64,000 bases of DNA from Gemmatimonadota bacterium. Lineage in GTDB: Bacteria; Gemmatimonadota; Gemmatimonadetes; Gemmatimonadales; Gemmatimonadaceae. This document shows positions 1-64,000 of the stretch, one piece after another. Both the position numbers and the translations under genes were made by a program. Numbering within the stretch: the first letter of the stretch is position 1; every line of letters begins with the position of its first letter. The stretch spans positions 32,001-96,000 of the forward strand of contig JAZJZK010000015.1 in assembly GCA_040389905.1 (NCBI GenBank), read 5' to 3'. The notes under the pieces are model-generated. The model made no database searches, had not been told where the DNA came from, and saw only the letters and a list, made by a program, of their open reading frames with translations.

Positions 1-158
1 CAGCGAATGTCGCGCTCGACCGACCAATATCCTCGATCGGCAGCGGCGGCGAGGCGGACATAGGCGTGACGCGGTGTCGTTAACGGGTGCAGTGACTTGG
101 ATGTCATCCCGACTCGCTGCGCTTGCTCGGGGTGACAACGCTCGATAGCCGCGCGCAT
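1..158 (-). CDS. 5' part of next operon gene, possibly ferritin-like/diiron enzyme (runs off window)
   Basis: ATG at 158 just after ligase stop; open frame MRAAIERCHPEQAQRVGMTSKS...RGYWSVERDIR to the edge; W-S-x-E-x-D-I resembles N-termini of AurF/acyl-ACP desaturase-like proteins. Confidence 0.4.
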   Translation of the reverse strand, partial: MRAAIERCHPEQAQRVGMTSKSLHPLTTPRHAYVRLAAAADRGYWSVERDIR

Positions 159-160
159 GA

Positions 161-1069
161 TCATGTTGAGCTCAGGAGTTGAGGTTGCGGGGCGAGCGAC
201 GGCCAGTTGCGCGCGTCGGGTCCATGGGCAACGAGGAACGCAAGCATCCAGCGATCGATGCCATACGCGACGCAGGCGCTGTGGGCCGGCGCACCGTCGA
301 TAGCAATCGCAAACGCGCGGCCGAAGAAGTCGTCGTGGAGATTGAAGGACGCAGCAGCGACGCGTTCGTCGCCGAGATCGAGCAGCAATTCCTGCTTCAA
401 GCCTTTCACTTGCTGGAGCAGTTTCCTTCCCCGCGCAGTCGACGCGAAGAACGGGTCGGTCGCCTGTTCCAACGTCGCGGAGAGGCCGAGCGATTTTGCG
501 AGCGCGATGCCACGATCAGCCCCGCGTGCGCGAAACGCGTGTGTTGTCGCGGCAGTACCGAGGCACACGCCTTCGCGCATCGTGAATGCCCACGCGCGTG
601 CGAGGGGGCGGAGCCGCGCGCCCTCGTGGCGCCAGCAGGTACACTGCAGCGTGACCACAAAGGGCGCGTCGAGTTCGCGGTCGGCGAGCCCGGCGTACAC
701 ATGGTAGCACGCTGCGGGCGGCAACGCTGCCTCGGCGGGCGCGCAGGCGGCACGCGCGGCAGTCACAGGATCGCCGCTGTCCGCGACTGTCTCCAGCATG
801 TCTTCGCGGAGATGCGCCGCGAGTGTGAGCCATTGCGGGAATGACGCGAAGTAACTCGCGCGCGCCAGTGTCGAGAGCGCGACCACTGGTGGCGGCGCCC
901 ATTCCTCGCATGGTTCGCTGTCGGTACACCCGGCGGTTTGTGTTATGACTGCTTCGAGCGCGCGAAAGAGGTGCAGCGTGTCGCCGCGAAAGCCGGTCAC
1001 GCCTGCACCACTCTCGAGCAGGTCGCCACGCGCTCGGAGCGCATGCACGACGCGTTCAGCGTTCTGCAT
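161..1069 (-). CDS. Amino acid:[carrier protein] ligase (atypical seryl-tRNA synthetase catalytic-core homolog)
   Basis: Class II aaRS motifs PAACYHVY, CWRHE..FTMRE, ATDPFF, SFNLH..FFG, HSACVAYGIDRW; no tRNA-binding domain; GGAGG before ATG 1069. Confidence 0.85.
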   Translation of the reverse strand: MQNAERVVHALRARGDLLESGAGVTGFRGDTLHLFRALEAVITQTAGCTDSEPCEEWAPPPVVALSTLARASYFASFPQWLTLAAHLREDMLETVADSGDPVTAARAACAPAEAALPPAACYHVYAGLADRELDAPFVVTLQCTCWRHEGARLRPLARAWAFTMREGVCLGTAATTHAFRARGADRGIALAKSLGLSATLEQATDPFFASTARGRKLLQQVKGLKQELLLDLGDERVAAASFNLHDDFFGRAFAIAIDGAPAHSACVAYGIDRWMLAFLVAHGPDARNWPSLAPQPQLLSST

Positions 1070-1337
1070 CGAGACCTCCGGCAAAGAGCGTCGCGATTCG
1101 CTCTGGCGTTCCGAAGTTGTCGGTGCGGATCAGTGCGTCGGGAATTTCAGCACCGATCGCGCGCTCCGTCCATGCAATCAGCTCGAGAATACGCAACGAG
1201 TTGATGAGTCCACCCACGAAGAGTGGCGTGTCGGCGGAGATGACAATGCCGTCGACCGCAACGCGCGAGTTGAGCCAATCCAGCAGCTCGTCGAGGAAGC
1301 TCGCGCGGATATCGTTGCCCACGACGCTCGCGCTCAT
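1056..1337 (-). CDS. Acyl/aminoacyl carrier protein
   Basis: 93 aa; DTPLFVGGLINSLRILELI..E..IGAEIPD..I..DNFGTPERIA; ATGA overlap with upstream reductase. Confidence 0.85.
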   Translation of the reverse strand: MSASVVGNDIRASFLDELLDWLNSRVAVDGIVISADTPLFVGGLINSLRILELIAWTERAIGAEIPDALIRTDNFGTPERIATLFAGGLDAER

Positions 1338-2479
1338 GCGGCCACCTCGGACAGCCCGGCGACACCACGCCAGGAAGTCGCTTCGAGGTGGTCGATCATA
1401 CGTCCCCAATATTCGCGAACCTGTGGCGCGGGAGCTCCGAGAAGTTCGGTCGCGCGCGCCGTTACGAACTCCTTGGGAAGGCCGAGTTGTGGCAGGAAGA
1501 ACGAGAGTGCCTGCGTCACCTGCCGTAGGCGCGCGTGCCCTGTTTCCTCGATTGCACTCGCGAAGAGCTCCCACGTGGCAAGATCGCCGAGCGACGGTGC
1601 AGCGATGCCGCGCCGGCGCCAGTTGATGTCCTGAGACCACCGCGCGTAGCTCTCGTCGAGCAATTCGCTGAGTGGAATGGCGCCCGCGCCGGCGCACAGG
1701 TGTACTGTTTCGCCGTCGACGGCATCGCGCAGCGCAATGCGCGCAATGCCGTCCGCCACGTAGTCCGCCGTGACGACGTCGAGTGTCGATCCAGCGCCGC
1801 CGGGAATCATCGCGGCGAAGCCATCGTGGAAAAGGCGAAGGGCGCGGTGAATGACGTTGCGCTGCGTTACCACTCCGGACGCGTCGTCGCACGCGACGGT
1901 GCTGGAACGCAGAATCACGACGTCGCGTCGTGCGGCGCGGACAAGTGCCTCGGCTTCGGTCTTCGACTGCTCATACGCATTGACCCAGCCGATATCCGCC
2001 GTCGAGGCTCCCTCGGCGGCCTCCACAATGCGTCCCGTTCGGCGACCCGCGACGAAGGCCGTGCTCACGTGCGCGAGCCGCGTGACATGCGGGCAGTCCG
2101 CAATCACGTCGAGGAGGTGCCGCGTCCCATCGCGATTCACGCTGCGAGCGAGGTCGAGTGGCCGCGAGAACGTCGTGTCTGCCGCGAGATGCACCACCGC
2201 GCTCGTGCTTTGTGCGACCCATGCACGCGATGCCTTCGTGAGTCCGAGGCCGGGCTGCGTCACGTCGCCGTCGAGGATGGTGACGTCGCTCGGAATGCGC
2301 AGGCGGCTCGACAGCTCAAGCCACCGCGCGCGACTGCGTACCAGGACCGCAATGGCCGGCGGCGATTCACACGCTGCCCACTGTTGAAGCACCAGTCGAC
2401 CGAGCGCGCCCGAGGCGCCAGTGACGAGCACGCCGCCGCTCGCGTGCGCGAGATGGTTGTCACGATTCGCGTGCATCAT
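1334..2479 (-). CDS. Thioester reductase / fatty acyl reductase-like SDR (NAD_binding_4)
   Basis: TGASGALG, GDVTQPGLGL, HLAADT, HVSTAFVAG, YEQSK. Confidence 0.85.
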   Translation of the reverse strand: MMHANRDNHLAHASGGVLVTGASGALGRLVLQQWAACESPPAIAVLVRSRARWLELSSRLRIPSDVTILDGDVTQPGLGLTKASRAWVAQSTSAVVHLAADTTFSRPLDLARSVNRDGTRHLLDVIADCPHVTRLAHVSTAFVAGRRTGRIVEAAEGASTADIGWVNAYEQSKTEAEALVRAARRDVVILRSSTVACDDASGVVTQRNVIHRALRLFHDGFAAMIPGGAGSTLDVVTADYVADGIARIALRDAVDGETVHLCAGAGAIPLSELLDESYARWSQDINWRRRGIAAPSLGDLATWELFASAIEETGHARLRQVTQALSFFLPQLGLPKEFVTARATELLGAPAPQVREYWGRMIDHLEATSWRGVAGLSEVAA

Positions 2480-3474
2480 ACCTCCAGGGCCAGCCCACTC
2501 CAGTGGGCGCCGTATCCGTACGAGAAGAGGAGCGCGCGATCACCGGGGCGCAGTGCGCCAGTCGCGAGTGCATCGCGGAGATTGATGAAGTTGTCGCCGG
2601 CCAGCGTGTGGCCATGGCGGGCCACGTTCTCCGACCAGAGTCGTGCGCGCGGAAGCCCAGCGAGACGAAGCAGGATGTCCCAGCTGCGCTCACTGACGTT
2701 GTGCGGGAGTACCCAGTCGACGTCGCTCGCACACCAGTTCGCGCTTTCGAGCGTGCGCCGAATCGCGTGGACGGCCGTTGGGAAATACGACGCCACGACT
2801 TCTTCGCGCATCGCAGCCGCGTCCCAGTAGTAGCCCTTGGTGATCGTCGCCGCGCCGGCGATGCGATTGCGTGCCCCGCCGCGCTCGAGCAGCACGGCGC
2901 ACGCGGCGTCCGAAGTGCAGTTGTAGATCGCCTCTCGACCCGCGAGGAGGGGATAGAATTCGCTCGCAACGCACAGGGCGCGGTCGATTCCTTCGGCAAC
3001 CATCATGGCTCTCGCGACGCGGATCGCGCCGAACAGTGTTGCGCACGCCATTTGGTCGAGTGCGAGCACGGCAGCGTTTTCGAGCCCGAGTTCGTACTGG
3101 AGCCTCGTTGCCGGAAAGCGGAAGCGATTCGCGGTGCACAGGCCGGCCGCGCCTTCCGCCGCGTTGTTGTGCGACGCGAAGGCCATCGAGCTGGGCGTGC
3201 CGCCATAGATGAGGAGTCCGATGCTCGTTGGATCGAGCTGTTCCTCCCAGATGAGGTTGCAGGCCGCACTCCGCGCGAGATCGTATGGCGTCTCGTCGGT
3301 CGCGACATGCACGGAGCCAAAGCCGAAGCGCTCGAGCATCGCGTGGTCGCTTTCGAGGGCGTTGTCGTCGCCGAGCTCGCTGACGGTCCGGCTTGTCGCG
3401 GGAAAGACGTGCGAAGTGGCGCGGACCGAGACGGACTCGTGGGGCTGGGGCACGTTGGCTCCGGGGGTAGTCAC
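2476..3474 (-). CDS. 3-oxoacyl-ACP synthase III-like condensing enzyme
   Basis: QMACATL (Cys), SDAACAVLL, LPHNVS (His), HGHTLAGD, GYGAHW; FabH-type layout. Confidence 0.85.
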   Translation of the reverse strand: MTTPGANVPQPHESVSVRATSHVFPATSRTVSELGDDNALESDHAMLERFGFGSVHVATDETPYDLARSAACNLIWEEQLDPTSIGLLIYGGTPSSMAFASHNNAAEGAAGLCTANRFRFPATRLQYELGLENAAVLALDQMACATLFGAIRVARAMMVAEGIDRALCVASEFYPLLAGREAIYNCTSDAACAVLLERGGARNRIAGAATITKGYYWDAAAMREEVVASYFPTAVHAIRRTLESANWCASDVDWVLPHNVSERSWDILLRLAGLPRARLWSENVARHGHTLAGDNFINLRDALATGALRPGDRALLFSYGYGAHWSGLALEV

Positions 3475-3578
3475 GGAGCGAAAGGTCGTGTCGGGGTGGT
3501 AAACGGATGATCCGTCAGGTTACGTAGAAGGCCGCGCAACCCTACGTAGACGGACTCCCGGCGTCCGTGCGCCGGACA

Positions 3579-3806
3579 TCAGCTGTGACAGGTGCTCAGG
3601 AGCCAGCCGCAGCCTACAGATTCTCAGGGGGTGTGGCGCGCGGGTGGCGCTTCACCAAACTCGCAGGGCCTAGGTGCGGGCCCTTCGCGGAGTTTATCCT
3701 CGAGGAGCGCGAGCGACGAAGGGCTCAGGCGACAAAGCGGGCGGAACGCCACACCCCCTGACGATCTGATGGCTGCGGCTGATCACTGAGCACCTGTCGC
3801 ATCTGA
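3579..3806. mobile_element. MITE-like element with 60-bp imperfect terminal inverted repeats and a nested REP
   Basis: 3579-3638 matches the reverse complement of 3747-3806 at 50/60; REP-like unit at 3673-3735. Confidence 0.6.
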
Positions 3807-3839
3807 GGCTGGTGGGGCCGGGGACCGTGCCCGCGAAAG

Positions 3840-4655
3840 TCAGTTGTGACTTCGCATCAGCAGCCAGACCCCGCTCACCAGCCCAATAACCACAACGGTC
3901 GCGCGCACGTACTGCTGCGGCACTCGCTGCGCGCCTTTTGACCCCAGGTACCCGCCCGCCATCGCCGCCACTGCCATTGTGAGCGCCACCGGCCAGTCCA
4001 CGATCCCGCTGAGGGCAAAGCTGACGGACGCGACCATGTTCATGCAGAACCCGCCCCAGTTCTTGAGGCCGTTCATGCGATGGAGGTTCGTGAAGCCCAT
4101 GAAACCGAGCGCCGCGAGCATGAGGATTCCCACGCCGGCGCCGAAGTATCCCCCGTACACGCCGATCAGGAATTGCCAGGCGAGGAGCATCGGCGTAGGG
4201 CCGGCCGCCGTGAGGGCGGTGTCGTCGAGCGTCGTCGCATGATGTCGCCGGATCCAGCCGAGCAACGGGCGCTGAACGACGAACAGCATGGTGGCGCCGA
4301 GGACCAGCCAAGGCACCACGAAGTTGAACGTCGCCCCCGGCGTGTGGAGGAGGAGCCACGCGCCGAAGCCACCCCCAAACAGGGAGGGGAACGGTAGCGC
4401 AATCGCCCATTTTCGTGCGCCGGTGAGCTCACCGCTGTAGCCGAACATGCTCGTCAGGGCGCCGGGAACGAGTGCCACGGTGCTCGTCGCATTGGCGGCG
4501 AGCGGCGGCAGTCCGGCCGCGACGAGTGCAGGAAAGGTGAGGAGTGTGCCGCCACCAGCGATGGCGTTCATGACACCGCCGAAAAACGCCGCTGCGCCGA
4601 TGAGCGCCCAGCGGCCATTCGTGAACGCTTGTGCGGGATCTTGGAAATGGATCAG
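3840..4655 (-). CDS. TauE/SafE (TSUP) family transporter; start uncertain
   Basis: GVMNAIAGGGTLLTFPAL, GVYGGYFGAGVGIL, multiple TM segments. Confidence 0.85.
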   Translation of the reverse strand: MIHFQDPAQAFTNGRWALIGAAAFFGGVMNAIAGGGTLLTFPALVAAGLPPLAANATSTVALVPGALTSMFGYSGELTGARKWAIALPFPSLFGGGFGAWLLLHTPGATFNFVVPWLVLGATMLFVVQRPLLGWIRRHHATTLDDTALTAAGPTPMLLAWQFLIGVYGGYFGAGVGILMLAALGFMGFTNLHRMNGLKNWGGFCMNMVASVSFALSGIVDWPVALTMAVAAMAGGYLGSKGAQRVPQQYVRATVVVIGLVSGVWLLMRSHN

Positions 4656-4829
4656 AAGAGGCTCAGTTCGGGGCTTCGAAGTACGTGCTCGCCGAGCGCG
4701 GGAAGGATAACGCATCGGTGACAGAGAGGCACGCAGCGCAATGCCGTTTGATGCTTCATTCGCATACATTTCGTCACGCGGCGGAGCGCGCGCTCAGCCC
4801 GGATCGACGCATTTCCACGGAGATGGGAC

Positions 4830-6203
4830 ATGAGCACTACGGAGTCGAAGACGGCCGGCGCTGAAGGTGGAGCGCTCGAGATAAAAGATACGCGTACAGG
4901 CACGAGCTACTCGGTGCCCATCATGGCCCCTGGTACGGAGGGCGATACCGCCATTCGCGCAATGGACCTGCGCCAGATCAAGCAGGACGCGGGCGAGTTC
5001 GGGATGATGACGTACGATCCCGCGTTCATGAACACGGCATCGTGCAAGAGCGCGATCACGTTCATCGATGGCGACAAGGGTATCCTGCGCTACCGCGGCT
5101 ATCCGATCGAGCAGCTTGCCGAGAAGGCCAGTTTCCTCGAAGTGGCGTGGCTGCTGCGCAACGGCGAGTTGCCGGACCAGAAGCAGTACGACGACTGGTC
5201 GCACCAGATCACGTACCACACGTACGTGCACGAGAACATCAAGACCTTCCTCACCGGGTTCCGCTATGACGCGCACCCGATGTCGATGCTGTGTTCGTCG
5301 GTTGCCGCGTTGTCCTCGTTTTATCCGACCGCGAAGAACATTCATGATCCGGCAGAGCGCCACATCAGCATCGTGCGCTTGCTCGCCAAGCTGCCGACGC
5401 TCGCGGCGTTCTGCTTCCGTCACGTCAAGGGATTGCCCTTCATCTACCCTGACAACGACCTCGGCTACGTCGAGAATTTCCTCTCGATGGTCGCACGCAT
5501 GTCGGAGTCGAAGTACGAGGGCAACCCCGCATTTGTAAAAGCGCTCGAGGTGCTGTTCATCCTCCACGCCGATCACGAACAGAATTGCTCGACGAGCGCG
5601 GTGCGCGCTGTTGGCAGCTCGCAGGTCGACCCGTTCTCCGCAATTGCCGCGGGTATCGCCGCGCTGTATGGCCCGCTCCACGGCGGCGCCAACGAGCAGG
5701 TGCTGCACATGATCAAGGAGATCGGCGACGTGAAGAACGTGGCCGGCTTCATCGAAGGCGTGAAGGGCGGAAAGGGCAACAAGCTGATGGGCTTCGGCCA
5801 CCGCGTGTACAAGAGCTACGACCCGCGCGCGCGCATCGTGAAGAAGCTCGCGGACGACGTGTTCAAGGTCGTCGGCGTGGACAGGGATCTGGAGATCGCG
5901 CTCGAGCTCGAGCGCATCGCGCTGTCGGACGACTACTTCATCTCACGCAAGCTCTACCCGAACGTCGACTTCTACACGGGGCTCATCTATCGCTCGATGG
6001 CGTTCCCGACGGACTTCTTCACGGTGTTGTTCGCCGTCGCGCGCACGGCGGGCTGGCTCGCGCAGTGGGAGGAGATGCTGAACGACAAGGAGCAGAAGAT
6101 CGCGCGTCCGCGGCAGATCTACACGGGTTACGGCGAGCGGGCATACGATGGCTCGCTCGACTACTCGGCGACGGCGGCACAGAAGGACGCGGTCCGGAAG
6201 TAG
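4830..6203 (+). CDS. gltA: Citrate synthase
   Basis: GILRYRGYPIEQLA, LHADHEQNCST, GPLHGGAN, GFGHRVYKSYDPRA, PNVDFY. Confidence 0.97.
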   Translation: MSTTESKTAGAEGGALEIKDTRTGTSYSVPIMAPGTEGDTAIRAMDLRQIKQDAGEFGMMTYDPAFMNTASCKSAITFIDGDKGILRYRGYPIEQLAEKASFLEVAWLLRNGELPDQKQYDDWSHQITYHTYVHENIKTFLTGFRYDAHPMSMLCSSVAALSSFYPTAKNIHDPAERHISIVRLLAKLPTLAAFCFRHVKGLPFIYPDNDLGYVENFLSMVARMSESKYEGNPAFVKALEVLFILHADHEQNCSTSAVRAVGSSQVDPFSAIAAGIAALYGPLHGGANEQVLHMIKEIGDVKNVAGFIEGVKGGKGNKLMGFGHRVYKSYDPRARIVKKLADDVFKVVGVDRDLEIALELERIALSDDYFISRKLYPNVDFYTGLIYRSMAFPTDFFTVLFAVARTAGWLAQWEEMLNDKEQKIARPRQIYTGYGERAYDGSLDYSATAAQKDAVRK

Positions 6204-6225
6204 GTCAGTCGGCCACTCGGTCGTG

Positions 6226-6270
6226 AAAAGGGGATCCAGGCTGTCATCACCGACACCCTGGATCCCCTTT
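6226..6270 (+). terminator. Hairpin terminator after gltA
   Basis: AAAGGGGATCCAGG...CCTGGATCCCCTTT. Confidence 0.7.
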
Positions 6271-6288
6271 CGGCATAATGTGGCCGAT

Positions 6289-6354
6289 GTGTATTAGTTG
6301 ACAAATACACCACCCGACGGTACGATGGAGGTGTGTATTACTCAACTAATTCAC
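6289..6354 (+). promoter_or_regulatory. Sigma70 promoter with two YtrA/GntR operator palindromes
   Basis: TTGACA 6298-6303, 17-bp spacer, TACGAT 6321-6326; boxes GTGTATTAGTTGACAAATACAC (6289-6310) and GTGTATTACTCAACTAATTCAC (6333-6354). Confidence 0.8.
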
Positions 6355-6355
6355 C

Positions 6356-6751
6356 GTGCTGATCGTCGTCGATCACAACAGCGGCGTTCCGGTTTTTCGC
6401 CAGATCATCGAACAGGTTCGCTTCCACGTGGCGAGCGGCCTGCTCATGCCCGGCGACGAATTGCCATCGACGCGCGGACTCTCGCAGGAGCTTGGCGTCA
6501 ACCCGATGACGGTGAGCAAGGCGTACAGCCTGCTCGAGCAAAACGGACTCGTCGAACGGCGACCGGGATTACCGCTGGTGGTTCGGTCACGCACCGCCGA
6601 TGCGGTGGAGGGTGAGCGACTCACACACCTTCGCGTCGCACTCGAACCAGCGCGGCGCGTGGCCCGCCAGCTCGGCATCTCTCCGACCGAGGCCGCCTCC
6701 GCCTTCCGCGCTCTGCTCGAGGCCACCTCGCCCACTGAGGACGACAAATGA
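6356..6751 (+). CDS. GntR family regulator, YtrA subfamily
   Basis: PVFRQIIEQV..G.L.PGDELPSTRGLSQELGVNPMTVSKAY; short C-domain; heads ABC operon. Confidence 0.92.
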   Translation: MLIVVDHNSGVPVFRQIIEQVRFHVASGLLMPGDELPSTRGLSQELGVNPMTVSKAYSLLEQNGLVERRPGLPLVVRSRTADAVEGERLTHLRVALEPARRVARQLGISPTEAASAFRALLEATSPTEDDK

Positions 6752-7659
6752 CGGATTATCTCAGGCTCGCCGATGTGAGCAAACGCTTCGGCCAGAAGAC
6801 TGCGCTCGACAACGTATCACTCGCCGTTGGTGAGCCGTCGATTCTCGGTCTCGTCGGCAAGAACGGGAGTGGCAAGACGACACTGCTACGCCACATCGTC
6901 GGACTCTACCTGCCCACCAGCGGCGCCTGCACCACATTCGGACGAGCGACCGCCGAGCTTGGCGCAAGGGAGCTCGCGCGCATCGGCATGCTGCACCAAC
7001 ACGACACGCTGATCGGTTGGATGAAAGCCGAGCAATTATTGAACTATGTGGCCAGCTTCTATCGCGTGTGGGATCGCGAGTTGGAGCGACAACTCGTCGC
7101 GATGCTGGAAATCGTGCCGAGTGAGCGCGTCTTGACGATGTCACCCGGCAATCGGCAGAAGCTCGCGCTCGTTATCGCAACGTGCCACCATCCGTCACTG
7201 CTTCTCCTCGACGAACCGCTGAGTGATCTCGATCCGATCGTCCGTCGAGATGTGGTCGAGACGCTGCTCGATCGCTTTCGCTCCGATGAGATGGCCATCG
7301 TGATCTCGTCCCATCTTCTGGACGACGTCGAGCGCATCGCCGACCGCATCGTCTGCCTGGACAAGGGACGCGTCGTCGCTGACGCACCGCTCGACGACCT
7401 CAAGGAGCGGTACGAAGAATGGACCGTCACGTCGCCGAGCGGCACGCTGCCCGCACACTTTGCGGAGCCGTACGTCGTCGCGCAGGAGTCCGATCGAACG
7501 CGCGCACGTCTCACGGTAAAGGACCCAGCGTTGCACCGCGCAACCTTCAGCGCGACGTACGACGGCGAGGTCGAACAACATCCGTTGAATCTCGAGCAGC
7601 TCTTCCGAGTACTCACCGGCGCGACGACGACTCGCCGCGCCGAGGAATCATTGGTATGA
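6748..7659 (+). CDS. ABC transporter ATP-binding protein (YtrB-like)
   Basis: GKNGSGKTT, MSPGNRQK, LLLLDEP, SSH. Confidence 0.93.
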   Translation: MTDYLRLADVSKRFGQKTALDNVSLAVGEPSILGLVGKNGSGKTTLLRHIVGLYLPTSGACTTFGRATAELGARELARIGMLHQHDTLIGWMKAEQLLNYVASFYRVWDRELERQLVAMLEIVPSERVLTMSPGNRQKLALVIATCHHPSLLLLDEPLSDLDPIVRRDVVETLLDRFRSDEMAIVISSHLLDDVERIADRIVCLDKGRVVADAPLDDLKERYEEWTVTSPSGTLPAHFAEPYVVAQESDRTRARLTVKDPALHRATFSATYDGEVEQHPLNLEQLFRVLTGATTTRRAEESLV

Positions 7660-9056
7660 GCGGGCGCATGGTACACGAGCCATCGCGGCGGGTGGCATAT
7701 CCCGGCGGTAACCCCGCGATTGCGTTCTACGGCTACATGTGGCGCCCGTGGATACTGATCGCCGGCATGTACCTGCTCGCGCTGTTTACCACCATGCCGC
7801 TCTGGAGCCTTCCCGAAGATCCTGGTCCCCTGGTTGCGTCATGGCGTGCAGGCGTTTCGTCTCCCGAGGTACTCGTCGCGGTGTGGCGTGAGACGCTCAT
7901 GATACCGTTGGGTGTCGGCATCGCCATTGGTATCGCGACCGGTATGCTCCGATCGCGGCCCTTTGCGTGGACGCTTCCGTCGCTCGATCGACGGTTATTG
8001 GGCGGAGCACTTCCGGTGATGGTACTGCTTGCGGCTGCGATCGCGTTTGCGCACTCGCCGGTCATTGGACTGGTTCCTTCGCTTGCCGCGGCGGGAGTTT
8101 CGCTGCTCGCGTATGCCGTCGGTGCGACGCTCGTGTCTCCGGAATTTGGCAAGGTTGCCCGAACGGTCATCGCCGGCGGCGTGCTTGCGATGGTGCTGCG
8201 TCCCCAGGCATTGGTGGATCTGGCGAGTCGCGCACCGCTCGAGGTAGCGCTTGCGTGCAGCGGTGCAGCCGCGTTGCTGATGGTGCGAGGTGCAACCGCG
8301 ACGGTCGCGCGCGAATATCATCGCGTCGGAGGCGAAGCACTCCAGCATGGGCTGGCGGCGCGACTGGTATTCGGCTCGAAGCGCGAACTACCCCAGTATG
8401 CACCGCTGGAAGCGGATACCCTCGTGGGCTGGTGGCGTGCGGCGAACTATTCAGCCCAGACTGGATTGGGACGACTCGCCGTGCCGGTCGCGTTCATGGT
8501 GTCGTTCGCATACGTCACGGGGAACCCAGCGCTTCTGATCATGTCGATTGCCCTTCCGATGCATGGAATGGGCGTTGGACAGCCGGAGGGACGCCTGCTC
8601 TACCCGTTGTCGCGGGCACGACGCGGGCAACTGGCGTACCTGCGCTCACTCGCACTGATCCTGACATCGACACTTCTTGTTGCGCTCTTCGCGACTCCAC
8701 TCTTTCTGCTGCGACCATTTCCACAGGTGCTCGTGTCAGCAGGGACGCCGAGTGTCAACGTCGCGCCGCTGCTCTGTGCCTGCTTCGCGTGGGCACCGGT
8801 GGCCCACTGGGCTTCAACGCGTCCACCACTCATGGACACGAGACGTCAATACGTTGGCGCGCAGCTCGTGGCTCGCTTCGGCGGTCTCATGGTGTTCCTG
8901 ATCGTGGTGATGTCCACGAGGGGTGCATATCGGGGCTTCGCCGATCGCCTGCCCTTCGCGGTCTGGCTCGTGTCGTTCGGTCTACTCGTGGTGGTGATTC
9001 AGGGGCTCCACTATTTGTTGATTCGGCGAGCGTATGCGAGCAGGGACCTCCTCTGA
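7656..9056 (+). CDS. Polytopic membrane protein, probable ABC permease
   Basis: ATGA overlap with ATPase; many hydrophobic helices. Confidence 0.7.
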   Translation: MSGRMVHEPSRRVAYPGGNPAIAFYGYMWRPWILIAGMYLLALFTTMPLWSLPEDPGPLVASWRAGVSSPEVLVAVWRETLMIPLGVGIAIGIATGMLRSRPFAWTLPSLDRRLLGGALPVMVLLAAAIAFAHSPVIGLVPSLAAAGVSLLAYAVGATLVSPEFGKVARTVIAGGVLAMVLRPQALVDLASRAPLEVALACSGAAALLMVRGATATVAREYHRVGGEALQHGLAARLVFGSKRELPQYAPLEADTLVGWWRAANYSAQTGLGRLAVPVAFMVSFAYVTGNPALLIMSIALPMHGMGVGQPEGRLLYPLSRARRGQLAYLRSLALILTSTLLVALFATPLFLLRPFPQVLVSAGTPSVNVAPLLCACFAWAPVAHWASTRPPLMDTRRQYVGAQLVARFGGLMVFLIVVMSTRGAYRGFADRLPFAVWLVSFGLLVVVIQGLHYLLIRRAYASRDLL

Positions 9057-9091
9057 CGTGAGCAGGCCGCCGTCGCTGTTCGGTGGCGCTG

Positions 9092-10195
9092 CTAGCGTTT
9101 CACGTATGTCTTGCTGAATCCGTTCCTCGCGTTGGTCACAGTAAACGTCCCATTCTCCTGCGCCGAGATCTTGATCCCATAGGCAGGGCTGTGCGTCGGG
9201 TTGCCGGCGCCGCCCGCCCGGCCCTGCGTCAAGATTTTCGCGATCTGCGGCAGCGAATCCACGTTGGCGATGAACATGCCCGCGCTGTTGTGCTCAACGC
9301 CGCCGGCGTACGACCAGTGAATCGTCCAGATGTCCTCGAGTCCCGGCGAGCGGCGGATGGTCTCGAAAGACGTTGGCGCTCCCCCTTTGCGCGTACCGTT
9401 CTGCATCACCGCGACGCGAGGGCGCACCGAATGCACCAGCGCGGGCGAACCTGACTGATCGAGCCCATGGTGCGTGACCATATAGAGGTCCACGGTGCCG
9501 ACTTGATTCTTCGGACAGACGAGATCGAGCTCGTTGTTCCAGAGCAGATCGCCGAGGTCGATGGCGCGAAAGCGGCCGAAGGTGATGACGCTGCCGACGG
9601 ACTGCCCATTATCGTCGGGTGAGGCAGGATCGGGTTTCCGCTGTGTCTCGGCGCAGGTCGCGGCATTGGCCTGCCCGCCACCGGTGAGCGGTGTCGTGAT
9701 CGCCTTGCCCGCCGACGTAACGATACGCCAGTCGAGCCCCTTCACCGGCACGCGATCACCGGGCTTCAACACGGTGTGCTTCGCGTTCGCGTAGAGCCCC
9801 GCGTACGTCTCCGCAAAGCCGGCAACCTGGTCACGTGGCTCGACGTTGGGGCCGTGGTCCATGAAATGGGCGACGGGAATCCGCTTCACGAACTCCGCCA
9901 TGCCGCCGACGTGATCGGTGTGATAGTGGGTGCTGATGAGGTAGTCGACCTTCGTGACGCCCGCCGACGCGAACATCGCGAGAATTCGATCGAGATCGCG
10001 CGCGCCGGGATTGCCCGTGTCGATCAGGACAGTCTCGCCGGACGGGGACACGTAGAGCGTGGCTTTCCCGCCCTCGGTGTCGGCAATGTAGATGTCGAGT
10101 GATTTGACGGCGGGCTTCGCCTGGCTGGACGCCGTGTTCGAGACGCCGGCGAAGGCCGCGACAAGGGCGGCGAGGATGTTTCGTGTGATGCGCAT
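9092..10195 (-). CDS. Secreted metallo-beta-lactamase-fold hydrolase (ComEC/Rec2-like)
   Basis: Signal peptide; LIDTG, THYHTDHVGG, GDL, HHG. Confidence 0.85.
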   Translation of the reverse strand: MRITRNILAALVAAFAGVSNTASSQAKPAVKSLDIYIADTEGGKATLYVSPSGETVLIDTGNPGARDLDRILAMFASAGVTKVDYLISTHYHTDHVGGMAEFVKRIPVAHFMDHGPNVEPRDQVAGFAETYAGLYANAKHTVLKPGDRVPVKGLDWRIVTSAGKAITTPLTGGGQANAATCAETQRKPDPASPDDNGQSVGSVITFGRFRAIDLGDLLWNNELDLVCPKNQVGTVDLYMVTHHGLDQSGSPALVHSVRPRVAVMQNGTRKGGAPTSFETIRRSPGLEDIWTIHWSYAGGVEHNSAGMFIANVDSLPQIAKILTQGRAGGAGNPTHSPAYGIKISAQENGTFTVTNARNGFSKTYVKR

Positions 10196-10279
10196 GCGTG
10201 CAAGCTCCAGTCGTACGTCGGCGGTGGTGCGGCGGAGGAAACTTCCGCCGGACAACCTGCAACGCAGACGCGCGCTGCG

Positions 10280-11089
10280 CTATGACGCGCCGAACAAGCG
10301 GCTGAGCGGCGCGAGAAGGTTTGCCATGGGACCGGCGTCGCTAGTTGGCGGTTCGGCGGCGGGTTCGGCACCACTGGCGAGGAGTTTCATCTTCGGCGCA
10401 GACAACGCCGCTTTGGGCGCGCCCGCCGGCAGCGCGCCCTGCGAAACGGCCACTCGCGCGATTCGTCCAGGCGTCGCGACGGCGTGCCAGCTCGCAAGGA
10501 GTGCGGGCTGATGCTGCGCCTCGTTGCGAACGAGTACACCGAGTACGCGAACGATGGACTTCGCGTCGCGGAGTCGATGGTCAATTCCACTGAGAGCACC
10601 GGCTGCGTGCAATCGCTCCGCCTCGCGGTCGTCATGGGACTTCAGCATCGCGTCAGCCGCCTCGCGGAGTTGCGCGGCGAAATCCTTGCGGATCCCTGCG
10701 GCAATGAACTCGGACGTGTGTGCTTCAGCCACTTCCGCCAAGCCCTTGGCGATGGAGGCGAGTCTCAGCGGGTGCGGATTTCCCCGCGGCATCTGGAACA
10801 CGCGAACCCCTGGGTCGCGCATCAGGACTGATTGCGCGACGGCCACGAGATGCGCCATGTGGTTCTGCACCAGTTGCCTGCGCAGCTCCTGATACCGCTG
10901 GGTCTCGGCTCGCCTGGCGGTCTTGGTACCTTCGTGCGCGATGGCATGCTCATTCAGCATGTCGATGAGTTCATCCAATCGCCGTCGCGCGACATTCGAA
11001 TTGACGCCGGGCAGTTCATCGGCGTGTTGATCGAGAAATAATGCGATGAAGCGGAGCCTCGCGAGCCGTTTCGCCTTGTTTGAGCGCAT
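10280..11089 (-). CDS. Hypothetical alpha-helical protein
   Basis: 269-aa ORF, GAGGA before ATG, amphipathic helical composition. Confidence 0.65.
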   Translation of the reverse strand: MRSNKAKRLARLRFIALFLDQHADELPGVNSNVARRRLDELIDMLNEHAIAHEGTKTARRAETQRYQELRRQLVQNHMAHLVAVAQSVLMRDPGVRVFQMPRGNPHPLRLASIAKGLAEVAEAHTSEFIAAGIRKDFAAQLREAADAMLKSHDDREAERLHAAGALSGIDHRLRDAKSIVRVLGVLVRNEAQHQPALLASWHAVATPGRIARVAVSQGALPAGAPKAALSAPKMKLLASGAEPAAEPPTSDAGPMANLLAPLSRLFGAS

Positions 11090-11676
11090 CGTGTCCTCTA
11101 TCGAATCGGAAGACAGGAGACAAATGGGATGCGGCGTCGCATCTGTGGTTCGGCGCAGAGAATCAGTTCGGCGACAACACGTACGATGGGCGCGCGTCGG
11201 AGTTTCGGCGCAAGGAGCGCCGGAATCGTTGACGCGACGGCGGTGCCAGCCAAAGGTGCGGCTAAACGGTAAAACGTCGCGGCTGGCGTGTCGAGGGGCA
11301 AAGAGGATCGGGTGATGGTTCAGGGCGTGCCACTCGGCGACTCCCGAGGCCGGCGCTGGGATTCCCGGAACGAGGGGTATGATCGGCCGAACGGGCTACG
11401 CATGCCGGCGCACCGCAGGGTGGCATGTTGGTGCGGCACGGGGGCACTCGTGAACGGCTCGTGGGACGTTTCGCACGGGGAGCCGCTCAAGGGGACTGGT
11501 AGAGGGCGTTTGACGTCTGGCCACGGGCCAAGCGAAACCAACGAACGCTGCTATGGAACCAATGTGGCGCGCTGGTGGTCCGAGGAGCGTCGCGCAGGTT
11601 CGGCTATTGGCGCAGCCGGGACCAAGGCTATCCTTTTGATCGGCTCAAACCACCGGCGCTGAGACAGGCGGTCAAC

Positions 11677-12744
11677 ATGCAACGAATGCTCCTCGCGCTG
11701 CTGATGCTACAGGGTGCGGCGCAGCCGGCCCATCCGCCCATCCAGTCAGCCCGGATCGTCGCATTGCTCGAGGGCGCCCGCATCGCCGTCATCAACTCCG
11801 CAGAAGGCACCACGCTGGCAGAGCGTTCGCTCGGCGATACAACAGTATGGAAGAGCGGGCATTCGCTCGGAATCAGTCCGGCCGGCAATCAGGTCTTCGT
11901 TGCGCTCACGTCGCGCTCACAGAAAGAGACGGCGATCATCCGGTTCGATTTGACGGACTACACCGTTCATCAGATTGCGGTCGTCGCCGATCAGTTCGAA
12001 TACCCGTGGCTCGTCGTGGGGCAGAGAACGGGACGTCTGTATCTCACGTCCGACTGGGGTTTTCGCGTGGCCACCGTGGATCCGAAGAAGCCGTCAGAAG
12101 TCGTTCGATACGCTTCAGGCCGAGATACCATTGGATACGGACCGGCGATGTGGTTTGACATCTCGGCGAACGAGGACCGGATGTACGCGAGTTATCACGG
12201 CAACGGACTCCGGGGCAACGGCGGCTTGGACTGGATCGATATCCGGGGCGATTCTCTCTCGATTTGCAGCGAATCACGCCTCCAGAGCGAAAAGCGCGGG
12301 ACCAGTTGCTCGAACCCGCATGGGAGGATGATTCCGTATCGGGATGGGTTCGTCGCCACGACGGGCGGTCGGCTTCACGTCTACAACGCCAAAGGCGAGA
12401 CGATCGCCAAGCACGTGACTGGACTCGGTGACGACCGAAATCATGGGATGGAGTTCGCGCTCGACACCGTGGCTGCGGTGGCATATCCGATTGGGTCGTG
12501 CCGGCGCCCGAATCAGGGCGGCGTCACGCGAGTCGATCTGAAGAATCCGCTGGACTCGACATCGTCCTACCGGGAGCTCGCCGCCACCGTGTGTGGAGAA
12601 CGCGTCGTCGTTTCGCTGGACAGGACGACGTTGGCGATCGCGTCAGGTACCGGTATCACGCTGATGGGCGCCGAAAGTGGAAACGTTGGTCGCAAGTTGA
12701 CGACGAGTGCGCGAGTGGTCGATCTGGCGTTCGTTCGAGACTGA
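11677..12744 (+). CDS. Secreted beta-propeller-like protein, paralog 1
   Basis: Signal peptide; YncE-like strands; long shared blocks with next gene. Confidence 0.7.
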   Translation: MQRMLLALLMLQGAAQPAHPPIQSARIVALLEGARIAVINSAEGTTLAERSLGDTTVWKSGHSLGISPAGNQVFVALTSRSQKETAIIRFDLTDYTVHQIAVVADQFEYPWLVVGQRTGRLYLTSDWGFRVATVDPKKPSEVVRYASGRDTIGYGPAMWFDISANEDRMYASYHGNGLRGNGGLDWIDIRGDSLSICSESRLQSEKRGTSCSNPHGRMIPYRDGFVATTGGRLHVYNAKGETIAKHVTGLGDDRNHGMEFALDTVAAVAYPIGSCRRPNQGGVTRVDLKNPLDSTSSYRELAATVCGERVVVSLDRTTLAIASGTGITLMGAESGNVGRKLTTSARVVDLAFVRD

Positions 12745-12769
12745 ATCCTCGTTCAGGGAGACTGAGCAC

Positions 12770-13867
12770 ATGAAGCAGATGTTCCTCGCGCTGCTGCTCC
12801 TTCCCGTTGTGGCGCAACCGCCATCGCGGCGTGTCGCGTCACCTCGAATTGTCGCGCTGCTCGAGGGCGCCCGCATTGCCGTCATCAATTCCGCCGACGG
12901 CAGTACGCTGGCCGAGCGCTCGCTGGGGGACACTTCGCGATGGACGAGCGGGTGGACCCTCGGGGTCAGTCCATCGGGTGCCAACGTGTTCGTCGCTCTT
13001 GTCGCCCGCTCAGAAAAAGAGACCGCGGTCGTCCGTTTCGACCTGACGGACTATTCCGTTCATCAGGTTGCCGTCCTCGCCGACTCGATCGCGTATCCCT
13101 TCCTTGCCGTCGGGCAGAGGAGCGGACGCGTATTTCTCGGCTCAGAGTGGGGATTCCGCATCGCGATCGTCGACCCGCGCACGCCAGCCAACATCGTTCG
13201 GTACGCGTCCGGCCGCGATACAATGGCCTTTGGGCCGGCGTTCTGGTTCGACGTCTCGGCGTCAGAGGCGCGGATCTACACCAGCTATCACGGGGGTGGT
13301 AATCCAACGGTGGAGGGTGGCTTCCGCGGGGGAGCAGGCGTCGACTGGATCGATATCAGCAAGTCTCCGTTCGAGCCGTGCAAGGGCAGTAAAATGCAGC
13401 TCGTGGGTACTCGTTTCCCAACGACGGTGGGTTTCGGATGCGGATCCGCGCATGGCCGCATGGTGCCGTACGGTGATGGCTTCGTCGCAGCGTCGGGAGG
13501 ACCGATGCTTCACGTCTATGATTCGGCCACAGTCGAAATCGGATCGTTCAGAATCGGGCTCGGCCCGCGCAATCATGTGATGGAATTCGCCGTGGACTCG
13601 GTGAAGCGGGTCGCCTATCCGATCGGTCCATGCGAAGGCGCGGGTGGAGTAAATCGGGTGGCGATCTCGAATCCGGCAAACGCCGAAACGGCGTTCGCGC
13701 CACTCTCAACGGTGTGCGGCGAGCGAATCGTCCTCTCGCAGGACAGGCGGACGGCGGCAGTTTCGTCGCGTGACGGCTTCGCGCTGTTCGATATCGAGAC
13801 CGGAACGACTGACCGCAGGGTGAAGCTGAGCGCAGGAATTCGGGATCTGGCGTTCGTTCGGGACTGA
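12770..13867 (+). CDS. Secreted beta-propeller-like protein, paralog 2
   Basis: Shares RIVALLEGARIAVINSA, LAERSLGDT, RFDLTDY, VRYASGRDT, TVCGER, DLAFVRD with paralog 1. Confidence 0.7.
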   Translation: MKQMFLALLLLPVVAQPPSRRVASPRIVALLEGARIAVINSADGSTLAERSLGDTSRWTSGWTLGVSPSGANVFVALVARSEKETAVVRFDLTDYSVHQVAVLADSIAYPFLAVGQRSGRVFLGSEWGFRIAIVDPRTPANIVRYASGRDTMAFGPAFWFDVSASEARIYTSYHGGGNPTVEGGFRGGAGVDWIDISKSPFEPCKGSKMQLVGTRFPTTVGFGCGSAHGRMVPYGDGFVAASGGPMLHVYDSATVEIGSFRIGLGPRNHVMEFAVDSVKRVAYPIGPCEGAGGVNRVAISNPANAETAFAPLSTVCGERIVLSQDRRTAAVSSRDGFALFDIETGTTDRRVKLSAGIRDLAFVRD

Positions 13868-13969
13868 TTCGGCACCACAAAACGCTGCAAAACACTTCCG
13901 GCGGCCGATGTCTTGGCCGTTTTAGTGCGACACGTATGTTGCCGAAGACTCACCACTCGGACGTCGGCC

Positions 13970-16900
13970 ATGCGTATTCGCCTCAAGCTCGACCAACTCG
14001 AACTCCTGCTCTCCCGAAGCCAGATCAGCCAGAACCATTGGGCGATCCGGTTGGGGTTGTCGAAAGGTCATCTGTCCAGCCTGCTGGCTGGGAAGTATCC
14101 GTATCCGTCGGCGCGCACGCGCGAGCGGATGCTCGAGACGCTCGGCGTTCCATTCGATGCGTTGTTTACGATCGAGCCTGGCCATGAACTGCCCGAGTTC
14201 GCCATGCAGCGCGAACTGGCCGACCACTACCTGATCGACAAGCAGATCGGGCAGGGCGGGATGGGAACAGTCTGGCTCGCCCGCGACATTCGGCTCGGCC
14301 GCTCGGTGGCGATCAAGATCGTGAACGACGAGGCCGTCAGCAGCGTCGGCGCGGGGGCGTTGCTCAAGGAGATCATCCAGACGAATCGCCTTCAGCATCC
14401 CAACGTGCTGTCGGTATTCGATGCGGGCGAAGCGAACGGATCGCCCTACTATGTCATGCCGTACGTGCGCGGAGGGTCGCTCCGCGATCGGCTCAAACGC
14501 GACGAGCGCATCCCGGTGGGGAAGGTGCTGTCGATTCTCAGCGGCCTCGCTGGCGCACTCGATCACGCGCACACACTCGGCGTGCTCCACTGCGACGTCA
14601 AACCAGCGAACGTGTTGTTGGCCGACGATCACGCGTACCTGATCGATTTCGGAATCGGCCGCGTCATCCACAGCGAAGTCTGGCAGGGCAAGCCGCGCGG
14701 CGAATACGACGCGGGCGCCGGCACTCCCGCGTATGTGTCCCCCGAGCAGGCGAGCGGCGAGCCGAATCTCGATCCGCGGACCGACGTTTACAGTCTGGCC
14801 TGCATGACCTACGAAATGCTCGCGGGCAAGCAGCCATTCGAAGGCGAGACAACTCTCGCAACCGTCGCGAAACGTTTCACCGAAGCGCCGCCGATGCTCC
14901 ACGAGGCAGCGCCATATTTGCCGCGTGAGTTGTCGGATGCGATCTGCCGGGGCATGGCAGTCGACCGCAATCAACGGACCCAGACGGCGGGCGCATTCCT
15001 GCGCGACTGCCAGCGCGCCGTTGCGATGGCGGGAAGCGTTGTGGGCGTACCGGTGGCGCTGCGCGCAGTGCCAGTGCACTCACACGCGCACCTCGCCGAG
15101 CGGGCAGTCGATACGACGATGCAGAACTTTCGTCTCGCACTGCGGAGCATTCGTCGCGCACCGGCGATGGCGGCCGCGATTGCATTGACGCTCGGACTCG
15201 GCATCGGCGTCAACGCGGTCATGTTCGGCATGATCGACCGGCTGTTCTTTCGCGCACCGGCGCACGTTGTCGCCCCGGATGAGGTTCGGCGCGTTTTCAT
15301 TCGGACGTCGTTTCTGGGAAAGAACGTCGCGCGCAGTTCCCTCAGCTTTCCGGATCTCGAGGACGTTCGAAAGGTCACGTCGCTTCGTTCCGCCGCGGGC
15401 TACTTCCCGACTCGCCTCGGTTTCGATCGCGGTCGCAATGCGATCTCCATTGCCGCGGTGATGACGACGCATGACTTCTTCCCGCTTCTCGGCGTGCGTC
15501 CGCAGCTCGGCCGTTTTTTCGATGCGAGCGAAGACATGCCTGGCGCCAGTGGAGTCGTGGTACTGAGCGATGCATTCTGGAAAGCGCGCTTCAACGGCGA
15601 CAGCGCGGTGCTCGGCAGGGTGGTGCCGGTGGGAAGCGGCTCGTATCAAGTCGTTGGTGTTGCGCCGAGTGGTTTTACGGGGATCGACTTGCAGGCGGTG
15701 GATCTGTTTCTTCCGCTTCGCAGCGCAGCGAACGAGGCCATTCAAGGCGACATCGAGCAGAGTCGCAACATCAGTTGGATACGGGTCATCGCGCGGCTGG
15801 CTCCGGGTGTCAACACGAGCCGCGCGGAATCTGAGACCTTTGCCCGCATCAGCGCCGCGATGGCTTCGCAAGCAGGCGACAATTCACGCCACGATCTCGG
15901 TGTGGCGCTCGCACCGGTGCTCAACGCGCGGGGCCCGCTCGCAACGCTCGATGCGAAGATATCGCTCTGGCTCGGCGCAGTATCGGTGATCCTTCTTATC
16001 ATCACCTGTGCCAACGTCGTGAATCTCCTGCTCGTGCGACACATGCATCGTGAAGGCGAGTTTGCGCTGTGCAGCGCGCTGGGCGCATCGCGACACAGGG
16101 TGCTCGCTCAGCTCGCGGCCGAGTCGATCGTGCTCTCGGTGCTCGCCGCGCTGGTTGGCGTGCTCCTCGCCCAGTGGGCGGGGGCGCTTCTGGCGCGCTT
16201 CCTTCTCCCGGGGGTGCCAGTCGAGTCGTTGATCGCCAATGGCCGTATGATGCTGTTTACGGCGATCGTCGCTCTCGTCGGTGGACTTCTCGCCGGCCTT
16301 ATTCCTGCCTTCGCCACGAGCAAGCCTGACATCGCGGGCGCTCTTAGACTGGGGCGCGGTGGTTCGCACGCGCGCGCGTCGCGCCTGCGTTCGGGGCTAC
16401 TTGTCTTTCAAGCGAGTCTCTCCGTCGTCTTGCTGGTCGGAGGTGGACTGTTCGTCCAGAGCATGAATCGCATGCGGGGCATGGACGCGGGGCTCGATCT
16501 CGACCGGCTGATGATTGCGTCGGTGGACTTGAGTGGGCTGCGGAAAACGCCGCAGGAACTTGCGATCATCCAATCCGAAGCGATGGCACGTATCGAGCGC
16601 ATCCCTGGTGTCGTTTCCGTGACCGGAACAAATGCCGCGCCGTTCGCCACGAACATCGGCATCTCGCTGAGCATTCCGGGGCGCGACTCGCTGCCGAGTG
16701 TGAAGAGCGGTGGGCCGTACATCAATGCGGTCGGTGCGAACTACTTCAGGAATGTCGGGACGCGCATCGTGAAGGGCCGCGCCTTCACGGATGACGACCG
16801 CGCCGGTACTCCGCGTGTCGCGGTGGTCGGTGAAACGATGGCGCGGATGATCTGGCCGAGCGAAAGTGCGTTAGGAAAATGCATGAAGGTCGGCGGGGAT

Positions 16901-17554
16901 TCACTGCCATGCACTGAAGTGGTGGGCGTGGCACAGGATGCGCCGCGCGCGAGCCTGCTCGACCGCGAGAACATGCAGTACTACGTTCCCGCAGCGCAGT
17001 ACCAACCGAACGTACCACACAGTGCGCTCTTCGTGCGGACGAGCGGAGATCCGTCGCGTGTTACGCAAGTGGTGCGACGTGAGCTGCAGTCGATTTCGCC
17101 TGAACTCGCGGTCGCAGAGGTGCGGCCGTTGTGGGAGATGGCGGCGCGCGAGACGCGTCCGTTCAAGCTTGGCGCCACGTTGTTCTCGGTGTTCGGCGCG
17201 CTTGCCATGATCGTCGCGTCGATCGGACTTTATAGCGTATTGTCCTTCTCGGTTGCTCGTCGCACGCGTGAGTTTGGTATTCGTGCGGCGATGGGAGCGA
17301 CGATGCGGGACGTCGTCACGCTGGTGCTTGCAGGGGGAATGCGGCTTGTCGCGATCGGGTTGGTGATCGGGTTCGGGCTCGCGCTGGTGGCTGGGCGTTG
17401 GATTGCGCCGCTGCTGTATCACACGTCGCCGTACAGTCTCTCTGTGTTTGCGTCGGTGGGTGGACTGCTGCTCGTGTCCGCGGTGCTCGCGTGCCTGCTG
17501 CCGGCGTGGAGAGCGACGAAGGTGGTGCCGATGGAGGCGCTGCGGGCAGAGTAG
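13970..17554 (+). CDS. HTH - Ser/Thr kinase - duplicated MacB/FtsX (ADOP-like) permease fusion
   Basis: HTH (SQNHWAIRLGLSKGHLSSLLAG..YPS); kinase GQGGMGTV, VAIK, HCDVKPAN, DFG, GTPAYVSPEQ; permease LTLGLGIGVN, CANVVNLLL, RTREFGIRAAMGA, PAWRATKVVPMEALRAE. Confidence 0.88.
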   Translation: MRIRLKLDQLELLLSRSQISQNHWAIRLGLSKGHLSSLLAGKYPYPSARTRERMLETLGVPFDALFTIEPGHELPEFAMQRELADHYLIDKQIGQGGMGTVWLARDIRLGRSVAIKIVNDEAVSSVGAGALLKEIIQTNRLQHPNVLSVFDAGEANGSPYYVMPYVRGGSLRDRLKRDERIPVGKVLSILSGLAGALDHAHTLGVLHCDVKPANVLLADDHAYLIDFGIGRVIHSEVWQGKPRGEYDAGAGTPAYVSPEQASGEPNLDPRTDVYSLACMTYEMLAGKQPFEGETTLATVAKRFTEAPPMLHEAAPYLPRELSDAICRGMAVDRNQRTQTAGAFLRDCQRAVAMAGSVVGVPVALRAVPVHSHAHLAERAVDTTMQNFRLALRSIRRAPAMAAAIALTLGLGIGVNAVMFGMIDRLFFRAPAHVVAPDEVRRVFIRTSFLGKNVARSSLSFPDLEDVRKVTSLRSAAGYFPTRLGFDRGRNAISIAAVMTTHDFFPLLGVRPQLGRFFDASEDMPGASGVVVLSDAFWKARFNGDSAVLGRVVPVGSGSYQVVGVAPSGFTGIDLQAVDLFLPLRSAANEAIQGDIEQSRNISWIRVIARLAPGVNTSRAESETFARISAAMASQAGDNSRHDLGVALAPVLNARGPLATLDAKISLWLGAVSVILLIITCANVVNLLLVRHMHREGEFALCSALGASRHRVLAQLAAESIVLSVLAALVGVLLAQWAGALLARFLLPGVPVESLIANGRMMLFTAIVALVGGLLAGLIPAFATSKPDIAGALRLGRGGSHARASRLRSGLLVFQASLSVVLLVGGGLFVQSMNRMRGMDAGLDLDRLMIASVDLSGLRKTPQELAIIQSEAMARIERIPGVVSVTGTNAAPFATNIGISLSIPGRDSLPSVKSGGPYINAVGANYFRNVGTRIVKGRAFTDDDRAGTPRVAVVGETMARMIWPSESALGKCMKVGGDSLPCTEVVGVAQDAPRASLLDRENMQYYVPAAQYQPNVPHSALFVRTSGDPSRVTQVVRRELQSISPELAVAEVRPLWEMAARETRPFKLGATLFSVFGALAMIVASIGLYSVLSFSVARRTREFGIRAAMGATMRDVVTLVLAGGMRLVAIGLVIGFGLALVAGRWIAPLLYHTSPYSLSVFASVGGLLLVSAVLACLLPAWRATKVVPMEALRAE

Positions 17555-17836
17555 AACAAGCGGCTATCGCGACTGCGCCGTCTGTTCCGCCAACACTGTG
17601 CGGAATACTTCGACGGCTCTTTTCATCTCAGGCATCGTCCCGAAAAATGTGCGGATGAAGGCGCGCGCTTCACGGTTCTTTCGCTGCTCGTCGGCAATGT
17701 GCTGCTTGTCGGTAATGGCCCACTTGGCAGCGACCAGCGCCAAGCAGGTAGCCGGCGCGAAGGCCGGCCATGCCGAACACCTTCGAGAACGTCCGCTCGA
17801 ATGGCTGGCGTCAGCGATCATTGAAAGTGTTCGGCC

Positions 17837-17900
17837 GCATAACGCTCGGGTGCAGCGGCGGGCCCCGTAGCGGGCCGTCCGCTACAACCCGTTGTTAGCC
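17837..17900 (-). other. Integron attC site (64 bp)
   Basis: Minus strand GGCTAAC-AACGG-GTTGTAGC-24 nt-GCTGCAC-CCGAGC-GTTATGC: R'', 5 nt, L'' with extra base, L', 6 nt, R'; R'' overlaps TAA of upstream gene. Confidence 0.85.
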
Positions 17901-18455
17901 GCGCATGCGCCGGTAGTGCATAGCGACTGCGCCGTTGCGGAGCGGCGTCGACGAAACCAGCTCGAGCCGTCGCGTGCTGGGTAGCCCGCTCTGGTACAGC
18001 GTCGGTCCGTGACCGGCGATCCTTGGGTGGACGAGGAACTTGTACTCATCGATCAGATCCAGCCGGTCCAGCTCGGCCGCGAGCGTGCCGCTCCCGAGGA
18101 GCACGCCGGCAGGGGTCGCATCCTTAAGTCTCTGCACGCTCGAGCGCACGTCGCCGGGGATGTGGTGGCTGTTGGTCCACGGGAAGTTCGTTCGCGTCGA
18201 TGACACCACATACTTCGGCTTGGCCTCCAGCTTGACGGCCCAGTCGCGCATCGCCGGCGGCGCCTCCTCGTGGCCGCGAGCGACCGCCGGCCAGTAGCCC
18301 TCCATCATCTCGTAGGTGACGCGGCCCCACAACATCGCCCCGCTCTCGTCCATCAGGCGGGTGAAGAACGCGTGTGTCTCGTCGTCGGCGATTCCCTCCT
18401 GGTGGTCGACGCAGCCGTCCAGGGTGACATTGAGGCTGAAGGTAAGACGTCCCAT
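17895..18455 (-). CDS. Dihydrofolate reductase-like / RibD C-terminal domain protein (cassette gene)
   Basis: NVTLDGC, LWGRVTYEMM..YWP, PKYVVSST, GSGTLA, LIDEY..VHP..G.G. Confidence 0.88.
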   Translation of the reverse strand: MGRLTFSLNVTLDGCVDHQEGIADDETHAFFTRLMDESGAMLWGRVTYEMMEGYWPAVARGHEEAPPAMRDWAVKLEAKPKYVVSSTRTNFPWTNSHHIPGDVRSSVQRLKDATPAGVLLGSGTLAAELDRLDLIDEYKFLVHPRIAGHGPTLYQSGLPSTRRLELVSSTPLRNGAVAMHYRRMRG

Positions 18456-18485
18456 GCGAGTCGACTCCGAGTTGGACGCTCCGCG

Positions 18486-19820
18486 TCAGCGTAAGTACGG
18501 TGCGAGGTTCCCGGCAATCGCTCGGAACTCCGCGGAGTCGAGTGGTAGGAGATGAAACGTCTCCCAAGCCTTTCCTGGTGATTCGACGCCGTCGACCGCG
18601 AACAGCATCCGCCCGATTCCGATCTGCCGGATTCGCCGAACAATGAGCTGAGTCGTGGCGGCCGGCAAACCGGGGCTCGCGATCGCCGCGAGATCGAAGT
18701 ACAGATTCGCCGTCCGTCGGTCGCCCGACGCGATCGCCTCGGCGAATACGCTCAGGGCCTGGTCCGTTGCGTCGTCGTATCCGCCCCAGCCCGCCAAGTG
18801 CGCGATCTGCACAGGGACGTCAGGGGCTTCGGCAAGGACGTCTCGCAGAAAGATCTCCGCGTCGGCACGTCCATATGCGGGGTTCATCGTGCGCATGTGG
18901 ACGATAATCGGATAGCGCCGCGCGTTCGCCGACCGGAAAATGGCACGCAGCCGATCAACGTGTGCCCGATTCCGCAGATCGACGAAGGAGGTGGTGAAGT
19001 GCATCTTCACGCCCGTCATGCGCGGGTCTCTCATGCAACGGTCGAGCTCCTCGAGGGCGTACTCTTTCAGCGGATTGAAGCTGCAGAAACCGACGAGCCG
19101 ACTTGGATAGCGGGCTACCTGTTCGGCGACCCAGTCGTTTTCAGCGCGCACGCGCGCCACTTCGTTCTCGATCCGCCGGTACGCTGCTCCGTACATATAG
19201 GCATTCGATAGCGCCACGCCGCGCCGCATGCCCGCAGAATCGAGCTGTGCGATGAGGTCACCGGCGGAAAACGGATCGCGGTCTGGGGGTCGCGGGGGAG
19301 TGGTGTTGCCAAGGCGGGCAACGGTGATTTGCCATGGCGCGTCTTTGGCTCGGCGCACGGTGAGAACGTACCGGCCCTGGTCGACCCACGTGGTGTCGCG
19401 ATAGAAACCGTACGCACCGGCAATGTAGCCGAGCCGTTCGTCCGTTTCGAACGCTTGCGGGCGCATCCGAAGACCGCCGGCCCGACCCACCAACATCATG
19501 CGAATCGCCGGCCGTCCCTGAATCCAGTCATCTCCCCATTGGAGGATCCCATCCTCGGCGAATACTTCCGACAGTGCGATCTTGTTGTCCGCGGCCTGCC
19601 AGCCGCGCTCGAATTCGCGAAGCACGCGGTCGAGATCATTGGGTAGCGTGACGAATGGGAGCTGCGCGTTGAACAACTCCCAATCCGCGCGGCTCTGCAG
19701 ATGGACGTGGTGGTCGGCGATGGGACGCACCGCAGGCGTGACCTGCGCGCGAAGAGGCTGCCCCGCTCGCGCGAGCGTCACGGCGAGGAGCAGGCCGACG
19801 TAGCGAGAGAGGAGTCTCAT
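18486..19820 (-). CDS. Secreted amidohydrolase_2-family protein with inserted NTF2-like domain
   Basis: Signal peptide; DHHVH, ENDWVA, GFCSFNPL, GVKMH, VHMR, AHLAGWG, LYFD. Confidence 0.8.
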   Translation of the reverse strand: MRLLSRYVGLLLAVTLARAGQPLRAQVTPAVRPIADHHVHLQSRADWELFNAQLPFVTLPNDLDRVLREFERGWQAADNKIALSEVFAEDGILQWGDDWIQGRPAIRMMLVGRAGGLRMRPQAFETDERLGYIAGAYGFYRDTTWVDQGRYVLTVRRAKDAPWQITVARLGNTTPPRPPDRDPFSAGDLIAQLDSAGMRRGVALSNAYMYGAAYRRIENEVARVRAENDWVAEQVARYPSRLVGFCSFNPLKEYALEELDRCMRDPRMTGVKMHFTTSFVDLRNRAHVDRLRAIFRSANARRYPIIVHMRTMNPAYGRADAEIFLRDVLAEAPDVPVQIAHLAGWGGYDDATDQALSVFAEAIASGDRRTANLYFDLAAIASPGLPAATTQLIVRRIRQIGIGRMLFAVDGVESPGKAWETFHLLPLDSAEFRAIAGNLAPYLR

Positions 19821-19863
19821 CGGTCGCACTTGAATCGAGCGTGAGGGTAAAAGCGTTTGGTCG

Positions 19864-19930
19864 GCCTAAACGCCCAAGTTCACTTGCAAAGGAACACAAG
19901 GAACACACAAAACGCGAGCGCAGCGAGCTA
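19864..19930 (-). other. Degenerate attC right half
   Basis: Minus strand ...GCAAGTGAAC-TTGGGC-GTTTAGGC (L', 6 nt, R' with extra T) just upstream of amidohydrolase; matching left arm not found. Confidence 0.5.
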
Positions 19931-20267
19931 CCAGAGCGGTGTGCCCAGCATGATAATCGACTTGGAGGTGAAAGTCCTCTGGGAAGTTGGTTGCAACGAC
20001 CCGAGTGAACCGCAAAGGCGGAGAATCGCGAGTGACTCGCTGAAAGCAGTAGGGCGCAAGATCGCGCTGTGCGGCGGAGCTGGACGCCGCCGACGATCGG
20101 CTCCTCGCGCTGGCGAACGACCATCCCGCCGTGACGCGACTCCGTTCGATGCTACGTATCGGCCCGATCACGGCGCAGCCGCCGCCACCGAAACGTGCAC
20201 GTCTGCCGCAACGAGTCTTATACAGCGCTGCACTCGAGGTTGTCGTCATTGTCCGGCGACGAGGAGC

Positions 20268-20780
20268 CTATTTCCGAGAGCGCCCGGCGCCTCGTGGGCG
20301 ACACACACGTGCAGCAAGATCCCTCCGGACGGACAGATCCCAAGCGCCGTTCGCGGCCCGGCTCGTTGATGGAGCGACGAAGAGCACGGTGCGACCGAGG
20401 CGGGCGGGCTGAACGCCGTACTCGATCTCCTGGCGCCGAAAGAATTCCTGCGCGGCGCGCTTCCCGTTGAAGCACAGATACCACGGCTGGTAGCTCATGA
20501 TCTTCCTGCGGAACGTTAGCGCATCAGCGATAGTGAACTGGAGGTCACGATCGCTGCCCGACTGATGCTTGACGAGATCCGTCAGGCCGATGCCGAAGCT
20601 CAGTAGACGCTCAAAGTCCGCCGGGACGAGTCGTTCGGGCGTCAAGCCAACATCTGCGAGCGTGGGCCAGAAGCGATTGCCTGGCCCCGCGTAGTACTGG
20701 CCGAGCTGCGCGGACGGTGTGCCAGCGCCCGTTCCGAAGGCAACGAGGTTCAGATGCCGCGCAAGCAGATCGGGAAGCAT
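20268..20780 (-). CDS. mug: G/U mismatch-specific DNA glycosylase (UDG family 2)
   Basis: LPDLL, YYAGPGNRFW..L...GLT, GIGLTDLVK, FNGK, PSTS.AAN. Confidence 0.8.
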   Translation of the reverse strand: MLPDLLARHLNLVAFGTGAGTPSAQLGQYYAGPGNRFWPTLADVGLTPERLVPADFERLLSFGIGLTDLVKHQSGSDRDLQFTIADALTFRRKIMSYQPWYLCFNGKRAAQEFFRRQEIEYGVQPARLGRTVLFVAPSTSRAANGAWDLSVRRDLAARVCRPRGAGRSRK

Positions 20781-20789
20781 CGAGAAGAA

Positions 20790-21145
20790 ATGGGTGCTGT
20801 ATGACGCCTCAAGCAAAGCTTCAAGGCTTCCAACAAAATGCGAGCGAAGCGAGCTTCCGCACATTGCCGCATCGGACCCAGAGAACGCGAGGCGGTGGGC
20901 CACGCTGATCGAGCAGGCGGACGAAATCGTCATCCCTTGGTGATCACTACGTCAGCCGCAGTCCGAGCCGCCTCGAAGATCGGCGGATCATCCGCTTGGT
21001 GGAGCCCGAGCGTCTGCACGTGAATCGCGTCGATGCCGAATTCACGCCGGAGCCAGTGCGCCAAGGCGGGTGGCAACTGCGCATCCACCCAGACGCGCAA
21101 CCCCGACGGATCCGCGCCGCGGTCCTCGGTGGTGCTTCCCGTCAC
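20790..21145 (-). pseudogene. DUF5615 PIN-like toxin, frameshifted
   Basis: WVDAQLPPALA..ADD..IF..VITK then an extra G near 20935; shifted frame continues DDDFVRLL..GPPPRVLWVRCGN. Confidence 0.8.
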
Positions 21146-21388
21146 TCAGGCGGCCAGATGCGGATGGTCCAGGCGGCGGGCGGCATAGAGCAGGGACGCG
21201 GAAATGTCATCGGGCTCCAAATACGGATAGTCCGCGAGAATCTGCTCGTGCGATTCGCCGGCAGCCAAGAGCTCTAGCACATCGATGACGCGGATGCGCA
21301 TGCCGCGAATGCACGGGCGCCCCCCACATTGCTGGGGGTTGATCGTGATACGCTCGAGGAGCGAAGTGGGGTTCACGACGCTGGTCAT
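21146..21388 (-). CDS. DUF433 antitoxin
   Basis: RITINPQQCGGRPCIRGMRIRV..VLELLAAGES.EQILADYPYLEPDDI. Confidence 0.92.
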   Translation of the reverse strand: MTSVVNPTSLLERITINPQQCGGRPCIRGMRIRVIDVLELLAAGESHEQILADYPYLEPDDISASLLYAARRLDHPHLAA

Positions 21389-21544
21389 CAGAGTATCCGG
21401 TCAGGTGCCGACGACGGGTCTGGAAAAGATACGCAACCTGCAGGACTCGCGCCTAGGTGGGGCGGACGGCCGGCCGACTCAGCGTCACCCGATAGCGGCG
21501 AGGCGGCGCACCATCCCTACGTCAATGTCCGTGGCCAAATAGAA

Positions 21545-21818
21545 GTTATGACTGGGCTGGCCTCCAACTTTCGCGTGGGTCAATTCCTCGCGCGTTGAGA
21601 CGAAGTCACCAGAGCCACCTGCGACGATTGTTCTGTCGCACCTTTACGGAGACCAACCCATGTCATCACTCGTTGCGGCAGGACCGACGGCTGTTGCGCG
21701 CCCTATGATCTACCTCGGCATGGAGGGCGCGCCTGGGCTCGATTACGAAGGCGGGCAATAGCCACTGCCGCCACGTGTTGATTCAAGCGGCGTGGAGCTA
21801 TCGGCATCGGCCGCAGAT
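21545..21818 (+). mobile_element. Internally deleted IS110-family remnant
   Basis: ATG 21660 reads ...MIYLGME (RuvC-like N-terminus), joined out of frame to RLGSITKAGNSHCRHVLIQAAWSYRH (IS110 C-terminal motif); structured upstream end. Confidence 0.75.
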
Positions 21819-22150
21819 CAGCGTTGACCGCAAAAAGTCGAGGTCCTTCACGCGGAGCGTCAATGACTCCATGAGCCGGAGCCCGGATCCATACATCAAC
21901 ATCACGGCGAGTCGCTTCGCCCGACGGACTGGGCGCAGCACCGCGGCGAATTCGATCCGTGCCAATACAACAGAACCCGGCGAGGACGAGAGGCAGGGTG
22001 ACGCCCTCCGGCGCCGCCAGCGGCGTCTTGCGCACATGGCGGCAATAGAATGCGGGCCGAGCGCGCCTGATGCTGCGTCGCTTCGGTGACACGTCCGCAA
22101 ATCGCCGGTGCCGTAAGAAAGGCGGCGACGGCGGTGAAATGATCAGGGCG
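21815..22150 (-). pseudogene. intI: Integron integrase fragment, frameshifted and truncated
   Basis: AVAAFLTAPAICGRVTEATQHQARSA / FYCRHV / VVLARIEF..RLAVMLMYGSGLRLMESLTLRVKDLDF in successive frames. Confidence 0.8.
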
Positions 22151-22159
22151 ACAATGTGC

Positions 22160-22888
22160 CTAACGCGTTGCAGCGTACGTCGAGCACATTGATCGCACGG
22201 GACACACGGCGCAGTGCGCAACACGCGCCGTACAAACCAGTGCCCCAAGCTCCATCAGCGCCTGATTGTGCGTCCACGTCGCCTTTCCGGTGCGAGGCAG
22301 CACGGCGCGCGCGATCGCCCATAAGGTCTTCTGGCCGGAGCCTGATTTGATTACGACGTCCGGTGCAAAGACTCGCTTCAGGACGCGCGCGACGTTCGTG
22401 TCGACAAGCTCCGCACGGCGCTCGTAGGCGAACGAGCTCACGGCGCCTGCGGTATAGGCACCCACGCCGGGCAACTCTCTAAGATCGGCGGCGTCGGGCG
22501 GAAGCACGCCGTAGACGTTTCGACCGCTGTCGGTCACGACCTTCGCCAACGCGTGAAGGTTCCGCGCTCTCGCATAGTAGCCGAGCCCCGACCACGCTTC
22601 GGTCACGCGCTTGGGGCGTGCGCGCGCGATGTCGTGGAGTGTTGGGAAAGTCTCGAGAAACTCCGCATACTTGGGCACGACGCGCGACACCTGCGTCTGT
22701 TGGAGCATCAACTCGGAGACGAGGATGTGATACGGATCGCGCGTCTTCCGCCATGGGAGATCGCGTCCATTCGCGCGGAACCAGCGACGAAGCGCGGCTC
22801 CAAACTTTAGTGCGCGCGCTGGGTCGACGACGACGGCGTCACCAGCGGCGCGCTTGCCGCGTGGCGTTCGCCTTACTGCGGAGTCCAC
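22160..22888 (-). CDS. mutY: A/G-specific adenine glycosylase, catalytic domain only
   Basis: RDLPWR..DPY..VSELMLQQTQV, WSGLGYYARARNL, LPGVGAYTA, VDTNVARV, CX6CX2CX5C. Confidence 0.9.
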   Translation of the reverse strand: MDSAVRRTPRGKRAAGDAVVVDPARALKFGAALRRWFRANGRDLPWRKTRDPYHILVSELMLQQTQVSRVVPKYAEFLETFPTLHDIARARPKRVTEAWSGLGYYARARNLHALAKVVTDSGRNVYGVLPPDAADLRELPGVGAYTAGAVSSFAYERRAELVDTNVARVLKRVFAPDVVIKSGSGQKTLWAIARAVLPRTGKATWTHNQALMELGALVCTARVAHCAVCPVRSMCSTYAATR

Positions 22889-23526
22889 GATGGCGCGGAG
22901 GTGAACAAGCCGTCGACGAATCCGATGCGGTGTGCGAGGAACAACCCGAAGCCGATGCTTGCGACACCCGAGGCAATCCGCAAGGTGCGATTCAATCCGG
23001 CGAACTTGTGCGTCGCGAGGAGGGCCGGCGCGGCGATCGATGCGGTGATGAGCAGCATTCCGACAATCGTCCCCACGCCGAACACGCCGAGGTAGACCAT
23101 CGCCCAGAGTGGGTTGGGAATCAGCGCAACCTGCGGCAGCGTCGCGACGGCCGCGGAGCCAGCAAGGCCGTGCACGAAGCCCACCGTGAGTGGGCGCGCC
23201 GTGCTGTCGGCCACTCGCCGCTCGCCACCCGCGAGGGTAAGGAGGCCAAGGACGACAAGCATCACGGCGACGGCGAATTCCAAGGTGAGTCCGACGCGCG
23301 CGGGAATGGCGCTGAGCTGCACCTTGAGGACGATGATCGCGCCGCCGACAAGCACGATGGTCGCCGTGTGGCCGATGCCCCAGAGCATGCCGGTCCGCGC
23401 GGCACGCCATACGGACCTCTGCTGTGTGACGATCGTCGTGACGGCAACGACGTGATCCGGATCGGTAGCGTGGCGCATGCCGAGTAGGAACCCGAGCACG
23501 ACGACGGCGAGCAGGGCGCTCAGCAT
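22873..23526 (-). CDS. Nickel/cobalt permease (UreH/NiCoT-like)
   Basis: LGMRHATDPDHVVAV, WGIGHT, GFVHGLAGS. Confidence 0.85.
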   Translation of the reverse strand: MLSALLAVVVLGFLLGMRHATDPDHVVAVTTIVTQQRSVWRAARTGMLWGIGHTATIVLVGGAIIVLKVQLSAIPARVGLTLEFAVAVMLVVLGLLTLAGGERRVADSTARPLTVGFVHGLAGSAAVATLPQVALIPNPLWAMVYLGVFGVGTIVGMLLITASIAAPALLATHKFAGLNRTLRIASGVASIGFGLFLAHRIGFVDGLFTSAPSWTPQ

Positions 23527-23581
23527 TCGATCAGCGGGAGGTGCGGGCCCTTCGCGTTGCTCAGGGCGACAAAACGAACGG

Positions 23582-23995
23582 TCACAGCGGACGCGGATAG
23601 AAGCCGCGCGCCAACATCACACCCGCGAACGTGGCGAGAAGGGAAAGACCCACACTCGCCACGACATTCAGCGCGGCGAGACCGGTTCCGCCGTTCTCGA
23701 GCAACCCGATGGTATCGCCGCTGAACGACGAGAAGGTGGTATAGCCGCCACATAAACCGACGGCCAGCAACAGGCGGAGGTGCCGCGCGCCCTCACCATA
23801 TCGCGCGGACACGATCAGGATGACGCCGAGCAGGAAGGCACCCGTGACGTTCACCACGAGTGTGCCGATGGGGAAGGGCAGCCCGCCGCTCCGCGGCGCC
23901 CACGGGTCGAGCTGCCGTTGAACGACGTTGCCCACGATGTACCGAAGGACGCCTCCGGCAGCACTTCCGACTGCGATATAGATGTATGTCAGCAT
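23582..23995 (-). CDS. crcB: Fluoride channel Fluc
   Basis: GSAAGGVLRY, FPIGTLVVNVTGAF, GLCGGYTTFSSF. Confidence 0.95.
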   Translation of the reverse strand: MLTYIYIAVGSAAGGVLRYIVGNVVQRQLDPWAPRSGGLPFPIGTLVVNVTGAFLLGVILIVSARYGEGARHLRLLLAVGLCGGYTTFSSFSGDTIGLLENGGTGLAALNVVASVGLSLLATFAGVMLARGFYPRPL

Positions 23996-24042
23996 GAGTG
24001 TGCTTTGCGCATTTCAGGGACGGAATCTAATCTCCTTCTACC

Positions 24043-25014
24043 ATGACCGCCCCTATCAGCCTCAGCGATGTTCAGGATGCACGCGCGCGCCTCGCGCCCT
24101 ACCTCGTTCCCACGCCGCTCCGGCACTATCCCACCCTCGATGCGCTGATCCCTGGCGTGACCCTCTTGGTCAAGCACGAGAACGTGCAGCCGACGGGTTC
24201 GTTCAAGGTGAGAAATGGATTGGCGACCATTACGGCACTCGACGCAGGCGAACGCGCGCGCGGTGTCGTCGGCGCGACAACGGGCAATCACGGTCTCGGA
24301 CTCGCCTTCGCCGGTCGCCAACTCGGAGTGCCGGTCACAATCTGCGTCCCGAGTGGCAACAACCCGGAAAAGAACGCCGCACTCCGTGCGTGGGGCGCGT
24401 CGGTGATCGAACAGGGTGCGGACTACGATGAAGCGGTCGCGGTCTCGCAGCAGTTGGTGGAGGAGCGGGGGTTCACGCTGTGTCACTCCACGAACAACGT
24501 CAACGTGCTCGCCGGCGCCGGCACGATGACGCTCGAGATACTCGAGCAGACGCACGACCTCGACGTGCTGCTCATCGCCATTGGCGGCGGCTCGCAGGCC
24601 GTTGGGGCGATGACGGTCGCGCGCGAGTTGCATCCTCGGCTGCGCGTCATCGGCATTCAGGCGGCGGGCGCGTCGACGACGCATGACGGTTGGCACGCAA
24701 AAGAGGCGCGCCAGGGTTCCCGCGCGGACACTTTTGCCGAGGGTGTCGCGACGCGGTCGACGTACGAGCTCACATTTCCTGCGCTGGTCGACAGCCTCGC
24801 GGATTTCGTGACGGTCACCGACGCGGAGATTGCCGAGGCCGTTCGGCTGATCATTCCGGCAACGCATCATCTCGTCGAAGGCGCCGGTGCAATGGGTGTT
24901 GCCGCAGCGCTCAAGCTGCGCGAGCAACTGCAAGGTCAGCGCGTCGGCGTGGTGTTCTGTGGAGGGAACATGGATAGCGCTGTGTTGAGGCGAATACTCA
25001 ATCGGGAGATGTAG
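24043..25014 (+). CDS. PLP-dependent threonine/serine dehydratase
   Basis: KHENVQPTGSFKVRNG, TGNHG, IGGG, CGGN. Confidence 0.9.
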   Translation: MTAPISLSDVQDARARLAPYLVPTPLRHYPTLDALIPGVTLLVKHENVQPTGSFKVRNGLATITALDAGERARGVVGATTGNHGLGLAFAGRQLGVPVTICVPSGNNPEKNAALRAWGASVIEQGADYDEAVAVSQQLVEERGFTLCHSTNNVNVLAGAGTMTLEILEQTHDLDVLLIAIGGGSQAVGAMTVARELHPRLRVIGIQAAGASTTHDGWHAKEARQGSRADTFAEGVATRSTYELTFPALVDSLADFVTVTDAEIAEAVRLIIPATHHLVEGAGAMGVAAALKLREQLQGQRVGVVFCGGNMDSAVLRRILNREM

Positions 25015-25029
25015 GAAAGGGGACAGGAA

Positions 25030-26310
25030 TCAGCTCACCTTCCTCGTCTTCCGCTTCAGGAAGTCCATCAGGATGAACTGACCCAAGGTCATCGTCGTCG
25101 TGAAGTACGCCTTGCCGCGGCTGATCTCGCTCATCCGCTTCACGAACTCCACCAGCGCACGGTCGCGCGCGAGCATGAACGTGTTGATCACGATCCCGGA
25201 CTTCCGGCACGACGCCACTTCCTGAAGCGTCTTCTCGATCACCGTGATGTCGAGGCCGTACGCGTTCTTGTAGATCTGCCCATCCGGCATCGTCAATGCG
25301 CTCGGCTTGCCGTCCGTGATCATGATGATCTGGCGCATGTCCTTCTTCTGCGCCATCAACAGTCGCCGCGCGAGTTTCAGTCCCTCCGCCGTGTTGGTGT
25401 GGTACGGCCCAACCTGCGCACTCGCGAGCGTCGCGAGGGGAATCTCCTCCGCGGAGTCGTGAAACAGCACGACCTTGATGGAGTCGCCGGGAAATTGCGT
25501 GCGAATGAGGTGCGTGAGCGCGAGCGCCACCTTCTTCGCCGGTGTGAAGCGGTCTTCGCCGTACAGGATCATCGAGTGCGAGCAATCGAGCATCAGCACG
25601 GTCGCGCAGCTCGACCGATACTCCGCCTGGCGCACCATCAAGTCGCTGTAGTCGAGGTCCATCGGAACTTCGATCTTCCCCGTGCGAATCAGCGAGTTCT
25701 TCAGCGTCTCGTTGACGTCGATATTCAGAACGTCACCGAATTCATATTGCTTGCTCCAGCCGTCCGCCTCGATGCCCGTCGCCAGGTACGGTGTGTCGTG
25801 GCTCCCGAAACTCGACTTGCCGAGTGAGCCGAGGAGTCCGCGAAGGGTCTTGTAGCCGAGGAAGTCGATACCCTTTTCGGTGAGGTTGAAGTTCACGTCG
25901 CGCGCGGCAGCGTGTGCCATCGAACCCTTCCCTTCGACCGCCTGGTGGCCGGCGGGCATCTTCGGCGGGGTCTCGAGGTTGAGATACCCTTCCTTGACCA
26001 GACGCTGGACGAGGTCGTCGAGCAGCTTGGCGAGCTTCGCCTGCGCCTCTTCGTCGCCGCCGCCACGCAGGGCTTCGAGCATCTCGGGAGTGAACTGTCC
26101 ACTCTCCAGGAGCGCGTCGAGAATCGCTTGCCGAAGTGCTTCGAGGGAGCGATCACCGGGCTCGTCGAAGCCCATGCCGTAGTATGGCTGGCCCTCACCG
26201 CCCGCGAATCCCGATTGCAGCAGGAAGTCGGCGAGCTTGTCGAGTAGCGCCTGAAGATCGACCGCGTCGGCCATCTCCGGCGAAAATTTGCTGTATGTAT
26301 GGAACCGCAT
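25030..26310 (-). CDS. VWA-domain protein
   Basis: [27 protein letters not shown]. Confidence 0.85.
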
Positions 26311-26312
26311 AA

Positions 26313-26346
26313 GTGCAGATCCCTCGACTTCGCTCGGGGTGACAAC
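26313..26346. repeat. GTCA/CGTC-type REP; family copies at 102-137, 3673-3735, 23538-23572, 51678-51711, 58194-58236
   Basis: Minus strand GTTGTCACCCCGAGCGAAGTCGAGGGATCTGCAC; 33/34 identical to 51678-51711. Confidence 0.85.
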
Positions 26347-26430
26347 CATCGGTGATGCGCCCCAATCCCACTTTCAATATTGCCCCGGGGACTCCCGCGA
26401 GCAAAGGCTCTCCGGGCCTATATTTCACTT

Positions 26431-27657
26431 GTGCCTTCGGCGACGTCGATCAATCCGTTTCGCGTCCTGCTCCGCCATCGGAACTTCCGCCTGTTTCTGA
26501 TCGGGCAGACGTTGTCGCTCATCGGCACCTGGATGCAGACGATGGCGCTCGGCTGGCTGACGCTGGAGTTGACGAACAGTGCGTTCCTCGTCGGACTGGT
26601 CGCCACGGCGTCGTCCATTCCGATCCTGATCTTCACGCTGCCCGCCGGCGCCCTGGTCGACCGCTCGGACAAGCTGAAGCTGGTGCGCGGCGCGCAGATG
26701 GCATTTCTGGTTGACGCGATGCTGCTGTGGTGGCTGGCGTATTCCGGTCACGCCACGGTCGAATGGCTCCTGTTGCTGGCATTCATCAGCGGGTTGATCT
26801 CGTCGGTCGAGATTCCCGCCCGCCAGTCCATGTTCATCGACCTCGTGGGTCGAGAGGACCTGCCGGAAGCGATCGCATTGAACTCGAGTGGATTCAATCT
26901 CGCCCGCGTCGTCGGCCCGGGGCTCGCGGCGGCGACGATTTCCAGTCTCGGCATCGCGTGGTGCTTCTTCCTGAACGCTGCCAGCTTCGTCACGGTGCTG
27001 ATTGGGTTGTTCATGATCCATCTGCCAAAATGGGTGCCGCGCACGCATACGATCAGCCCGTGGGAGGGCGTGCTGCAGGCGCTCCGTTACATGCGCGACA
27101 CGCCGAGAGTGCGCGCGTTGATGACGATGGTGACGGTTTATTCGATCCTCGGCATTCCGGTTATGGCGCTGATGCCGGTGGTCGCGCGAGAGATGTTCGG
27201 ACTCGGCTCGTCAGGCTACGGCCTTCTCCTCTCGTGCCTCGGGATTGGTGGACTTAGCGGCGCACTCGCGTTGGCAGGAGTGGGCTACCGGTTCTCGCGG
27301 ATCAAGTTGTTGCGCGTGGCGTCGATGGCGTGGCCGGTGCTGCTCATCACGTTCTCGCTGAACCGTGTGCCCTGGATTGCGTACGTGCTCCTATTGGCGA
27401 TCGGGTGCACGATGATCCTGAATGGAGCGATCACCAACGGACTGCTCCAGTCGATCGTGCCCGATGCGCTTCGTGGACGAATGATGGCCGCGTATGGGTT
27501 GGTCGTCGTCGGGCTCGCCCAGGTTGTGGGCGCATTCGTTGGTGGCGTCGTCGCGCATGCCATCGGCGTCGCGCAGTCGATCGGTGGGGGAGGGGCGCTG
27601 ATGTTGTTGTTCGGCCTGTGGACGTTCTTCAAGAGGCCGGAGTTGCGAGCGCTCTGA
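26431..27657 (+). CDS. MFS transporter
   Basis: RNFRLF.IGQ..S.IGTWMQ, AGALVDR, PARQS, NLARVVGP, LRGRMM. Confidence 0.92.
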   Translation: MPSATSINPFRVLLRHRNFRLFLIGQTLSLIGTWMQTMALGWLTLELTNSAFLVGLVATASSIPILIFTLPAGALVDRSDKLKLVRGAQMAFLVDAMLLWWLAYSGHATVEWLLLLAFISGLISSVEIPARQSMFIDLVGREDLPEAIALNSSGFNLARVVGPGLAAATISSLGIAWCFFLNAASFVTVLIGLFMIHLPKWVPRTHTISPWEGVLQALRYMRDTPRVRALMTMVTVYSILGIPVMALMPVVAREMFGLGSSGYGLLLSCLGIGGLSGALALAGVGYRFSRIKLLRVASMAWPVLLITFSLNRVPWIAYVLLLAIGCTMILNGAITNGLLQSIVPDALRGRMMAAYGLVVVGLAQVVGAFVGGVVAHAIGVAQSIGGGGALMLLFGLWTFFKRPELRAL

Positions 27658-27690
27658 GTTGCACGATCGGCCACGGGCGGAACCGCAACC

Positions 27691-27797
27691 AACAATGAAG
27701 CAGATTCTGCGGACTGATCGGATAGCTGCTGATAAAGCAGCTTCAACTTCTGGCAATCAGCCCAATCCGACCAATCCGTACAATCTGCTTCATTGTT
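27691..27797. repeat. Palindromic element related to the GxxExxY inverted repeats
   Basis: Perfect 16-bp ends AACAATGAAGCAGATT / AATCTGCTTCATTGTT; internal CGGAT units; between convergent genes. Confidence 0.75.
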
Positions 27798-27883
27798 CCT
27801 TGAAAGGGCGATCCTCCCAAGACGATGCGCAACCGCTATCCGCCATCCGTAAAGTGGATAGCGGACAGCGGACAGCAGACAGA

Positions 27884-30400
27884 CTACGGTGTGACCGTCC
27901 CCTGCGCGGTGGCGGAATTGTACGTCGCACCTTCGATGAACGGCGTGTTGACAATGCCGCCCGATCCCGACCAGCCGGTTGCCGTCATCGTCCATGTCAC
28001 AGCGGCGCCTGCCTTCAGGCCCCAATTGTTGTCAAAGCCTGAGACGCCGGACAGATCCGGAATATCGAGAACGATCGGATCGCCGTAACCCGCCGTCCGT
28101 TGCACCGACGACTTCCGTGCGTTGGTGCCCGTCTGCTGGTAGTCGGCGACGAAATACTTGTTGTACTGCGTCTGCGCCGTGAATGTGCTGCGCAGTCGAG
28201 CGTAGGGAGCGGAGCCGAGTACGCTCACGACGGGTGTCGTGAGTGCGGGTCCGAGCGCAATGGTCTTGTCGGTCGCATCCTTGAAGACCAGTCCTGCTGT
28301 GCGCGTGTTGCTCAGGACGCCGGACAGCTGCACACCAGAGACGATCAGGAAGTGCAGGTCGGTCGATATTTGATTGGCCGCCGGAATACCATAGTACGTC
28401 CGCGCGCCCGACTGCGTGCCCGGATCGACGGTGTACGCCGCAACCGACCCGTTCGCCGTCAGGTAGGTGCCGATGACCGTGGAGATATCGCCGCCGAGAT
28501 TCGTGATCGTGAGGTTCTTGCTGACCGGGGCAAAGCTCTCGGCGCCATTGAAGTCGATGGTCGGGAGCGCAGTGCCGGCTGCCGGGCTGAGTCCACGGCG
28601 GATGATGAGCTTATTGAGCGTGTAGCTTACGCCCGAACCGCCGAACGAGAGGGCGGAGCGGCTTGCGATGAGGTCCACATTGCCGGACGCGACACCATTG
28701 AACGTGACCGTCGATCCAGAGAGTGCTCCGGTCGACCTTCCGAGCGTCTCGAGGAGCAAGTCCGTCCCGCCGTTTCCAGCGACCGGTGCGGTGATCGTCT
28801 TGCCCGCGCCGGACGCACCGCTGCACAGGTCTGTGCCTCGTGCGACAAGTTCGGCGGTCGTCCCATAGAAGACTTCAAGGTCAAAGCCGCCGCCGCTCAT
28901 CGCCACGACGTAGGCAATTCCGCCCTTTCCAGAGCTGATCTGTGCAGAGTAGCTGTCGAAGCTCCCGGTCAGGCGCGTCCACGCGGCACTTCCATCCTGC
29001 GCCGCAACCCACAGCGGAAGTCCCGACGTGCCGCAGAACGTCCAGACGACATTGCCGCCCGAGGGAGCCGCAGTCAGCGTAACAGCTACTGTCGACGTCT
29101 GGTCGGTGGCACCAGTTCCCGTGCCGCGAACCGTGACCGTCGTCGTGCCCGCCGACACACTGGCCGATGCAGTCAACGTCAGTGTCGCCGTCGTTGAGCC
29201 TGCGGCGATGCTCGTCGGCGCGAAGGTCGCAGTCACGCCAGTCGGCAGACCAGTCGCCGTCAGTGCGACGACACCGGTGAAGCTACCAGTCCGCGCGATC
29301 GTGACGTTCACCGTTCCGGACCCGCCTGCGCCAATCGTCGTCGTTGTCGGGCTGAGCGCGAGCGTGAAGCCGCCCGCTGCTGCCTGAACGGTGAGTGCCG
29401 TCGTTGCAGTCGCTGCGGTGACGCCGGTGCCTGTCGCGCGGAAGGTAATCGTGTTCGTGGCCGCAGCAGCGCTGGCAGCGGCGGAAATGGTCATCGTCGC
29501 AGACGTCTGCCCGGTGGCAATCGTTGCATTCGCCGCGGTCACTCCTGTGGGAAGGCCCTCGGCCGCCACGGTTACCTCACCCGTGAAGCCACCAGATCTG
29601 GTGAGCGTCAGCGTCACGGTACCGGTGGCGCCCGCGGTGACGTTCAATGCCGCCGGGCTCGCGGCAAGCGTGATGGACGGCGTCGCGGCTGCTGTTACCG
29701 TCAGCGCCGTAGTCGCTGTCGCCGCGGTAACGCCAGTGCCCGTCGCACGGAAGGTGATGGTGTTGGTCGCCGCGGCTGCGGTCGCTGCCACGACGACGTT
29801 CAACGTCGCCGAGGTCTGGCCGGTTGCAATCGTGGAGTTCGCCACGGTCACGCCAGTGGGTAGGCCTTCTGCCGCGACAGTCACATCGCCGGTGAAGCCG
29901 CCCGACCTCGTCAGCGTCAGCGTCACATTCCCCGTCCCGCCCTGAATTACGCTCAAGGTCGCCGGGCTTGCCGCCAAGGTGATCGCCGGTGTTGCCGCGG
30001 CGCGAACCGTGAGCCCGAGCGCGGCAGATGAGGTAACACCCGTGCCGGTTGCCCGAAGGGTCACGGTGCCCGTCGTGGCGAGCGCCGTCGCGACGGAGAC
30101 GACGTTCATCGTCGCGCTCGTTTGACCCTCAGCGATCGTCACTCCAGCCGCCGTCACGCCCGTTGTGAGACCCTCGGCGGCCACCGTGACTGCGCCGGTG
30201 AAGCCGCCCGATCTCGTGAGGCTGATCGTGACCGCGCTCGACGCTCCCTGCACGATATCAACGCTCGTCGGGGATACCGATATCGCGATCGCTGGGGTGA
30301 GGCCTGGCGTCACGTTTCCATCTCCGCCCCCGCCGCAACTGGCGAGCAAGAAAGAACAGAGCGTGCTGACGGTACGCCAACCAATTCGCCGAGATGACAT
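27884..30400 (-). CDS. Surface lipoprotein with four tandem Ig-like repeats
   Basis: Lipobox LLASC; repeats of TLTLTRSGGFTG.VTVAAEGLPTGVT; beta-rich C-terminal domain. Confidence 0.8.
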   Translation of the reverse strand: MSSRRIGWRTVSTLCSFLLASCGGGGDGNVTPGLTPAIAISVSPTSVDIVQGASSAVTISLTRSGGFTGAVTVAAEGLTTGVTAAGVTIAEGQTSATMNVVSVATALATTGTVTLRATGTGVTSSAALGLTVRAAATPAITLAASPATLSVIQGGTGNVTLTLTRSGGFTGDVTVAAEGLPTGVTVANSTIATGQTSATLNVVVAATAAAATNTITFRATGTGVTAATATTALTVTAAATPSITLAASPAALNVTAGATGTVTLTLTRSGGFTGEVTVAAEGLPTGVTAANATIATGQTSATMTISAAASAAAATNTITFRATGTGVTAATATTALTVQAAAGGFTLALSPTTTTIGAGGSGTVNVTIARTGSFTGVVALTATGLPTGVTATFAPTSIAAGSTTATLTLTASASVSAGTTTVTVRGTGTGATDQTSTVAVTLTAAPSGGNVVWTFCGTSGLPLWVAAQDGSAAWTRLTGSFDSYSAQISSGKGGIAYVVAMSGGGFDLEVFYGTTAELVARGTDLCSGASGAGKTITAPVAGNGGTDLLLETLGRSTGALSGSTVTFNGVASGNVDLIASRSALSFGGSGVSYTLNKLIIRRGLSPAAGTALPTIDFNGAESFAPVSKNLTITNLGGDISTVIGTYLTANGSVAAYTVDPGTQSGARTYYGIPAANQISTDLHFLIVSGVQLSGVLSNTRTAGLVFKDATDKTIALGPALTTPVVSVLGSAPYARLRSTFTAQTQYNKYFVADYQQTGTNARKSSVQRTAGYGDPIVLDIPDLSGVSGFDNNWGLKAGAAVTWTMTATGWSGSGGIVNTPFIEGATYNSATAQGTVTP

Positions 30401-30579
30401 GTACGACTCCCTCTGCGCTATGAGTGTGTGTGCCGCCTCGAAGCGAGGTCGGCAGTGGCGAACGGAGTTTTCCGTCGCCAAGGAACGCGGGAGCGGCGTT
30501 GTTCCGTCGCGTTCTGAGCGCTACCGTAGTAGCGAGCCGTTCAACGCGGCGTGATCTGGCCGTGACCTGAGAGATTTCC

Positions 30580-33330
30580 TTGCCGATTCGCTTCAGAACG
30601 CTCGGACAAATCGATCTTCACTCGGCCGACGGACGCGAGCTCGACGGCTTGCTCGCCCAGCCGAAGCGCGTGGCCGTTCTCGCGTATCTGGCGGCCAACT
30701 CGCCGCGCCTTTCTCGGCGAGACACCCTCCTGGCGATGTTCTGGCCGGAGTCCGACGCTGAGCATGCCCGTTCGTCGCTCCGAAAGGCGCTGCATTTTAT
30801 CCGTCAGGAAGTTGGCGACGTGATCGTCACCCGCGGCACCGACGAAGTCGGTCTGCGGACTGAGGACGTCGAGGTGGACATCTGGGAGCTCGACGCCCAC
30901 ATCGCCGAAGGCAGGAACGGCGAAGCGATGCAGCTCTACGCGGGTGATTTTCTGCCCGGCTTTTTCATTCGAGGCGCACCGGAGTTCGAGCGCTGGCTCG
31001 AAGTCGAACGGGAGAAGCTGCGTGCGCGGGCCGCGGGAGCGATCTGGTTGCACGCGGAAGAGCGGGTGTCCGCCGGCGACCTCGATGGCACTCGGGCGGC
31101 AGCGCTTCGCGCACTCGAAGTCTCGCCGCATGATGAGGTTGCGTTGCGCCGGGTGATCTCGATGCTCGCACAGCATGGCGATCGCGCGGGTGCGATTTCC
31201 GTCTACCAGGCGTTTGCGGCGCGGGTGGAGGCAGATCTGCAAGTCACCCCCGCACCCGAGACACGAGCGCTTGCCGAGTCGATCTCCACGACCAACACGA
31301 TCACGAGCGTCGCGCCGATCGAGCCACGCATGCCGGCTCCGTCACTTGTTGCGCACACGGATCGACCCTCGGAGCGCCCAAAGTGGCGCGGCGTATTCGT
31401 CGCCCTGGCCGCCGGCATTGCGGTCGTTGTCAGCGCCCTGGCCTACTACGTCAACACCACCTCCGCCGCGCCAGACCTGAACGAGGGCCGACTCGCCGTT
31501 TTCCCCTTCCTGGTGCGAGGTTCGAGCGACACCCGATACCTACAGGACGGACTGCCAATCTTGCTGGGTACACGATTGGACGGGGCGGGATCGCTTCGCA
31601 GCATCGACTCACGCGTCACCTTCCTGGACGTTCGACGCGAACGGTCGGGCGACAGCATCACACCCGCTCGCGCGAGCGAGACGGCCGCTCGCCTCGGCGC
31701 TCGTTACTTCGTGCTCGGCACCGTGGTCGGCTCGCCCAGCGCGCTGCATCTCGACGTCGAATTGTACGATCGCAGGCAGGGCGGTGCGCGCGTTGCGCGG
31801 TCGGAAGCGAGTGGTTCGGAGGCCGACCTCATGCGCCTCGTGGATCGTGTCGCGACAGATCTCGTGGCTGGGACCTTCCGCGACAACCGGAGCGCAACAT
31901 CCCAGACGGCGGCACTAACCTCGACATCACTCGCCGCGCTCAAGGCGTGGCTCCGCGGCGAGTCAGCACTCGCCTCCGGCCGATATCTCCCGGCGATCGA
32001 GGCGTTCCGTGAAGCGATCGGCTTCGATAGCACATTTGCCATGGCGCACTACCGGCTGGCGCTGGCCGCGAACTGGGCGGGGGAGATGTCACTCGTGGTG
32101 CCGGAATCACAGCGTGCACTCGACTTTAGCGGGAGACTCAAGCCGTACGAACGCACGATCGTCGAAGCGTATTGGCACGGACGCCGCGGGCACTATGCCG
32201 TGGCGGAGAGTCTGTATCGGAGCGTCCTCGTGGAGCATCCGACTGCCGTGGAGTCCTGGTACGATCTCGCGGAGATCCTGTACCATGGGAATCCGCAAAA
32301 GGGGCGACCGATTGCCGAAGCGCGAGGTGCGTTCGAGCAGGTGCTTCGCCTGGATCCGGGGCATTTCGCTGCCGTGGTACACCTGGCTCGCCTCGCGGCC
32401 GCGCGACGTGACCTCCCCGCGCTGGACTCCCTGACGTCCAAGGCGCTCAAGGGCGATCCCGACGGCCCGCACCGGGCCGAGCTGTTGTTGCTGCGCAGTG
32501 TGAGTCTCGCCGACAGCGCGGCGACCGGAAGCTATCTGCACGAGCCGCACACCATCGCCGACCTCGATGCACTGTGGCGCTCGGCAGAATACTCGGGGCA
32601 AGTGGACCGCATCATCGAGGTCGCGGAGCAAGTCCTTCGCGGCGCCTCCGGCGATGAGATGCGAAGTTCGATGCAGTTGCTCCTCGCCCATCTGGAAATG
32701 GGCCGGGAGAATTTCGCCGGCGCCGAGCGGCGCGTCGACTCGCTGGCGAAGTTGTCGCCACAAACGGCACTTCTCACGCGGATGCTGCTCGCGACACATC
32801 CGGCCCTGCCGGTGGCCGAGCGTTCGGCGATCGTGGCGAGCACACGACGCGCCTTCGCTGCGACAACGAGTTCACGCCGCGGGGCGCGCGTCTTCGTCGG
32901 CATGATGCGCAGCGATGACGCAACGCCCTATGGAGACGGACTACGTGCGGCGCTCGCGCTCGCCTCGGGTGATACGGCGCACGTGCGGCAGTGGCTTGCG
33001 GCGACGGCGGACGTGGCGCCGACCAGTAGCATACCGTTGATGCGGCAGTGGCTGGCCATGTCCGTGGCGGGTGACAGTGCGTCGCGCGCGCAGCAGCTGC
33101 GAGACATGGAGCGCTTCGATCTCGATATTGCCAATCGATACATCTCGCCCACGCCATTTTTGCCGCGGGCGCTCAATCATCTGGTGGCGGCGCGACTGTT
33201 GGAGGGGGCAGGCCGGCCACAGGATGCGCTCGCCCACCTGAACGCGGTCCCAGAGGATCTCGGCTTCAACGTCGCGTACATGCGCGAGCTGGAGCGGCGG
33301 CGGGCGGCGCTGCGTGGCACGAAACCCTGA
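30580..33330 (+). CDS. SARP/BTAD regulator with TM helix and TPR-like region
   Basis: FRTLG..QPKRVAVLAYLA..RRDTLLAMFWPE, LYAGDFLPGF..EFERWL; central TM; AHYRLA-type TPRs. Confidence 0.85.
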   Translation: MPIRFRTLGQIDLHSADGRELDGLLAQPKRVAVLAYLAANSPRLSRRDTLLAMFWPESDAEHARSSLRKALHFIRQEVGDVIVTRGTDEVGLRTEDVEVDIWELDAHIAEGRNGEAMQLYAGDFLPGFFIRGAPEFERWLEVEREKLRARAAGAIWLHAEERVSAGDLDGTRAAALRALEVSPHDEVALRRVISMLAQHGDRAGAISVYQAFAARVEADLQVTPAPETRALAESISTTNTITSVAPIEPRMPAPSLVAHTDRPSERPKWRGVFVALAAGIAVVVSALAYYVNTTSAAPDLNEGRLAVFPFLVRGSSDTRYLQDGLPILLGTRLDGAGSLRSIDSRVTFLDVRRERSGDSITPARASETAARLGARYFVLGTVVGSPSALHLDVELYDRRQGGARVARSEASGSEADLMRLVDRVATDLVAGTFRDNRSATSQTAALTSTSLAALKAWLRGESALASGRYLPAIEAFREAIGFDSTFAMAHYRLALAANWAGEMSLVVPESQRALDFSGRLKPYERTIVEAYWHGRRGHYAVAESLYRSVLVEHPTAVESWYDLAEILYHGNPQKGRPIAEARGAFEQVLRLDPGHFAAVVHLARLAAARRDLPALDSLTSKALKGDPDGPHRAELLLLRSVSLADSAATGSYLHEPHTIADLDALWRSAEYSGQVDRIIEVAEQVLRGASGDEMRSSMQLLLAHLEMGRENFAGAERRVDSLAKLSPQTALLTRMLLATHPALPVAERSAIVASTRRAFAATTSSRRGARVFVGMMRSDDATPYGDGLRAALALASGDTAHVRQWLAATADVAPTSSIPLMRQWLAMSVAGDSASRAQQLRDMERFDLDIANRYISPTPFLPRALNHLVAARLLEGAGRPQDALAHLNAVPEDLGFNVAYMRELERRRAALRGTKP

Positions 33331-33497
33331 AGTCAAAATCCCGCGCGCGACCTGAAATGCATCGTGGCTCGCGGTGGATGACGGATTCTACGCCGTTACG
33401 AGCCGGATCGGATCGACTTCGTTTGCCCAGATAACCTATTCCGGTTCAGAGTCCGATACTGTGGGCGAGAGGGACTCCGTCCATCAAAGGCATTCCG

Positions 33498-36400
33498 TTG
33501 GTCACGAAGGCCACCGAGCGCACCGATCGCGCTCCCGAGCGTATACGAATCCGGACCGCCACACGAGTGTGGCGGTGGGGCCTGCTCCTGCTCTGCCTTG
33601 CCAGCCGGGCAACCGCGCAAGCCCGCGAGTTTCGTCATCTTGGCACAGACGCCGGTCTCGCTAACTCCTGGGTACAAGTGATCTACCAGGATAGCCGTGG
33701 CTTTCTGTGGTTCGGCACCGCGAATGGGCTCAATCGATACGACGGCAACGTGATGGAGGCGTTTCGGTACGAGCGCACGAATCCACGGAGCATCGCCGAC
33801 AATCGCATCGATGCAATCGTTGAGGATGGCGCGGGAGTGCTCTGGATCGGAACGCGAAGCGGCTTGAGCCGATTCGACTGGACCAGCAATTCCTTCACGA
33901 ACTACATGATCGAGGAGGGCGTGGAACTCGTCGCACGCCGCCCCGTGAACGCGATCATCGAAGATGGGAGAAGCACGTTGTGGGTTGGCGCGTCCACGGG
34001 ACTATTCACCTTCGATCGCCAGACGGGGCGTGAAAAGGCCTTTCGACTCCCGGTACGGCCCGGAGCACCGCAGCCCTTCATTCAAACCCTGCACGCTGAC
34101 CGTCGCAATCATCTCTGGATCGGAACGCGAGGCGAAGGCCTGTTCGATCTCGACCTCGTATCGGGGACCACACGGCTCTATTCCCGCGCGAGCGCCCCAC
34201 CGATGCAGCTACCCGACGACGACGTCAGGTCCCTGTCGCAGACGACCGACGGCCGGATTTGGGCGGGCACCTATAACGCCGGTATCGTCGAACTCGATCC
34301 CTTGTCATCCCATATCACCTCCTACAGGCATGACGCGCGAAATGCCGCGAGCATTTCGGTCGATCGGGTACGAAAGGTTCTCGCGGATCGCGATGGACGC
34401 GGACTCTGGATTGCCACTGACAACATGGGGTTGGAATACCTGGACTTTCACACGCGTGCATTCCAGCACAACCGCGCGAATCCGAAGAACCCGTCTTCCT
34501 TGAACAGCGACTCGTTCTGGTCGCTCTATCAGGAATCGAATGGACAACTCTGGGCGGGGACATTTTCCGCGGGGATCAACGTTCTCGAGCGCTCCGTTGC
34601 GCCGATCAAACGCTACTCAACGGTCGCGGGTGACGCCGGCAGCCTCAGCGCGAACGCGGTGCTCGCGTTTGCCCAGGACACAGCTGGCGTCGTGTGGATT
34701 GCCGCCGATGGTGGAGGACTCAACCGATTCGATCCGCGAACGGGCTCGTTCTCGGCGTTCACAACGAGGAATAGCAACCTGCCAAAGGACGCCGTCATCG
34801 CGGTCGCAGCGAGTGCAGGAGGTGTCTGGATCGGCACATGGGGTGAAGGAGGCGGGCTCAGTCGTCTCGATCCATCCACGGGGCGCTTCACGTCCTACAA
34901 CGCCGCGAACACCAACCTTCCAAACGACAACCTGTTCGCGGTGCACGAAGATCGCTTGGGGAGGGTATGGGTTGGATCATGGCAGGACGGTCTCTTTCAG
35001 TTCGATCGCGCGAAGAAGCATTTCACGAACTATCCGATCGGTCCTCCAGGCCGTCAGTCACAGATCTGGCAGATTTACGAGTTGCACGATGGACGACTCG
35101 TGTTGGCGACGCTCGAGAATGGAATGCTGATCTTCGATCCGGCGACGAAGTCGATGACGCCATACCGGAGTGGCCGAAGCGACAGCCATTCACTGAGCTC
35201 CTGGGAGGTACGGTCCCTTCTGGAAAGCGCGCCGAACATACTTTGGATCGGTACGTCAGCGGGATTGGATCGCCTCGACCTGACCACCGGTGCACTCGAG
35301 CACTTCACGACGGCCGACGGGCTGTCGAGCAATTTCATTTCGGGGATCGCAAAGGACGCGCGGGAGCATCTCTGGATCAGCACCGACCAGGGCATCACGC
35401 GCTTCGATCCCGTGACCAAGGACGTCACGAGATACGCCGCGACCGATGGGCTTCAGGGTCGTGAGTTCAACGCGCGTGCTGTTCTCGCTTCGCGTGAAGG
35501 AACGCTGTATTTCGGGGGGAACAATGGGTTCAATGTCATTGACCCCGCGACAATGGTTCAGAACCATCGCTCGCCCAGGGTCGTGCTCACGGGATTCGAC
35601 CTCTTCGGCAAGCCGGTCGTCATCGCTGCGCCGGGCTCGCCACTGAAACAGCACATTGCGGCGACGAGCGCGATCACGCTGAACCACAGGCAATCCGCCT
35701 TCACGATTCACTTCGCAGCGCTCGACTTTACGGCGCCCGAGAAGAATCAGTATGCCTACCGTCTGGAGAACGTGGACCCGGCATGGAGCGCCGCGAGCAA
35801 AGCGCACAGCGCGACGTACACGGGTCTACGGCCGGGATCGTACCGCTTTCGCGTTAAGGCGAGCAATAACGACGGCGTCTGGAACGAGGAAGGAACCTCC
35901 CTACTCATCACCATTGCTCCACCGTTCTGGGCGACGTGGTGGTTCCGCGCGCTCTGTGCAGCGGCCGCTCTGATCGCAGTGGCACTCATCGTCCGCAACG
36001 CGACCGACCGGCGCCGGGCTCTCGAGCACATGAACGCTCGTCTGGCCGAGGCAGCGGAACGCGATCGTCGGGGCCAGCAATATCTCGAAGGGAATGTCCT
36101 CGACATCCTCGACGCGATGCAACGATTCTCAACGGGCGATCACACGGTTGCACTGGATGTCGAGAGCGAAGATGCCATCGGCCATCTCCGTCGCGGATTC
36201 AATGCGGTGGTTGCCGATAGAAAACGCGCGGAGGAAGAACTCCGGCAATCGCAGAAAATGGAGGCCGTGGGGCGGCTCGCCGGCGGAGTAGCCCACGACT
36301 TCAACAATTTGTTGACGGTGATCAAAGGCAATGCGGGACTTGCCCTTATGGACATCGATTCGCGCGAGTCCGTTCGAATGGAGCTCGAAGAGATCGACCA

Positions 36401-37409
36401 CGCCGCGGACCGCGCAACATCGCTGACTCGACAGCTGCTCGCGTTCAGCCGCAAGCAGATTCTGAAGCCGCAGCTCTTCTCGCTCAATGGCGTCGTCGGA
36501 GAAATCGGCAGAATGCTCGAGCGTACGGTCGGCGAGGATATCCGGCTCGAGATCATTCTCGATCCGGAGTTGGCGAATGTGCGCGTCGATCCCGGCCAGA
36601 TCGAGCAGGTGCTGCTCAATCTCGTTGTCAATGCGCGCGACGCGATGCCACGCGGTGGGTTGCTCCTGCTCGAAACACGAAACGTGGAATCGTGGGAGGT
36701 GGCCTCCAACCCAGAAGCGGAGAGCCGGCGATACGTCGAGCTGATCGTGCGAGATACCGGCGTTGGCATGTCCGAAGAGGTGCGGCAACGTGTGTTCGAG
36801 CCGTTCTTCACGACCAAGGAGCAAGGGAAAGGAACAGGCCTGGGCCTGTCAACCGTGTATGGCATCGTGAAACAGAGTGGCGGGTTCGTTCGCGTTGAGA
36901 GCGTACCCGAACAAGGCACGATGATCGCCGTCTACCTTCCCAGGGTCGACGACGCCGAGGAAAAACCGCGAGTCGCGGTTGGTGACCCGCACCCCACGGG
37001 CACCGCGACCGTTCTGCTGGTCGAGGATGAGGATCTCGTGCGCACGCTGGCTTCGCGAGTGCTGCGTCGCGCCGGCTATACCGTGCTCGCGGCACCCAGT
37101 GGAGACGCCGCACTCGAAATCGCCGCAGCACACGAGGGAACGATCGACTTGCTGCTCACCGACGTCGTCATGCCGGGCATGAGCGGCCGCGAACTCGCCG
37201 AACGTCTCATGCCGGTACGGAAAGGCATGCGTCTGCTTTTTGCCTCCGGATACACGGAGGACGCAATCATCCGTCACGGGGTGTCGAGCGACGCGATGCC
37301 GTTCCTTGCCAAACCGTTCGCGCCCGGCGAATTGCTACAGAAAGTTCAGGAAGTGCTGGAAGCGTCCGCGCCAACGTTCTTCGGTGGCACGCCGTCGACG
37401 CACACCTGA
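33498..37409 (+). CDS. Hybrid sensor kinase (Reg_prop propellers, Y_Y_Y, HisKA, HATPase, REC); start uncertain
   Basis: QDSRGFLWFGT..GLNRYDG repeats, YRFRVKASNNDGVW, AHDFNNLL, GTGLGL, LLTDVVMPG. Confidence 0.92.
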   Translation: MVTKATERTDRAPERIRIRTATRVWRWGLLLLCLASRATAQAREFRHLGTDAGLANSWVQVIYQDSRGFLWFGTANGLNRYDGNVMEAFRYERTNPRSIADNRIDAIVEDGAGVLWIGTRSGLSRFDWTSNSFTNYMIEEGVELVARRPVNAIIEDGRSTLWVGASTGLFTFDRQTGREKAFRLPVRPGAPQPFIQTLHADRRNHLWIGTRGEGLFDLDLVSGTTRLYSRASAPPMQLPDDDVRSLSQTTDGRIWAGTYNAGIVELDPLSSHITSYRHDARNAASISVDRVRKVLADRDGRGLWIATDNMGLEYLDFHTRAFQHNRANPKNPSSLNSDSFWSLYQESNGQLWAGTFSAGINVLERSVAPIKRYSTVAGDAGSLSANAVLAFAQDTAGVVWIAADGGGLNRFDPRTGSFSAFTTRNSNLPKDAVIAVAASAGGVWIGTWGEGGGLSRLDPSTGRFTSYNAANTNLPNDNLFAVHEDRLGRVWVGSWQDGLFQFDRAKKHFTNYPIGPPGRQSQIWQIYELHDGRLVLATLENGMLIFDPATKSMTPYRSGRSDSHSLSSWEVRSLLESAPNILWIGTSAGLDRLDLTTGALEHFTTADGLSSNFISGIAKDAREHLWISTDQGITRFDPVTKDVTRYAATDGLQGREFNARAVLASREGTLYFGGNNGFNVIDPATMVQNHRSPRVVLTGFDLFGKPVVIAAPGSPLKQHIAATSAITLNHRQSAFTIHFAALDFTAPEKNQYAYRLENVDPAWSAASKAHSATYTGLRPGSYRFRVKASNNDGVWNEEGTSLLITIAPPFWATWWFRALCAAAALIAVALIVRNATDRRRALEHMNARLAEAAERDRRGQQYLEGNVLDILDAMQRFSTGDHTVALDVESEDAIGHLRRGFNAVVADRKRAEEELRQSQKMEAVGRLAGGVAHDFNNLLTVIKGNAGLALMDIDSRESVRMELEEIDHAADRATSLTRQLLAFSRKQILKPQLFSLNGVVGEIGRMLERTVGEDIRLEIILDPELANVRVDPGQIEQVLLNLVVNARDAMPRGGLLLLETRNVESWEVASNPEAESRRYVELIVRDTGVGMSEEVRQRVFEPFFTTKEQGKGTGLGLSTVYGIVKQSGGFVRVESVPEQGTMIAVYLPRVDDAEEKPRVAVGDPHPTGTATVLLVEDEDLVRTLASRVLRRAGYTVLAAPSGDAALEIAAAHEGTIDLLLTDVVMPGMSGRELAERLMPVRKGMRLLFASGYTEDAIIRHGVSSDAMPFLAKPFAPGELLQKVQEVLEASAPTFFGGTPSTHT

Positions 37410-37486
37410 ACGGAATGGTCGGGCGCGTCGGATTTCGTACCCGTATACTTCTGTGCATGCGATTGCGCCTCACAGGAGAATGACGA

Positions 37487-38860
37487 GTGGCTGTTCCCAG
37501 GATTGCGATCGTTGCCGCGATGTGCGGTGTCGCCGTGTCAACCATGTCCACGCGCGCCACCGCCGAGACGTACTACATCAACAGCCGAATCGGCAACGAC
37601 TCCAGCGCCGGCACGACGAAGGAAGCCGCGTGGCGCAGCCTCGCCAACCTCGAAACGCGGACGTTCACCCCGGGTGACAGCATCCTCTTCGCCAAGGGCA
37701 CGACGTACACCGGCGGGGTCCACTTCACCTCCTCCGGCACCGCCGAGCGAAGGATCGTGCTCGCGAGCTACAGCATGAGCGCCGATATCGTGCGCAGCGT
37801 GGATCGCACGCACATTGGCGCGATGATCCCGCTGTACGGCGCAGGACGGATGCCGTCGTTTTCCAACCCGGACTGGAACGTCTTCAACGGCAATGTCTTT
37901 CAGATCGACGGCAGTTTCGTCGTCATCGACGGCCTGTATTTCCACGACAACGCCAATCCGCCGGGCTCCGATCGCGTCAATCGCAACGTGCAGAAGATGG
38001 GTGCGATCTATCTCGCGCTCGGCACGCACCACAACGAAGTACGGAATTGCGAGTTTTCGAACACGCCCGTCGGCATCAAGGTCAAGGGCACGCACACCCT
38101 GATCACGCGGAACTACCTGCACGACGCCTACGAACCCATGGCGCAGTCGTGGGGCCCGATCGCCATCATGGTCGTGACGCCGTACAACGAGATATCGTAC
38201 AACACGATCACGAACTACGGCTCGTACGGCGGCCCATACGGTTCGGACGGGGGCGTCATCGAATTGGACGGCGTGGACATGGCGTTCGACGGACGCAACG
38301 TCAACATCCACCACAATGTCTCGATCAACAATCACGGCTTTGTGGAGCTCGCCGGCCGCAAGGTGGACAGCATCACCATCGCCTACAACCTCAGCGACGA
38401 CCGCAATCAATTCCTGGGTGGCGGGTCGATGACGAACGTGCGCGTGTTGAACAACACGGTCGTCCGCACGCGCGAACCGAACATCGATCGCTACGTGTTC
38501 TGGACGTTTGCCGTGGATACCACGAAGGTCACAGTGCGCAACAACATCTTTGTCATCGCGCCCGACCTGAAGGTCCTCGGTCCCATACAGAAGCAAGTGC
38601 CACGGCAGCGAGCGCCGATTGGCAATCAGGTGCACGATCACAATCTGTATTTCTCGCCGGGGAATGCGGACCCGATCGGCATTCCTGCGGGGAAAGGAGA
38701 ACTCATCGCGAACCCGATGTTCGTTGACTTTGCGAATCGCAATTTTCGATTGAGCGAGAAGAGTCCCGCGCGGAAACGTGGCGTGCCGGTGGGCTACACC
38801 ACCGATCTCGATGGACGCACCGTGCCGGCACGCGCGCCGAGTCTCGGCGCGTATCAATAG
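37487..38860 (+). CDS. Secreted parallel beta-helix (pectin lyase-fold) protein
   Basis: TYYINS..GND...GT....AW.SL, PGDSILF..G, Asn-rich coils, NFRL...SPA, LGAYQ. Confidence 0.75.
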   Translation: MAVPRIAIVAAMCGVAVSTMSTRATAETYYINSRIGNDSSAGTTKEAAWRSLANLETRTFTPGDSILFAKGTTYTGGVHFTSSGTAERRIVLASYSMSADIVRSVDRTHIGAMIPLYGAGRMPSFSNPDWNVFNGNVFQIDGSFVVIDGLYFHDNANPPGSDRVNRNVQKMGAIYLALGTHHNEVRNCEFSNTPVGIKVKGTHTLITRNYLHDAYEPMAQSWGPIAIMVVTPYNEISYNTITNYGSYGGPYGSDGGVIELDGVDMAFDGRNVNIHHNVSINNHGFVELAGRKVDSITIAYNLSDDRNQFLGGGSMTNVRVLNNTVVRTREPNIDRYVFWTFAVDTTKVTVRNNIFVIAPDLKVLGPIQKQVPRQRAPIGNQVHDHNLYFSPGNADPIGIPAGKGELIANPMFVDFANRNFRLSEKSPARKRGVPVGYTTDLDGRTVPARAPSLGAYQ

Positions 38861-38871
38861 ACACGACGGTG

Positions 38872-39933
38872 ATGTATTCGACCTGCCTCTTCTGTCAAAC
38901 CCAACTCGGCAAGAACGAGGCGATCGAGCATTTCCCCGTCGGCCGGCGTCTCGCGTTCGACGCCGCGAAAGGGCGGCTCTGGGTCGTGTGCAGAAAGTGT
39001 GAGCGCTGGAACCTCACTCCGCTCGAGGAACGGTGGGAGGCCATCGAGGAGTGCGAGCGTGCCTTTCGCGACACCAAGCTGCGGGTATCCACCGAACACA
39101 TTGGGCTCGCGCGCGTCAGTGAAGGGCTCGAGCTCGTCCGCATCGGCGAACCGCAGCGTCCGGAAATGGCGGCGTGGCGATACGGTGATCAGTTCGGGCG
39201 TCGGCGGAGGAAGCACATCGCGACGATCGCCGGGGCGGTCGTTGTTGTTGGCGGCGTGATGATTGCCGGCCCAGCGGTGGGACTGTGGAGCGGCGGTGCG
39301 ACGAACGTCGTGTTTCAACTGGCCAACGCGGGCGCCAGCATCTACCGGAAGCGCAAGATGGTGCTGCTCGGCTCCGCGGAGCATGGCACCTTTCACGCGC
39401 GCCTGAGCGATCTGCCGAACGTTCGTGTGTATGCCAGCGAAGAGGGCATCGAGCTCACGGTCCCGGTACTGAAGAAGTCCAAGTTCGTGAGCTTCGAAGT
39501 CAGCAAGGACGTCAACAACATCCGGCTGAGAGGTGAGGACGCCGTACGCGCGGTGGGCTCAATTCTGCCGGTTCTGAACCGTGGTGGTGGATCGGCCGCG
39601 GAGGTCACGCGCGCCGTGGACTACCTCGAGCAGTCCGGGTCGCCCGATCAACTCTTCCGGCGTGCGGTGGCGGCGATCGAAAAGCGTGACGCCGATCGCC
39701 TGTTCAAGACAGCGAACATGAACAAGCTGCAAAGTCTGCCGACGCCTGGGCGGCTCGCGCTCGAGATGGCTGTCCACGAGGAGTCGGAGCGGCGCGCGCT
39801 CGAGGGAGAACTGCATGTGCTCGAGGAGGCGTGGAAAGAGGCCGAGGAGATTGCCGGCATTTCGGACGACATGTTCCTGCCGGCGTCGGTCGATGAGGAA
39901 CTCGAGCGTCTAAAACGCGGAGAACAGCGGTAA
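38872..39933 (+). CDS. Hypothetical protein with N-terminal zinc-ribbon-like motifs and TM segment
   Basis: CLFC...CRKC; hydrophobic IAGAVVVVGGVMIAG. Confidence 0.7.
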   Translation: MYSTCLFCQTQLGKNEAIEHFPVGRRLAFDAAKGRLWVVCRKCERWNLTPLEERWEAIEECERAFRDTKLRVSTEHIGLARVSEGLELVRIGEPQRPEMAAWRYGDQFGRRRRKHIATIAGAVVVVGGVMIAGPAVGLWSGGATNVVFQLANAGASIYRKRKMVLLGSAEHGTFHARLSDLPNVRVYASEEGIELTVPVLKKSKFVSFEVSKDVNNIRLRGEDAVRAVGSILPVLNRGGGSAAEVTRAVDYLEQSGSPDQLFRRAVAAIEKRDADRLFKTANMNKLQSLPTPGRLALEMAVHEESERRALEGELHVLEEAWKEAEEIAGISDDMFLPASVDEELERLKRGEQR

Positions 39934-39968
39934 GCGCACCATCTTTCACTCAAAACAACAACACATGA

Positions 39969-40034
39969 ACCACAGAGGACACAGAGGACACAGAGGACTG
40001 CGTTTTCCTCTGTGATCTCTGTGTCCTCTGTGGT
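39969..40034. repeat. CACAGAGGA 9-mer palindromic repeat; single-arm copy at 50612-50650
   Basis: Arms 39969-39997 and 40006-40034 match at 27/29. Confidence 0.8.
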
Positions 40035-40061
40035 AAAAGCACTTGCAAAGCAAGGAAGAAC

Positions 40062-40685
40062 TCAGCTGAATCGCTCCTCCGCGACGCGAATCACGAGATC
40101 CGCCGCGCCGTCCAATCCCATCAACGCAGTATTGACGCAGAGATGGTAATTCGACACGTCGAGCCACTCGCGCTGCCAATGCCGCCGCACGTATTCACCG
40201 CGCCGCGCATTCATCTCGAGGACTTTCTTGCGCGCCTCACCCGGCGGGACGCCAAGGTTCGTCACCGCGTACGCGATGAGCGCATCGAGCGGTGCGCAGC
40301 AGAGGACGTGCAGCGCATCGCTCCGCGTTTCGAGGAGCGCCGGAGCCCCACGCCCGACGATGACCGCGTTCCCCGACTGCACTGCCTCTTCCATCACACG
40401 CCGCGTCACCTCGACGATTCGCTCCTCACTCGGCGGCATCGCGTCTTCTCCGACCGTCGGCATCACTTCGGGCGCCGACAGCGAGATGGCCGACGCGAGA
40501 CGCTCGCCGAGCGTCGGCATACGTTCCTCTCGCGCCGACACTGCGGCGGACGTCATTCCCAACCGTGATGCAACTTCGTCCACCACCGCATTGTCGTACA
40601 ACTGCCAGCCGAGTGCATTGGCGACGCGCTCGGCGAGCTCGGAGCCACCGGACCCGTATTGTCGGGAGATCGTGACGATCGGCAT
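40062..40685 (-). CDS. Cytidylate kinase-like family protein
   Basis: VTISRQYGSGG.ELA, AVIVGRG, YHLCVNT. Confidence 0.85.
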   Translation of the reverse strand: MPIVTISRQYGSGGSELAERVANALGWQLYDNAVVDEVASRLGMTSAAVSAREERMPTLGERLASAISLSAPEVMPTVGEDAMPPSEERIVEVTRRVMEEAVQSGNAVIVGRGAPALLETRSDALHVLCCAPLDALIAYAVTNLGVPPGEARKKVLEMNARRGEYVRRHWQREWLDVSNYHLCVNTALMGLDGAADLVIRVAEERFS

Positions 40686-41221
40686 CAGCCGCCCGTCGGT
40701 GGGATGCGACGGACGCGGACCTGCTCCACGACGTCAAAACCGAGCGCTGACCACGCGCCCTCCGCGGACTCGCTACCGGCAACATTGTGGAGGCGCATCT
40801 GATCGAGTCCGCGCGCGCGTGACCATCGCTCCGCGGCGCGTAGCAGCGTTCGCAGGACGCCGCATCGACGATGCTCTTCGCGCACATAGACCGAAGACAC
40901 GTATGCGTAGCGTGCTGGTTCCAGCAACGGTGAGCCCATGGAGTCGACGCACCGCATGATGCCCACGACGCTCCCCGCACGCTCCGCGAGAAAAATCGCC
41001 TCATGCTCGGCCCGGATCTGCGCGGCGAACAACTCGCGTGCGCGCGTGGACGCATCCGCCCGCAACCGACCGTAGATCGGATGCGTGGGATGTTCGCGCA
41101 GGAGCGCGAGGCGAAGTTCCATCACGGCGCCAAGGTCGCGCAGGGTGGCCTGCCGCACGTGGATCTCGATCACTCGCGACCCCGCCAATTCCGGCGGCGA
41201 CATGGGTTGAACGTGCCTCAC
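40685..41221 (-). CDS. GNAT acetyltransferase
   Basis: VSSVYVREEHRRCGV, W.ALGF. Confidence 0.85.
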   Translation of the reverse strand: MRHVQPMSPPELAGSRVIEIHVRQATLRDLGAVMELRLALLREHPTHPIYGRLRADASTRARELFAAQIRAEHEAIFLAERAGSVVGIMRCVDSMGSPLLEPARYAYVSSVYVREEHRRCGVLRTLLRAAERWSRARGLDQMRLHNVAGSESAEGAWSALGFDVVEQVRVRRIPPTGG

Positions 41222-41230
41222 GTCACGACA

Positions 41231-42706
41231 TCAGGCCGACAGGCCGCCGCCGAAGAAATCTTCATTGGGACGCCGGCGCCGTCGTTCCGGCTCCGCACGG
41301 CCGTACAGGCCGGCATCGGACCGTGAAATCTTCTTGCGCGCAACGAGTGCCTCGAGCACGAGTTCACACCCTGCGACCGTCTGTTGCGCGTCCCCGACTT
41401 CTGCCAGCCCCACGTATCGGACGAGATCGATGAGGCCGGGTACGACGCCGAATGCCGCTTCCATCGCGGACGCGCGTTCGTCTTCGGTCACCTGAAGTGC
41501 GCCGCCCTCGTCGAACCAGATCACGATATCATCGGTATTGACGCCGCCGGCCCGCTCCTGGAACGTCGCATCGGCTGCGCGGCGAATGAGCTCGCGCGCG
41601 ATTGCATGCCCGCCGACGAGCTCACCCTCGTACTCCAACTCGATCTTCCCGGTGATTGCGGGCTGCGCCGCATACACGTCGGAAATGCGCGGGACGATCT
41701 CGTCTTCACCCGTGATGATCGCACGGCGCTCCGCATTGGAGACGGCGTTCTCCATCACGCTGATGGGTAGTCGCTGCGACACGCCCGACCGGCGATCGAT
41801 GCGTTTGTCCGTGCGCGCCTCGAACGCGATGCGCTCTACGACTTCCGCGATGAAATCCGGAACGCGAACCGCCTTTCCATCGCGCGCGACCCAGGACTCC
41901 TGGTCCGTAATCGCCATGCCCAGCTCGACGGTTTCCGGATAGTGCGTGATGATCTCGCTGCCGATGCGGTCCTTGAGCGGCGTGATGATCTTGCCGCGCG
42001 CGGTGTAGTCCTCTGGATTGGCGGTGAAGCACAGCTGGACGTCGAGTGCCAGGCGCACGGGATAGCCCTTGATCTGCACGTCGCCTTCCTGCATGACGTT
42101 GAACAATCCGACCTGCACCTTGCCCGCGAGATCAGGAAGCTCGTTCAGCGCGAAGATGCCGCGATTCGCGCGCGGCAGCATGCCGTAGTGAATCGTCAAC
42201 TCGTCGGACAGCACGTGTCCGCCGCGCGCGGCGCGAATGGGATCGAGGTCACCGATCATGTCCGCGATCGTGACATCCGGCGTCGCGAGCTTTTCAACGT
42301 ACCGGCTGTCTCGGCCGACCCACGCGATGGGCGTATCGTCGCCCGCCGATGCGATCAGGTTCTTCGCGTAGCGTGAAATGGGCGCGAAGGGATCGTCGTT
42401 TACTTCGCTCCCCGCCACCACCGGCATCGCCTCGTCGAGCAGCGTGACGAGCGCGCGCAAGATGCGCGACTTGGCCTGCCCGCGAAGGCCGAGGAGGATG
42501 AAGTTGTGCTTCGAGAGGAGGGCGTTGACGATCTGCGGCATGACCGTCTCTTCGTAGCCGATCACGCCCTCGAACAGCGCGTCCCCCGTCGCCAGCCGCG
42601 TGAGGAGATTCTGGCGCATTTCGTCCTTCACCGAACGCTTTGCGCGGCCCGGTGCGCCATAGGGCGAGCGTGCGAGCGCGCCGAGTGTTTCTGGGTACGA
42701 CAACAC
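41231..42706 (-). CDS. Magnesium chelatase-like AAA+ ATPase
   Basis: GLRGQAKS, ANRGIFALNELPDL, ANPEDYT.RGKIITPLKDR. Confidence 0.88.
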   Translation of the reverse strand: MLSYPETLGALARSPYGAPGRAKRSVKDEMRQNLLTRLATGDALFEGVIGYEETVMPQIVNALLSKHNFILLGLRGQAKSRILRALVTLLDEAMPVVAGSEVNDDPFAPISRYAKNLIASAGDDTPIAWVGRDSRYVEKLATPDVTIADMIGDLDPIRAARGGHVLSDELTIHYGMLPRANRGIFALNELPDLAGKVQVGLFNVMQEGDVQIKGYPVRLALDVQLCFTANPEDYTARGKIITPLKDRIGSEIITHYPETVELGMAITDQESWVARDGKAVRVPDFIAEVVERIAFEARTDKRIDRRSGVSQRLPISVMENAVSNAERRAIITGEDEIVPRISDVYAAQPAITGKIELEYEGELVGGHAIARELIRRAADATFQERAGGVNTDDIVIWFDEGGALQVTEDERASAMEAAFGVVPGLIDLVRYVGLAEVGDAQQTVAGCELVLEALVARKKISRSDAGLYGRAEPERRRRRPNEDFFGGGLSA

Positions 42707-42800
42707 CGCCTCCGAGTCAATTTAGTTTCTACTCGGAATCAGCTTGCGCGAACGTGGCGACGCAAGGGTTCCCTGCCGCAATCCTCAGGTTGGGCGACCG

Positions 42801-43297
42801 CCGGAACATTGAACGCGGATTGAGCGGATTGAAGCGGATCAAATCTGATCGTCCGGCGCTCGGGAGAATACAACGCGCTTGAAGGCCGGTTCGGGGCCGT
42901 AGTGGAAGATCAGGCCAACTTCAATGCGTGACGAACGGAGATAGTTCTGAAGCTGTTCTCGCGTTCCCGGGGGAATTCCGGTTCCGGCCTTGTTCTCGAG
43001 CATGACTCGATCGTCAACGAGGAAATCCGCACGGAACCGTCCTATCAACCGGCCGTGAAAATAGATGTCGAATGTCTTTTCGCGATCTACTTTGTGTCCG
43101 CGTTCCGTCAAGAGGATTTCCAAAGCCGCGGAGTAGACACTCTCGAGAAACCCGTATCCCACTTCGTTGTACACGTCAAAAAAGGCTTTGATCAGCTTGC
43201 CCGTCAACTCACGCTCGGGCAGCGCACGAGAAGCAGCCTCGAGCCGTTGATCATTGTTTTGCAGTCCCATCCGCTCAATCCGCGTTCAATGTTCCGG
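42801..43297. mobile_element. 497-bp GxxExxY element with perfect 29-bp terminal inverted repeats
   Basis: CCGGAACATTGAACGCGGATTGAGCGGAT at 42801-42829; reverse complement at 43269-43297. Confidence 0.7.
42839..43270 (-). CDS. GxxExxY protein (PD-(D/E)XK nuclease-like)
   Basis: GYGFLESVY, FRADFLVDDRVMLENKA, QLQNYL. Confidence 0.93.
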   Translation of the reverse strand: MGLQNNDQRLEAASRALPERELTGKLIKAFFDVYNEVGYGFLESVYSAALEILLTERGHKVDREKTFDIYFHGRLIGRFRADFLVDDRVMLENKAGTGIPPGTREQLQNYLRSSRIEVGLIFHYGPEPAFKRVVFSRAPDDQI

Positions 43298-43376
43298 TGC
43301 AACAACCCGTCCGAACAATGAGCAGATGCCGCACCAAGAGCGTCACCAAATCACCGCAACGCGAACCAAAAGAACG

Positions 43377-45482
43377 CTACGCTGCCTCGATCTCCACCTG
43401 ATTGTCGTAGAACACTGGACCGTTGCCGAGGTCGGTCACCAACTGCGACGTCGTCTGATTCGCATTCGCGCCGTCCGTCGCAAGCTTGGCCCACCAGATC
43501 GACGGCGCCCACACCACGCCCTCGCGAATCGTCGACTCCACGCGGGCCTTCGCGAGAAACGCCCCGCGATCGTTATGCACCGTCACCATCATGCCCGGTG
43601 CGATCGCTCGGCGCTCCGCGTCAGCGGGGTGGAGCAGCACTTCAGGCTCCTTCGCCTGGCGTCGCAACGACGTGATGTTCACGAACGTCGTGTTGAGGAA
43701 CGTGTGCGCCGGCGACGAAATAAGTGTGAGCGGAAAGCGTGCGACGAGCGCAGGATCACGTTCCACCGACTCGTACGGCGGGGTGAAGTCGGGAAGGGGA
43801 TCGAGGCCCAACTCCGCCATGCGCGCGGAATAGAACTCACACTTGCCGCTCGGCGTCGAGAATCCGCCATTCTCGTATGGCAGGTACGGCGTCGGAACAT
43901 TCAGCCGCATCCAGCCGCGTTCGAGCAACGCGTCGAGCGTCACGCCCTGAATCTTCGGCGACTGTGATGCCAGCGCCTGACGAATGAGGGTGAGATCATC
44001 ATCCTGCATGATCGGATCGGTCATACCCATGCGCGCCGCGATCAGACGGAAGATTTCGCTGTTCGGCTTCGCCTCGCCGATCGGATCGATCGACGGCCGG
44101 TTGAGTGTGACGTAATGATGCCCGTACGCGAGATGAAGATCCCAATGCTCGAGTTGCGTCGTTGCCGGAAGCACGATGTCAGCCCAGTCGGCGGTATCCG
44201 TCTGGAAGTGTTCAAGTACCACGGTAAAGAGGTCCTCCCGGGCCAGGCCCTGGAGCACCGCGTTGCGGTCGGGCGCAACGGACGCCGGGTTGCTGTTGTA
44301 CACGACGAGCGCCTTCACCGGTGGCCCGCCAACGCCGGCATCATCGCGCGTGAGCGCGTCGCCCAGGCGAATCATGTTGATCGTGCGGGCCGGCGGACCG
44401 AGATCCGGACGCTCGAGCGCGGCTTTGTCGAAGGCGAAATTCGCAGACGTCGAGAGCTGCACGCCGCCGCCAGGACGCCGCCAATGGCCAGCGATTGCTG
44501 GGAGACATGCGATCGTGCGAACGGCCATGCCACCACCCGCATGTCGCTGCAGGCCATAGTTCACACGAATGAACGCGGCGCGCGCACGGCCGAATCGCTC
44601 GCCGAGCGAAACGATGGTTTCTTCCATCAAACCTGTCGCAGCGGCCGCGCGCGCTGGTGTCCATTCGGACACTCGTTCCCGAAGCGCCTCGTGTCCCAGC
44701 GTGTGCCGCTCGAGGTAATCGGTGTCTTCGAGCCCCCGAGCGAAAATGACATGCATCATGCCGAGCGCCAGCGCCGCATCAGCGCCGGGCCGGATTGGAA
44801 TCCACTCGTCGCACTGTTGGGCCGTGCGCGTCTGGATCGGGTCGATGCAGATGATGCGCGCCCCGCGCTCACGGGCGGTGAGAATGAACGGCCAGAGATG
44901 CGGATTCGCCGTGAGGGTGTTCGTGCCCCACAGCAACACGAGATCGCTCTCCGGGATGCCTTCCCCATCGGCACCGATATTCGCGCCGACCGTCATCCGC
45001 ATGCCGACGGTGCCCGCCATCGAACAGATCGTGCGGTCGAGGCGCGATGCGCCGAGCGCGTGAAAGAACCGGCGGTCGATCGAGGATCCTTGCACGGACC
45101 CCATCGTGCCGGCGTACGAATACGGGAGAATTGCCTGTGGGCCGTGCTCCGACTGCGCGATATCGCCGAGCCGCGTCGCGATCTCGCCGATGGCAGCATC
45201 CCATGAGATCGGTTCGAACCGTCCGCTGCCCTTCGGGCCAACTCGGCGAAGCGGTGTACGGAGCCGGTCGTCGTGATACGTCCGTTCGACGTATCGATTC
45301 ACTTTGGCGCACAGAAATCCGCTCGTGACGGGATGGTCAGGATCGCCGGCAACACGAATTGCGCGGCCGTTTTCGACCGTTACCAGCATCGCGCAGGTAT
45401 CGGGACAATCGTGTGGGCATGCGCCGCGGACGACTCCGTTGCGAACTATCTGCGAATCGGACAAAGTTTTTTCGTGTGACAT
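43377..45482 (-). CDS. Molybdopterin oxidoreductase family protein
   Basis: CPHDCPDTC..GFLCAK, ADIVLPATT.LE, C-terminal molydop-binding domain. Confidence 0.92.
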   Translation of the reverse strand: MSHEKTLSDSQIVRNGVVRGACPHDCPDTCAMLVTVENGRAIRVAGDPDHPVTSGFLCAKVNRYVERTYHDDRLRTPLRRVGPKGSGRFEPISWDAAIGEIATRLGDIAQSEHGPQAILPYSYAGTMGSVQGSSIDRRFFHALGASRLDRTICSMAGTVGMRMTVGANIGADGEGIPESDLVLLWGTNTLTANPHLWPFILTARERGARIICIDPIQTRTAQQCDEWIPIRPGADAALALGMMHVIFARGLEDTDYLERHTLGHEALRERVSEWTPARAAAATGLMEETIVSLGERFGRARAAFIRVNYGLQRHAGGGMAVRTIACLPAIAGHWRRPGGGVQLSTSANFAFDKAALERPDLGPPARTINMIRLGDALTRDDAGVGGPPVKALVVYNSNPASVAPDRNAVLQGLAREDLFTVVLEHFQTDTADWADIVLPATTQLEHWDLHLAYGHHYVTLNRPSIDPIGEAKPNSEIFRLIAARMGMTDPIMQDDDLTLIRQALASQSPKIQGVTLDALLERGWMRLNVPTPYLPYENGGFSTPSGKCEFYSARMAELGLDPLPDFTPPYESVERDPALVARFPLTLISSPAHTFLNTTFVNITSLRRQAKEPEVLLHPADAERRAIAPGMMVTVHNDRGAFLAKARVESTIREGVVWAPSIWWAKLATDGANANQTTSQLVTDLGNGPVFYDNQVEIEAA

Positions 45483-45717
45483 CGGCGGGGGCAAAGGTCG
45501 GGCGCCAAGGTAGCACGCAGGCGACGTGGATTCCAAGCGGTGCCGCCGCCCCTTGCAGCGACTCTGCCTAAGTACCGCGGTAGTAACGACTTACAAAATG
45601 CAGTGACGGAGGTCACGAAATTGTCTCGCCGCGGGACAATCGCACTATCGGGGAAAGCCTGACATCACAGTGACAAAGCTGTTGCCGCACTTCTACTTGG
45701 CTCGCATGAATCCGCTC

Positions 45718-45745
45718 TTGACATGGCGCCCTGAAAATCTAAGTT
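45718..45745 (+). promoter_or_regulatory. Putative sigma70 promoter
   Basis: TTGACA, 16 bp, TAAGTT upstream of lipoprotein gene. Confidence 0.45.
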
Positions 45746-45823
45746 TCCCGTCGCTGAAGCCGGGCACCGAGAACGTGCGCGGACCAACGCGTCATTCAAC
45801 CAAGACCTAATCAGGAGATTTAC

Positions 45824-46066
45824 ATGAAGCGCCTGGCCCTTGTCGCAGTCGTGCTCGTTGCCGCCTGCAGTGCGAAAGAAGAAGCGAAGACCGATACCGC
45901 AGCGCCCGCAATGGCGCCGGCACCTGTTGTCACGGACACCGCCGCCAAGACGGATACCGCGATGGCTGGCATGAAGATGGATACCGCCAAGGCGAAGCTC
46001 GACACGGCGGCGAAGAAGGTTGAAGAGGCCAAGGCCGCAGTGAAGGGCGCCGCGAAGAAGCCGTAA
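45824..46066 (+). CDS. Small Ala/Lys-rich lipoprotein
   Basis: AGGAG RBS; lipobox VAAC; DTA repeats. Confidence 0.85.
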   Translation: MKRLALVAVVLVAACSAKEEAKTDTAAPAMAPAPVVTDTAAKTDTAMAGMKMDTAKAKLDTAAKKVEEAKAAVKGAAKKP

Positions 46067-46091
46067 TCTTCGCAGTCGCTTCACGTTGGCA

Positions 46092-46125
46092 CGGGGCGCC
46101 GCACTCGAAAGAGTGTGGCGCCCCG
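46092..46125. terminator. Hairpin between convergent genes
   Basis: CGGGGCGCCGCACTC-GAAA-GAGTGTGGCGCCCCG. Confidence 0.75.
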
Positions 46126-46135
46126 TTCATCGTTG

Positions 46136-47131
46136 CTACCGGTGCTCCGCCCACCAGCGAAAAGCGTCGGTCACGCCTTGCTCGGGACGCATCGGTGGAT
46201 CCCATCCCAACTCTCGCTTCGCGCGCGCCGACGTGAACGGATTGTCGCGCGTGAGAAAATCGATCGCCGAGAAGGACACGGCCTTGATGCGGCTTCCAAG
46301 CAACGGCGCGAGGGTCTTGTAGGTCTTCTCGATGCCCTTCGCCAGCGCGAGCGGAATCGGCAGCCGCCGCAGCGAAATGTTCATCCCGACGGCGGCATAC
46401 CCGAAGAACTCGTTGACGGTGACGTCGTAATCATTCGTGAGATTGTACGCCCGCCCGCCGGCCGAGTCCGTGCGCGCGGCCCGTACCATGCCGTCGACGA
46501 CATTCTCGGCATGTACCACGGCAAGTGTCGAACGGCCGCCGCCGATGATCGGCGCCACCTTGCCGAGCAACAACGCGATGCGCGGCACGAACTGCCGGTC
46601 GTGTCGGCCGTAGATCACATCGGGGCGCAGCGCCGTAGCCCAGATCCGGCCAGCCGCGTGTGCATCGAGAACGAGCTGTTCCGATTCACGCTTCGATCGC
46701 GCGTAGTAGTTCGTTTCCGCCAGCGGTGCGAGTTCCGTGTCCTCACTCGTCTTGCCGTCCGTCCGGTATCGCGTTGCACTGCCATAGACGGCGACGCTGC
46801 TGACATGCACAAGGCGCGCAGCGGCCCGCTCAGTGGCCGCGATGATATTGCGCGTGCCGTCGACGTTCGGGGCCCTGAATGCCTCCCAGCCACCAGAGGG
46901 GGTCACTGCAGCCGCCGTATGAAAGATCACGTCGCAGCCAAGCGCGGCGCGGGCGAGACTCGCGGCATCGAGGACGTTGCCAACCGCGAGCTCGACGCCG
47001 GCGTTGCTCAACTCCTGCGCGCGCGAGGCATCGCGAACCAGCGCGCGCACGGTCCAGCCGTCGCGCCGCAGGCGCTCGACCGTGTACGACCCGACTTGCC
47101 CTGTTGCACCGGTGACAAGCGCTGTTCGCAT
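46136..47131 (-). CDS. NAD-dependent epimerase/dehydratase
   Basis: VTGATGQVG, VSSVAVYG, YARSK, LRP.VIYG. Confidence 0.9.
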   Translation of the reverse strand: MRTALVTGATGQVGSYTVERLRRDGWTVRALVRDASRAQELSNAGVELAVGNVLDAASLARAALGCDVIFHTAAAVTPSGGWEAFRAPNVDGTRNIIAATERAAARLVHVSSVAVYGSATRYRTDGKTSEDTELAPLAETNYYARSKRESEQLVLDAHAAGRIWATALRPDVIYGRHDRQFVPRIALLLGKVAPIIGGGRSTLAVVHAENVVDGMVRAARTDSAGGRAYNLTNDYDVTVNEFFGYAAVGMNISLRRLPIPLALAKGIEKTYKTLAPLLGSRIKAVSFSAIDFLTRDNPFTSARAKRELGWDPPMRPEQGVTDAFRWWAEHR

Positions 47132-47190
47132 GATCCGTCTGCTGGAGGAATCGATTCAGGCCCCGAAACCGCGAATGCGGCGGGATACCG

Positions 47191-47388
47191 CGGGAACATT
47201 GAACGCGGATTGAGCGGATTGAAGCGAATCAAATCGGAACATCAAAACGGCTTCTTGCATTGGGCCGCTCTTCAACTGAATGAACGCGGATTGAGCGGAT
47301 GGAGCGGATCACATCTGATGAAAACTAGACTGAATCTCTAATCCGATCTTATCCGCTCAATCCGCTCCATCCGCGTTCAATGTGCCGG
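47191..47388. mobile_element. Gene-less derivative of the GxxExxY element
   Basis: Two direct copies (47191, 47281) and one inverted copy (to 47388) of TGAACGCGGAT(T/G)GAGCGGAT. Confidence 0.75.
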
Positions 47389-47439
47389 CGCAATGGTCGC
47401 AGCAACGTAGAGCGTGAACCTCACACGCTGCACCACTAT

Positions 47440-48534
47440 TCAGGTCACTTCGAACGGCAACTGCGACACGCGAACCACCAACTCGTTGAATGGCGGCGCG
47501 TCCGGATCGGTGGGCGTCCACCGCGCTGTGAGCTCGGCACCTGCGGCGACCTCTCGCCGAATCATCGCCAGCGCAATGCCGCCGATGCGCGGCGAGCGGA
47601 CGGATGACCGCACATCGCCGACTGCCAGTCCATCCGCTCCATGCAGTGTCGCGCCATAGGGTGGAGCGTCGAGCACGCCTTCCGCGGCCGTGATGCCGCG
47701 AAGGTGCTTGTTGACGTGTCCGCGGAAATGAACGCGTGCCACGGTTTCCTGCCCCACGTAACAGCCTTTCGTGTACGAAATGGCGTGCAACTCGTCGAAG
47801 TTCGCCTCCTGGGGGATGGTGTTGTCATCCATGTCGAGTCCCCACTCTGGCCGACCGCTCTCGACGCGTGCAATCTCCCACGCCTCGAGCCCTGCCGGCG
47901 CTGCGCCCGCCGCCGTCGCGCGCGACCACAGGTCGCTGAACAGCTCGGTGGGGGCAATCAGCTCGTATCCTTCGATGCCAAGGTCCGCCGACCGCAGTAC
48001 GAGCAGCGTGTGGGTGGACATCGCGATCGTTACGTGTGCGTATGGCGCGAGCCCCGCCAAGGACGGCGACGGTATTCCCGTGAGCTCCGAGACGACGTGC
48101 CGCGCATTCGGGCCGAAGACACCGAGATTCCTGAGCGCGGCACTTTCATCGACGTGCGCAGCGATGCGAGGATTCACGAACTTCTTCACCATCGCGGCCC
48201 ACGCCGCGGCCGCGCGCGGCGGTGCGTCGACGAGCACACTCCCTTCCTCGACGAAGACCCGCACATCGGCAATGATCTTTCCCTTCGCGGTGAGCGCCGC
48301 CGCGTAGCAGCCCTGACCCGGTGTGAGCCCCGAGACGTCATTCGTCACGAGACCCGCGACCATTTCGGCGGCACGTTCACCCTTCAGGCGAATGCGTCCA
48401 CGAAGACTTCGATCGAATAGCGCGGACCGTGTGCGAAGCGCCTCGTACTCCGCGGCAACGCTGCCGTACGCGAGCACCACGCTACGTCCACCGACGTCAC
48501 CGAGTGTCGTACTCGGTAGCTGGATTGCGTTCAT
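47440..48534 (-). CDS. YgfZ/GcvT-family folate-binding protein
   Basis: KGCYVGQE motif, LTAKGKIIAD. Confidence 0.9.
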   Translation of the reverse strand: MNAIQLPSTTLGDVGGRSVVLAYGSVAAEYEALRTRSALFDRSLRGRIRLKGERAAEMVAGLVTNDVSGLTPGQGCYAAALTAKGKIIADVRVFVEEGSVLVDAPPRAAAAWAAMVKKFVNPRIAAHVDESAALRNLGVFGPNARHVVSELTGIPSPSLAGLAPYAHVTIAMSTHTLLVLRSADLGIEGYELIAPTELFSDLWSRATAAGAAPAGLEAWEIARVESGRPEWGLDMDDNTIPQEANFDELHAISYTKGCYVGQETVARVHFRGHVNKHLRGITAAEGVLDAPPYGATLHGADGLAVGDVRSSVRSPRIGGIALAMIRREVAAGAELTARWTPTDPDAPPFNELVVRVSQLPFEVT

Positions 48535-49217
48535 GATCGTTTGTCCGGTGCGGCGAGGCCGGACAGTCGCGCGACATCTGCGAGCGTCAATCCATCCAGC
48601 GAATCGGCCGCGCCGTCGGCGTCGATCGCAACATGTGCCGGCGTCCCGATCGCAACGGCACGCATGCCCGCGGCGCGCGCGGCACGCACTGCAGAGGAGG
48701 AAGCAACCAGCGCGACGACACGCTCGCGGTGGAGTGGTCGCACGCGCGCGAGATGCTCGATCGCAAGCTCGAACCCGCCCGCGGACGGAGCCTCATCGTG
48801 CGTGTCATCCGAACTCACGACCGTCGAGACAGCCGAATCGATTCCGGCGAGGCGGAGTGCGAACTCGGTTTCGGATCGTGTCGCCGAGGTCACAACCGCG
48901 ACTCGGGAACCGGCCTGTGCGCGTTCAACGAATTTTGTCGCACCCGGTGCGAGCGTGAACCCCTTGCCGATGCGCTCGGCGAAGGCGCGCGTTGCGCGAA
49001 GGGCGATGAGGTCGGCCAGTGAAGGATCGACGCGGCCAAGATGCGCGAGCACCGCCGTTGCCCCCGCAGTTGCCGTCTTACCGGCGCAGTGCTCGGCGTA
49101 CGAGTATGCGTCGAGCTGAATACCCTCTTCGCTCAGCGCACGCAGCATGGCATCTCGGCGGGCACCGGCTGTATCAGCCAGGACCTCCTCCCACTCGATC
49201 AGCACCGCATCTATCAT
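48531..49217 (-). CDS. HAD-like hydrolase with degenerate motif I
   Basis: VLIEWEEVLADT replaces DxDGVLxD; AVVTSA, AARAAGM. Confidence 0.7.
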   Translation of the reverse strand: MIDAVLIEWEEVLADTAGARRDAMLRALSEEGIQLDAYSYAEHCAGKTATAGATAVLAHLGRVDPSLADLIALRATRAFAERIGKGFTLAPGATKFVERAQAGSRVAVVTSATRSETEFALRLAGIDSAVSTVVSSDDTHDEAPSAGGFELAIEHLARVRPLHRERVVALVASSSAVRAARAAGMRAVAIGTPAHVAIDADGAADSLDGLTLADVARLSGLAAPDKRS

Positions 49218-49250
49218 GCTGGGTAAGTAAATGGCGGGCGGGGTGAAGCG

Positions 49251-50534
49251 CTACGGTCGCTCGCGCGCCGCATAGGACGCATCGAGGAGATCGACCGGGT
49301 GAATCGCACGCGCCGGGATCCGTGCCTGGTGCATTCCCGCGCCAATCTGCATGAGGCAACCGGGATTTCCCGTCGTGACGAGCGATGCGTGGGTTGCCCG
49401 GATGTTCTCGAGCTTTGGTTCGAGCACGCGATTACTCGTGTCTGGCTCGACGAGATTATAGATACCCGCGCTGCCGCAGCAGTGTTCGCTTCCTTCTAAC
49501 GGAACGAGCGTCAAGCCTGGAATCGCAGCGAGAACCCGCAGCGGTGGTGCGGAGATTCGTTGCGCGTGCAGCAGATGACATGGCGCGTCGTAGGTGACCG
49601 TCACGGGTAAATCGCCGCCGGGCCGCGGGCCGGCCTCCGCCAACAATTCGGAAATGTCGCGGACGCGCGACGAGAGTGCCCGCGCGCGATCACGCCACAC
49701 AGGGTCGTCGGCGAGCAGTTGCCCGTATTCCTTCATCATCGAACCGCAGCCCGACGCGTTCACGGCAATGAAGTCCGTCGCCGAGCGCTCGAATGCGGCG
49801 ATGTTGAGGCGGGCGAGGCGTCGCGCCGTATCGGCATCGCCCGCATGCGCATGCAGCGCTCCACAACACTGCTGCGCCTCGGTGGCAACGAGCGTGTAAT
49901 CGTTCGTCGCGAGTGTTCGCTCGGTGGCGCGATTGGTCTCCGCGAACAACCCTTCCATCACGCAGCCCGTCAGGACGGAAACGCTGCCGCGAGAACCGTC
50001 CGATTGCGGCCGGTAGCTGCCGCGCGTCAACGGAGTCCGCGTCGATTCGAGCATCGCCATGGCAAAACCGAGTCGTCCAGGGAGCTTCGACAGGAGGGCG
50101 GAGAGCCGCAGCGCGCGCGTAATACGCCCGCCAAGCATGGCCAACCTGGTCAGCGTCTTGTTCCCGAACGCAAAGAGGATGAGGCGCGCGACGGGCGGGT
50201 TGGGACGTTCGCGCGTTAGCGTCTCGCGCGTGACTTCGAGCAGATGGCCGTACGGAACGCCTGACGGACACGCGGTCTCGCACGCTCGGCACCCAAGGCA
50301 GCGATCGATGTGTGTGCGCACGTCGGCGTCGGTCGTCGCCAGTGTGCCATCCACGAGCGCCCGCATGAGGACCAACCGGCCACGCGGGCTATCGTTCTCG
50401 TCGTCGAGCGCGAGGTATGTGGGGCACGCCTGTAAGCAGAAGCCGCAATGCACGCACGCATCGAGCCCCGCGCTCGCTTTGCCGAGTGGCGTATCGGGAA
50501 TCGCACAGGTTACGGGACGAACGTCAGCGGTCAT
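49251..50534 (-). CDS. glcF: Glycolate oxidase iron-sulfur subunit
   Basis: CVHCGFCLQACPTY, CLGCRACETACPSGV, CCG domains. Confidence 0.9.
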   Translation of the reverse strand: MTADVRPVTCAIPDTPLGKASAGLDACVHCGFCLQACPTYLALDDENDSPRGRLVLMRALVDGTLATTDADVRTHIDRCLGCRACETACPSGVPYGHLLEVTRETLTRERPNPPVARLILFAFGNKTLTRLAMLGGRITRALRLSALLSKLPGRLGFAMAMLESTRTPLTRGSYRPQSDGSRGSVSVLTGCVMEGLFAETNRATERTLATNDYTLVATEAQQCCGALHAHAGDADTARRLARLNIAAFERSATDFIAVNASGCGSMMKEYGQLLADDPVWRDRARALSSRVRDISELLAEAGPRPGGDLPVTVTYDAPCHLLHAQRISAPPLRVLAAIPGLTLVPLEGSEHCCGSAGIYNLVEPDTSNRVLEPKLENIRATHASLVTTGNPGCLMQIGAGMHQARIPARAIHPVDLLDASYAARERP

Positions 50535-50690
50535 TCAGTATTCCAAGGTGGAATCAATGAACTGCAACTGCAAAGCCTTGAACGCAGAGGTCGCAGAGGA
50601 CTACGGAACAGCAACAACACATGAACCACAGAGGACACAGAGGACTGCGTGTGTCGTTTTCCAACCGCCATTTTCTTCGCCATCGTCGAC

Positions 50691-51857
50691 TCACGGAGAC
50701 AATCCAGGATTCAGGATGCCGTCTGGATCGAACGTCTTTCGTATGCCATGTGACAGCGCATCCGATGAGCGCGGCGTTGCGATGGCATTCCACAGTTCCG
50801 CTGGCATTCGCTCGCCCACGATCGTTGCATGTTCGCCGAGCGCGCTGAACGACACGAGACCGGCACCTGCTGGCAGCATGCATCGCACGACGCCGCGTGA
50901 CGCGGACGCATGCGCGAAACCACCGAACGGTTCGATGAGACCAAGAACGCGTCCCCAGCTATCGCCGATACGCGACGGGAGCGAACTAAGACGAAACACG
51001 GTGGCTCCGGCAGGCTCCGCGTCGCTGAGACCGCGCCAGATGCTCCCGGGAACTTCGGAGGCAACGCCGAGTTGTTTCGCCGCCGCGATCGCCGCACTCA
51101 CGAACGTTTCGCTGCCGCCGAATCGGACGAGAAAGCCTGCTGACGGTTCGAGGCCGAGTGCACGCGCCAACGACGGCGACAGCAGTTCCGCCGCCAACGG
51201 CGAGTATTCCGTCGCGCGAAGGAAGCGCCACGCCGCGTCTGCGACCGCCGCAGGCGTGTCCCCCGCCACGGCGACTGCGAATGTGCGATCGATCGCCGGT
51301 CGGGCGCGCAGTCGCACAGTGATCTCGGTGAGCACGCCGAGCGTTCCCCACGCTCCGGTCACCATGCGCACCAGATCGAATCCGGCCACGTTCTTCACGA
51401 CACGGCCGCCCGTCCGCACGATATCGCCTGTGCCGGCCACGAACTCACATCCGAGGATGTGATCGCGCGTCGTGCCGAACGCGCTCGCCAGTGGTCCCGA
51501 CGATGCGGTCGCCATCGTCGCGCCGATGGTTCCGGACTCCGAGCCGAAGGGATCGAGCGTGAGCCACTGGCCTTCAGGCGCGGTCGTGCGCTCGATCTCG
51601 GCCAGCGATGTTCCGGCGCGCGCGGTCAGGACGAGGTCGCCCGGTTCGTACTCGACTATCCCGGTCAAAGGCGTGAGGTGCAGATCCCTCGACTTCGCTC
51701 GGGATGACAACTCGGTCTGCGAGACACGCAAAGACGACAATGGCCCTGCGTCGAGCCAGGTGCCGGCGCCAACGATGCGCAACGATTCCCCGCGGGACCG
51801 CGCATCGCGCACCTCCTCGGCGACGGCGGCGGTGTCTGCCGTTGATCCGGCCGTCAC
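50691..51857 (-). CDS. glcE: Glycolate oxidase FAD-binding subunit with in-frame REP
   Basis: GIVEYEPGDL, GGRVVKNVAGFDL, FDPDGILNPG; GTGA overlap with glcD. Confidence 0.88.
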   Translation of the reverse strand: MTAGSTADTAAVAEEVRDARSRGESLRIVGAGTWLDAGPLSSLRVSQTELSSRAKSRDLHLTPLTGIVEYEPGDLVLTARAGTSLAEIERTTAPEGQWLTLDPFGSESGTIGATMATASSGPLASAFGTTRDHILGCEFVAGTGDIVRTGGRVVKNVAGFDLVRMVTGAWGTLGVLTEITVRLRARPAIDRTFAVAVAGDTPAAVADAAWRFLRATEYSPLAAELLSPSLARALGLEPSAGFLVRFGGSETFVSAAIAAAKQLGVASEVPGSIWRGLSDAEPAGATVFRLSSLPSRIGDSWGRVLGLIEPFGGFAHASASRGVVRCMLPAGAGLVSFSALGEHATIVGERMPAELWNAIATPRSSDALSHGIRKTFDPDGILNPGLSP

Positions 51858-53281
51858 GTGGCAGTTGCCCGCGCGGTTGGCGCCGCATGCCATTCCCGAC
51901 AGGAATGGACGGGGACGACCTTGCCTGGGTTGGAGCGTCTCTCGGGGTCGAACACCCCACGAAGCGCACACATCGCTTCGAGCGTGCTCGGTGTGAACAG
52001 GGCCGCCATATACGGGAGCTTGTCGAGGCCGATTCCGTGCTCGCCGGTGATCGTGCCACCAGCGTCGATACATGCCTGCATGATCTCCTTCATCGCCTTG
52101 TGTACCCGCTCCGATTCGTCGGCGCTCCGCGCGTTGTAGCCGATGTTCGGATGCAGGTTGCCGTCCCCCGCGTGGAACACGTTGCACACGTTCACGCGAT
52201 AGTGGGCGGCAATCCGCTGAATCTCCGCGAGCGTCGCCGGCAACTTCGTCCGCGGCACGACCGCATCCTGTACCACGAGATGCGATGAGACGCGTCCCAT
52301 TGCACCGAATGCCTTCTTGCGGCCTTGCCAGAGTCGCGCGCGGTCTGCGGGATCCGTGGCGATGCGAACGTCGCGCGCGCCGGCCTCGCGGCAGAATGCG
52401 TTCACGCGCGCGACTTCCTCGTCGATGACCGCACCCACGCCATCGAGTTCGATGAGGAGCACGGCCGCGGCGTCGGTGGGATAACCTGCCGCATAGATCG
52501 ACGCCTCGACGGCCTGGATCGTTGCGGCATCCATCATCTCGAGTGCGGCCGCGACAATCCCAGAGGCAATGATCGCGGAGACCGCATGGGCTGCACTGGC
52601 CACGGACATGAAGTCGGCGAGCATTGTGCGAACCGCTTGCGGGTTCCGCTCGAGCTTCACGGTGGCGTCGAGTACGATGCCGAAACAGCCTTCGGATCCG
52701 ATGAACGCGCCGAGCAAATCGTAACCAGTCGCCTCTCCCTCGGGATTGCCAAGGGTGACGACCTCGCCATTTGGAAGGACGATGGTGAGGGCAAGCACAT
52801 GGTTGAGCGTCACGCCGTACTTGAGGCAGTGCGGCCCACCCGCATTCTCCGCGATGTTCCCGCCAATCGTGCAGGCGGTCTGGCTGGACGGATCGGGAGC
52901 GTAGTGCAGGCCGAAGGGTCGCGCAGCGGCAGAGAGGCGAGCATTGACGACGCCAGGCTCTACGACCGCACGCGCATTGTCACCGTCGATGGAGATGATT
53001 CGCTTGAGACGATGCAAGCCGATGAGCACCACGTCATCGGCTAGTGCGCCGCCCGACAGACCAGTGCCGGCGCCACGCGCCACGTACGCAGTACCCGTCT
53101 CGGCGAGCAGTCGTACGACGGCGACGATTTCGTCGCGCGTTCCCGGGAACACTGCGAGGGATGGCTTTACCGAGTACCCCGGGAGCCCGTCCGATTCATA
53201 GGTGCGCAGCTCGGCGGGGCGCGTGAGCACGCGTCCCGCGCCGACGATCGCCGCGAGCCTCGCGCTGAGCAATTTTGTCAT
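51854..53281 (-). CDS. glcD: Glycolate oxidase subunit
   Basis: RGAGTGLSGG, PDPSSQ.ACTIGGN, HAGDGNLHP, GEHGIG. Confidence 0.92.
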   Translation of the reverse strand: MTKLLSARLAAIVGAGRVLTRPAELRTYESDGLPGYSVKPSLAVFPGTRDEIVAVVRLLAETGTAYVARGAGTGLSGGALADDVVLIGLHRLKRIISIDGDNARAVVEPGVVNARLSAAARPFGLHYAPDPSSQTACTIGGNIAENAGGPHCLKYGVTLNHVLALTIVLPNGEVVTLGNPEGEATGYDLLGAFIGSEGCFGIVLDATVKLERNPQAVRTMLADFMSVASAAHAVSAIIASGIVAAALEMMDAATIQAVEASIYAAGYPTDAAAVLLIELDGVGAVIDEEVARVNAFCREAGARDVRIATDPADRARLWQGRKKAFGAMGRVSSHLVVQDAVVPRTKLPATLAEIQRIAAHYRVNVCNVFHAGDGNLHPNIGYNARSADESERVHKAMKEIMQACIDAGGTITGEHGIGLDKLPYMAALFTPSTLEAMCALRGVFDPERRSNPGKVVPVHSCREWHAAPTARATAT

Positions 53282-54138
53282 GGGGTCACTACCATGAGGG
53301 CATCCTTCCGCAGCTCGAAGGCGAAGGGTGCATTCAGCGTCACCAACTCACCGTCGATTGCCAGCGTACCGCGACGACGATGCGAGATCGTGCAACGATC
53401 GACCACAAAACTGTCGAGCACGGGGCCCTCGGCCGCCGACTCGACGCCGCGAGCGACCGCGTTGAGCGCACTCGCGAACAGCCGCGCTCGCGAACGTCCC
53501 TGAGCCACGATGACGTGCAAGCCACGCTTGCCTCCCTTCACTCGCTTGCCGAGTGACGGAAGCTGAAGCTCGCGCTCGCCGACGCCGATGAACACGAGCG
53601 CCGTGCGGTAGATCCGTTTTTCTCCCTCGACTTCGAGCTCGACGGTCATGAGCCGAAACTGGAAAAAAATCCGGACTGCCGCAATCACCGAGGCCAAGCG
53701 GTATCCGCACCACTGCTCCAACCGCTCTCGAGTTTTCACGAAGCGGACATAGGCGCCGACGCTGACGGTGTTCAGGAAGAGTTGGTCATTCACCATCCCG
53801 ACGTCCACGGCTCTGGGCGTGCCGCCTGCGGCCGTCTCGAGGGCGACCGCCGGCTCGGTGCTGATTCCGAGATCTCTTGCAAAGTGGTTCAGCGTGCCGC
53901 CGGGGAGCACGGCGAACTCGGTATCGCCGCCCGCGAGCACGGCTGCCGCCGCCGCGATGGTACCATCTCCGCCGGCGATGAGAATGCGCCGATGGCCGCT
54001 GGCCACACACTTCCTGACTTCCGATGCGATGTCGTCCGGTGCGACGTCTACCGGCTCGAATGCCGCGTTTTTCGCCAGTGCGCTCCGCGCCTGGTCGGCC
54101 GTTCCGGACTTCGCATTGATGATCGCAGGAATGCGCAC
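53278..54138 (-). CDS. Diacylglycerol kinase family protein
   Basis: AGGDGTI, LPGGTLNHFARDLG. Confidence 0.9.
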   Translation of the reverse strand: MRIPAIINAKSGTADQARSALAKNAAFEPVDVAPDDIASEVRKCVASGHRRILIAGGDGTIAAAAAVLAGGDTEFAVLPGGTLNHFARDLGISTEPAVALETAAGGTPRAVDVGMVNDQLFLNTVSVGAYVRFVKTRERLEQWCGYRLASVIAAVRIFFQFRLMTVELEVEGEKRIYRTALVFIGVGERELQLPSLGKRVKGGKRGLHVIVAQGRSRARLFASALNAVARGVESAAEGPVLDSFVVDRCTISHRRRGTLAIDGELVTLNAPFAFELRKDALMVVTP

Positions 54139-54141
54139 TCG

Positions 54142-57100
54142 TTAAGGTAGCGAGCGCTCCGCGGTCCGGTTCGCCAGCTGCGTCAGTATCTCATCGAGCA
54201 TACGTAGCTCGAAGGGCTTCTGGAGCACCGGACACGAGGTACGAAGCACGAAACTCGCTGCCTCGGCGGATGCGACGTCTCCCGTACTGAAGATGAAGCG
54301 CTTCAATACCGCTGGCTGTGTTTCCGCGAGCCGGTCATGCAAGTCGATTCCCGAGAATCCCGGCATCCGAAGGTCGGAGATGACCACGGTGACGGCGTCG
54401 CCAAGTCGCTCGAGAATATCGAGGCCGGCGCCGCCGTCCTCCGCTTCCTCGACAGCCCAACCGCGCCGTGTGAAAAAGCGGCGGAGCGCCGTACGTATCG
54501 TCGGCTCGTCATCGATGATCAATGCGATGCGTTCCCGGGGGGGGGCCGGAGCCACGTCGCCGGTAGCGATCGCCCCCACCGACTCGGGCGTTACTCGGGG
54601 CGAACTGTCGTGGTCGGGGCTGTCAGGAATCATGGGGCCGGGATCGATGCAAGGGAGCGTTACTGTAAACCGGGATCCCTGACCGCCGTCGCGCGATTCC
54701 ACTGCGATCCGGCCGCCAAGCTGTTCAACGATTCCGAGCGTGACGGACAGGCCCAATCCAGTGCCTTCGCCCGTCGGCTTGGTCGTGAAGAACGGATCAA
54801 AGATACGCGGCAGAATGTCTGCGGGAACACCAGGCCCGTTGTCCTCGACGACGAGCACACATCCGTCGCTGCTGGAATCGGTGTGCACCCACACCTGTCC
54901 GCCACGCCCGGCCGCTTGTGCGGCGTTGCTCACCAGGTTCGCAACGATCTGCTCGATTCCCGATCGATCGGCCAGGACGAACGCGCCCTCCGCGCCCTGC
55001 GCGATCTCGAGCGTCACACCCTCGTTCTCGAGGGCAGGCCGCATCGCCCGTGCGGTCGACGCCACGACTTCGGCGATGAGCAGGGGGCTGGCGCTGGCAC
55101 TCCGCTGCCGCACGAAGGAGAGCAGGTCGCGAACGATCGCGCGCGAGCGCCGGGCCTGATCGCGGATGACTCCAAGTGCCTCGGCGTCCTCGGTGCTGCG
55201 CTCATCGGCGAGGAGATCCTCGGCGAAGTGCATGATCGAGGAGAGCGGATTGTTCAGCTCATGGGCAACGCCCGAGATGAGCTGTCCAACCGCCGCAAGC
55301 CGCTCGCTCCGGCGAAGTGCGCTTTCCGCCGCGCGGAGGGATGTGACGTCTTCCGCATATCCCTCCCAGAGCCAGACCTTGTCTTTTTCATCGCGATACG
55401 CGCGCGCGCTGAGGCGGACGGTCACGAGCGAGCGATCGGCACGACACCACTCGACTTCGAGGCCGCGCACGACGCCCTCTGCCTCGAGCAGGCGAAGCAA
55501 CTCTGAGCGCGCCGCTCCGTCATGATAGAGTCGGTCGCGATCGGCGGCGTGCGTCAACTCCTGCGCACTCGGATAGCCGAGCAGCGTGACCATTGCCGGA
55601 TTCGCGGAGACGAGTACGCCGCGATGTGTCTCGCGAAAGATGGCGGCGGGCGCATTCTCGACGAATGACCGGAAGCTCGCCTCCGACGCGCGCAGCGACG
55701 ACGCATCGCGCGCGCTCGAGAGCGCAATGCTGGCGAGGTGCACGGCCGTTCGAGCGATTTCTGCTTCCTGCGTCGATGCGTCACGTGCCTGTTCGCAATA
55801 CGCGGCCAGGGCGCCGATGATCTCGCCGTTCGCGGCACGAAGCGGGATGGCGAACGCGCCCAGCAGCCCATAGGACACGAGGAGCGCACTGGTGTCACGG
55901 GAAGCGGGATCTTCGCGAACGTCGGCGCAGAAAACAGACTCGCCGCGCTGAATGGCGATTCCAACAACGCCAGCCGCCAAGCCAACCGGGACGTAGTGCG
56001 CCGCAGTGAGAAACCCGGTTGGGAGCCGGTGCGACGCCACGATATGCGCGACCTGCCGTTCCCCGTCGAGCTCATAGACCGCGCACCGAAGGAGCAGTGC
56101 CTGTTCACTGACCATCGCCAGCAGAACCGCGAGTGTATCGGCAGCGGGCGCGCCGCTGGCAATCAACTCGAGGACATGTCGCTGCCCCTGAAGGAACAGG
56201 TCGGCGCGCGCGCGCTCGGTGACATCGCGCAGGCCCACAACGTAGATGGGCACGCCGTCGAAGAACGCGCGGCTCAGACGCACATCGGTTGGCAGGGTGC
56301 TTCCGTCCGCGCACTGCGCGAGGCAACGCTCGGCATCGGTCAGCGGCGCTTGCGCCAGCTCCGACCGTGAGAAGGTTTCGAGCGTTTTCACGAGCGCGTC
56401 ACGAGACCGCTCATCGAAGAGCTCGAACACCGGCTTCCCGACGAGGCTGTCACCCCGGAAGCCCAGCATCCTCTCGACGGCGCCATTCACCATCGTCACC
56501 CGGAAATCCTTGTCGAGTGAGATGATGCCATCAGTGGATGCATCGACGATCGTCGCCAGTCGCTTGGTTTCTTCCCGCTGCTGATACAGGCGTCGCACGC
56601 GGATCGTGCGGTTGACGGCGTAGCCGCCCACGGCGGAGAGGGCGATGAAAACGGCGAGGAACGCGCCTTCGATCGCCAACTCCTTGTTTCTCGGCACGAG
56701 TGCGTCGCTCTCGCGAACGCGGCGGATAATGCCCCAACCGAGCAGGGAGTCGTACCGGGTCACGGCGAGCACGCGAGTGCCGTCGGGAATCGGGAAGACG
56801 CCGAACGCCTCTTTCTTCGTAAGGGACAGCACCGCTGGTGAATTCACCGGCGTTGGCCCCGCCTGGGTGATGCACACCGATGGCGTCTGCTCGGGGCAGA
56901 CTGAAATGATGACGGGACCGTCGCGCCCAGGTGTAGAAAAAAGGCTCAGTGCGGCGTTCGCGCGCCCAACCGCCCATGGGGCGAACGCGGCGACGACGTC
57001 GACCCGAAAGACGACAGCCTTCGGCCACTGCTTCCCATTGATGGGGTCGCGAAGATGAACCGGCGCGGCAATCGAGAGAAAGGCTGCGTGGGGCCCCAGC

Positions 57101-57546
57101 GGAATGACCGGCGAATGCAGCGTCCGCCCCGTGCGCATCACCTCACGGACGAGTTCGCGCTCCGCAGACAGGAGGGAATCACCATGCGAGGAGGCGAGGG
57201 TATCGCCAGCCTGATCGACCATCCAGACGCCAGCAAACTTTCCTCGCCGCTTGATTGGCGCCAGCAGCGTCGAATGCGGCGCGCCTCCGCTTTCCGGTGC
57301 TGCCGCGTGAATGGCGACAGTCGCAGCCAGTGCCTCGACGTCTGCCGAACGTTCGAGATACCAGTCGTCGACCGTCGCGCGCGTGGTGACCGCGCCGCCC
57401 TCCAGCACCCGCTCCCACGTCCGCATCATCTCGCCGTTGATGTATCGAACGCGTGCGAAGACCCCGCCGCCCACGATGAGGATCAGCAGCGCCAGAAGTG
57501 GAATGGTCAAGCGGTCGCGAGCGCCGCGACTCCGAGGTTTACGCAT
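54142..57546 (-). CDS. Membrane hybrid histidine kinase (PAS-GAF-PAS-HK-REC)
   Basis: Two TMs; AHELNNPL, DNGPG, GTGLGL, SDLRMPG. Confidence 0.92.
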   Translation of the reverse strand: MRKPRSRGARDRLTIPLLALLILIVGGGVFARVRYINGEMMRTWERVLEGGAVTTRATVDDWYLERSADVEALAATVAIHAAAPESGGAPHSTLLAPIKRRGKFAGVWMVDQAGDTLASSHGDSLLSAERELVREVMRTGRTLHSPVIPLGPHAAFLSIAAPVHLRDPINGKQWPKAVVFRVDVVAAFAPWAVGRANAALSLFSTPGRDGPVIISVCPEQTPSVCITQAGPTPVNSPAVLSLTKKEAFGVFPIPDGTRVLAVTRYDSLLGWGIIRRVRESDALVPRNKELAIEGAFLAVFIALSAVGGYAVNRTIRVRRLYQQREETKRLATIVDASTDGIISLDKDFRVTMVNGAVERMLGFRGDSLVGKPVFELFDERSRDALVKTLETFSRSELAQAPLTDAERCLAQCADGSTLPTDVRLSRAFFDGVPIYVVGLRDVTERARADLFLQGQRHVLELIASGAPAADTLAVLLAMVSEQALLLRCAVYELDGERQVAHIVASHRLPTGFLTAAHYVPVGLAAGVVGIAIQRGESVFCADVREDPASRDTSALLVSYGLLGAFAIPLRAANGEIIGALAAYCEQARDASTQEAEIARTAVHLASIALSSARDASSLRASEASFRSFVENAPAAIFRETHRGVLVSANPAMVTLLGYPSAQELTHAADRDRLYHDGAARSELLRLLEAEGVVRGLEVEWCRADRSLVTVRLSARAYRDEKDKVWLWEGYAEDVTSLRAAESALRRSERLAAVGQLISGVAHELNNPLSSIMHFAEDLLADERSTEDAEALGVIRDQARRSRAIVRDLLSFVRQRSASASPLLIAEVVASTARAMRPALENEGVTLEIAQGAEGAFVLADRSGIEQIVANLVSNAAQAAGRGGQVWVHTDSSSDGCVLVVEDNGPGVPADILPRIFDPFFTTKPTGEGTGLGLSVTLGIVEQLGGRIAVESRDGGQGSRFTVTLPCIDPGPMIPDSPDHDSSPRVTPESVGAIATGDVAPAPPRERIALIIDDEPTIRTALRRFFTRRGWAVEEAEDGGAGLDILERLGDAVTVVISDLRMPGFSGIDLHDRLAETQPAVLKRFIFSTGDVASAEAASFVLRTSCPVLQKPFELRMLDEILTQLANRTAERSLP

Positions 57547-57706
57547 CGTACCTAACCATCGGCAGACTGAGCGCGTTTCTGAACGATTTCTGCCGTATCT
57601 CGCGCCCTTGACATGGTGCTATGATGCCCGCCTGTTGCCGCGGCGCTAGAGGGAGAACGCGGCGCCTGCGTTACTTCGTCATCTGTTTAGCGTCGCCAGA
57701 GAAGCC

Positions 57707-58087
57707 TCACGCGAGTCGTGAGGTTGTCCGCACGCGCGCCGGCGCGACGCCAAAGCGCTGCGTGGCATAGCCCACAATGAGGCCGACGATACAGCCCGGG
57801 ATCATGATCTCCCAGAAGTAGACCTGGCCATTGGGGTTCTTCGCCATCGCGATTGGCAGGGCAAGCAGGCCACTGACGACCATGCCGGCGGCGATGCCCG
57901 CGGCGAGGTTGCTCACCTTTCGGGCAATGAATCCGATGATGAGTCCTGCGACGAGCCCCTTGCCAGTGGAGCCGATGACGATTCCGGCGATCTCGGACTT
58001 GAGTTCCGGCGCGGAGATGAGCGCCGTGAGTCCATCGAAGGTACCGAGGATGCCGCCGAGGATGAGGCCAACGACTGGTTTGTTCAC
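57707..58087 (-). CDS. Small membrane protein
   Basis: Four Gly-rich hydrophobic helices. Confidence 0.75.
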   Translation of the reverse strand: MNKPVVGLILGGILGTFDGLTALISAPELKSEIAGIVIGSTGKGLVAGLIIGFIARKVSNLAAGIAAGMVVSGLLALPIAMAKNPNGQVYFWEIMIPGCIVGLIVGYATQRFGVAPARVRTTSRLA

Positions 58088-58234
58088 GGATTGTGTCTCG
58101 ATCGGGTAGTTGAGGCAGGCCCGAGGATTTCGAGCCCATCACGCTTCTATTACGCCTTCTGGAGCGTTCCTTTATTCGCGTTCGTTGCCAGCCTGTCACC
58201 CCGAGCGACCGAAGGGAGTCGAGGGGTCTGCACC

Positions 58235-59197
58235 TCACGCCCTCCGCCACCACACGAATGCCATGCGCATGATCACGTATGCAGCGATCAGCAGAATTGG
58301 CGCGCGGTAGACACGCGTAATTCGCGCGACCGCCTCAAGCGCATTCTCCTGGTGGGCGTGAACGCGCGCGCCGTCGAGAAAGCGACGGATGTCGTCGCGC
58401 AGCTCCAGCGGAGTCCCGTAACGTTTGCCTGCATCGAGCGCGGTCGCTCGGCGTTCTATTGCAGCGAGAGGGCGGGGGATGCGGTCGGGGTGCAGCCGGA
58501 GGAGATCACGGAGAATCGCACCGAGCCCGAACACGTCCGCGCGTTCGTCGGCTTCCTGGCCGCGCGCCTGCTCCGGCGACATGTAGCCGGGTGTGCCGAG
58601 GACAGCCCCGCTTCCCGTTACGACGTCGTCAGCCGCTGAAGTGGATCGCTTGGCATCGCCTGTGGCGGCATGGCGCGGACCCGCTAGCTCTCGCGCAATG
58701 CCCCAATCGAGCACCAGGACCTCGCCGAATGGGCCGAGCATCACGTTCCCGGGCTTGAGGTCGCGATGCACGATGCCGTGTGCATGTGCATAGGCCACGA
58801 TGCCGCACAGCTGCTCAACGATGCGCAGCAACTCGCCTCGGCTCGTGATCGCCGGCGCGGCCGTTTGGAGGTCCTTTCCGGCGACGAGCCGCATCACGTA
58901 CCATCCGCGCCCGTCGTCGAGGGTGCCGACGTCGTACACGGGAACGATGCCTGGATGCTCGAGACGAGCGAGGATGCGCGCCTCGCGTGCGAGCCGTGCA
59001 TTGATCTCGGTGTCTGTGAGCTGCGAGGCGATGACCTTGACCGCCACATCGCGGCCGAGCAGCCGGTCGGCCGCCTTCCAGACGACGCCCATTCCGCCGC
59101 GACCGATGACGTCGAATACTTCGTAACGTTCCGGGAGCGTCGGCCGGTCGATGATGGCGCGAAGACGCGCGACAGCAGCATCGGAGACGGAACTCAC
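58235..59197 (-). CDS. Ser/Thr protein kinase with C-terminal TM
   Basis: GRGGMGVV, VAVK, HRDLKPGN, DWG, GTPGYMSPEQ. Confidence 0.93.
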   Translation of the reverse strand: MSSVSDAAVARLRAIIDRPTLPERYEVFDVIGRGGMGVVWKAADRLLGRDVAVKVIASQLTDTEINARLAREARILARLEHPGIVPVYDVGTLDDGRGWYVMRLVAGKDLQTAAPAITSRGELLRIVEQLCGIVAYAHAHGIVHRDLKPGNVMLGPFGEVLVLDWGIARELAGPRHAATGDAKRSTSAADDVVTGSGAVLGTPGYMSPEQARGQEADERADVFGLGAILRDLLRLHPDRIPRPLAAIERRATALDAGKRYGTPLELRDDIRRFLDGARVHAHQENALEAVARITRVYRAPILLIAAYVIMRMAFVWWRRA

Positions 59198-59904
59198 GAC
59201 GCGTCGATTCCAAGTAGTTCGCGTACATCGTCGCGAAACTCCGCGTCGCTCGCCGAGAGTGAGCGCAGGACGTCGAGCACGTGGCGGCGAAATGTGCGGC
59301 GCGCCCAGGCGAGGTGGTTCGTCACCGTGGTCTCGCTGAGGCCAAAACGAGCGGCGAGTTCCCGGTAGCCAGGCCGCGTGCAGCCGGGATAGTCCGCGAT
59401 GTCATAGGCCTCGAACAACTCGACATGGACGTCCTTGCCGGCGAGATGCGCTTCAGTGCGCAATGCATCGAGTGCGAGCGCGAAGACGCTGCGAATCCAC
59501 TCCTGACGAAAGTGCGCGTCGGCGTCGTGGTCGGCATTGGCTGGCAGCGCATTCGCGTCGTCGAGCGAGACGATCACGAGGTCACCGCCGCGCTTGAGCC
59601 GCGTCGCAGCTGTTCGTGACTTTGCCACGAACCGATCGACGCACATTCGAAGGAAGCTGCGGAAGCGCGCCTGTTCGGGATCGAAGCGGTTCAACCACTC
59701 CTTCGCGAGCGCCTCGGCGAAGAACTCCTGGGTGAGGTCCTCGGCGTCTGCGCGTTCGAGACGCCAGCGCGTGCGCAACGTGGACGCGATCGGTTCCCAA
59801 TACGCGCGCGCGACGAGGTCGCCCGCCGCGCGCCGAATGTCGGCGTCGGGGTCGGCAAGGGCGGTGAGGATTGAAGGTCGCGTGGCGGGAAACTCGCGCT
59901 GCAC
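59194..59904 (-). CDS. ECF sigma factor of kinase-associated type; start uncertain
   Basis: FPATR.S, YWEPI, AEDLTQEFF, RFRSFL, YRELA..GLSE..V.N.L; GTGA overlap with kinase. Confidence 0.85.
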   Translation of the reverse strand: MQREFPATRPSILTALADPDADIRRAAGDLVARAYWEPIASTLRTRWRLERADAEDLTQEFFAEALAKEWLNRFDPEQARFRSFLRMCVDRFVAKSRTAATRLKRGGDLVIVSLDDANALPANADHDADAHFRQEWIRSVFALALDALRTEAHLAGKDVHVELFEAYDIADYPGCTRPGYRELAARFGLSETTVTNHLAWARRTFRRHVLDVLRSLSASDAEFRDDVRELLGIDAS

Positions 59905-60051
59905 GGTCGGATGGAGGGAGGCCACGTCATGCCTGCTGCACTCGGCCAAGGTTGTGAGGGTGAGCGCGCGGACGCAACGCTTGGCTGCCATTTGCCGCCA
60001 CATGCTCGGCGAGCCAGTTGAGCTCAAAAGCATCGTAAGTTGCTGTCCATC

Positions 60052-60085
60052 TTGTAGTTATATCATGAGTCGGTTATGATTGAGT
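60052..60085 (+). promoter_or_regulatory. Putative leaderless promoter with palindromic operator
   Basis: TTGTAG, 17 bp, TATGAT ending 5 nt before ATG 60086; ATCATGA..TTATGAT overlap. Confidence 0.5.
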
Positions 60086-60349
60086 ATGCGCATTCCGAGC
60101 GACTACCTGGCTGAAATTGGACGGCGGGGTGGGCTCAAGAGTCGGCGCGTTCTGAGCTCCGAGGATGCGCGCAACATGGTCCGTGTGCGTGAGGCGCGGA
60201 GCGCGTTTCGACGCTTTCGTGCGACCTGCTTCTGGTCCTATCGGCCTGACCTCGTTATTCGGGTTGCCGACGTTCCGTGGGTCGCGGAGCAGCTGAAGAA
60301 GCATGGCAATCGTGATGCGTGGGACGTCGCGGCCCGCCTATGCCGCTAA
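60086..60349 (+). CDS. Small protein, putative antitoxin partner
   Basis: YLAEIGRRGG.KSRR; CFWS..PD; overlaps downstream NTase start. Confidence 0.7.
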   Translation: MRIPSDYLAEIGRRGGLKSRRVLSSEDARNMVRVREARSAFRRFRATCFWSYRPDLVIRVADVPWVAEQLKKHGNRDAWDVAARLCR

Positions 60350-61155
60350 CCGAATTCCAACGCACTCTCCTCGCCGACCTTGCGGCGACACCAAACGACG
60401 ACCGGTATCTGGCGGGTGGTGCCGCTATGCACTTTGCGCCGAATTCCGCGCGATATAGTGACGACCTCGATTTCTTTCACGACTCTGAAGCGCGGGTCAG
60501 TGCCGCATTCGCGGTTGATCGTGCACGCCTTGCCAGTCTCGGCTACGACCTCCAAATCGAGCTGAGCTTGCCCGGTTTCGTGAGGGCTGTTGTCGAACGA
60601 GATGGCGATATCACGAGAATCGACTGGGCGCACGATTCCGCCTGGCGCTTCATGCCGCTCGTGCGCGATCCGCTCGGCGGGCTGTTACTGCATCCGGTGG
60701 ATCTCGCGGTCAACAAGGTTCTCGCGCTAGCGGGTCGCGATGAACCGCGAGACTTCGTCGACATTCTGTTCGTACATCGGGAGGTGTTGTCACTTGCCGC
60801 GCTGTGTTGGGCAGCGCCCGGGAAAGACCCAGGGCTCACACCGCTATCGTTGCTCGAGCTGCTGAAACGGCATGGCCGATATCATCCGGCGGATTTCGAC
60901 CGATTGCAGCTCGCAGTGCCCTTTGACATCGTCGAGGCGAAAGCGACGTGGCTGGAGGCGTTGGCGGGCGCCGACGCGTTCGTGCGCGAGCGACCGGTCG
61001 CGGAGATGGGTTGTCTGTACTACTCGAGTCGTGGCGCGCGCTTCGTCACGCCGCGGAGCGGAGTCTCGCTCGAGGAGGATGGACTTTCAGTCCACTTCGG
61101 CGTGCCGGGCGGCGTGCTCCCCCGCATCGCGGGGGAACGATTGGAGATGCGTTGA
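60340..61155 (+). CDS. AbiEii-like nucleotidyltransferase (type IV TA toxin)
   Basis: YLAGGAA...RYSDDLDFF, NKVLALAGR.EPRDFVD. Confidence 0.8.
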   Translation: MPLTEFQRTLLADLAATPNDDRYLAGGAAMHFAPNSARYSDDLDFFHDSEARVSAAFAVDRARLASLGYDLQIELSLPGFVRAVVERDGDITRIDWAHDSAWRFMPLVRDPLGGLLLHPVDLAVNKVLALAGRDEPRDFVDILFVHREVLSLAALCWAAPGKDPGLTPLSLLELLKRHGRYHPADFDRLQLAVPFDIVEAKATWLEALAGADAFVRERPVAEMGCLYYSSRGARFVTPRSGVSLEEDGLSVHFGVPGGVLPRIAGERLEMR

Positions 61156-61185
61156 CGTGATGTTCGCGCAGCAAGCAGCGCGTCT

Positions 61186-61604
61186 TTATTCCGACCAGTT
61201 CTCCACTTTCAGTCCGGCGAACGGCAGGAAATCTTTCGCGTTCAGCGTGACCAGAACGAGCTTGTGGCTATGCGCGATGGCGGCGATTTGCCCGTCGACG
61301 AACAGCGTGCGGCGCCCGAGTGCCTCGAGCCGAGCGCGCTCATGGCCGTGCCACAGCGCAGAAGTGTCGTCGGAGGGCAGAATGGGAAACGAGACCTTCA
61401 CAACGTCGTTCAGGTAGCTCTCGAGCGTCGTTCGACGCCGACCGCGTGGAAGACGCCGAACTCCGTACGCCAGTTCGTGCCACACCGGTGCCCCAATGGC
61501 GCACTGGTGACCGCGTTCCTCGAGTCGTCGAACGATGAAAGGGTTCGGTGTTTTCGCGACAGGAGCGGACACAATGCTCGTGTCGAGCAGTACCGTAGCG
61601 TCAC
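61186..61604 (-). pseudogene. vapC: VapC PIN toxin with 1-bp deletion near start
   Basis: GTG ACG CTA CGG TAC TG CTC GAC ACG (expected MTLRYLLDT); shifted frame WHEL..G, DGQIAAIA, LVT.N.KDF. Confidence 0.8.
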
Positions 61605-61876
61605 AGCGAAACGTCGCGCCCCGTTCCGCGGTCCCGCACGCCGGAGAAAACATCGTCGCTGTCGATGACATCCGTCGAATGGCGCCGGAGGAACTCTCGG
61701 TAGGTCGAACTAAACTCCTGTCGGGAGTCGCGTAGGCGAGCCAATTCCTCAAGTCCAATGACTGCTGCGACGGGCTTTCCTCTGCGTGTGAGTTGTACCT
61801 CGACGCCGGCCTCGGCCTGATCGACGATTGTCGGAAGCTGGCTGCGTGCCTCAGCGATAGAGTAGCGGTTCGACAT
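61601..61876 (-). CDS. Phd/YefM antitoxin
   Basis: YSIAEARSQL..IV..AE.G..V.LTRRGKPVAAVI. Confidence 0.92.
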   Translation of the reverse strand: MSNRYSIAEARSQLPTIVDQAEAGVEVQLTRRGKPVAAVIGLEELARLRDSRQEFSSTYREFLRRHSTDVIDSDDVFSGVRDRGTGRDVSL

Positions 61877-61882
61877 TCTGAT

Positions 61883-61902
61883 ATGTACATCCACATGTAC
61901 AT
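61883..61902 (-). promoter_or_regulatory. Tandem palindromic operator of phd-vapC
   Basis: ATGTACAT-CCAC-ATGTACAT just upstream of the antitoxin ATG. Confidence 0.7.
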
Positions 61903-61932
61903 TTATTACAAGCCCTACCAACACGACTAAAC

Positions 61933-61970
61933 GAAGCGGGCGGAATCTCGAAAGAGACTCCGCCCGCTTC
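61933..61970 (-). terminator. Terminator after sigma factor gene
   Basis: GAAGCGGGCGGAATCTC-GAAA-GAGACTCCGCCCGCTTC. Confidence 0.75.
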
Positions 61971-61991
61971 AACAACCTGTCGCATGATCGA

Positions 61992-62885
61992 CTACGCCGC
62001 CTGCCAGAACCCCGCAAGCGCACGTCCATCGGGTGACTCGCGCAGCTTTTCAAATGCCCGCTCGCGAATCTGACGAATGCGTTCCCTCGTGACACCCATG
62101 AGCGCGCCGATCTTCTCGAGCGTCATCGGTTCGCCACTCTCATCGAGCCCGTAGTAGAGGAACAGGATCTTCCGCTCGCGCGGCGTGAGGTATTTCCGGA
62201 AGACCTTCTCGATGAATTCCTTCATGAGCTTGTAGTCCGTCACCTCTTCGATCTCGGTGCCATCCACGCCGGCGAACCGTTCGCCGAGCGTAGAGGCTTC
62301 GCGATCCGATCGATCGATCGGTGCGTCGAGCGAGACTTCCGTGGACGACATCTGCTTCGCCGCACGCACCGCCTCGGGCGTTTCTTCGAGGAGCCGGGAG
62401 ATCTCGTTTTCGGTGGGGTCGCGCTTGAGAACCTGGGCGAGGATCGTCTCGGCGCGAGCAAGACGGATGAGCTGCGAATTCTGGTTGAGCGGGATGCGGA
62501 CGCTGCGTGTCTGTTCGGCAAGTGCCTTGAGTACGGCCTGGCGTACCCACCAGACGGCGTACGAGATGAACTTGACACCCTGATCCGGATCGAACTTCCG
62601 AACGGCCTTGAGTAGTCCTTCGTTGCCGATGGCGACGAGCTCACTCAGGTCGAGTCCATGGCCCTGATACTTCTTCACATACGAGATGACGAATCGAAGG
62701 TTCGCCGTGACGAGCCGTTCCGCGGCGGCCTCGTCTCCCTTTTGAGCGAGCCTCGCAAGGCGTCGCTCCTCGGCCGCATCACTGATGAGCGGCAGCTTTT
62801 GTATGTCCTGAAGGTACTGGTCGAATGCGGTGGAGGGGGACGAACGGAAATATCCTTTTGACCTGGTCTCGGTCGCTTGCTCCAT
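61992..62885 (-). CDS. RNA polymerase sigma-70 factor (RpoD/SigA-like, no region 1.1)
   Basis: ANLRFVIS..KKY, GNEGL.KAV.KFDP..G.KFISYAVWW, TLE.IG..MGVTRERIRQI. Confidence 0.93.
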   Translation of the reverse strand: MEQATETRSKGYFRSSPSTAFDQYLQDIQKLPLISDAAEERRLARLAQKGDEAAAERLVTANLRFVISYVKKYQGHGLDLSELVAIGNEGLLKAVRKFDPDQGVKFISYAVWWVRQAVLKALAEQTRSVRIPLNQNSQLIRLARAETILAQVLKRDPTENEISRLLEETPEAVRAAKQMSSTEVSLDAPIDRSDREASTLGERFAGVDGTEIEEVTDYKLMKEFIEKVFRKYLTPRERKILFLYYGLDESGEPMTLEKIGALMGVTRERIRQIRERAFEKLRESPDGRALAGFWQAA

Positions 62886-63212
62886 ACACGCCCCTTACCT
62901 GTGCCGGAAGGTTCTCGGGTCGACCTCAGCTGCACAGAGCCGAGCGCCCGACGTGAGTCAGCAGGACGGCGAGGATAATGCTTGGGGAAAAAACCGTCAA
63001 CAGCGAGTTTGCCAGAATGGCCCCATCCGCAGATTTGTGATGCAGCTAACTTCTGTATTGACAGCGCATTAGAGGGTTACTGAGAAGAATTCGCTGGGAA
63101 TTCATATGTTTGCGGATATTGCTAGTTGGTGCCGAGCTCGCTTCCGCGCCGAAATGCACTTCAAATGCATTGAGGTCAAGGCTTTAGCTGAATTCAGCCA
63201 AGTAACGACGCA

Positions 63213-63298
63213 AGGAGCGGATGTAACGGATGCAACAAAAACGACCAGATCTCAAGCAGGATCAGGTCGTTTCCGTTGCATCCGAGTCATCCGCTCCT
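63213..63298. repeat. Diverged CGGAT-type palindromic element
   Basis: AGGAGCGGATGTAACGGATGCAAC ... GTTGCATCCGAGTCATCCGCTCCT. Confidence 0.6.
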
Positions 63299-63370
63299 AA
63301 CTAAACCCGAGAAGCATGGATTGAACAATTGGCAAATCAGGCGTTACCCGCCCGTTGCGAAGGTCCAGCC

Positions 63371-63550
63371 TCATGTCGCCGGCGGATCCTTCATCTTGCC
63401 ATGCGTCGTTGCGCGAAGAATGCCGAGCCCGAGCAGCACGACGACACCGACGCCGATCCACATCGGGGGGACGTTGAGCAAATACGCGGCGACACCAAGT
63501 CCGATGACCAGGACGATGAAGCCGATGAGGTACGTGCCGAATGAGGACAT
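63371..63550 (-). CDS. Small two-TM membrane protein
   Basis: MSSFGTYLIGFIVLVIGL..PPMWIGVGVVVLLGLGIL. Confidence 0.75.
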   Translation of the reverse strand: MSSFGTYLIGFIVLVIGLGVAAYLLNVPPMWIGVGVVVLLGLGILRATTHGKMKDPPAT

Positions 63551-63604
63551 GATCTGTTCCGTTGAGGTCGTTGCGTTAAAAGGCAAGGACGGGACCACAA
63601 CGGA

Positions 63605-64000
63605 CTAGCCAGGCCTATTTGGGCCCCCAAGCTTTCCCGTCAGGACCGTGTCCTTTTTCGCGCCCTTCGGTCGAGGGACGAGCACGGCCGTTCCACGCTG
63701 CCGGCCGAAACTGCGCGCTTCGGAGCACATGGGCGTCCACACGTCGAGCCGGTTGCCCTTGATGTCCTTACCCGTGTCATCCACGAGAAAGCGACCGAAA
63801 TACGTGCGTCCCACGTAAATCTCGATGTAGCGCGCCAGCGGAAAGACGTGCGGATCGGAGGCGACGATGCCTTCGCGAACCCACCGGTCTCGACGCGTGC
63901 GCCCTCGAAGGCAATATGCGGTCACGCTCACGGGCACCGGGTCGCCATACCGCAAGTGCACCGGACGTCGATTCGCCCACTCGGCGGAGGCGCCGAGCAC
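63605..64000 (-). CDS. 3D-domain protein (5' end outside window)
   Basis: VTAYC, GIVASDP..FPL, V.DTG..IKGNRLDVW..C.EA..FG. Confidence 0.85.
   Translation of the reverse strand: MLGASAEWANRRPVHLRYGDPVPVSVTAYCLRGRTRRDRWVREGIVASDPHVFPLARYIEIYVGRTYFGRFLVDDTGKDIKGNRLDVWTPMCSEARSFGRQRGTAVLVPRPKGAKKDTVLTGKLGGPNRPG

Follow-up and report, generated by a model that had tools for sequence, protein, structure and literature searches.

A Gemmatimonadota operon with a tRNA-synthetase look-alike in place of a peptide synthetase and its probable lipid-like amino alcohol product

Introduction

The closest described counterparts of the ligase considered here are Bll0957 and Bll6282 of Bradyrhizobium and Atu2573 of Agrobacterium, which it resembles in consisting of a truncated catalytic core of the methanogen-type SerRS, in carrying a Cys/Glu/Cys zinc site, in lacking a tRNA-binding domain and in being encoded beside a dedicated carrier protein (CP) gene. 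Characterised relatives are described as loading glycine or alanine (PMC5370406), and the biological role of the amino acid:CP ligase family is given as unknown in a 2022 review (PMC9437257). The soil Gemmatimonadota operon analysed here begins its biosynthesis with such a tRNA-synthetase look-alike in place of a peptide synthetase, its product is probably a lipid-like amino alcohol, and it offers a testable job for a ligase family that has been left without an assigned role.

Results and discussion

A translationally coupled operon of nine genes has its first half in the window, i.e., the whole stretch of 64,000 nucleotides that was analysed (Table 1). The preliminary description had placed five co-oriented genes with overlapping or abutting junctions there, and their coordinates, all on the minus strand, and their four junctions were confirmed: the KAS/reductase, reductase/CP and ligase/DI1 junctions are ATGA stop-start overlaps (the last at 161-164), and CP and ligase overlap by 14 nt. 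A GGAGG motif precedes the ligase ATG start, the form that spans 161-1069. As had been anticipated, the operon runs beyond the window; in the genome it comprises nine co-oriented genes with overlapping junctions, and the additions to the window set are two ferritin-like diiron proteins (DI1 and DI2), a DUF3419/BtaA-like protein, a tandem GNAT and an MMPL exporter. Four of these genes (DI2, DUF3419, tandem GNAT and MMPL) lay outside the view of the preliminary description, and they shape the interpretation. Family matches agree with the gene identities proposed earlier, and the label NRPS-free extends to the whole operon, as neither a condensation nor an adenylation domain of the NRPS kind was found by Pfam and NCBIfam searches of all nine genes. 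Scores of the ligase, the reductase and the KAS III-like enzyme all lie under the curated NCBIfam cut-offs, which marks these proteins as divergent members. The spacer upstream of the first gene is the sole sizeable gap in the gene string, and a sigma-70 consensus scan of the operon strand gave no promoter match. The TauE gene further upstream (3840-4769) is absent from the operon neighbourhood in every other locus.

Table 1. Features of the operon within the window, in order of transcription after the spacer.
Feature	Position	Strand	Length and remarks
Spacer upstream of first gene	3475..3839	-	365 nt, likely promoter region
KAS III-like gene	2476..3474	-	332 aa
Thioester reductase gene (NAD_binding_4 / SDR), stand-alone	1334..2479	-	381 aa
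Carrier protein (CP) gene	1056..1337	-	93 aa
SerRS-like amino acid:[carrier protein] ligase	161..1084	-	303 aa from ATG 1069, 307 aa from TTG 1084
DI1, 5' end	1..164	-	Start 164, alternative 107; remainder before the window, G000:C15:31352-32164

The gene order is almost invariant across genomes of Gemmatimonadota and 80 contigs from soil metagenomes, with the identical order recurring in L002, L003, L034-L037 and L039. Counting positions relative to DI1 and taking only metagenome contigs long enough to be informative, we found upstream the ligase in 54/56, the CP in 49/49, the reductase in 29/30 and the KAS in 25/25, and downstream DI2 in 58/61, DUF3419 in 38/39, the GNAT in 25/26 and the MMPL in 12/13. 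A six-gene core also occurs alone, and in 3/3 cases an SRPBCC lipid-binding-type gene adjoins this short form. Three genes (KAS, reductase and ligase) are missing from L077 and L090, no DI2 was found in L139 and L142, and L128 is without the last three genes. That independent genomes and metagenome contigs share the order excludes chance; co-occurrence elsewhere had been set beforehand as a test that could refute the preliminary description, and the gene set recurs in both collections. Furthermore, no characterised cluster with this gene set was found in the reachable literature, in keeping with the earlier remark that the combination was not recognised as a characterised pathway. There is little doubt that the locus is a genuine biosynthetic operon, conserved and working with an aminoacyl-CP.

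The CP matches PF00550 with 20.3 bits (E 6.8e-4), just below the cut-off of 20.8, while one orthologue reaches 25.5 bits, and its phosphopantetheine serine, Ser49 of the LINSL motif, is kept in each of the 15 orthologues left after filtering by coverage. The ligase matches NF005479 (E 5.7e-48) and the Bll0957 structure 3mey (E 9.5e-35 over residues 59-297) and has no extra domain in its approximately 303-307 residues, which bears out its placement in the Bll0957-type family. Retention of the Cys/Glu/Cys positions, likewise proposed earlier, was also seen: the PAAC, MRE and HSAC residues align with the zinc-site Cys, Glu and Cys of Bll0957, and Cys126, Glu171 and Cys271 are near-invariant (76/76, 75/76 and 76/76 orthologues). 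In two other genomes (L041 and L042) CP and ligase are fused in frame. Family matches, conserved zinc-site residues and these fusions together support aminoacyl-CP chemistry. The ligase nevertheless differs from the Bll0957 type in scoring far under the equivalog cut-off (163.5 against 357 bits) and in its operon context, where a KAS III, a reductase and a pair of diiron proteins accompany it. Ligases of this kind in other Gemmatimonadota genomes neighbour DUF1839 and an acyl-CoA-dehydrogenase-like gene or belong to glycan clusters.

The reading that we favour is an amino-acid-derived lipid built on a free-standing CP without NRPS or PKS. On balance, an amphiphilic amino alcohol or aldehyde is the somewhat better bet for the product; more tentatively, the FabH-like enzyme may couple the alpha-carbon of the amino acid on the CP to a fatty acyl group, for release by the reductase as a sphingoid-like 2-amino alcohol. 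Family membership underlies steps 1, 4 and 7 of this route, and steps 2, 3, 5 and 6 we infer. In step 1 the zinc-site ligase would activate a small amino acid (Gly, or Ala/Ser) and thioesterify it to holo-CP. In step 2 a fatty acyl-CoA or acyl-ACP would acylate Cys144 of the KAS, which would then attach the acyl group by a C-C bond at the alpha-carbon of glycyl-S-CP itself or of aminomalonyl-S-CP derived from oxidation of seryl-S-CP, and the 2-amino-3-oxoacyl-S-CP would remain on the carrier of the nucleophile, as in the FabH reaction. DI1 and DI2 may then desaturate or hydroxylate the CP-tethered chain or, alternatively, oxidise seryl to aminomalonyl (step 3), and the MxaA-like reductase would reduce the thioester to a 2-amino-3-oxo(or hydroxy)-alkan-1-ol, a sphingoid-like base (step 4), where the six-gene core would stop. 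In the nine-gene form the tandem GNAT may N-acylate or N-acetylate an amine (step 5), the BtaA-like DUF3419 protein may move the 3-amino-3-carboxypropyl group of SAM onto the primary alcohol (step 6), and the MMPL pump would export the product (step 7). An aminomalonyl extender unit has a precedent in the (2S)-aminomalonyl-ACP described for zwittermicin (PMC6164871). Counting against the sphingoid-like route, the operon has no C3 ketoreductase, and no base for a non-decarboxylative condensation was identified.

The KAS carries the Pfam domains PF08541 (E 4e-17) and PF08545, and a profile of 21 orthologues matches FabH structures best (2ebd, E 1.5e-27), followed by PqsC (2.1e-14), CerJ (2.3e-12), and ChlB3 and DpsC (about 1e-10). 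In the alignment, its active site Cys144-His258-His289, kept in 34/34 orthologues, replaces the Cys-His-Asn of FabH; Cys-His-His is the triad of decarboxylating KAS I/II enzymes. A canonical FabH is encoded elsewhere in the genome (G000:C41, 389.9 bits). We count the operon protein as a condensing enzyme because of its FabH-nearest profile, its invariant triad and the housekeeping FabH elsewhere, and the first two of these place C-C condensation on the carrier, judged from sequence, somewhat above amide formation by the KAS. We know of no KAS III that takes an aminoacyl or aminomalonyl thioester as nucleophile.

The main idea of the preliminary description was instead that the KAS III-like enzyme N-acylates aminoacyl-S-CP. 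The diiron enzymes would then modify the acyl chain, the reductase would release an N-acyl amino aldehyde or alcohol (N-acylethanolamine in the case of Gly), DUF3419 would etherify the alcohol, the GNAT would acylate the new homoserine amine, and the MMPL pump would export a two-chain phosphorus-free lipid. This pathway shares its anatomy and conservation with the favoured route, its intermediate is chemically stable, and terminal reductase domains, that of MxaA among them, classically act on an N-acyl-aminoacyl-S-carrier. Acyl-transferring KAS III relatives (CerJ, ChlB3 and DpsC) are also detectable, and such enzymes typically lack the FabH Asn. However, the profile lies nearer to FabH than to either PqsC or the relatives that transfer acyl groups, by at least 13 orders of magnitude in E-value, the replacing residue is an invariant His that gives the decarboxylating triad, and the long form already has a dedicated N-acyltransferase fold in its tandem GNAT. 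To our knowledge, moreover, the acyl transfers of KAS III enzymes go to oxygen and never to nitrogen. We keep this pathway as a serious alternative, though a less probable one than the favoured route.

The reductase belongs to PF07993 (E 1.2e-37) and matches TIGR01746 (E 6.3e-28) under the cut-off of that model. Among solved structures it is closest to the MxaA reductase domain 4u7w (E 4.6e-14), in agreement with the thioester-releasing kind proposed earlier; GxxGxxG is kept in 41/42 orthologues and Thr140/Tyr169/Lys173 in 42/42. An MxaA-like reductase with an intact Thr-Tyr-Lys set supports reductive release.

The term "probable diiron enzyme" had been applied to DI1 when only 35-54 codons lay in the window, from which it could not be read, but the full gene does encode a ferritin-like diiron protein (251-270 aa). 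No Pfam or NCBIfam match was obtained for DI1, including the AurF Pfam family; DesA2 (1za0) was matched at E 1.8e-4. Its predicted model (pLDDT 89.5) has stearoyl-ACP desaturase as top match both in Foldseek (E 3.7e-4) and in VIA, where it reaches Z 19.1 (rmsd 3.2, 234 aligned residues) and the next-ranked entries 16.5; AurF has 13.2 and CmlI 12.5. The modelled fold is nearest to soluble acyl-ACP desaturases, a likeness that fixes no substrate. DI2 is COQ7/rubrerythrin-like and in L041 forms a fusion with a second PP-binding domain. The Glu/His ligand columns are conserved in DI1, and both proteins have full Glu/His sets. These ligands, the desaturase likeness of DI1 and the DI2 fusion support work on a carrier-bound chain.

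The same enzymes could be assigned to a starter-unit pathway, in which the aminoacyl group passes from CP to the KAS cysteine and is condensed with malonyl-ACP, in the way FabH handles unusual primers; housekeeping FAS would elongate it, DI1 would desaturate the acyl-ACP, and the FAR-like reductase would give an omega- or (omega-1)-amino fatty alcohol. Every enzyme would then perform a textbook reaction (FabH-like, acyl-ACP-desaturase-like, and NAD_binding_4 "male sterility" fatty acyl reductase). Gamma-amino thioesters are, however, prone to lactamise, so that the 4-amino-3-oxo- and 4-aminobutyryl thioesters required should form five-membered lactams unless the amine is protected; known pathways protect such intermediates, and the six-gene core is without an amine-protecting enzyme. 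This pathway would also reduce the dedicated CP to a shuttle, although among solved structures the reductase is nearest to an NRPS/PKS-type terminal reductase domain, and the DI2-CP fusion better suits chemistry on a dedicated carrier. We consider it improbable.

Little more than a slight chance is given to a Pvf/Ham-like small signal or metallophore, for which ligase, CP and reductase would form a split A-T-R synthetase. The diiron proteins would N-oxygenate the amino acid on its carrier; the amino aldehyde freed by the reductase would be N-oxidised and would turn into a pyrazine N-oxide, a hydroxamate or a compound of the diazeniumdiolate type, to be acylated and exported under the control of an adjoining regulator. 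The gene set does mirror A-T-R logic, Pvf/Ham-type systems have a diiron oxygenase that works on an amino acid tethered to a carrier, and an AurF-family cluster is among the feature-based look-alikes of DI1. A large ATP-binding LuxR-family regulator (AAA_16-TPR-GerE) lies tail-to-tail with the operon in the genome studied and adjoins it in seven other loci (L034, L035, L070, L072, L078, L128 and L134). MMPL pumps export non-lipid metabolites too, siderophores in mycobacteria among them. On the other hand, DI1 is nearer to acyl-ACP desaturase than to AurF or CmlI and lacks an AurF Pfam match, no aminotransferase or receptor gene is nearby, the KAS is left without a role, and the regulator does not adjoin the operon in L003, L037, L117, L124, L138 and L142, each with at least 3 kb of downstream sequence.

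For the later steps of the favoured sphingoid-like route, tailoring and export are supported by DUF3419, the tandem-GNAT fold, the MMPL pump (Pfam, E 2e-65) and the SRPBCC gene beside the short form. The DUF3419 protein (PF11899, E 1.4e-53) has no NCBIfam match and no solved relative was found for it; its putative BtaA-like function rests on family membership and on the automatic naming of orthologues as BtaA by one source. DUF3419 is described as a domain of betaine-lipid synthases (PMC10685587). The tandem GNAT aligns with MAB_4324 at Z 24.4 and with N-myristoyltransferase at 23.3, but NMT, MshD, Eis and other tandem GNATs lie within a few Z units of each other, and the fold likeness fixes no substrate.

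Comparison with known systems

With FabH, PqsC, CerJ and DpsC the operon KAS shares the thiolase fold domains, and its Cys and first His align with those of FabH; it differs from FabH in its invariant His for Asn, in scoring below all NCBIfam FabH cut-offs and in being an extra paralogue beside the canonical enzyme. The reductase has the NAD_binding_4 fold, the Thr-Tyr-Lys set and the Rossmann motif of MxaA and the Pvf/Ham A-T-R enzymes, and, as in the latter, an amino-acid unit would be activated, tethered and reductively released with diiron oxygenase(s) alongside. Here, in contrast, all parts are separate proteins, the activator is an aminoacyl-tRNA synthetase homologue and not an adenylation domain, and the diiron proteins resemble desaturase and COQ7 types, not AurF. 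With BtaA, the SAM:diacylglycerol 3-amino-3-carboxypropyl transferase, the operon protein has the DUF3419/PF11899 domain in common, but the long form has no BtaB-like methyltransferase beside it, and its acceptor is probably the operon's own alcohol and not diacylglycerol.

Under the favoured reading, the product would have the same 2-amino-3-oxo-alkan-1-ol skeleton, with later N-acylation, as in the serine palmitoyltransferase pathway that leads to sphingoid bases and in the making of bacterial ceramides. This likeness is functional and hypothetical and not one of family membership: the operon is without a PLP-dependent alpha-oxoamine synthase, and the C-C bond would be made by the KAS on a tethered amino acid, with C1 arising from thioester reduction. 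Zwittermicin A biosynthesis loads through an adenylation domain and leaves the oxidations to dehydrogenases, whereas here the loader is an aminoacyl-tRNA synthetase homologue, the only oxidases are the diiron proteins and aminomalonyl-CP is hypothetical. What the two would share is an amino acid held on a free-standing carrier, oxidised there and used as the nucleophile of a ketosynthase.

Organization of the operon

The first 3,474 nt of the window carry five co-oriented genes on the minus strand, for a KAS III (FabH)-like protein (KAS), a thioester reductase (RED), a carrier protein (CP), a SerRS-like aa:CP ligase (LIG) and the beginning of a diiron protein (DI1). The window corresponds to G000:C15:32001-96000 of the source genome. 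Retrieval of the sequence beyond it (G000:C15:20001-38000, locus L001, in which a coordinate equals the window coordinate plus 12000) completed DI1 and added four further genes, for a second diiron protein (DI2), a DUF3419 protein, a GNAT protein and an MMPL transporter. The preliminary description had proposed five tightly joined genes at window 1-3474, forming an NRPS-free operon that runs past the window, and the coordinates, the overlaps and the downstream sequence all agree with this. Stop and start codons overlap as ATGA at the KAS/RED, RED/CP and LIG/DI1 junctions, LIG, whose ATG follows a GGAGG motif, begins 14 nt inside the CP gene, and the 365 nt located 5' of the KAS gene represent the sole sizeable gap. 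The Pfam/NCBIfam scan revealed no NRPS or PKS domain (condensation, adenylation, KS-AT) in the nine operon products or in the neighbours scanned, and a consensus scan of window 1-4900 for promoters and terminators gave no match on the operon strand.

Genes of the operon and the two genes that follow it (window coordinates, or contig coordinates where preceded by C15)
Feature	Coordinates	Strand	Remarks
KAS III-like gene	2476-3474	-	thiolase-fold KAS III domains
RED, NAD_binding_4 reductase	1334-2479	-	
CP	1056-1337	-	93 aa
SerRS-like LIG	161-1069 or 161-1084	-	303-307 aa
DI1	start at 164 (or 107), extending beyond the window; full gene C15:31352-32164	-	251-270 aa
DI2	C15:30793-31350	-	about 178-185 aa; weak COQ7/rubrerythrin matches, E 3.5e-5
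DUF3419 protein	C15:29669-30823	-	PF11899 E 1.4e-53, residues 27-340
GNAT	C15:28542-29693	-	383 aa; tandem GNAT model
MMPL transporter	C15:26293-28599	-	MMPL E 2e-65
AAA_16-TPR-GerE (large LuxR-type) regulator	C15:23183-26227	+	1014 aa; tail-to-tail with the MMPL gene
Protein with faint GDSL/SGNH signal	C15:22154-23305 (L001 2154-3305)	-	350-383 aa; E about 0.008

On the other side of the operon, the window holds ordinary neighbours, namely a TauE/SafE-family permease (3840-4769, minus strand) and, as assigned from translations read by eye, a citrate synthase (4830-6203, plus strand) and a GntR-type regulator accompanied by two ABC transporter genes (6356-9056, plus strand). None of these neighbours travels with the operon, and TauE was rejected as an operon member, having no match at any related locus.

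Conservation of the gene order

A single-protein search of genome contigs with LIG returned 3 loci, and this search recovered the same gene order in two Gemmatimonadota MAGs (L002 and L003). A homologue of LIG was found in 28 of 401 Gemmatimonadota genomes, and 20 regions from 19 of the genomes with a homologue were compared by tblastn. The synteny counts are those of tblastn rather than of gene calls, because the codon-usage gene caller misses some short or overlapping genes. The full order KAS-RED-CP-LIG-DI1-DI2-DUF3419-GNAT-MMPL was present in the genomes G251, G363 and G272 and likewise, with fragmented genes, in G271, and G171 followed the gene order up to the end of its contig. The six-gene core KAS-RED-CP-LIG-DI1-DI2 (the short form) occurred by itself in G040 and G228, and the contig of G313 ended after the first four genes. 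The remaining LIG homologues, with about 25-36% identity, were located in other gene contexts.

A scan of metagenome contigs with a DI1 profile kept 80 loci, each 60-78% identical to DI1 and each flanked by genes of this set. Counted for each gene on informative contigs only, i.e., those long enough, the region 5' of DI1 contained LIG in 54/56, CP in 49/49, RED in 29/30 and KAS in 25/25 cases, and the region 3' of DI1 contained DI2 in 58/61, DUF3419 in 38/39, GNAT in 25/26 and MMPL in 12/13. The genes thus co-occur elsewhere, in an order kept both in Gemmatimonadota genomes and on metagenome contigs, as the reading of these genes as one operon had anticipated. A few loci depart from this order. 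L077 and L090 carry a GDSL-like gene, then CP and then DI1, without KAS, RED and LIG. No DI2 was detected in L077, L139 and L142, in the latter two of which none lies between DI1 and DUF3419. L128 is devoid of DUF3419, GNAT and MMPL and has a LuxR-type regulator directly after DI2.

The LuxR-type regulator accompanies the operon in some lineages only: it was found beside the operon in L034, L035, L070, L072, L078, L128 and L134, whereas 3 kb or more of flanking sequence lacked it in L003, L037, L117, L124, L138 and L142. A gene with a GDSL/SGNH signal lies divergently upstream of KAS in L034, L071, L072, L074, L078 and L083 and beyond the regulator in the source genome, and may be part of the cluster.

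The short form has neighbours of its own. An SRPBCC (Polyketide_cyc2) gene adjoins it in 3/3 cases, an Sfp-type PPTase is encoded near it in G040, and in G228 a Methyltransf_20 gene is inserted between LIG and DI1. Its representatives in L041 (G228, 7332-12967) and L042 (G313, 7194-10344) are divergent. In L039 (G271:C1:107500-127400), 7/9 operon genes (all except CP and DI2) were each broken into two or three tblastn segments, with one in-frame TGA among the matches, which looks like either assembly indel errors or decay of the whole operon.

Amino acid ligase and carrier protein

Profile and PDB matches place the catalytic core of LIG among the class II aaRS enzymes, in the methanogen-type SerRS lineage. 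The protein matched type-2 SerRS models (E 2.2e-12 and 1.4e-9) and a type-2 SerRS structure (3w3s, E 1.2e-6), the solved Gly:CP ligase Bll0957 (PDB 3mey, E 9.5e-35 over residues 59-297) and the amino acid-[ACP] ligase model NF005479 (E 5.7e-48). Since the score of 163.5 bits against NF005479 misses the equivalog cut-off of 357, LIG is, judged by its sequence, a divergent subfamily of the Bll0957-type family and not an equivalog. Its PAAC, MRE and HSAC motifs align onto Cys, Glu and Cys of Bll0957, its zinc ligands, and these positions are retained in 76/76, 75/76 and 76/76 orthologues. The Pfam/NCBIfam scan found no second domain in LIG, thus no tRNA-binding domain. The alignment, the orthologue counts and the domain scan hence bear out the earlier description of a SerRS-like ligase with Cys/Glu/Cys kept and the tRNA-binding domain lost.

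CP is encoded directly upstream of LIG and is present on each of the 49 informative contigs, and its Ser49 is invariant in 15/15 orthologues. CP and LIG form a single reading frame in G228 (L041) and G313 (L042), and these fusions independently support their partnership. Going by the families of the two proteins, an amino acid would be activated and tethered to CP. Characterised aa:CP ligases load Gly or Ala, according to a passage of PMC5370406.

Elsewhere in the phylum, ligases of this family occur in two further settings. In L045-L052 (G295, G371, G311, G202, G382, G184, G308 and G363), a second conserved arrangement places an acyl-CoA-dehydrogenase-like gene directly 5' of the ligase in 8/8 loci and a called DUF1839 gene downstream of it in 7/8, after which, contig permitting, come genes for a GH2-like protein and a double alpha/beta hydrolase. 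On the upstream side 3 loci have a PPTase gene, and in 2 loci a CP was called. The dehydrogenase beside the ligase recalls on-carrier aminoacyl oxidation. In L040, L043, L044 and L053 the ligase lies within glycan gene clusters, where, as in L044:6535-10964 (G265), ligase and CP are combined with an MBOAT membrane acyltransferase and a GNAT protein, or with hexapeptide transferases, an arrangement that looks like Dlt-like aminoacylation of a surface polymer.

Ketosynthase and reductase

KAS matched PF08541 (E 4e-17) and PF08545 (E 5.9e-5), and a profile built from 21 orthologues was closest to true FabH structures (2ebd, E 1.5e-27), with PqsC (2.1e-14), CerJ (2.3e-12) and DpsC (about 1e-10) far behind. 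In the profile alignment Cys144 and His258 fall on the Cys and His of FabH and His289 falls on its Asn, all three residues being invariant in 34/34 orthologues. The Cys-His-Asn triad of FabH is therefore not found in KAS, whose Asn position is His289 throughout these 34 orthologues. The scores of KAS lie under the curated FabH cut-offs (TIGR00747, 56 bits vs 292; PRK09352, 70 bits vs 249), and a canonical FabH (389.9 bits) is encoded on a separate contig of the genome, C41. No KAS fusion was found among longer proteins, which is weak evidence.

RED matched PF07993 (E 1.2e-37), with GxxGxxG in 41/42 and T140/Y169/K173 in 42/42 orthologues. Among solved structures the terminal reductase domain of MxaA (4u7w, E 4.6e-14) came closest to RED, whose score against TIGR01746, 98 bits, is under the cut-off of 213. 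Within what family membership can show, the thioester would be released reductively.

Diiron proteins

No Pfam/NCBIfam match at E 0.01 or better was obtained for DI1, which does not belong to the soluble acyl-ACP desaturases (PF03405) by sequence, and its distant sequence match was DesA2 (1za0, E 1.8e-4) over the second half of the protein. The DI1 model (pLDDT 89.5) had stearoyl-ACP desaturase as the top Foldseek match (E 3.7e-4, TM about 0.58). In the VIA comparison with representatives, the stearoyl-ACP desaturase 1oq4 gave Z 19.1 (rmsd 3.2, 234/251 residues aligned), DesA2 and R2lox 16.5 and an aldehyde-deformylating-type protein 15.9. The residues E88, H95, E144, E174 and H177 are invariant and E61 and E91 nearly so, and the model has a ferritin-like fold with two Glu and two EXXH-type ligand motifs, the putative metal-binding residues. 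The label of a probable diiron enzyme given earlier to the fifth gene thus fits the full gene, but could not have been read from the 35-54 codons inside the window.

Of the products considered, an N-oxygenated signal or metallophore of the Pvf/Ham kind is the least probable. AurF (Z 13.2, rank 24) and CmlI (Z 12.5, rank 32) were among the VIA matches of DI1, below the desaturase, and one AurF-named cluster appeared among its feature-based look-alikes; DI1 had no match to PF11583.

Relatives of DI1 numbered 1080 at E 0.001 or better, with at least 63% identity among the 120 matches listed, and they form a small family: in a set of 1.84 billion representatives, 285 clusters reached E 0.001 and 59 reached 1e-30. 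The cultured Archangium gephyra has two proteins of this family, P0394, whose cluster representative P0249 matched the DI1 profile at E 1.1e-70, and P0256 (E 4.7e-54), and may provide an experimental handle. Only weak matches in 12/401 genomes (best E 2.4e-16) were obtained in a search of Myxococcota for DI1 orthologues, and the Archangium protein had no match in 251 genomes of one order, perhaps not that of Archangium. No relative of DI1 was found in the genome of the fetched locus L004 or in a plasmid collection.

In DI2, the residues E24, E54, H57, E104, E135 and H138 are invariant, and the DI2 of G228 contains a C-terminal PP-binding domain (E 2.1e-11). The predicted DI1-DI2 complex scored 0.00, which bears neither for nor against binding. 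To the extent that family membership can show it, two O2-dependent diiron enzymes would act in the pathway.

Downstream genes with putative tailoring and export roles

The GNAT model (pLDDT 91.7) contains two GNAT domains in one chain and matched N-myristoyltransferases (NMT) in Foldseek (E 5e-14, TM 0.60); the VIA Z scores were 24.4 for MAB_4324, 23.3 for NMT, 19.0 for MshD, 18.5 for Eis and 14.1 for FemX. The modelled fold points to N-acylation of an amine, without fixing the acyl group. DUF3419 is presented in a passage of PMC10685587 as a domain of betaine-lipid synthases. The DUF3419 protein of the operon had no NCBIfam match and no solved relative, and one source automatically names its orthologues BtaA; it is a putative BtaA-like enzyme that would move the 3-amino-3-carboxypropyl group from SAM onto a lipid alcohol. 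The MMPL pump probably exports a product, as far as its family can show. MMPL pumps are not restricted to lipids.

Proposed route

In the route that we tentatively prefer, as a possible one, the operon would make a sphingoid-type base by C-C condensation. LIG would tether glycine, or serine, as aminoacyl-S-CP. In a FabH-type ping-pong reaction KAS would carry the fatty acyl group on Cys144 and take the CP-bound unit as nucleophile, either glycyl-S-CP or the aminomalonyl-S-CP to which seryl-S-CP would be oxidised. The resulting 2-amino-3-oxoacyl-S-CP would remain on CP, within reach of the desaturase-like DI1 and of DI2, and RED would convert the CP-bound product to a sphingoid-type 2-amino-alkan-1-ol. 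Where all nine genes are present, the tandem GNAT would next N-acylate the amine, the BtaA-like DUF3419 protein would place a homoserine head on the primary alcohol, a ceramide-like analogue of the diacylglycerol substrate of BtaA, and MMPL would export the lipid.

That KAS uses aminoacyl-CP as a condensation nucleophile is inferred, and to our knowledge no KAS III is known to take such an aminoacyl or aminomalonyl nucleophile. The preliminary description had raised an amide route to an N-acyl amino alcohol, which we consider unlikely; the C-C route is favoured over it because KAS is nearest to condensing enzymes, with a Cys-His-His set. In the FabH reaction the product is left on the carrier of the nucleophile, and the C-C route therefore explains a dedicated CP together with a reductase of the type terminal in NRPS/PKS. 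The fusion of DI2 to a carrier domain as well suggests chemistry on the carrier. Use of an aminoacyl group as starter unit for fatty acid synthesis is very improbable and ranks below the C-C route, because its intermediate is prone to lactamise and the intermediate of C-C condensation is not. The C-C route is further ranked up by the precedent for an aminomalonyl-ACP nucleophile, described in a passage of PMC6164871. The remaining probability belongs to chemistry outside all of these routes.

Several observations count against C-C condensation. LIG, RED and KAS all score below the curated family cut-offs, and the variant loci L077, L090, L139, L142 and L128 stand against the route as well. Fold matches do not settle substrates, and the operon lacks a ketoreductase for C3. 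Taken as a whole, it is rather doubtful, though conceivable, that the six-gene core makes sphingoid-type long-chain bases independently of PLP, with an aaRS relic that tethers Gly or oxidised Ser, a Cys-His-His KAS that condenses its alpha-carbon with a fatty acyl group and RED giving the C1 alcohol, and that the nine-gene form would supply the outer membrane of soil Gemmatimonadota with a phosphorus-free lipid that resembles ceramide and bears a homoserine head.

Comparison with known systems

No description of this gene combination was found in the literature searches. They yielded no paper uniting DUF3419/BtaA, thioester reductase, acyl-ACP desaturase and MmpL, nothing relevant among the papers listed on SerRS-like enzymes with a ketosynthase, reviews and structural citations only on aa:CP ligases, a single review on aminomalonyl, glycyl-ACP, KAS III and sphingoid, and taxonomic descriptions only on Gemmatimonas aminolipids. 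OlsH/OlsI was rejected as a match, since it appears to be a different, GH3-based pathway.

We rate the operon as a carrier-protein-templated biosynthesis begun by an aaRS relic. If true, the proposed route would be a new way to make amino-alcohol lipids with neither PLP enzymes nor NRPS, and it would operate in a hard-to-culture phylum that is common in soils. The biochemistry and structure of aa:CP ligases have been known since 2010. A passage of a 2022 review (PMC9437257) nevertheless describes their biological role as unknown. Here, an aa:CP ligase belongs to a compact pathway that is strongly conserved and has been sampled widely, which would give these ligases a concrete, testable function.

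By sequence, the LIG-CP pair is made up of divergent members of a known family, and each of the other parts diverges within a known superfamily. KAS shares the thiolase fold of FabH and has Cys-His-His instead of Cys-His-Asn. LIG has in common with Bll0957 the truncated SerRS core and the Cys/Glu/Cys positions, and differs from it in a score far below the equivalog cut-off.

Follow-up and report, generated by a model that had tools for sequence, protein, structure and literature searches.

The window locus and its gene

In the window (the whole 64,000-nt stretch of DNA analyzed here), a GxxExxY gene of 143 aa (42839–43270, minus strand) lies between two inverted arms. Over their perfect 29-nt part, 42801–42829 on the plus strand and 43269–43297 on the minus strand, the arms are 100% complementary and 439 nt apart, as described in the first-pass annotation; the remaining long inverted pairs listed between 40000 and 46000 (22–41 nt) were only 70–82% complementary. 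The local inverted score of the locus was 58, compared with a maximum of 35 among 1500 windows of gene size drawn at random from the genome, so the arms are beyond chance. The start codon (ATG, 43270–43268) runs into the inner end of the right arm, and the stop codon (TGA, 42841–42839) falls within the left arm’s inner extension, again as annotated. The GC content of the 497-bp unit is 54.5%, that of the genome 63.4%.

The arms exceed 29 bp: conservation within their family (see below) runs from ≈42799 to ≈43299 and reaches inward across the first and last codons of the gene. Each arm is a direct array of 9–10-nt units with an RCGGAT core. The left arm, at the 3′ end of the gene (42799–42850, plus strand), comprises a lineage-specific outer extension (42799–42808), a TT terminus found family-wide (42809–42810), three units, and the inner extension, which codes for the final codons plus the stop. 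The right arm, at the 5′ end (43250–43299, minus strand, with an approximate inner limit), holds the ATG and the first codons. In the one folding run carried out, the arms paired with each other. Contig loose ends from other family copies cluster at 42799 and 42801. The annotated unit of repeat, gene and repeat thus stands as anatomy, but its arms are longer than 29 bp, are arrays, and belong to a genome-wide family.

Two host genes on the minus strand lie outside the element: downstream, an AAA+ ATPase of the magnesium-chelatase type (41231–42706; weak family matches), and upstream, a molybdopterin oxidoreductase (43377–45536; family match). Upstream of the ATPase, a CCCTTGCGTCGC-like motif (≈42755–42770, minus strand) is kept in most congeners and is probably the promoter of the ATPase gene. 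The element sits upstream of this motif and leaves it intact.

The protein matched PF13366 (PDDEXK_3; 98.6 bits, cut-off 22) and TIGR04256 (GxxExxY; 97.7 bits, cut-off 35), in agreement with its earlier identification. These were its only matches in Pfam and NCBIfam, where no recognized transposase or recombinase was hit. In an alignment of 47 sequences from both clades (see below), E43, D82, E92, K94 and Q106 were invariant and Y110 nearly so, which we take to be an E-D-ExK plus QxxxY motif. The closest entry to the predicted structure (pLDDT 89.6) in Foldseek was Cas4 SSO0001 (E = 2.4e-5), followed by MGME1 and phage exonucleases, while VIA-align returned restriction-fold proteins with no clear winner (best Z = 8.2, RMSD 3.0 over 97 residues). 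According to these models, the window protein has a PD-(D/E)XK fold with an intact Cas4/RecB-like catalytic motif and is a putative nuclease. A sequence search for a solved relative gave a best E of only 0.15, and a homodimer prediction with a score of 0.00 was counted neither way.

The closest homologue (P0002) is 67% identical, and the family comprises 41,227 clusters at 50% identity (E 0.001), two-domain forms included. In the two-domain proteins (P0121–P0138; 250–295 aa), a rough pattern check (n = 16) found D..ExK in at most one domain each, which hints that one half is active and the other degenerate. None of the 5027 models of the 2023 PADLOC library matched the protein at E 0.01, and a single-protein query of viral contigs gave no match. 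PDDEXK_3 is entered as ‘Unknown’ in a table of PMC3424549, and the context in which GxxExxY appears in 10.1101/2021.01.26.428298 is that of a mis-called cas4.

Gene-less hairpins and sister families

The arms recur throughout the genome. A search with the 19-nt arm core (≤3 mismatches) gave 139 matches in the 5.08-Mb assembly, compared with 0–11 for ten shuffled motifs. The family core matches form 57 inverted pairs, 56 of which are gene-less (64–196 nt) and one gene-bearing (477 nt, the window locus). One gene-less copy, missed in the first-pass annotation, lies only 4 kb away (47187–47390). It has three arms (47187–47235 and 47281–47319 on the plus strand, 47357–47390 on the minus strand), the inner pair of which folds as one long hairpin. 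Conservation over 114 arms starts ≈12 nt outside the core, and the similarity between left and right arms of the same element exceeds that under shuffled pairing only from −12 inward (0.67 compared with 0.58; 0 of 1000 shuffles). Together, these observations place the element at ≈42799–43299.

Among the 112 arms of the gene-less copies, matches of at least 35 nt to the left end of the window element were found in 59 and to its right end in 41, and these matches span the stop and start codons of the gene. The interiors are diverse, with a median nearest-neighbor identity of 0.75 and 3 of 54 at ≥0.9, and arm types are reassorted among elements (AA 22, AB 14, BB 19). Target-site duplications of 2–6 nt showed no excess over shuffled pairing in 30 element pairs, consistent with the absence of a duplication noted in the first-pass annotation. 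We considered the possibility that the hairpins are plain deletion products of the gene-bearing form, but no interior matched the body of the gene (best score 27, median 18). Adenine mutagenesis of the reverse-transcriptase type was also rejected, the core changes hitting G, T and A alike.

The outer 18–28 nt of the arm was tandemly repeated at 3 of 129 arms, with the junction 4–8 nt into the core (5 flagged in all; control 1/600), which may be a weak hint of a break point. The same outer segment is amplified to tandem arrays at C7:310330–310740 and C8:26640–26830, on both sides of the element in the case of C7. In the single read run (X1) that contains the window locus, and that may come from the source sample itself, no excision joint was found there; no RNA run containing the locus was listed. 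Apparent joints in X1 turned out to be contigs from elsewhere in the family: the 24 nt that join 42850 to 43256 are those of the copy on C8.

The 55 elements are distributed over tandem gaps (23), convergent gaps (17), divergent gaps (two) and crude ORF calls (two), with 11 unplaceable. Convergent and divergent gaps thus account for 17 and two of the 42 placed elements, compared with 22% and 26% of background gaps. Gene-less copies lie a median of 29 nt from a stop codon.

The other two GxxExxY genes of the genome, on C2 and C14, each lie between their own inverted arms. Their arm types recur elsewhere, mostly in the form of short inverted pairs (relaxed motif matches, 48 and 46, with partial overlap between the families), so that each of the three genes has arms and gene-less copies of its own.

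A sister hairpin family with CRCAGAG units (GAG; the window family is denoted GAT) is present as 58 gene-less pairs. One full hairpin of this family lies in the window at 39966–40036, and two CRCAGAG arms in the same orientation lie partnerless at 50580–50645. No GAG-clade gene or remnant was found in this 84.6% complete assembly; however, GAG arms occur at 9 of the 132 contig ends, so such a gene may be unassembled. Two other genomes (G007 and G011) are in a similar situation, and a 96% complete one (G017) has 19 GAT matches and no gene. Across 24 congeners (G012 left out), at least 10 GAG matches were present in 12 of 14 with a GAG-clade gene and 3 of 10 without, and at least 10 GAT matches in 10 of 21 with the GAT clade and 1 of 3 without. 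The weakness of the latter link is due in part to drift of GAT-clade arms to other units. Among 15 gene-free genomes, one had ≥10 GAT matches and one ≥10 GAG matches, the latter under its own control. G011, G015 and G013, which have paaD-locus proteins of a single group, are rich in AAT repeats, but these repeats are commoner still in G020 and G009, where an AAT-armed gene was not seen.

Other small genes have similar layouts. The genome contains five four-helix-bundle (TIGR02436) genes (C9:40410–40730, C6:201670–201990, C6:173826, C7:413494 and C12:209002). Two of these are enclosed by long inverted arms of their own (scores 89 and 69), and another two have short tandem arrays upstream; these cassettes represent a parallel layout with a non-nuclease protein. 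An ORF at C13:67286–67752, read as a candidate small GIY-YIG nuclease, lies between copies of a different dispersed repeat. A motif related to this repeat occurs in the window at 136, 23570, 26343, 51708 and 58195, and the repeat is often nested in GAG hairpins.

Arms and protein clades across phyla

The first-pass annotation had named repeats around other GxxExxY genes, and their co-variation with protein clade, as checks on its proposal, and both were borne out. For 192 loci, the upstream flank was scored against the reverse-complemented downstream flank, with a threshold of 30; 19 loci had been dropped (short flanks, partial or no match) and seven duplicates removed beforehand, and the loci scored are bacterial. 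Inverted arms (score ≥30) were found at 151 of the 192 loci, compared with 1 of 169 displaced controls, leaving 41 loci below the threshold. One locus (L004) comes from an unpublished genome (G012), and omitting it gives 150/191. By group, the counts were 30/32 in the host’s own order, 58/75 in the pattern scan, 18/27 in Bacteroidota, 18/25 in Planctomycetota, 15/19 in gamma-type Pseudomonadota and 12/14 in five further genomes, the names of the last four groups resting on the named center locus. Decayed copies are under-sampled, because loci from the genome search are the best-scoring ones. Three arm classes have in common a TT at −6/−5 and a C before the first unit.

A quick tree of the 192 proteins (118 columns; 104 of 189 forks open) has a deep split (SH-aLRT 98) between 71 and 121 rows. 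Labeled loci on the 71-row side (n = 49) comprise 31 GAG, 16 AAG, two other and no GAT, and those on the 121-row side (n = 77) 64 GAT, one GAG and 12 other. Over all 126 labeled loci, the label changes 26 times on the tree, compared with a shuffled mean of 55.8. Each side holds the host’s order, Bacteroidota, Planctomycetota and Pseudomonadota; with four or more phyla on both sides, the unit goes with the protein rather than with the host. Since kin share labels, this coupling denotes long co-inheritance rather than recognition. Co-inheritance of gene and arms would follow from linkage and is insufficient as proof of recognition.

A locus between paaD and MATE genes is common to 12 congener loci, with proteins 42–81% identical. 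Ten of these have both flanks, and in eight of them the left arm found its best match in the right arm of the same genome. The two arms therefore evolve together even at a site that the gene has not left.

At the window locus, the situation is different. An empty site in relatives, another of the checks named beforehand, was found: none of 29 congener loci had a GxxExxY match upstream of the ATPase. These loci are the best-scoring of 52 congeners with a match to the downstream ATPase, and three of them have <900 nt upstream. The oxidoreductase lies within 1.5 kb of the ATPase in 17 of the 29 and within 200 nt in 11; without the 497-bp unit, the gap in the window would be 177 nt, near the <200-nt gaps of the congeners. 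Three loci (L047, L057 and L058) share a different insert of 500–700 nt in the same gap. The window locus has no flanking ORF in common with 63 other GxxExxY loci of the order. Searched with 2 mismatches, the 20-nt arm gave 123 matches in this genome, five in G023, which has the sister protein to the window GxxExxY, and 0–2 in the other 51 of 52 relatives. Fixed-site inheritance was seen for the paaD–MATE copies and for a Flavobacterium locus described below, but not for the window copy, which is best read as a lineage-specific insertion, while others stayed put.

Seven loci (L064, L087, L108, L122, L163, L164 and L212) have the gene between long direct repeats, several of them whole hairpins (hairpin–gene–hairpin); such direct repeats could permit gain or loss of the gene by recombination. 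At L256 and L264, the inverted arms are very long (scores 194 and 163) and extend well past the repeat units.

Interpretation and comparison with known systems

We think it probable that the arms and the gene constitute a two-part mobile-DNA system, similar to REPIN/RAYT and run by a restriction-fold nuclease. The simplest account of the clade coupling, the arm symmetry and the private expansion would be that the protein reads the arms, and from these sequence patterns we infer binding, cleavage, the cut position and the movement of the arms by GxxExxY. The gene-bearing form (arms plus GxxExxY) would supply a metal-dependent PD-(D/E)XK nuclease, which would recognize the phased 9–10-nt units as double-stranded DNA and cut near the outer end of the arm. 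Gene-less hairpins with the same arms would spread slowly, in trans, into gaps just past stop codons, and the cassette itself would move rarely. Because the fold hydrolyzes DNA and is not, to our knowledge, known to join strands alone, host repair or recombination would probably complete the copying. Copying by host repair fits the absent duplication, the reassorted arm types and the tandem repeats of the outer segment. More tentatively, as a proposal that we take seriously without quite favoring it, GxxExxY proteins in general might be the mobilizing enzymes of bacterial mobile DNA that has no transposase or recombinase, in which a stand-alone Cas4-like nuclease reads phased tandem units, co-evolution of gene and arms re-tunes its specificity, and the hairpins are copied by host repair; the four-helix-bundle and GIY-YIG cassettes might then be parallel versions of this life-style.

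It is rather unlikely that GxxExxY is instead a domesticated gene, kept for a cellular job such as trimming or resolving hairpins and cruciforms or self-regulation, with the arms as binding sites and the gene-less copies as a by-product. Such a role would suit the shared paaD–MATE locus and a second fixed site in Flavobacterium, between genes that we take to be bioF and bioD. The cassette is present there at 19 loci and absent at 18 (from 50 loci fetched, with two duplicates and 11 without a flank, in a selection that favored filled loci). Fifteen of the 19 cassettes read as intact, and the median dN/dS was 0.09 over 35 pairs of 11 genes. At the 18 unfilled sites, the gap is empty or contains arms on their own, hairpins of other types or a different gene; filled and empty flanks are just 71–88% identical, with no base-exact pair, and the TA on both sides of the element is indistinguishable from part of the arm. 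PHROGs and the phage collection gave no match to GxxExxY, and only six plasmid records had one, five of them over 400 kb. The element is, judging by these loci, not simply a jumping parasite. Rather than standing alone as the candidate “minimal selfish element” of the first-pass annotation, the window unit heads a gene-less hairpin population, and other members have long been fixed under purifying selection. A similar pattern is described for RAYTs, some of which are vertically inherited (10.1101/2021.07.10.451892). Against domestication, the presence of GxxExxY is patchy (26/41, 32/51, 18/41 and 18/121 genomes), with up to 11 matches per genome and frequent broken copies, and apart from shared loci such as paaD–MATE, most loci have no flanking gene in common. 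A domesticated function also overlaps the two-part mobile system rather than excluding it.

The orphan hairpin families that lack a matching gene (GAG here, AAT in G020 and G009) count against a GxxExxY system. They would be expected if another enzyme or host repair moved the hairpins and GxxExxY were only passive cargo, one of several captured small genes, as the parallel layouts of the four-helix-bundle genes (2/5 with inverted arms) and the GIY-YIG gene would also suggest; their like layout with other repeats makes a shared outside driver possible. However, the unit tracks the protein clade across phyla with one clear exception, the repeats of the four-helix-bundle and GIY-YIG genes are unrelated to these arms, no gene besides GxxExxY was found between arms of the GAT or GAG families in this genome, and the GAG arms at contig ends leave room for a missing gene. 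We consider passive cargo unlikely.

It is highly improbable that the hairpins act in transcripts (in termination, stability or processing) with the protein as a hairpin RNase: the position of copies past stop codons and in convergent gaps would fit, but selection on insertions would likewise keep copies out of promoter gaps, arm mismatches had no G·U-compatible excess on the transcribed strand (12 compared with 11, and 4 compared with 11), which points to DNA, no Rfam family was found at either GAAC-type element, no terminator-like site was found, and the nearest folds of the modeled protein are DNA nucleases.

Mobile-DNA classes are defined by their enzyme, and we know of none that runs on a lone restriction-fold nuclease. 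In the open-access texts searched, we found no account linking GxxExxY or PDDEXK_3 to repeats, though large MITE catalogs such as PMC11602168 may include the repeats unnamed; the GxxExxY–arm system is real, widespread and apparently undescribed. If the two-part mobile system is correct, a very large family, entered as ‘Unknown’ in the table mentioned above (PMC3424549), would gain a function and a precise substrate; this family would rank among the largest of the unassigned nuclease families. Intergenic repeats that number in the hundreds per genome in little-studied phyla would be accounted for as well. With three proteins and three arm families in one genome, the system is directly testable.

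The window protein resembles Cas4, RecB and lambda exonuclease in its predicted fold and E-D-ExK plus QxxxY motif, but is much shorter and has no adjoining cas operon. Cas4 has a four-cysteine Fe-S cluster; the window protein has no cysteine and thus no such cluster. Restriction-fold or free-standing nucleases take part in DNA mobility in Tn7, where TnsA needs TnsB, and as homing endonucleases, which cut the empty allele and, unlike GxxExxY, have no dispersed gene-less partners. Insertion sequences and MITEs have terminal inverted repeats, one gene, and gene-less derivatives with both ends. Terminal inverted repeats are likewise common to the gene-bearing and gene-less forms here, but there is no DDE, DEDD or HUH transposase, no target-site duplication, no near-identical burst among the interiors and no interior match to the gene body. 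By the tests run, the window family is not a REPIN, IS or MITE.

TIRtrons, as described in PMC3733652, also have a gene between inverted repeats that form a dispersed family, but TIRYTs are tyrosine transposases, and the GTAG/CGTC tags are absent here. The closest likeness in life-style is to REPIN–RAYT, described as extragenic hairpins of ≈100 nt with two inverted arms and a variable spacer (PMC3116915; 10.1101/2021.07.10.451892). The hairpins here are similarly short and extragenic (two of 55 inside crude ORF calls), a low-copy gene has its own population’s repeat on either side, one genome contains several gene/repeat groups, diversity builds up within a lineage, and some genes are vertically inherited. 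The RAYT–REP analogy drawn in the first-pass annotation is apt. In contrast to the HUH/Y1 tyrosine transposase of RAYTs (PF01797 had no match in this 84.6% complete assembly), the enzyme here is of the PD-(D/E)XK type; the arms are direct arrays of a 9–10-mer rather than short palindromes like REPs; the gene lies inside one element, with start and stop codons within the arms; and its positions vary widely among congeners. The newness of the system thus rests on the enzyme, in its presumed role, and on the arm type, while the life-style resembles that of REPIN–RAYT, of which it would represent a second, independent case.
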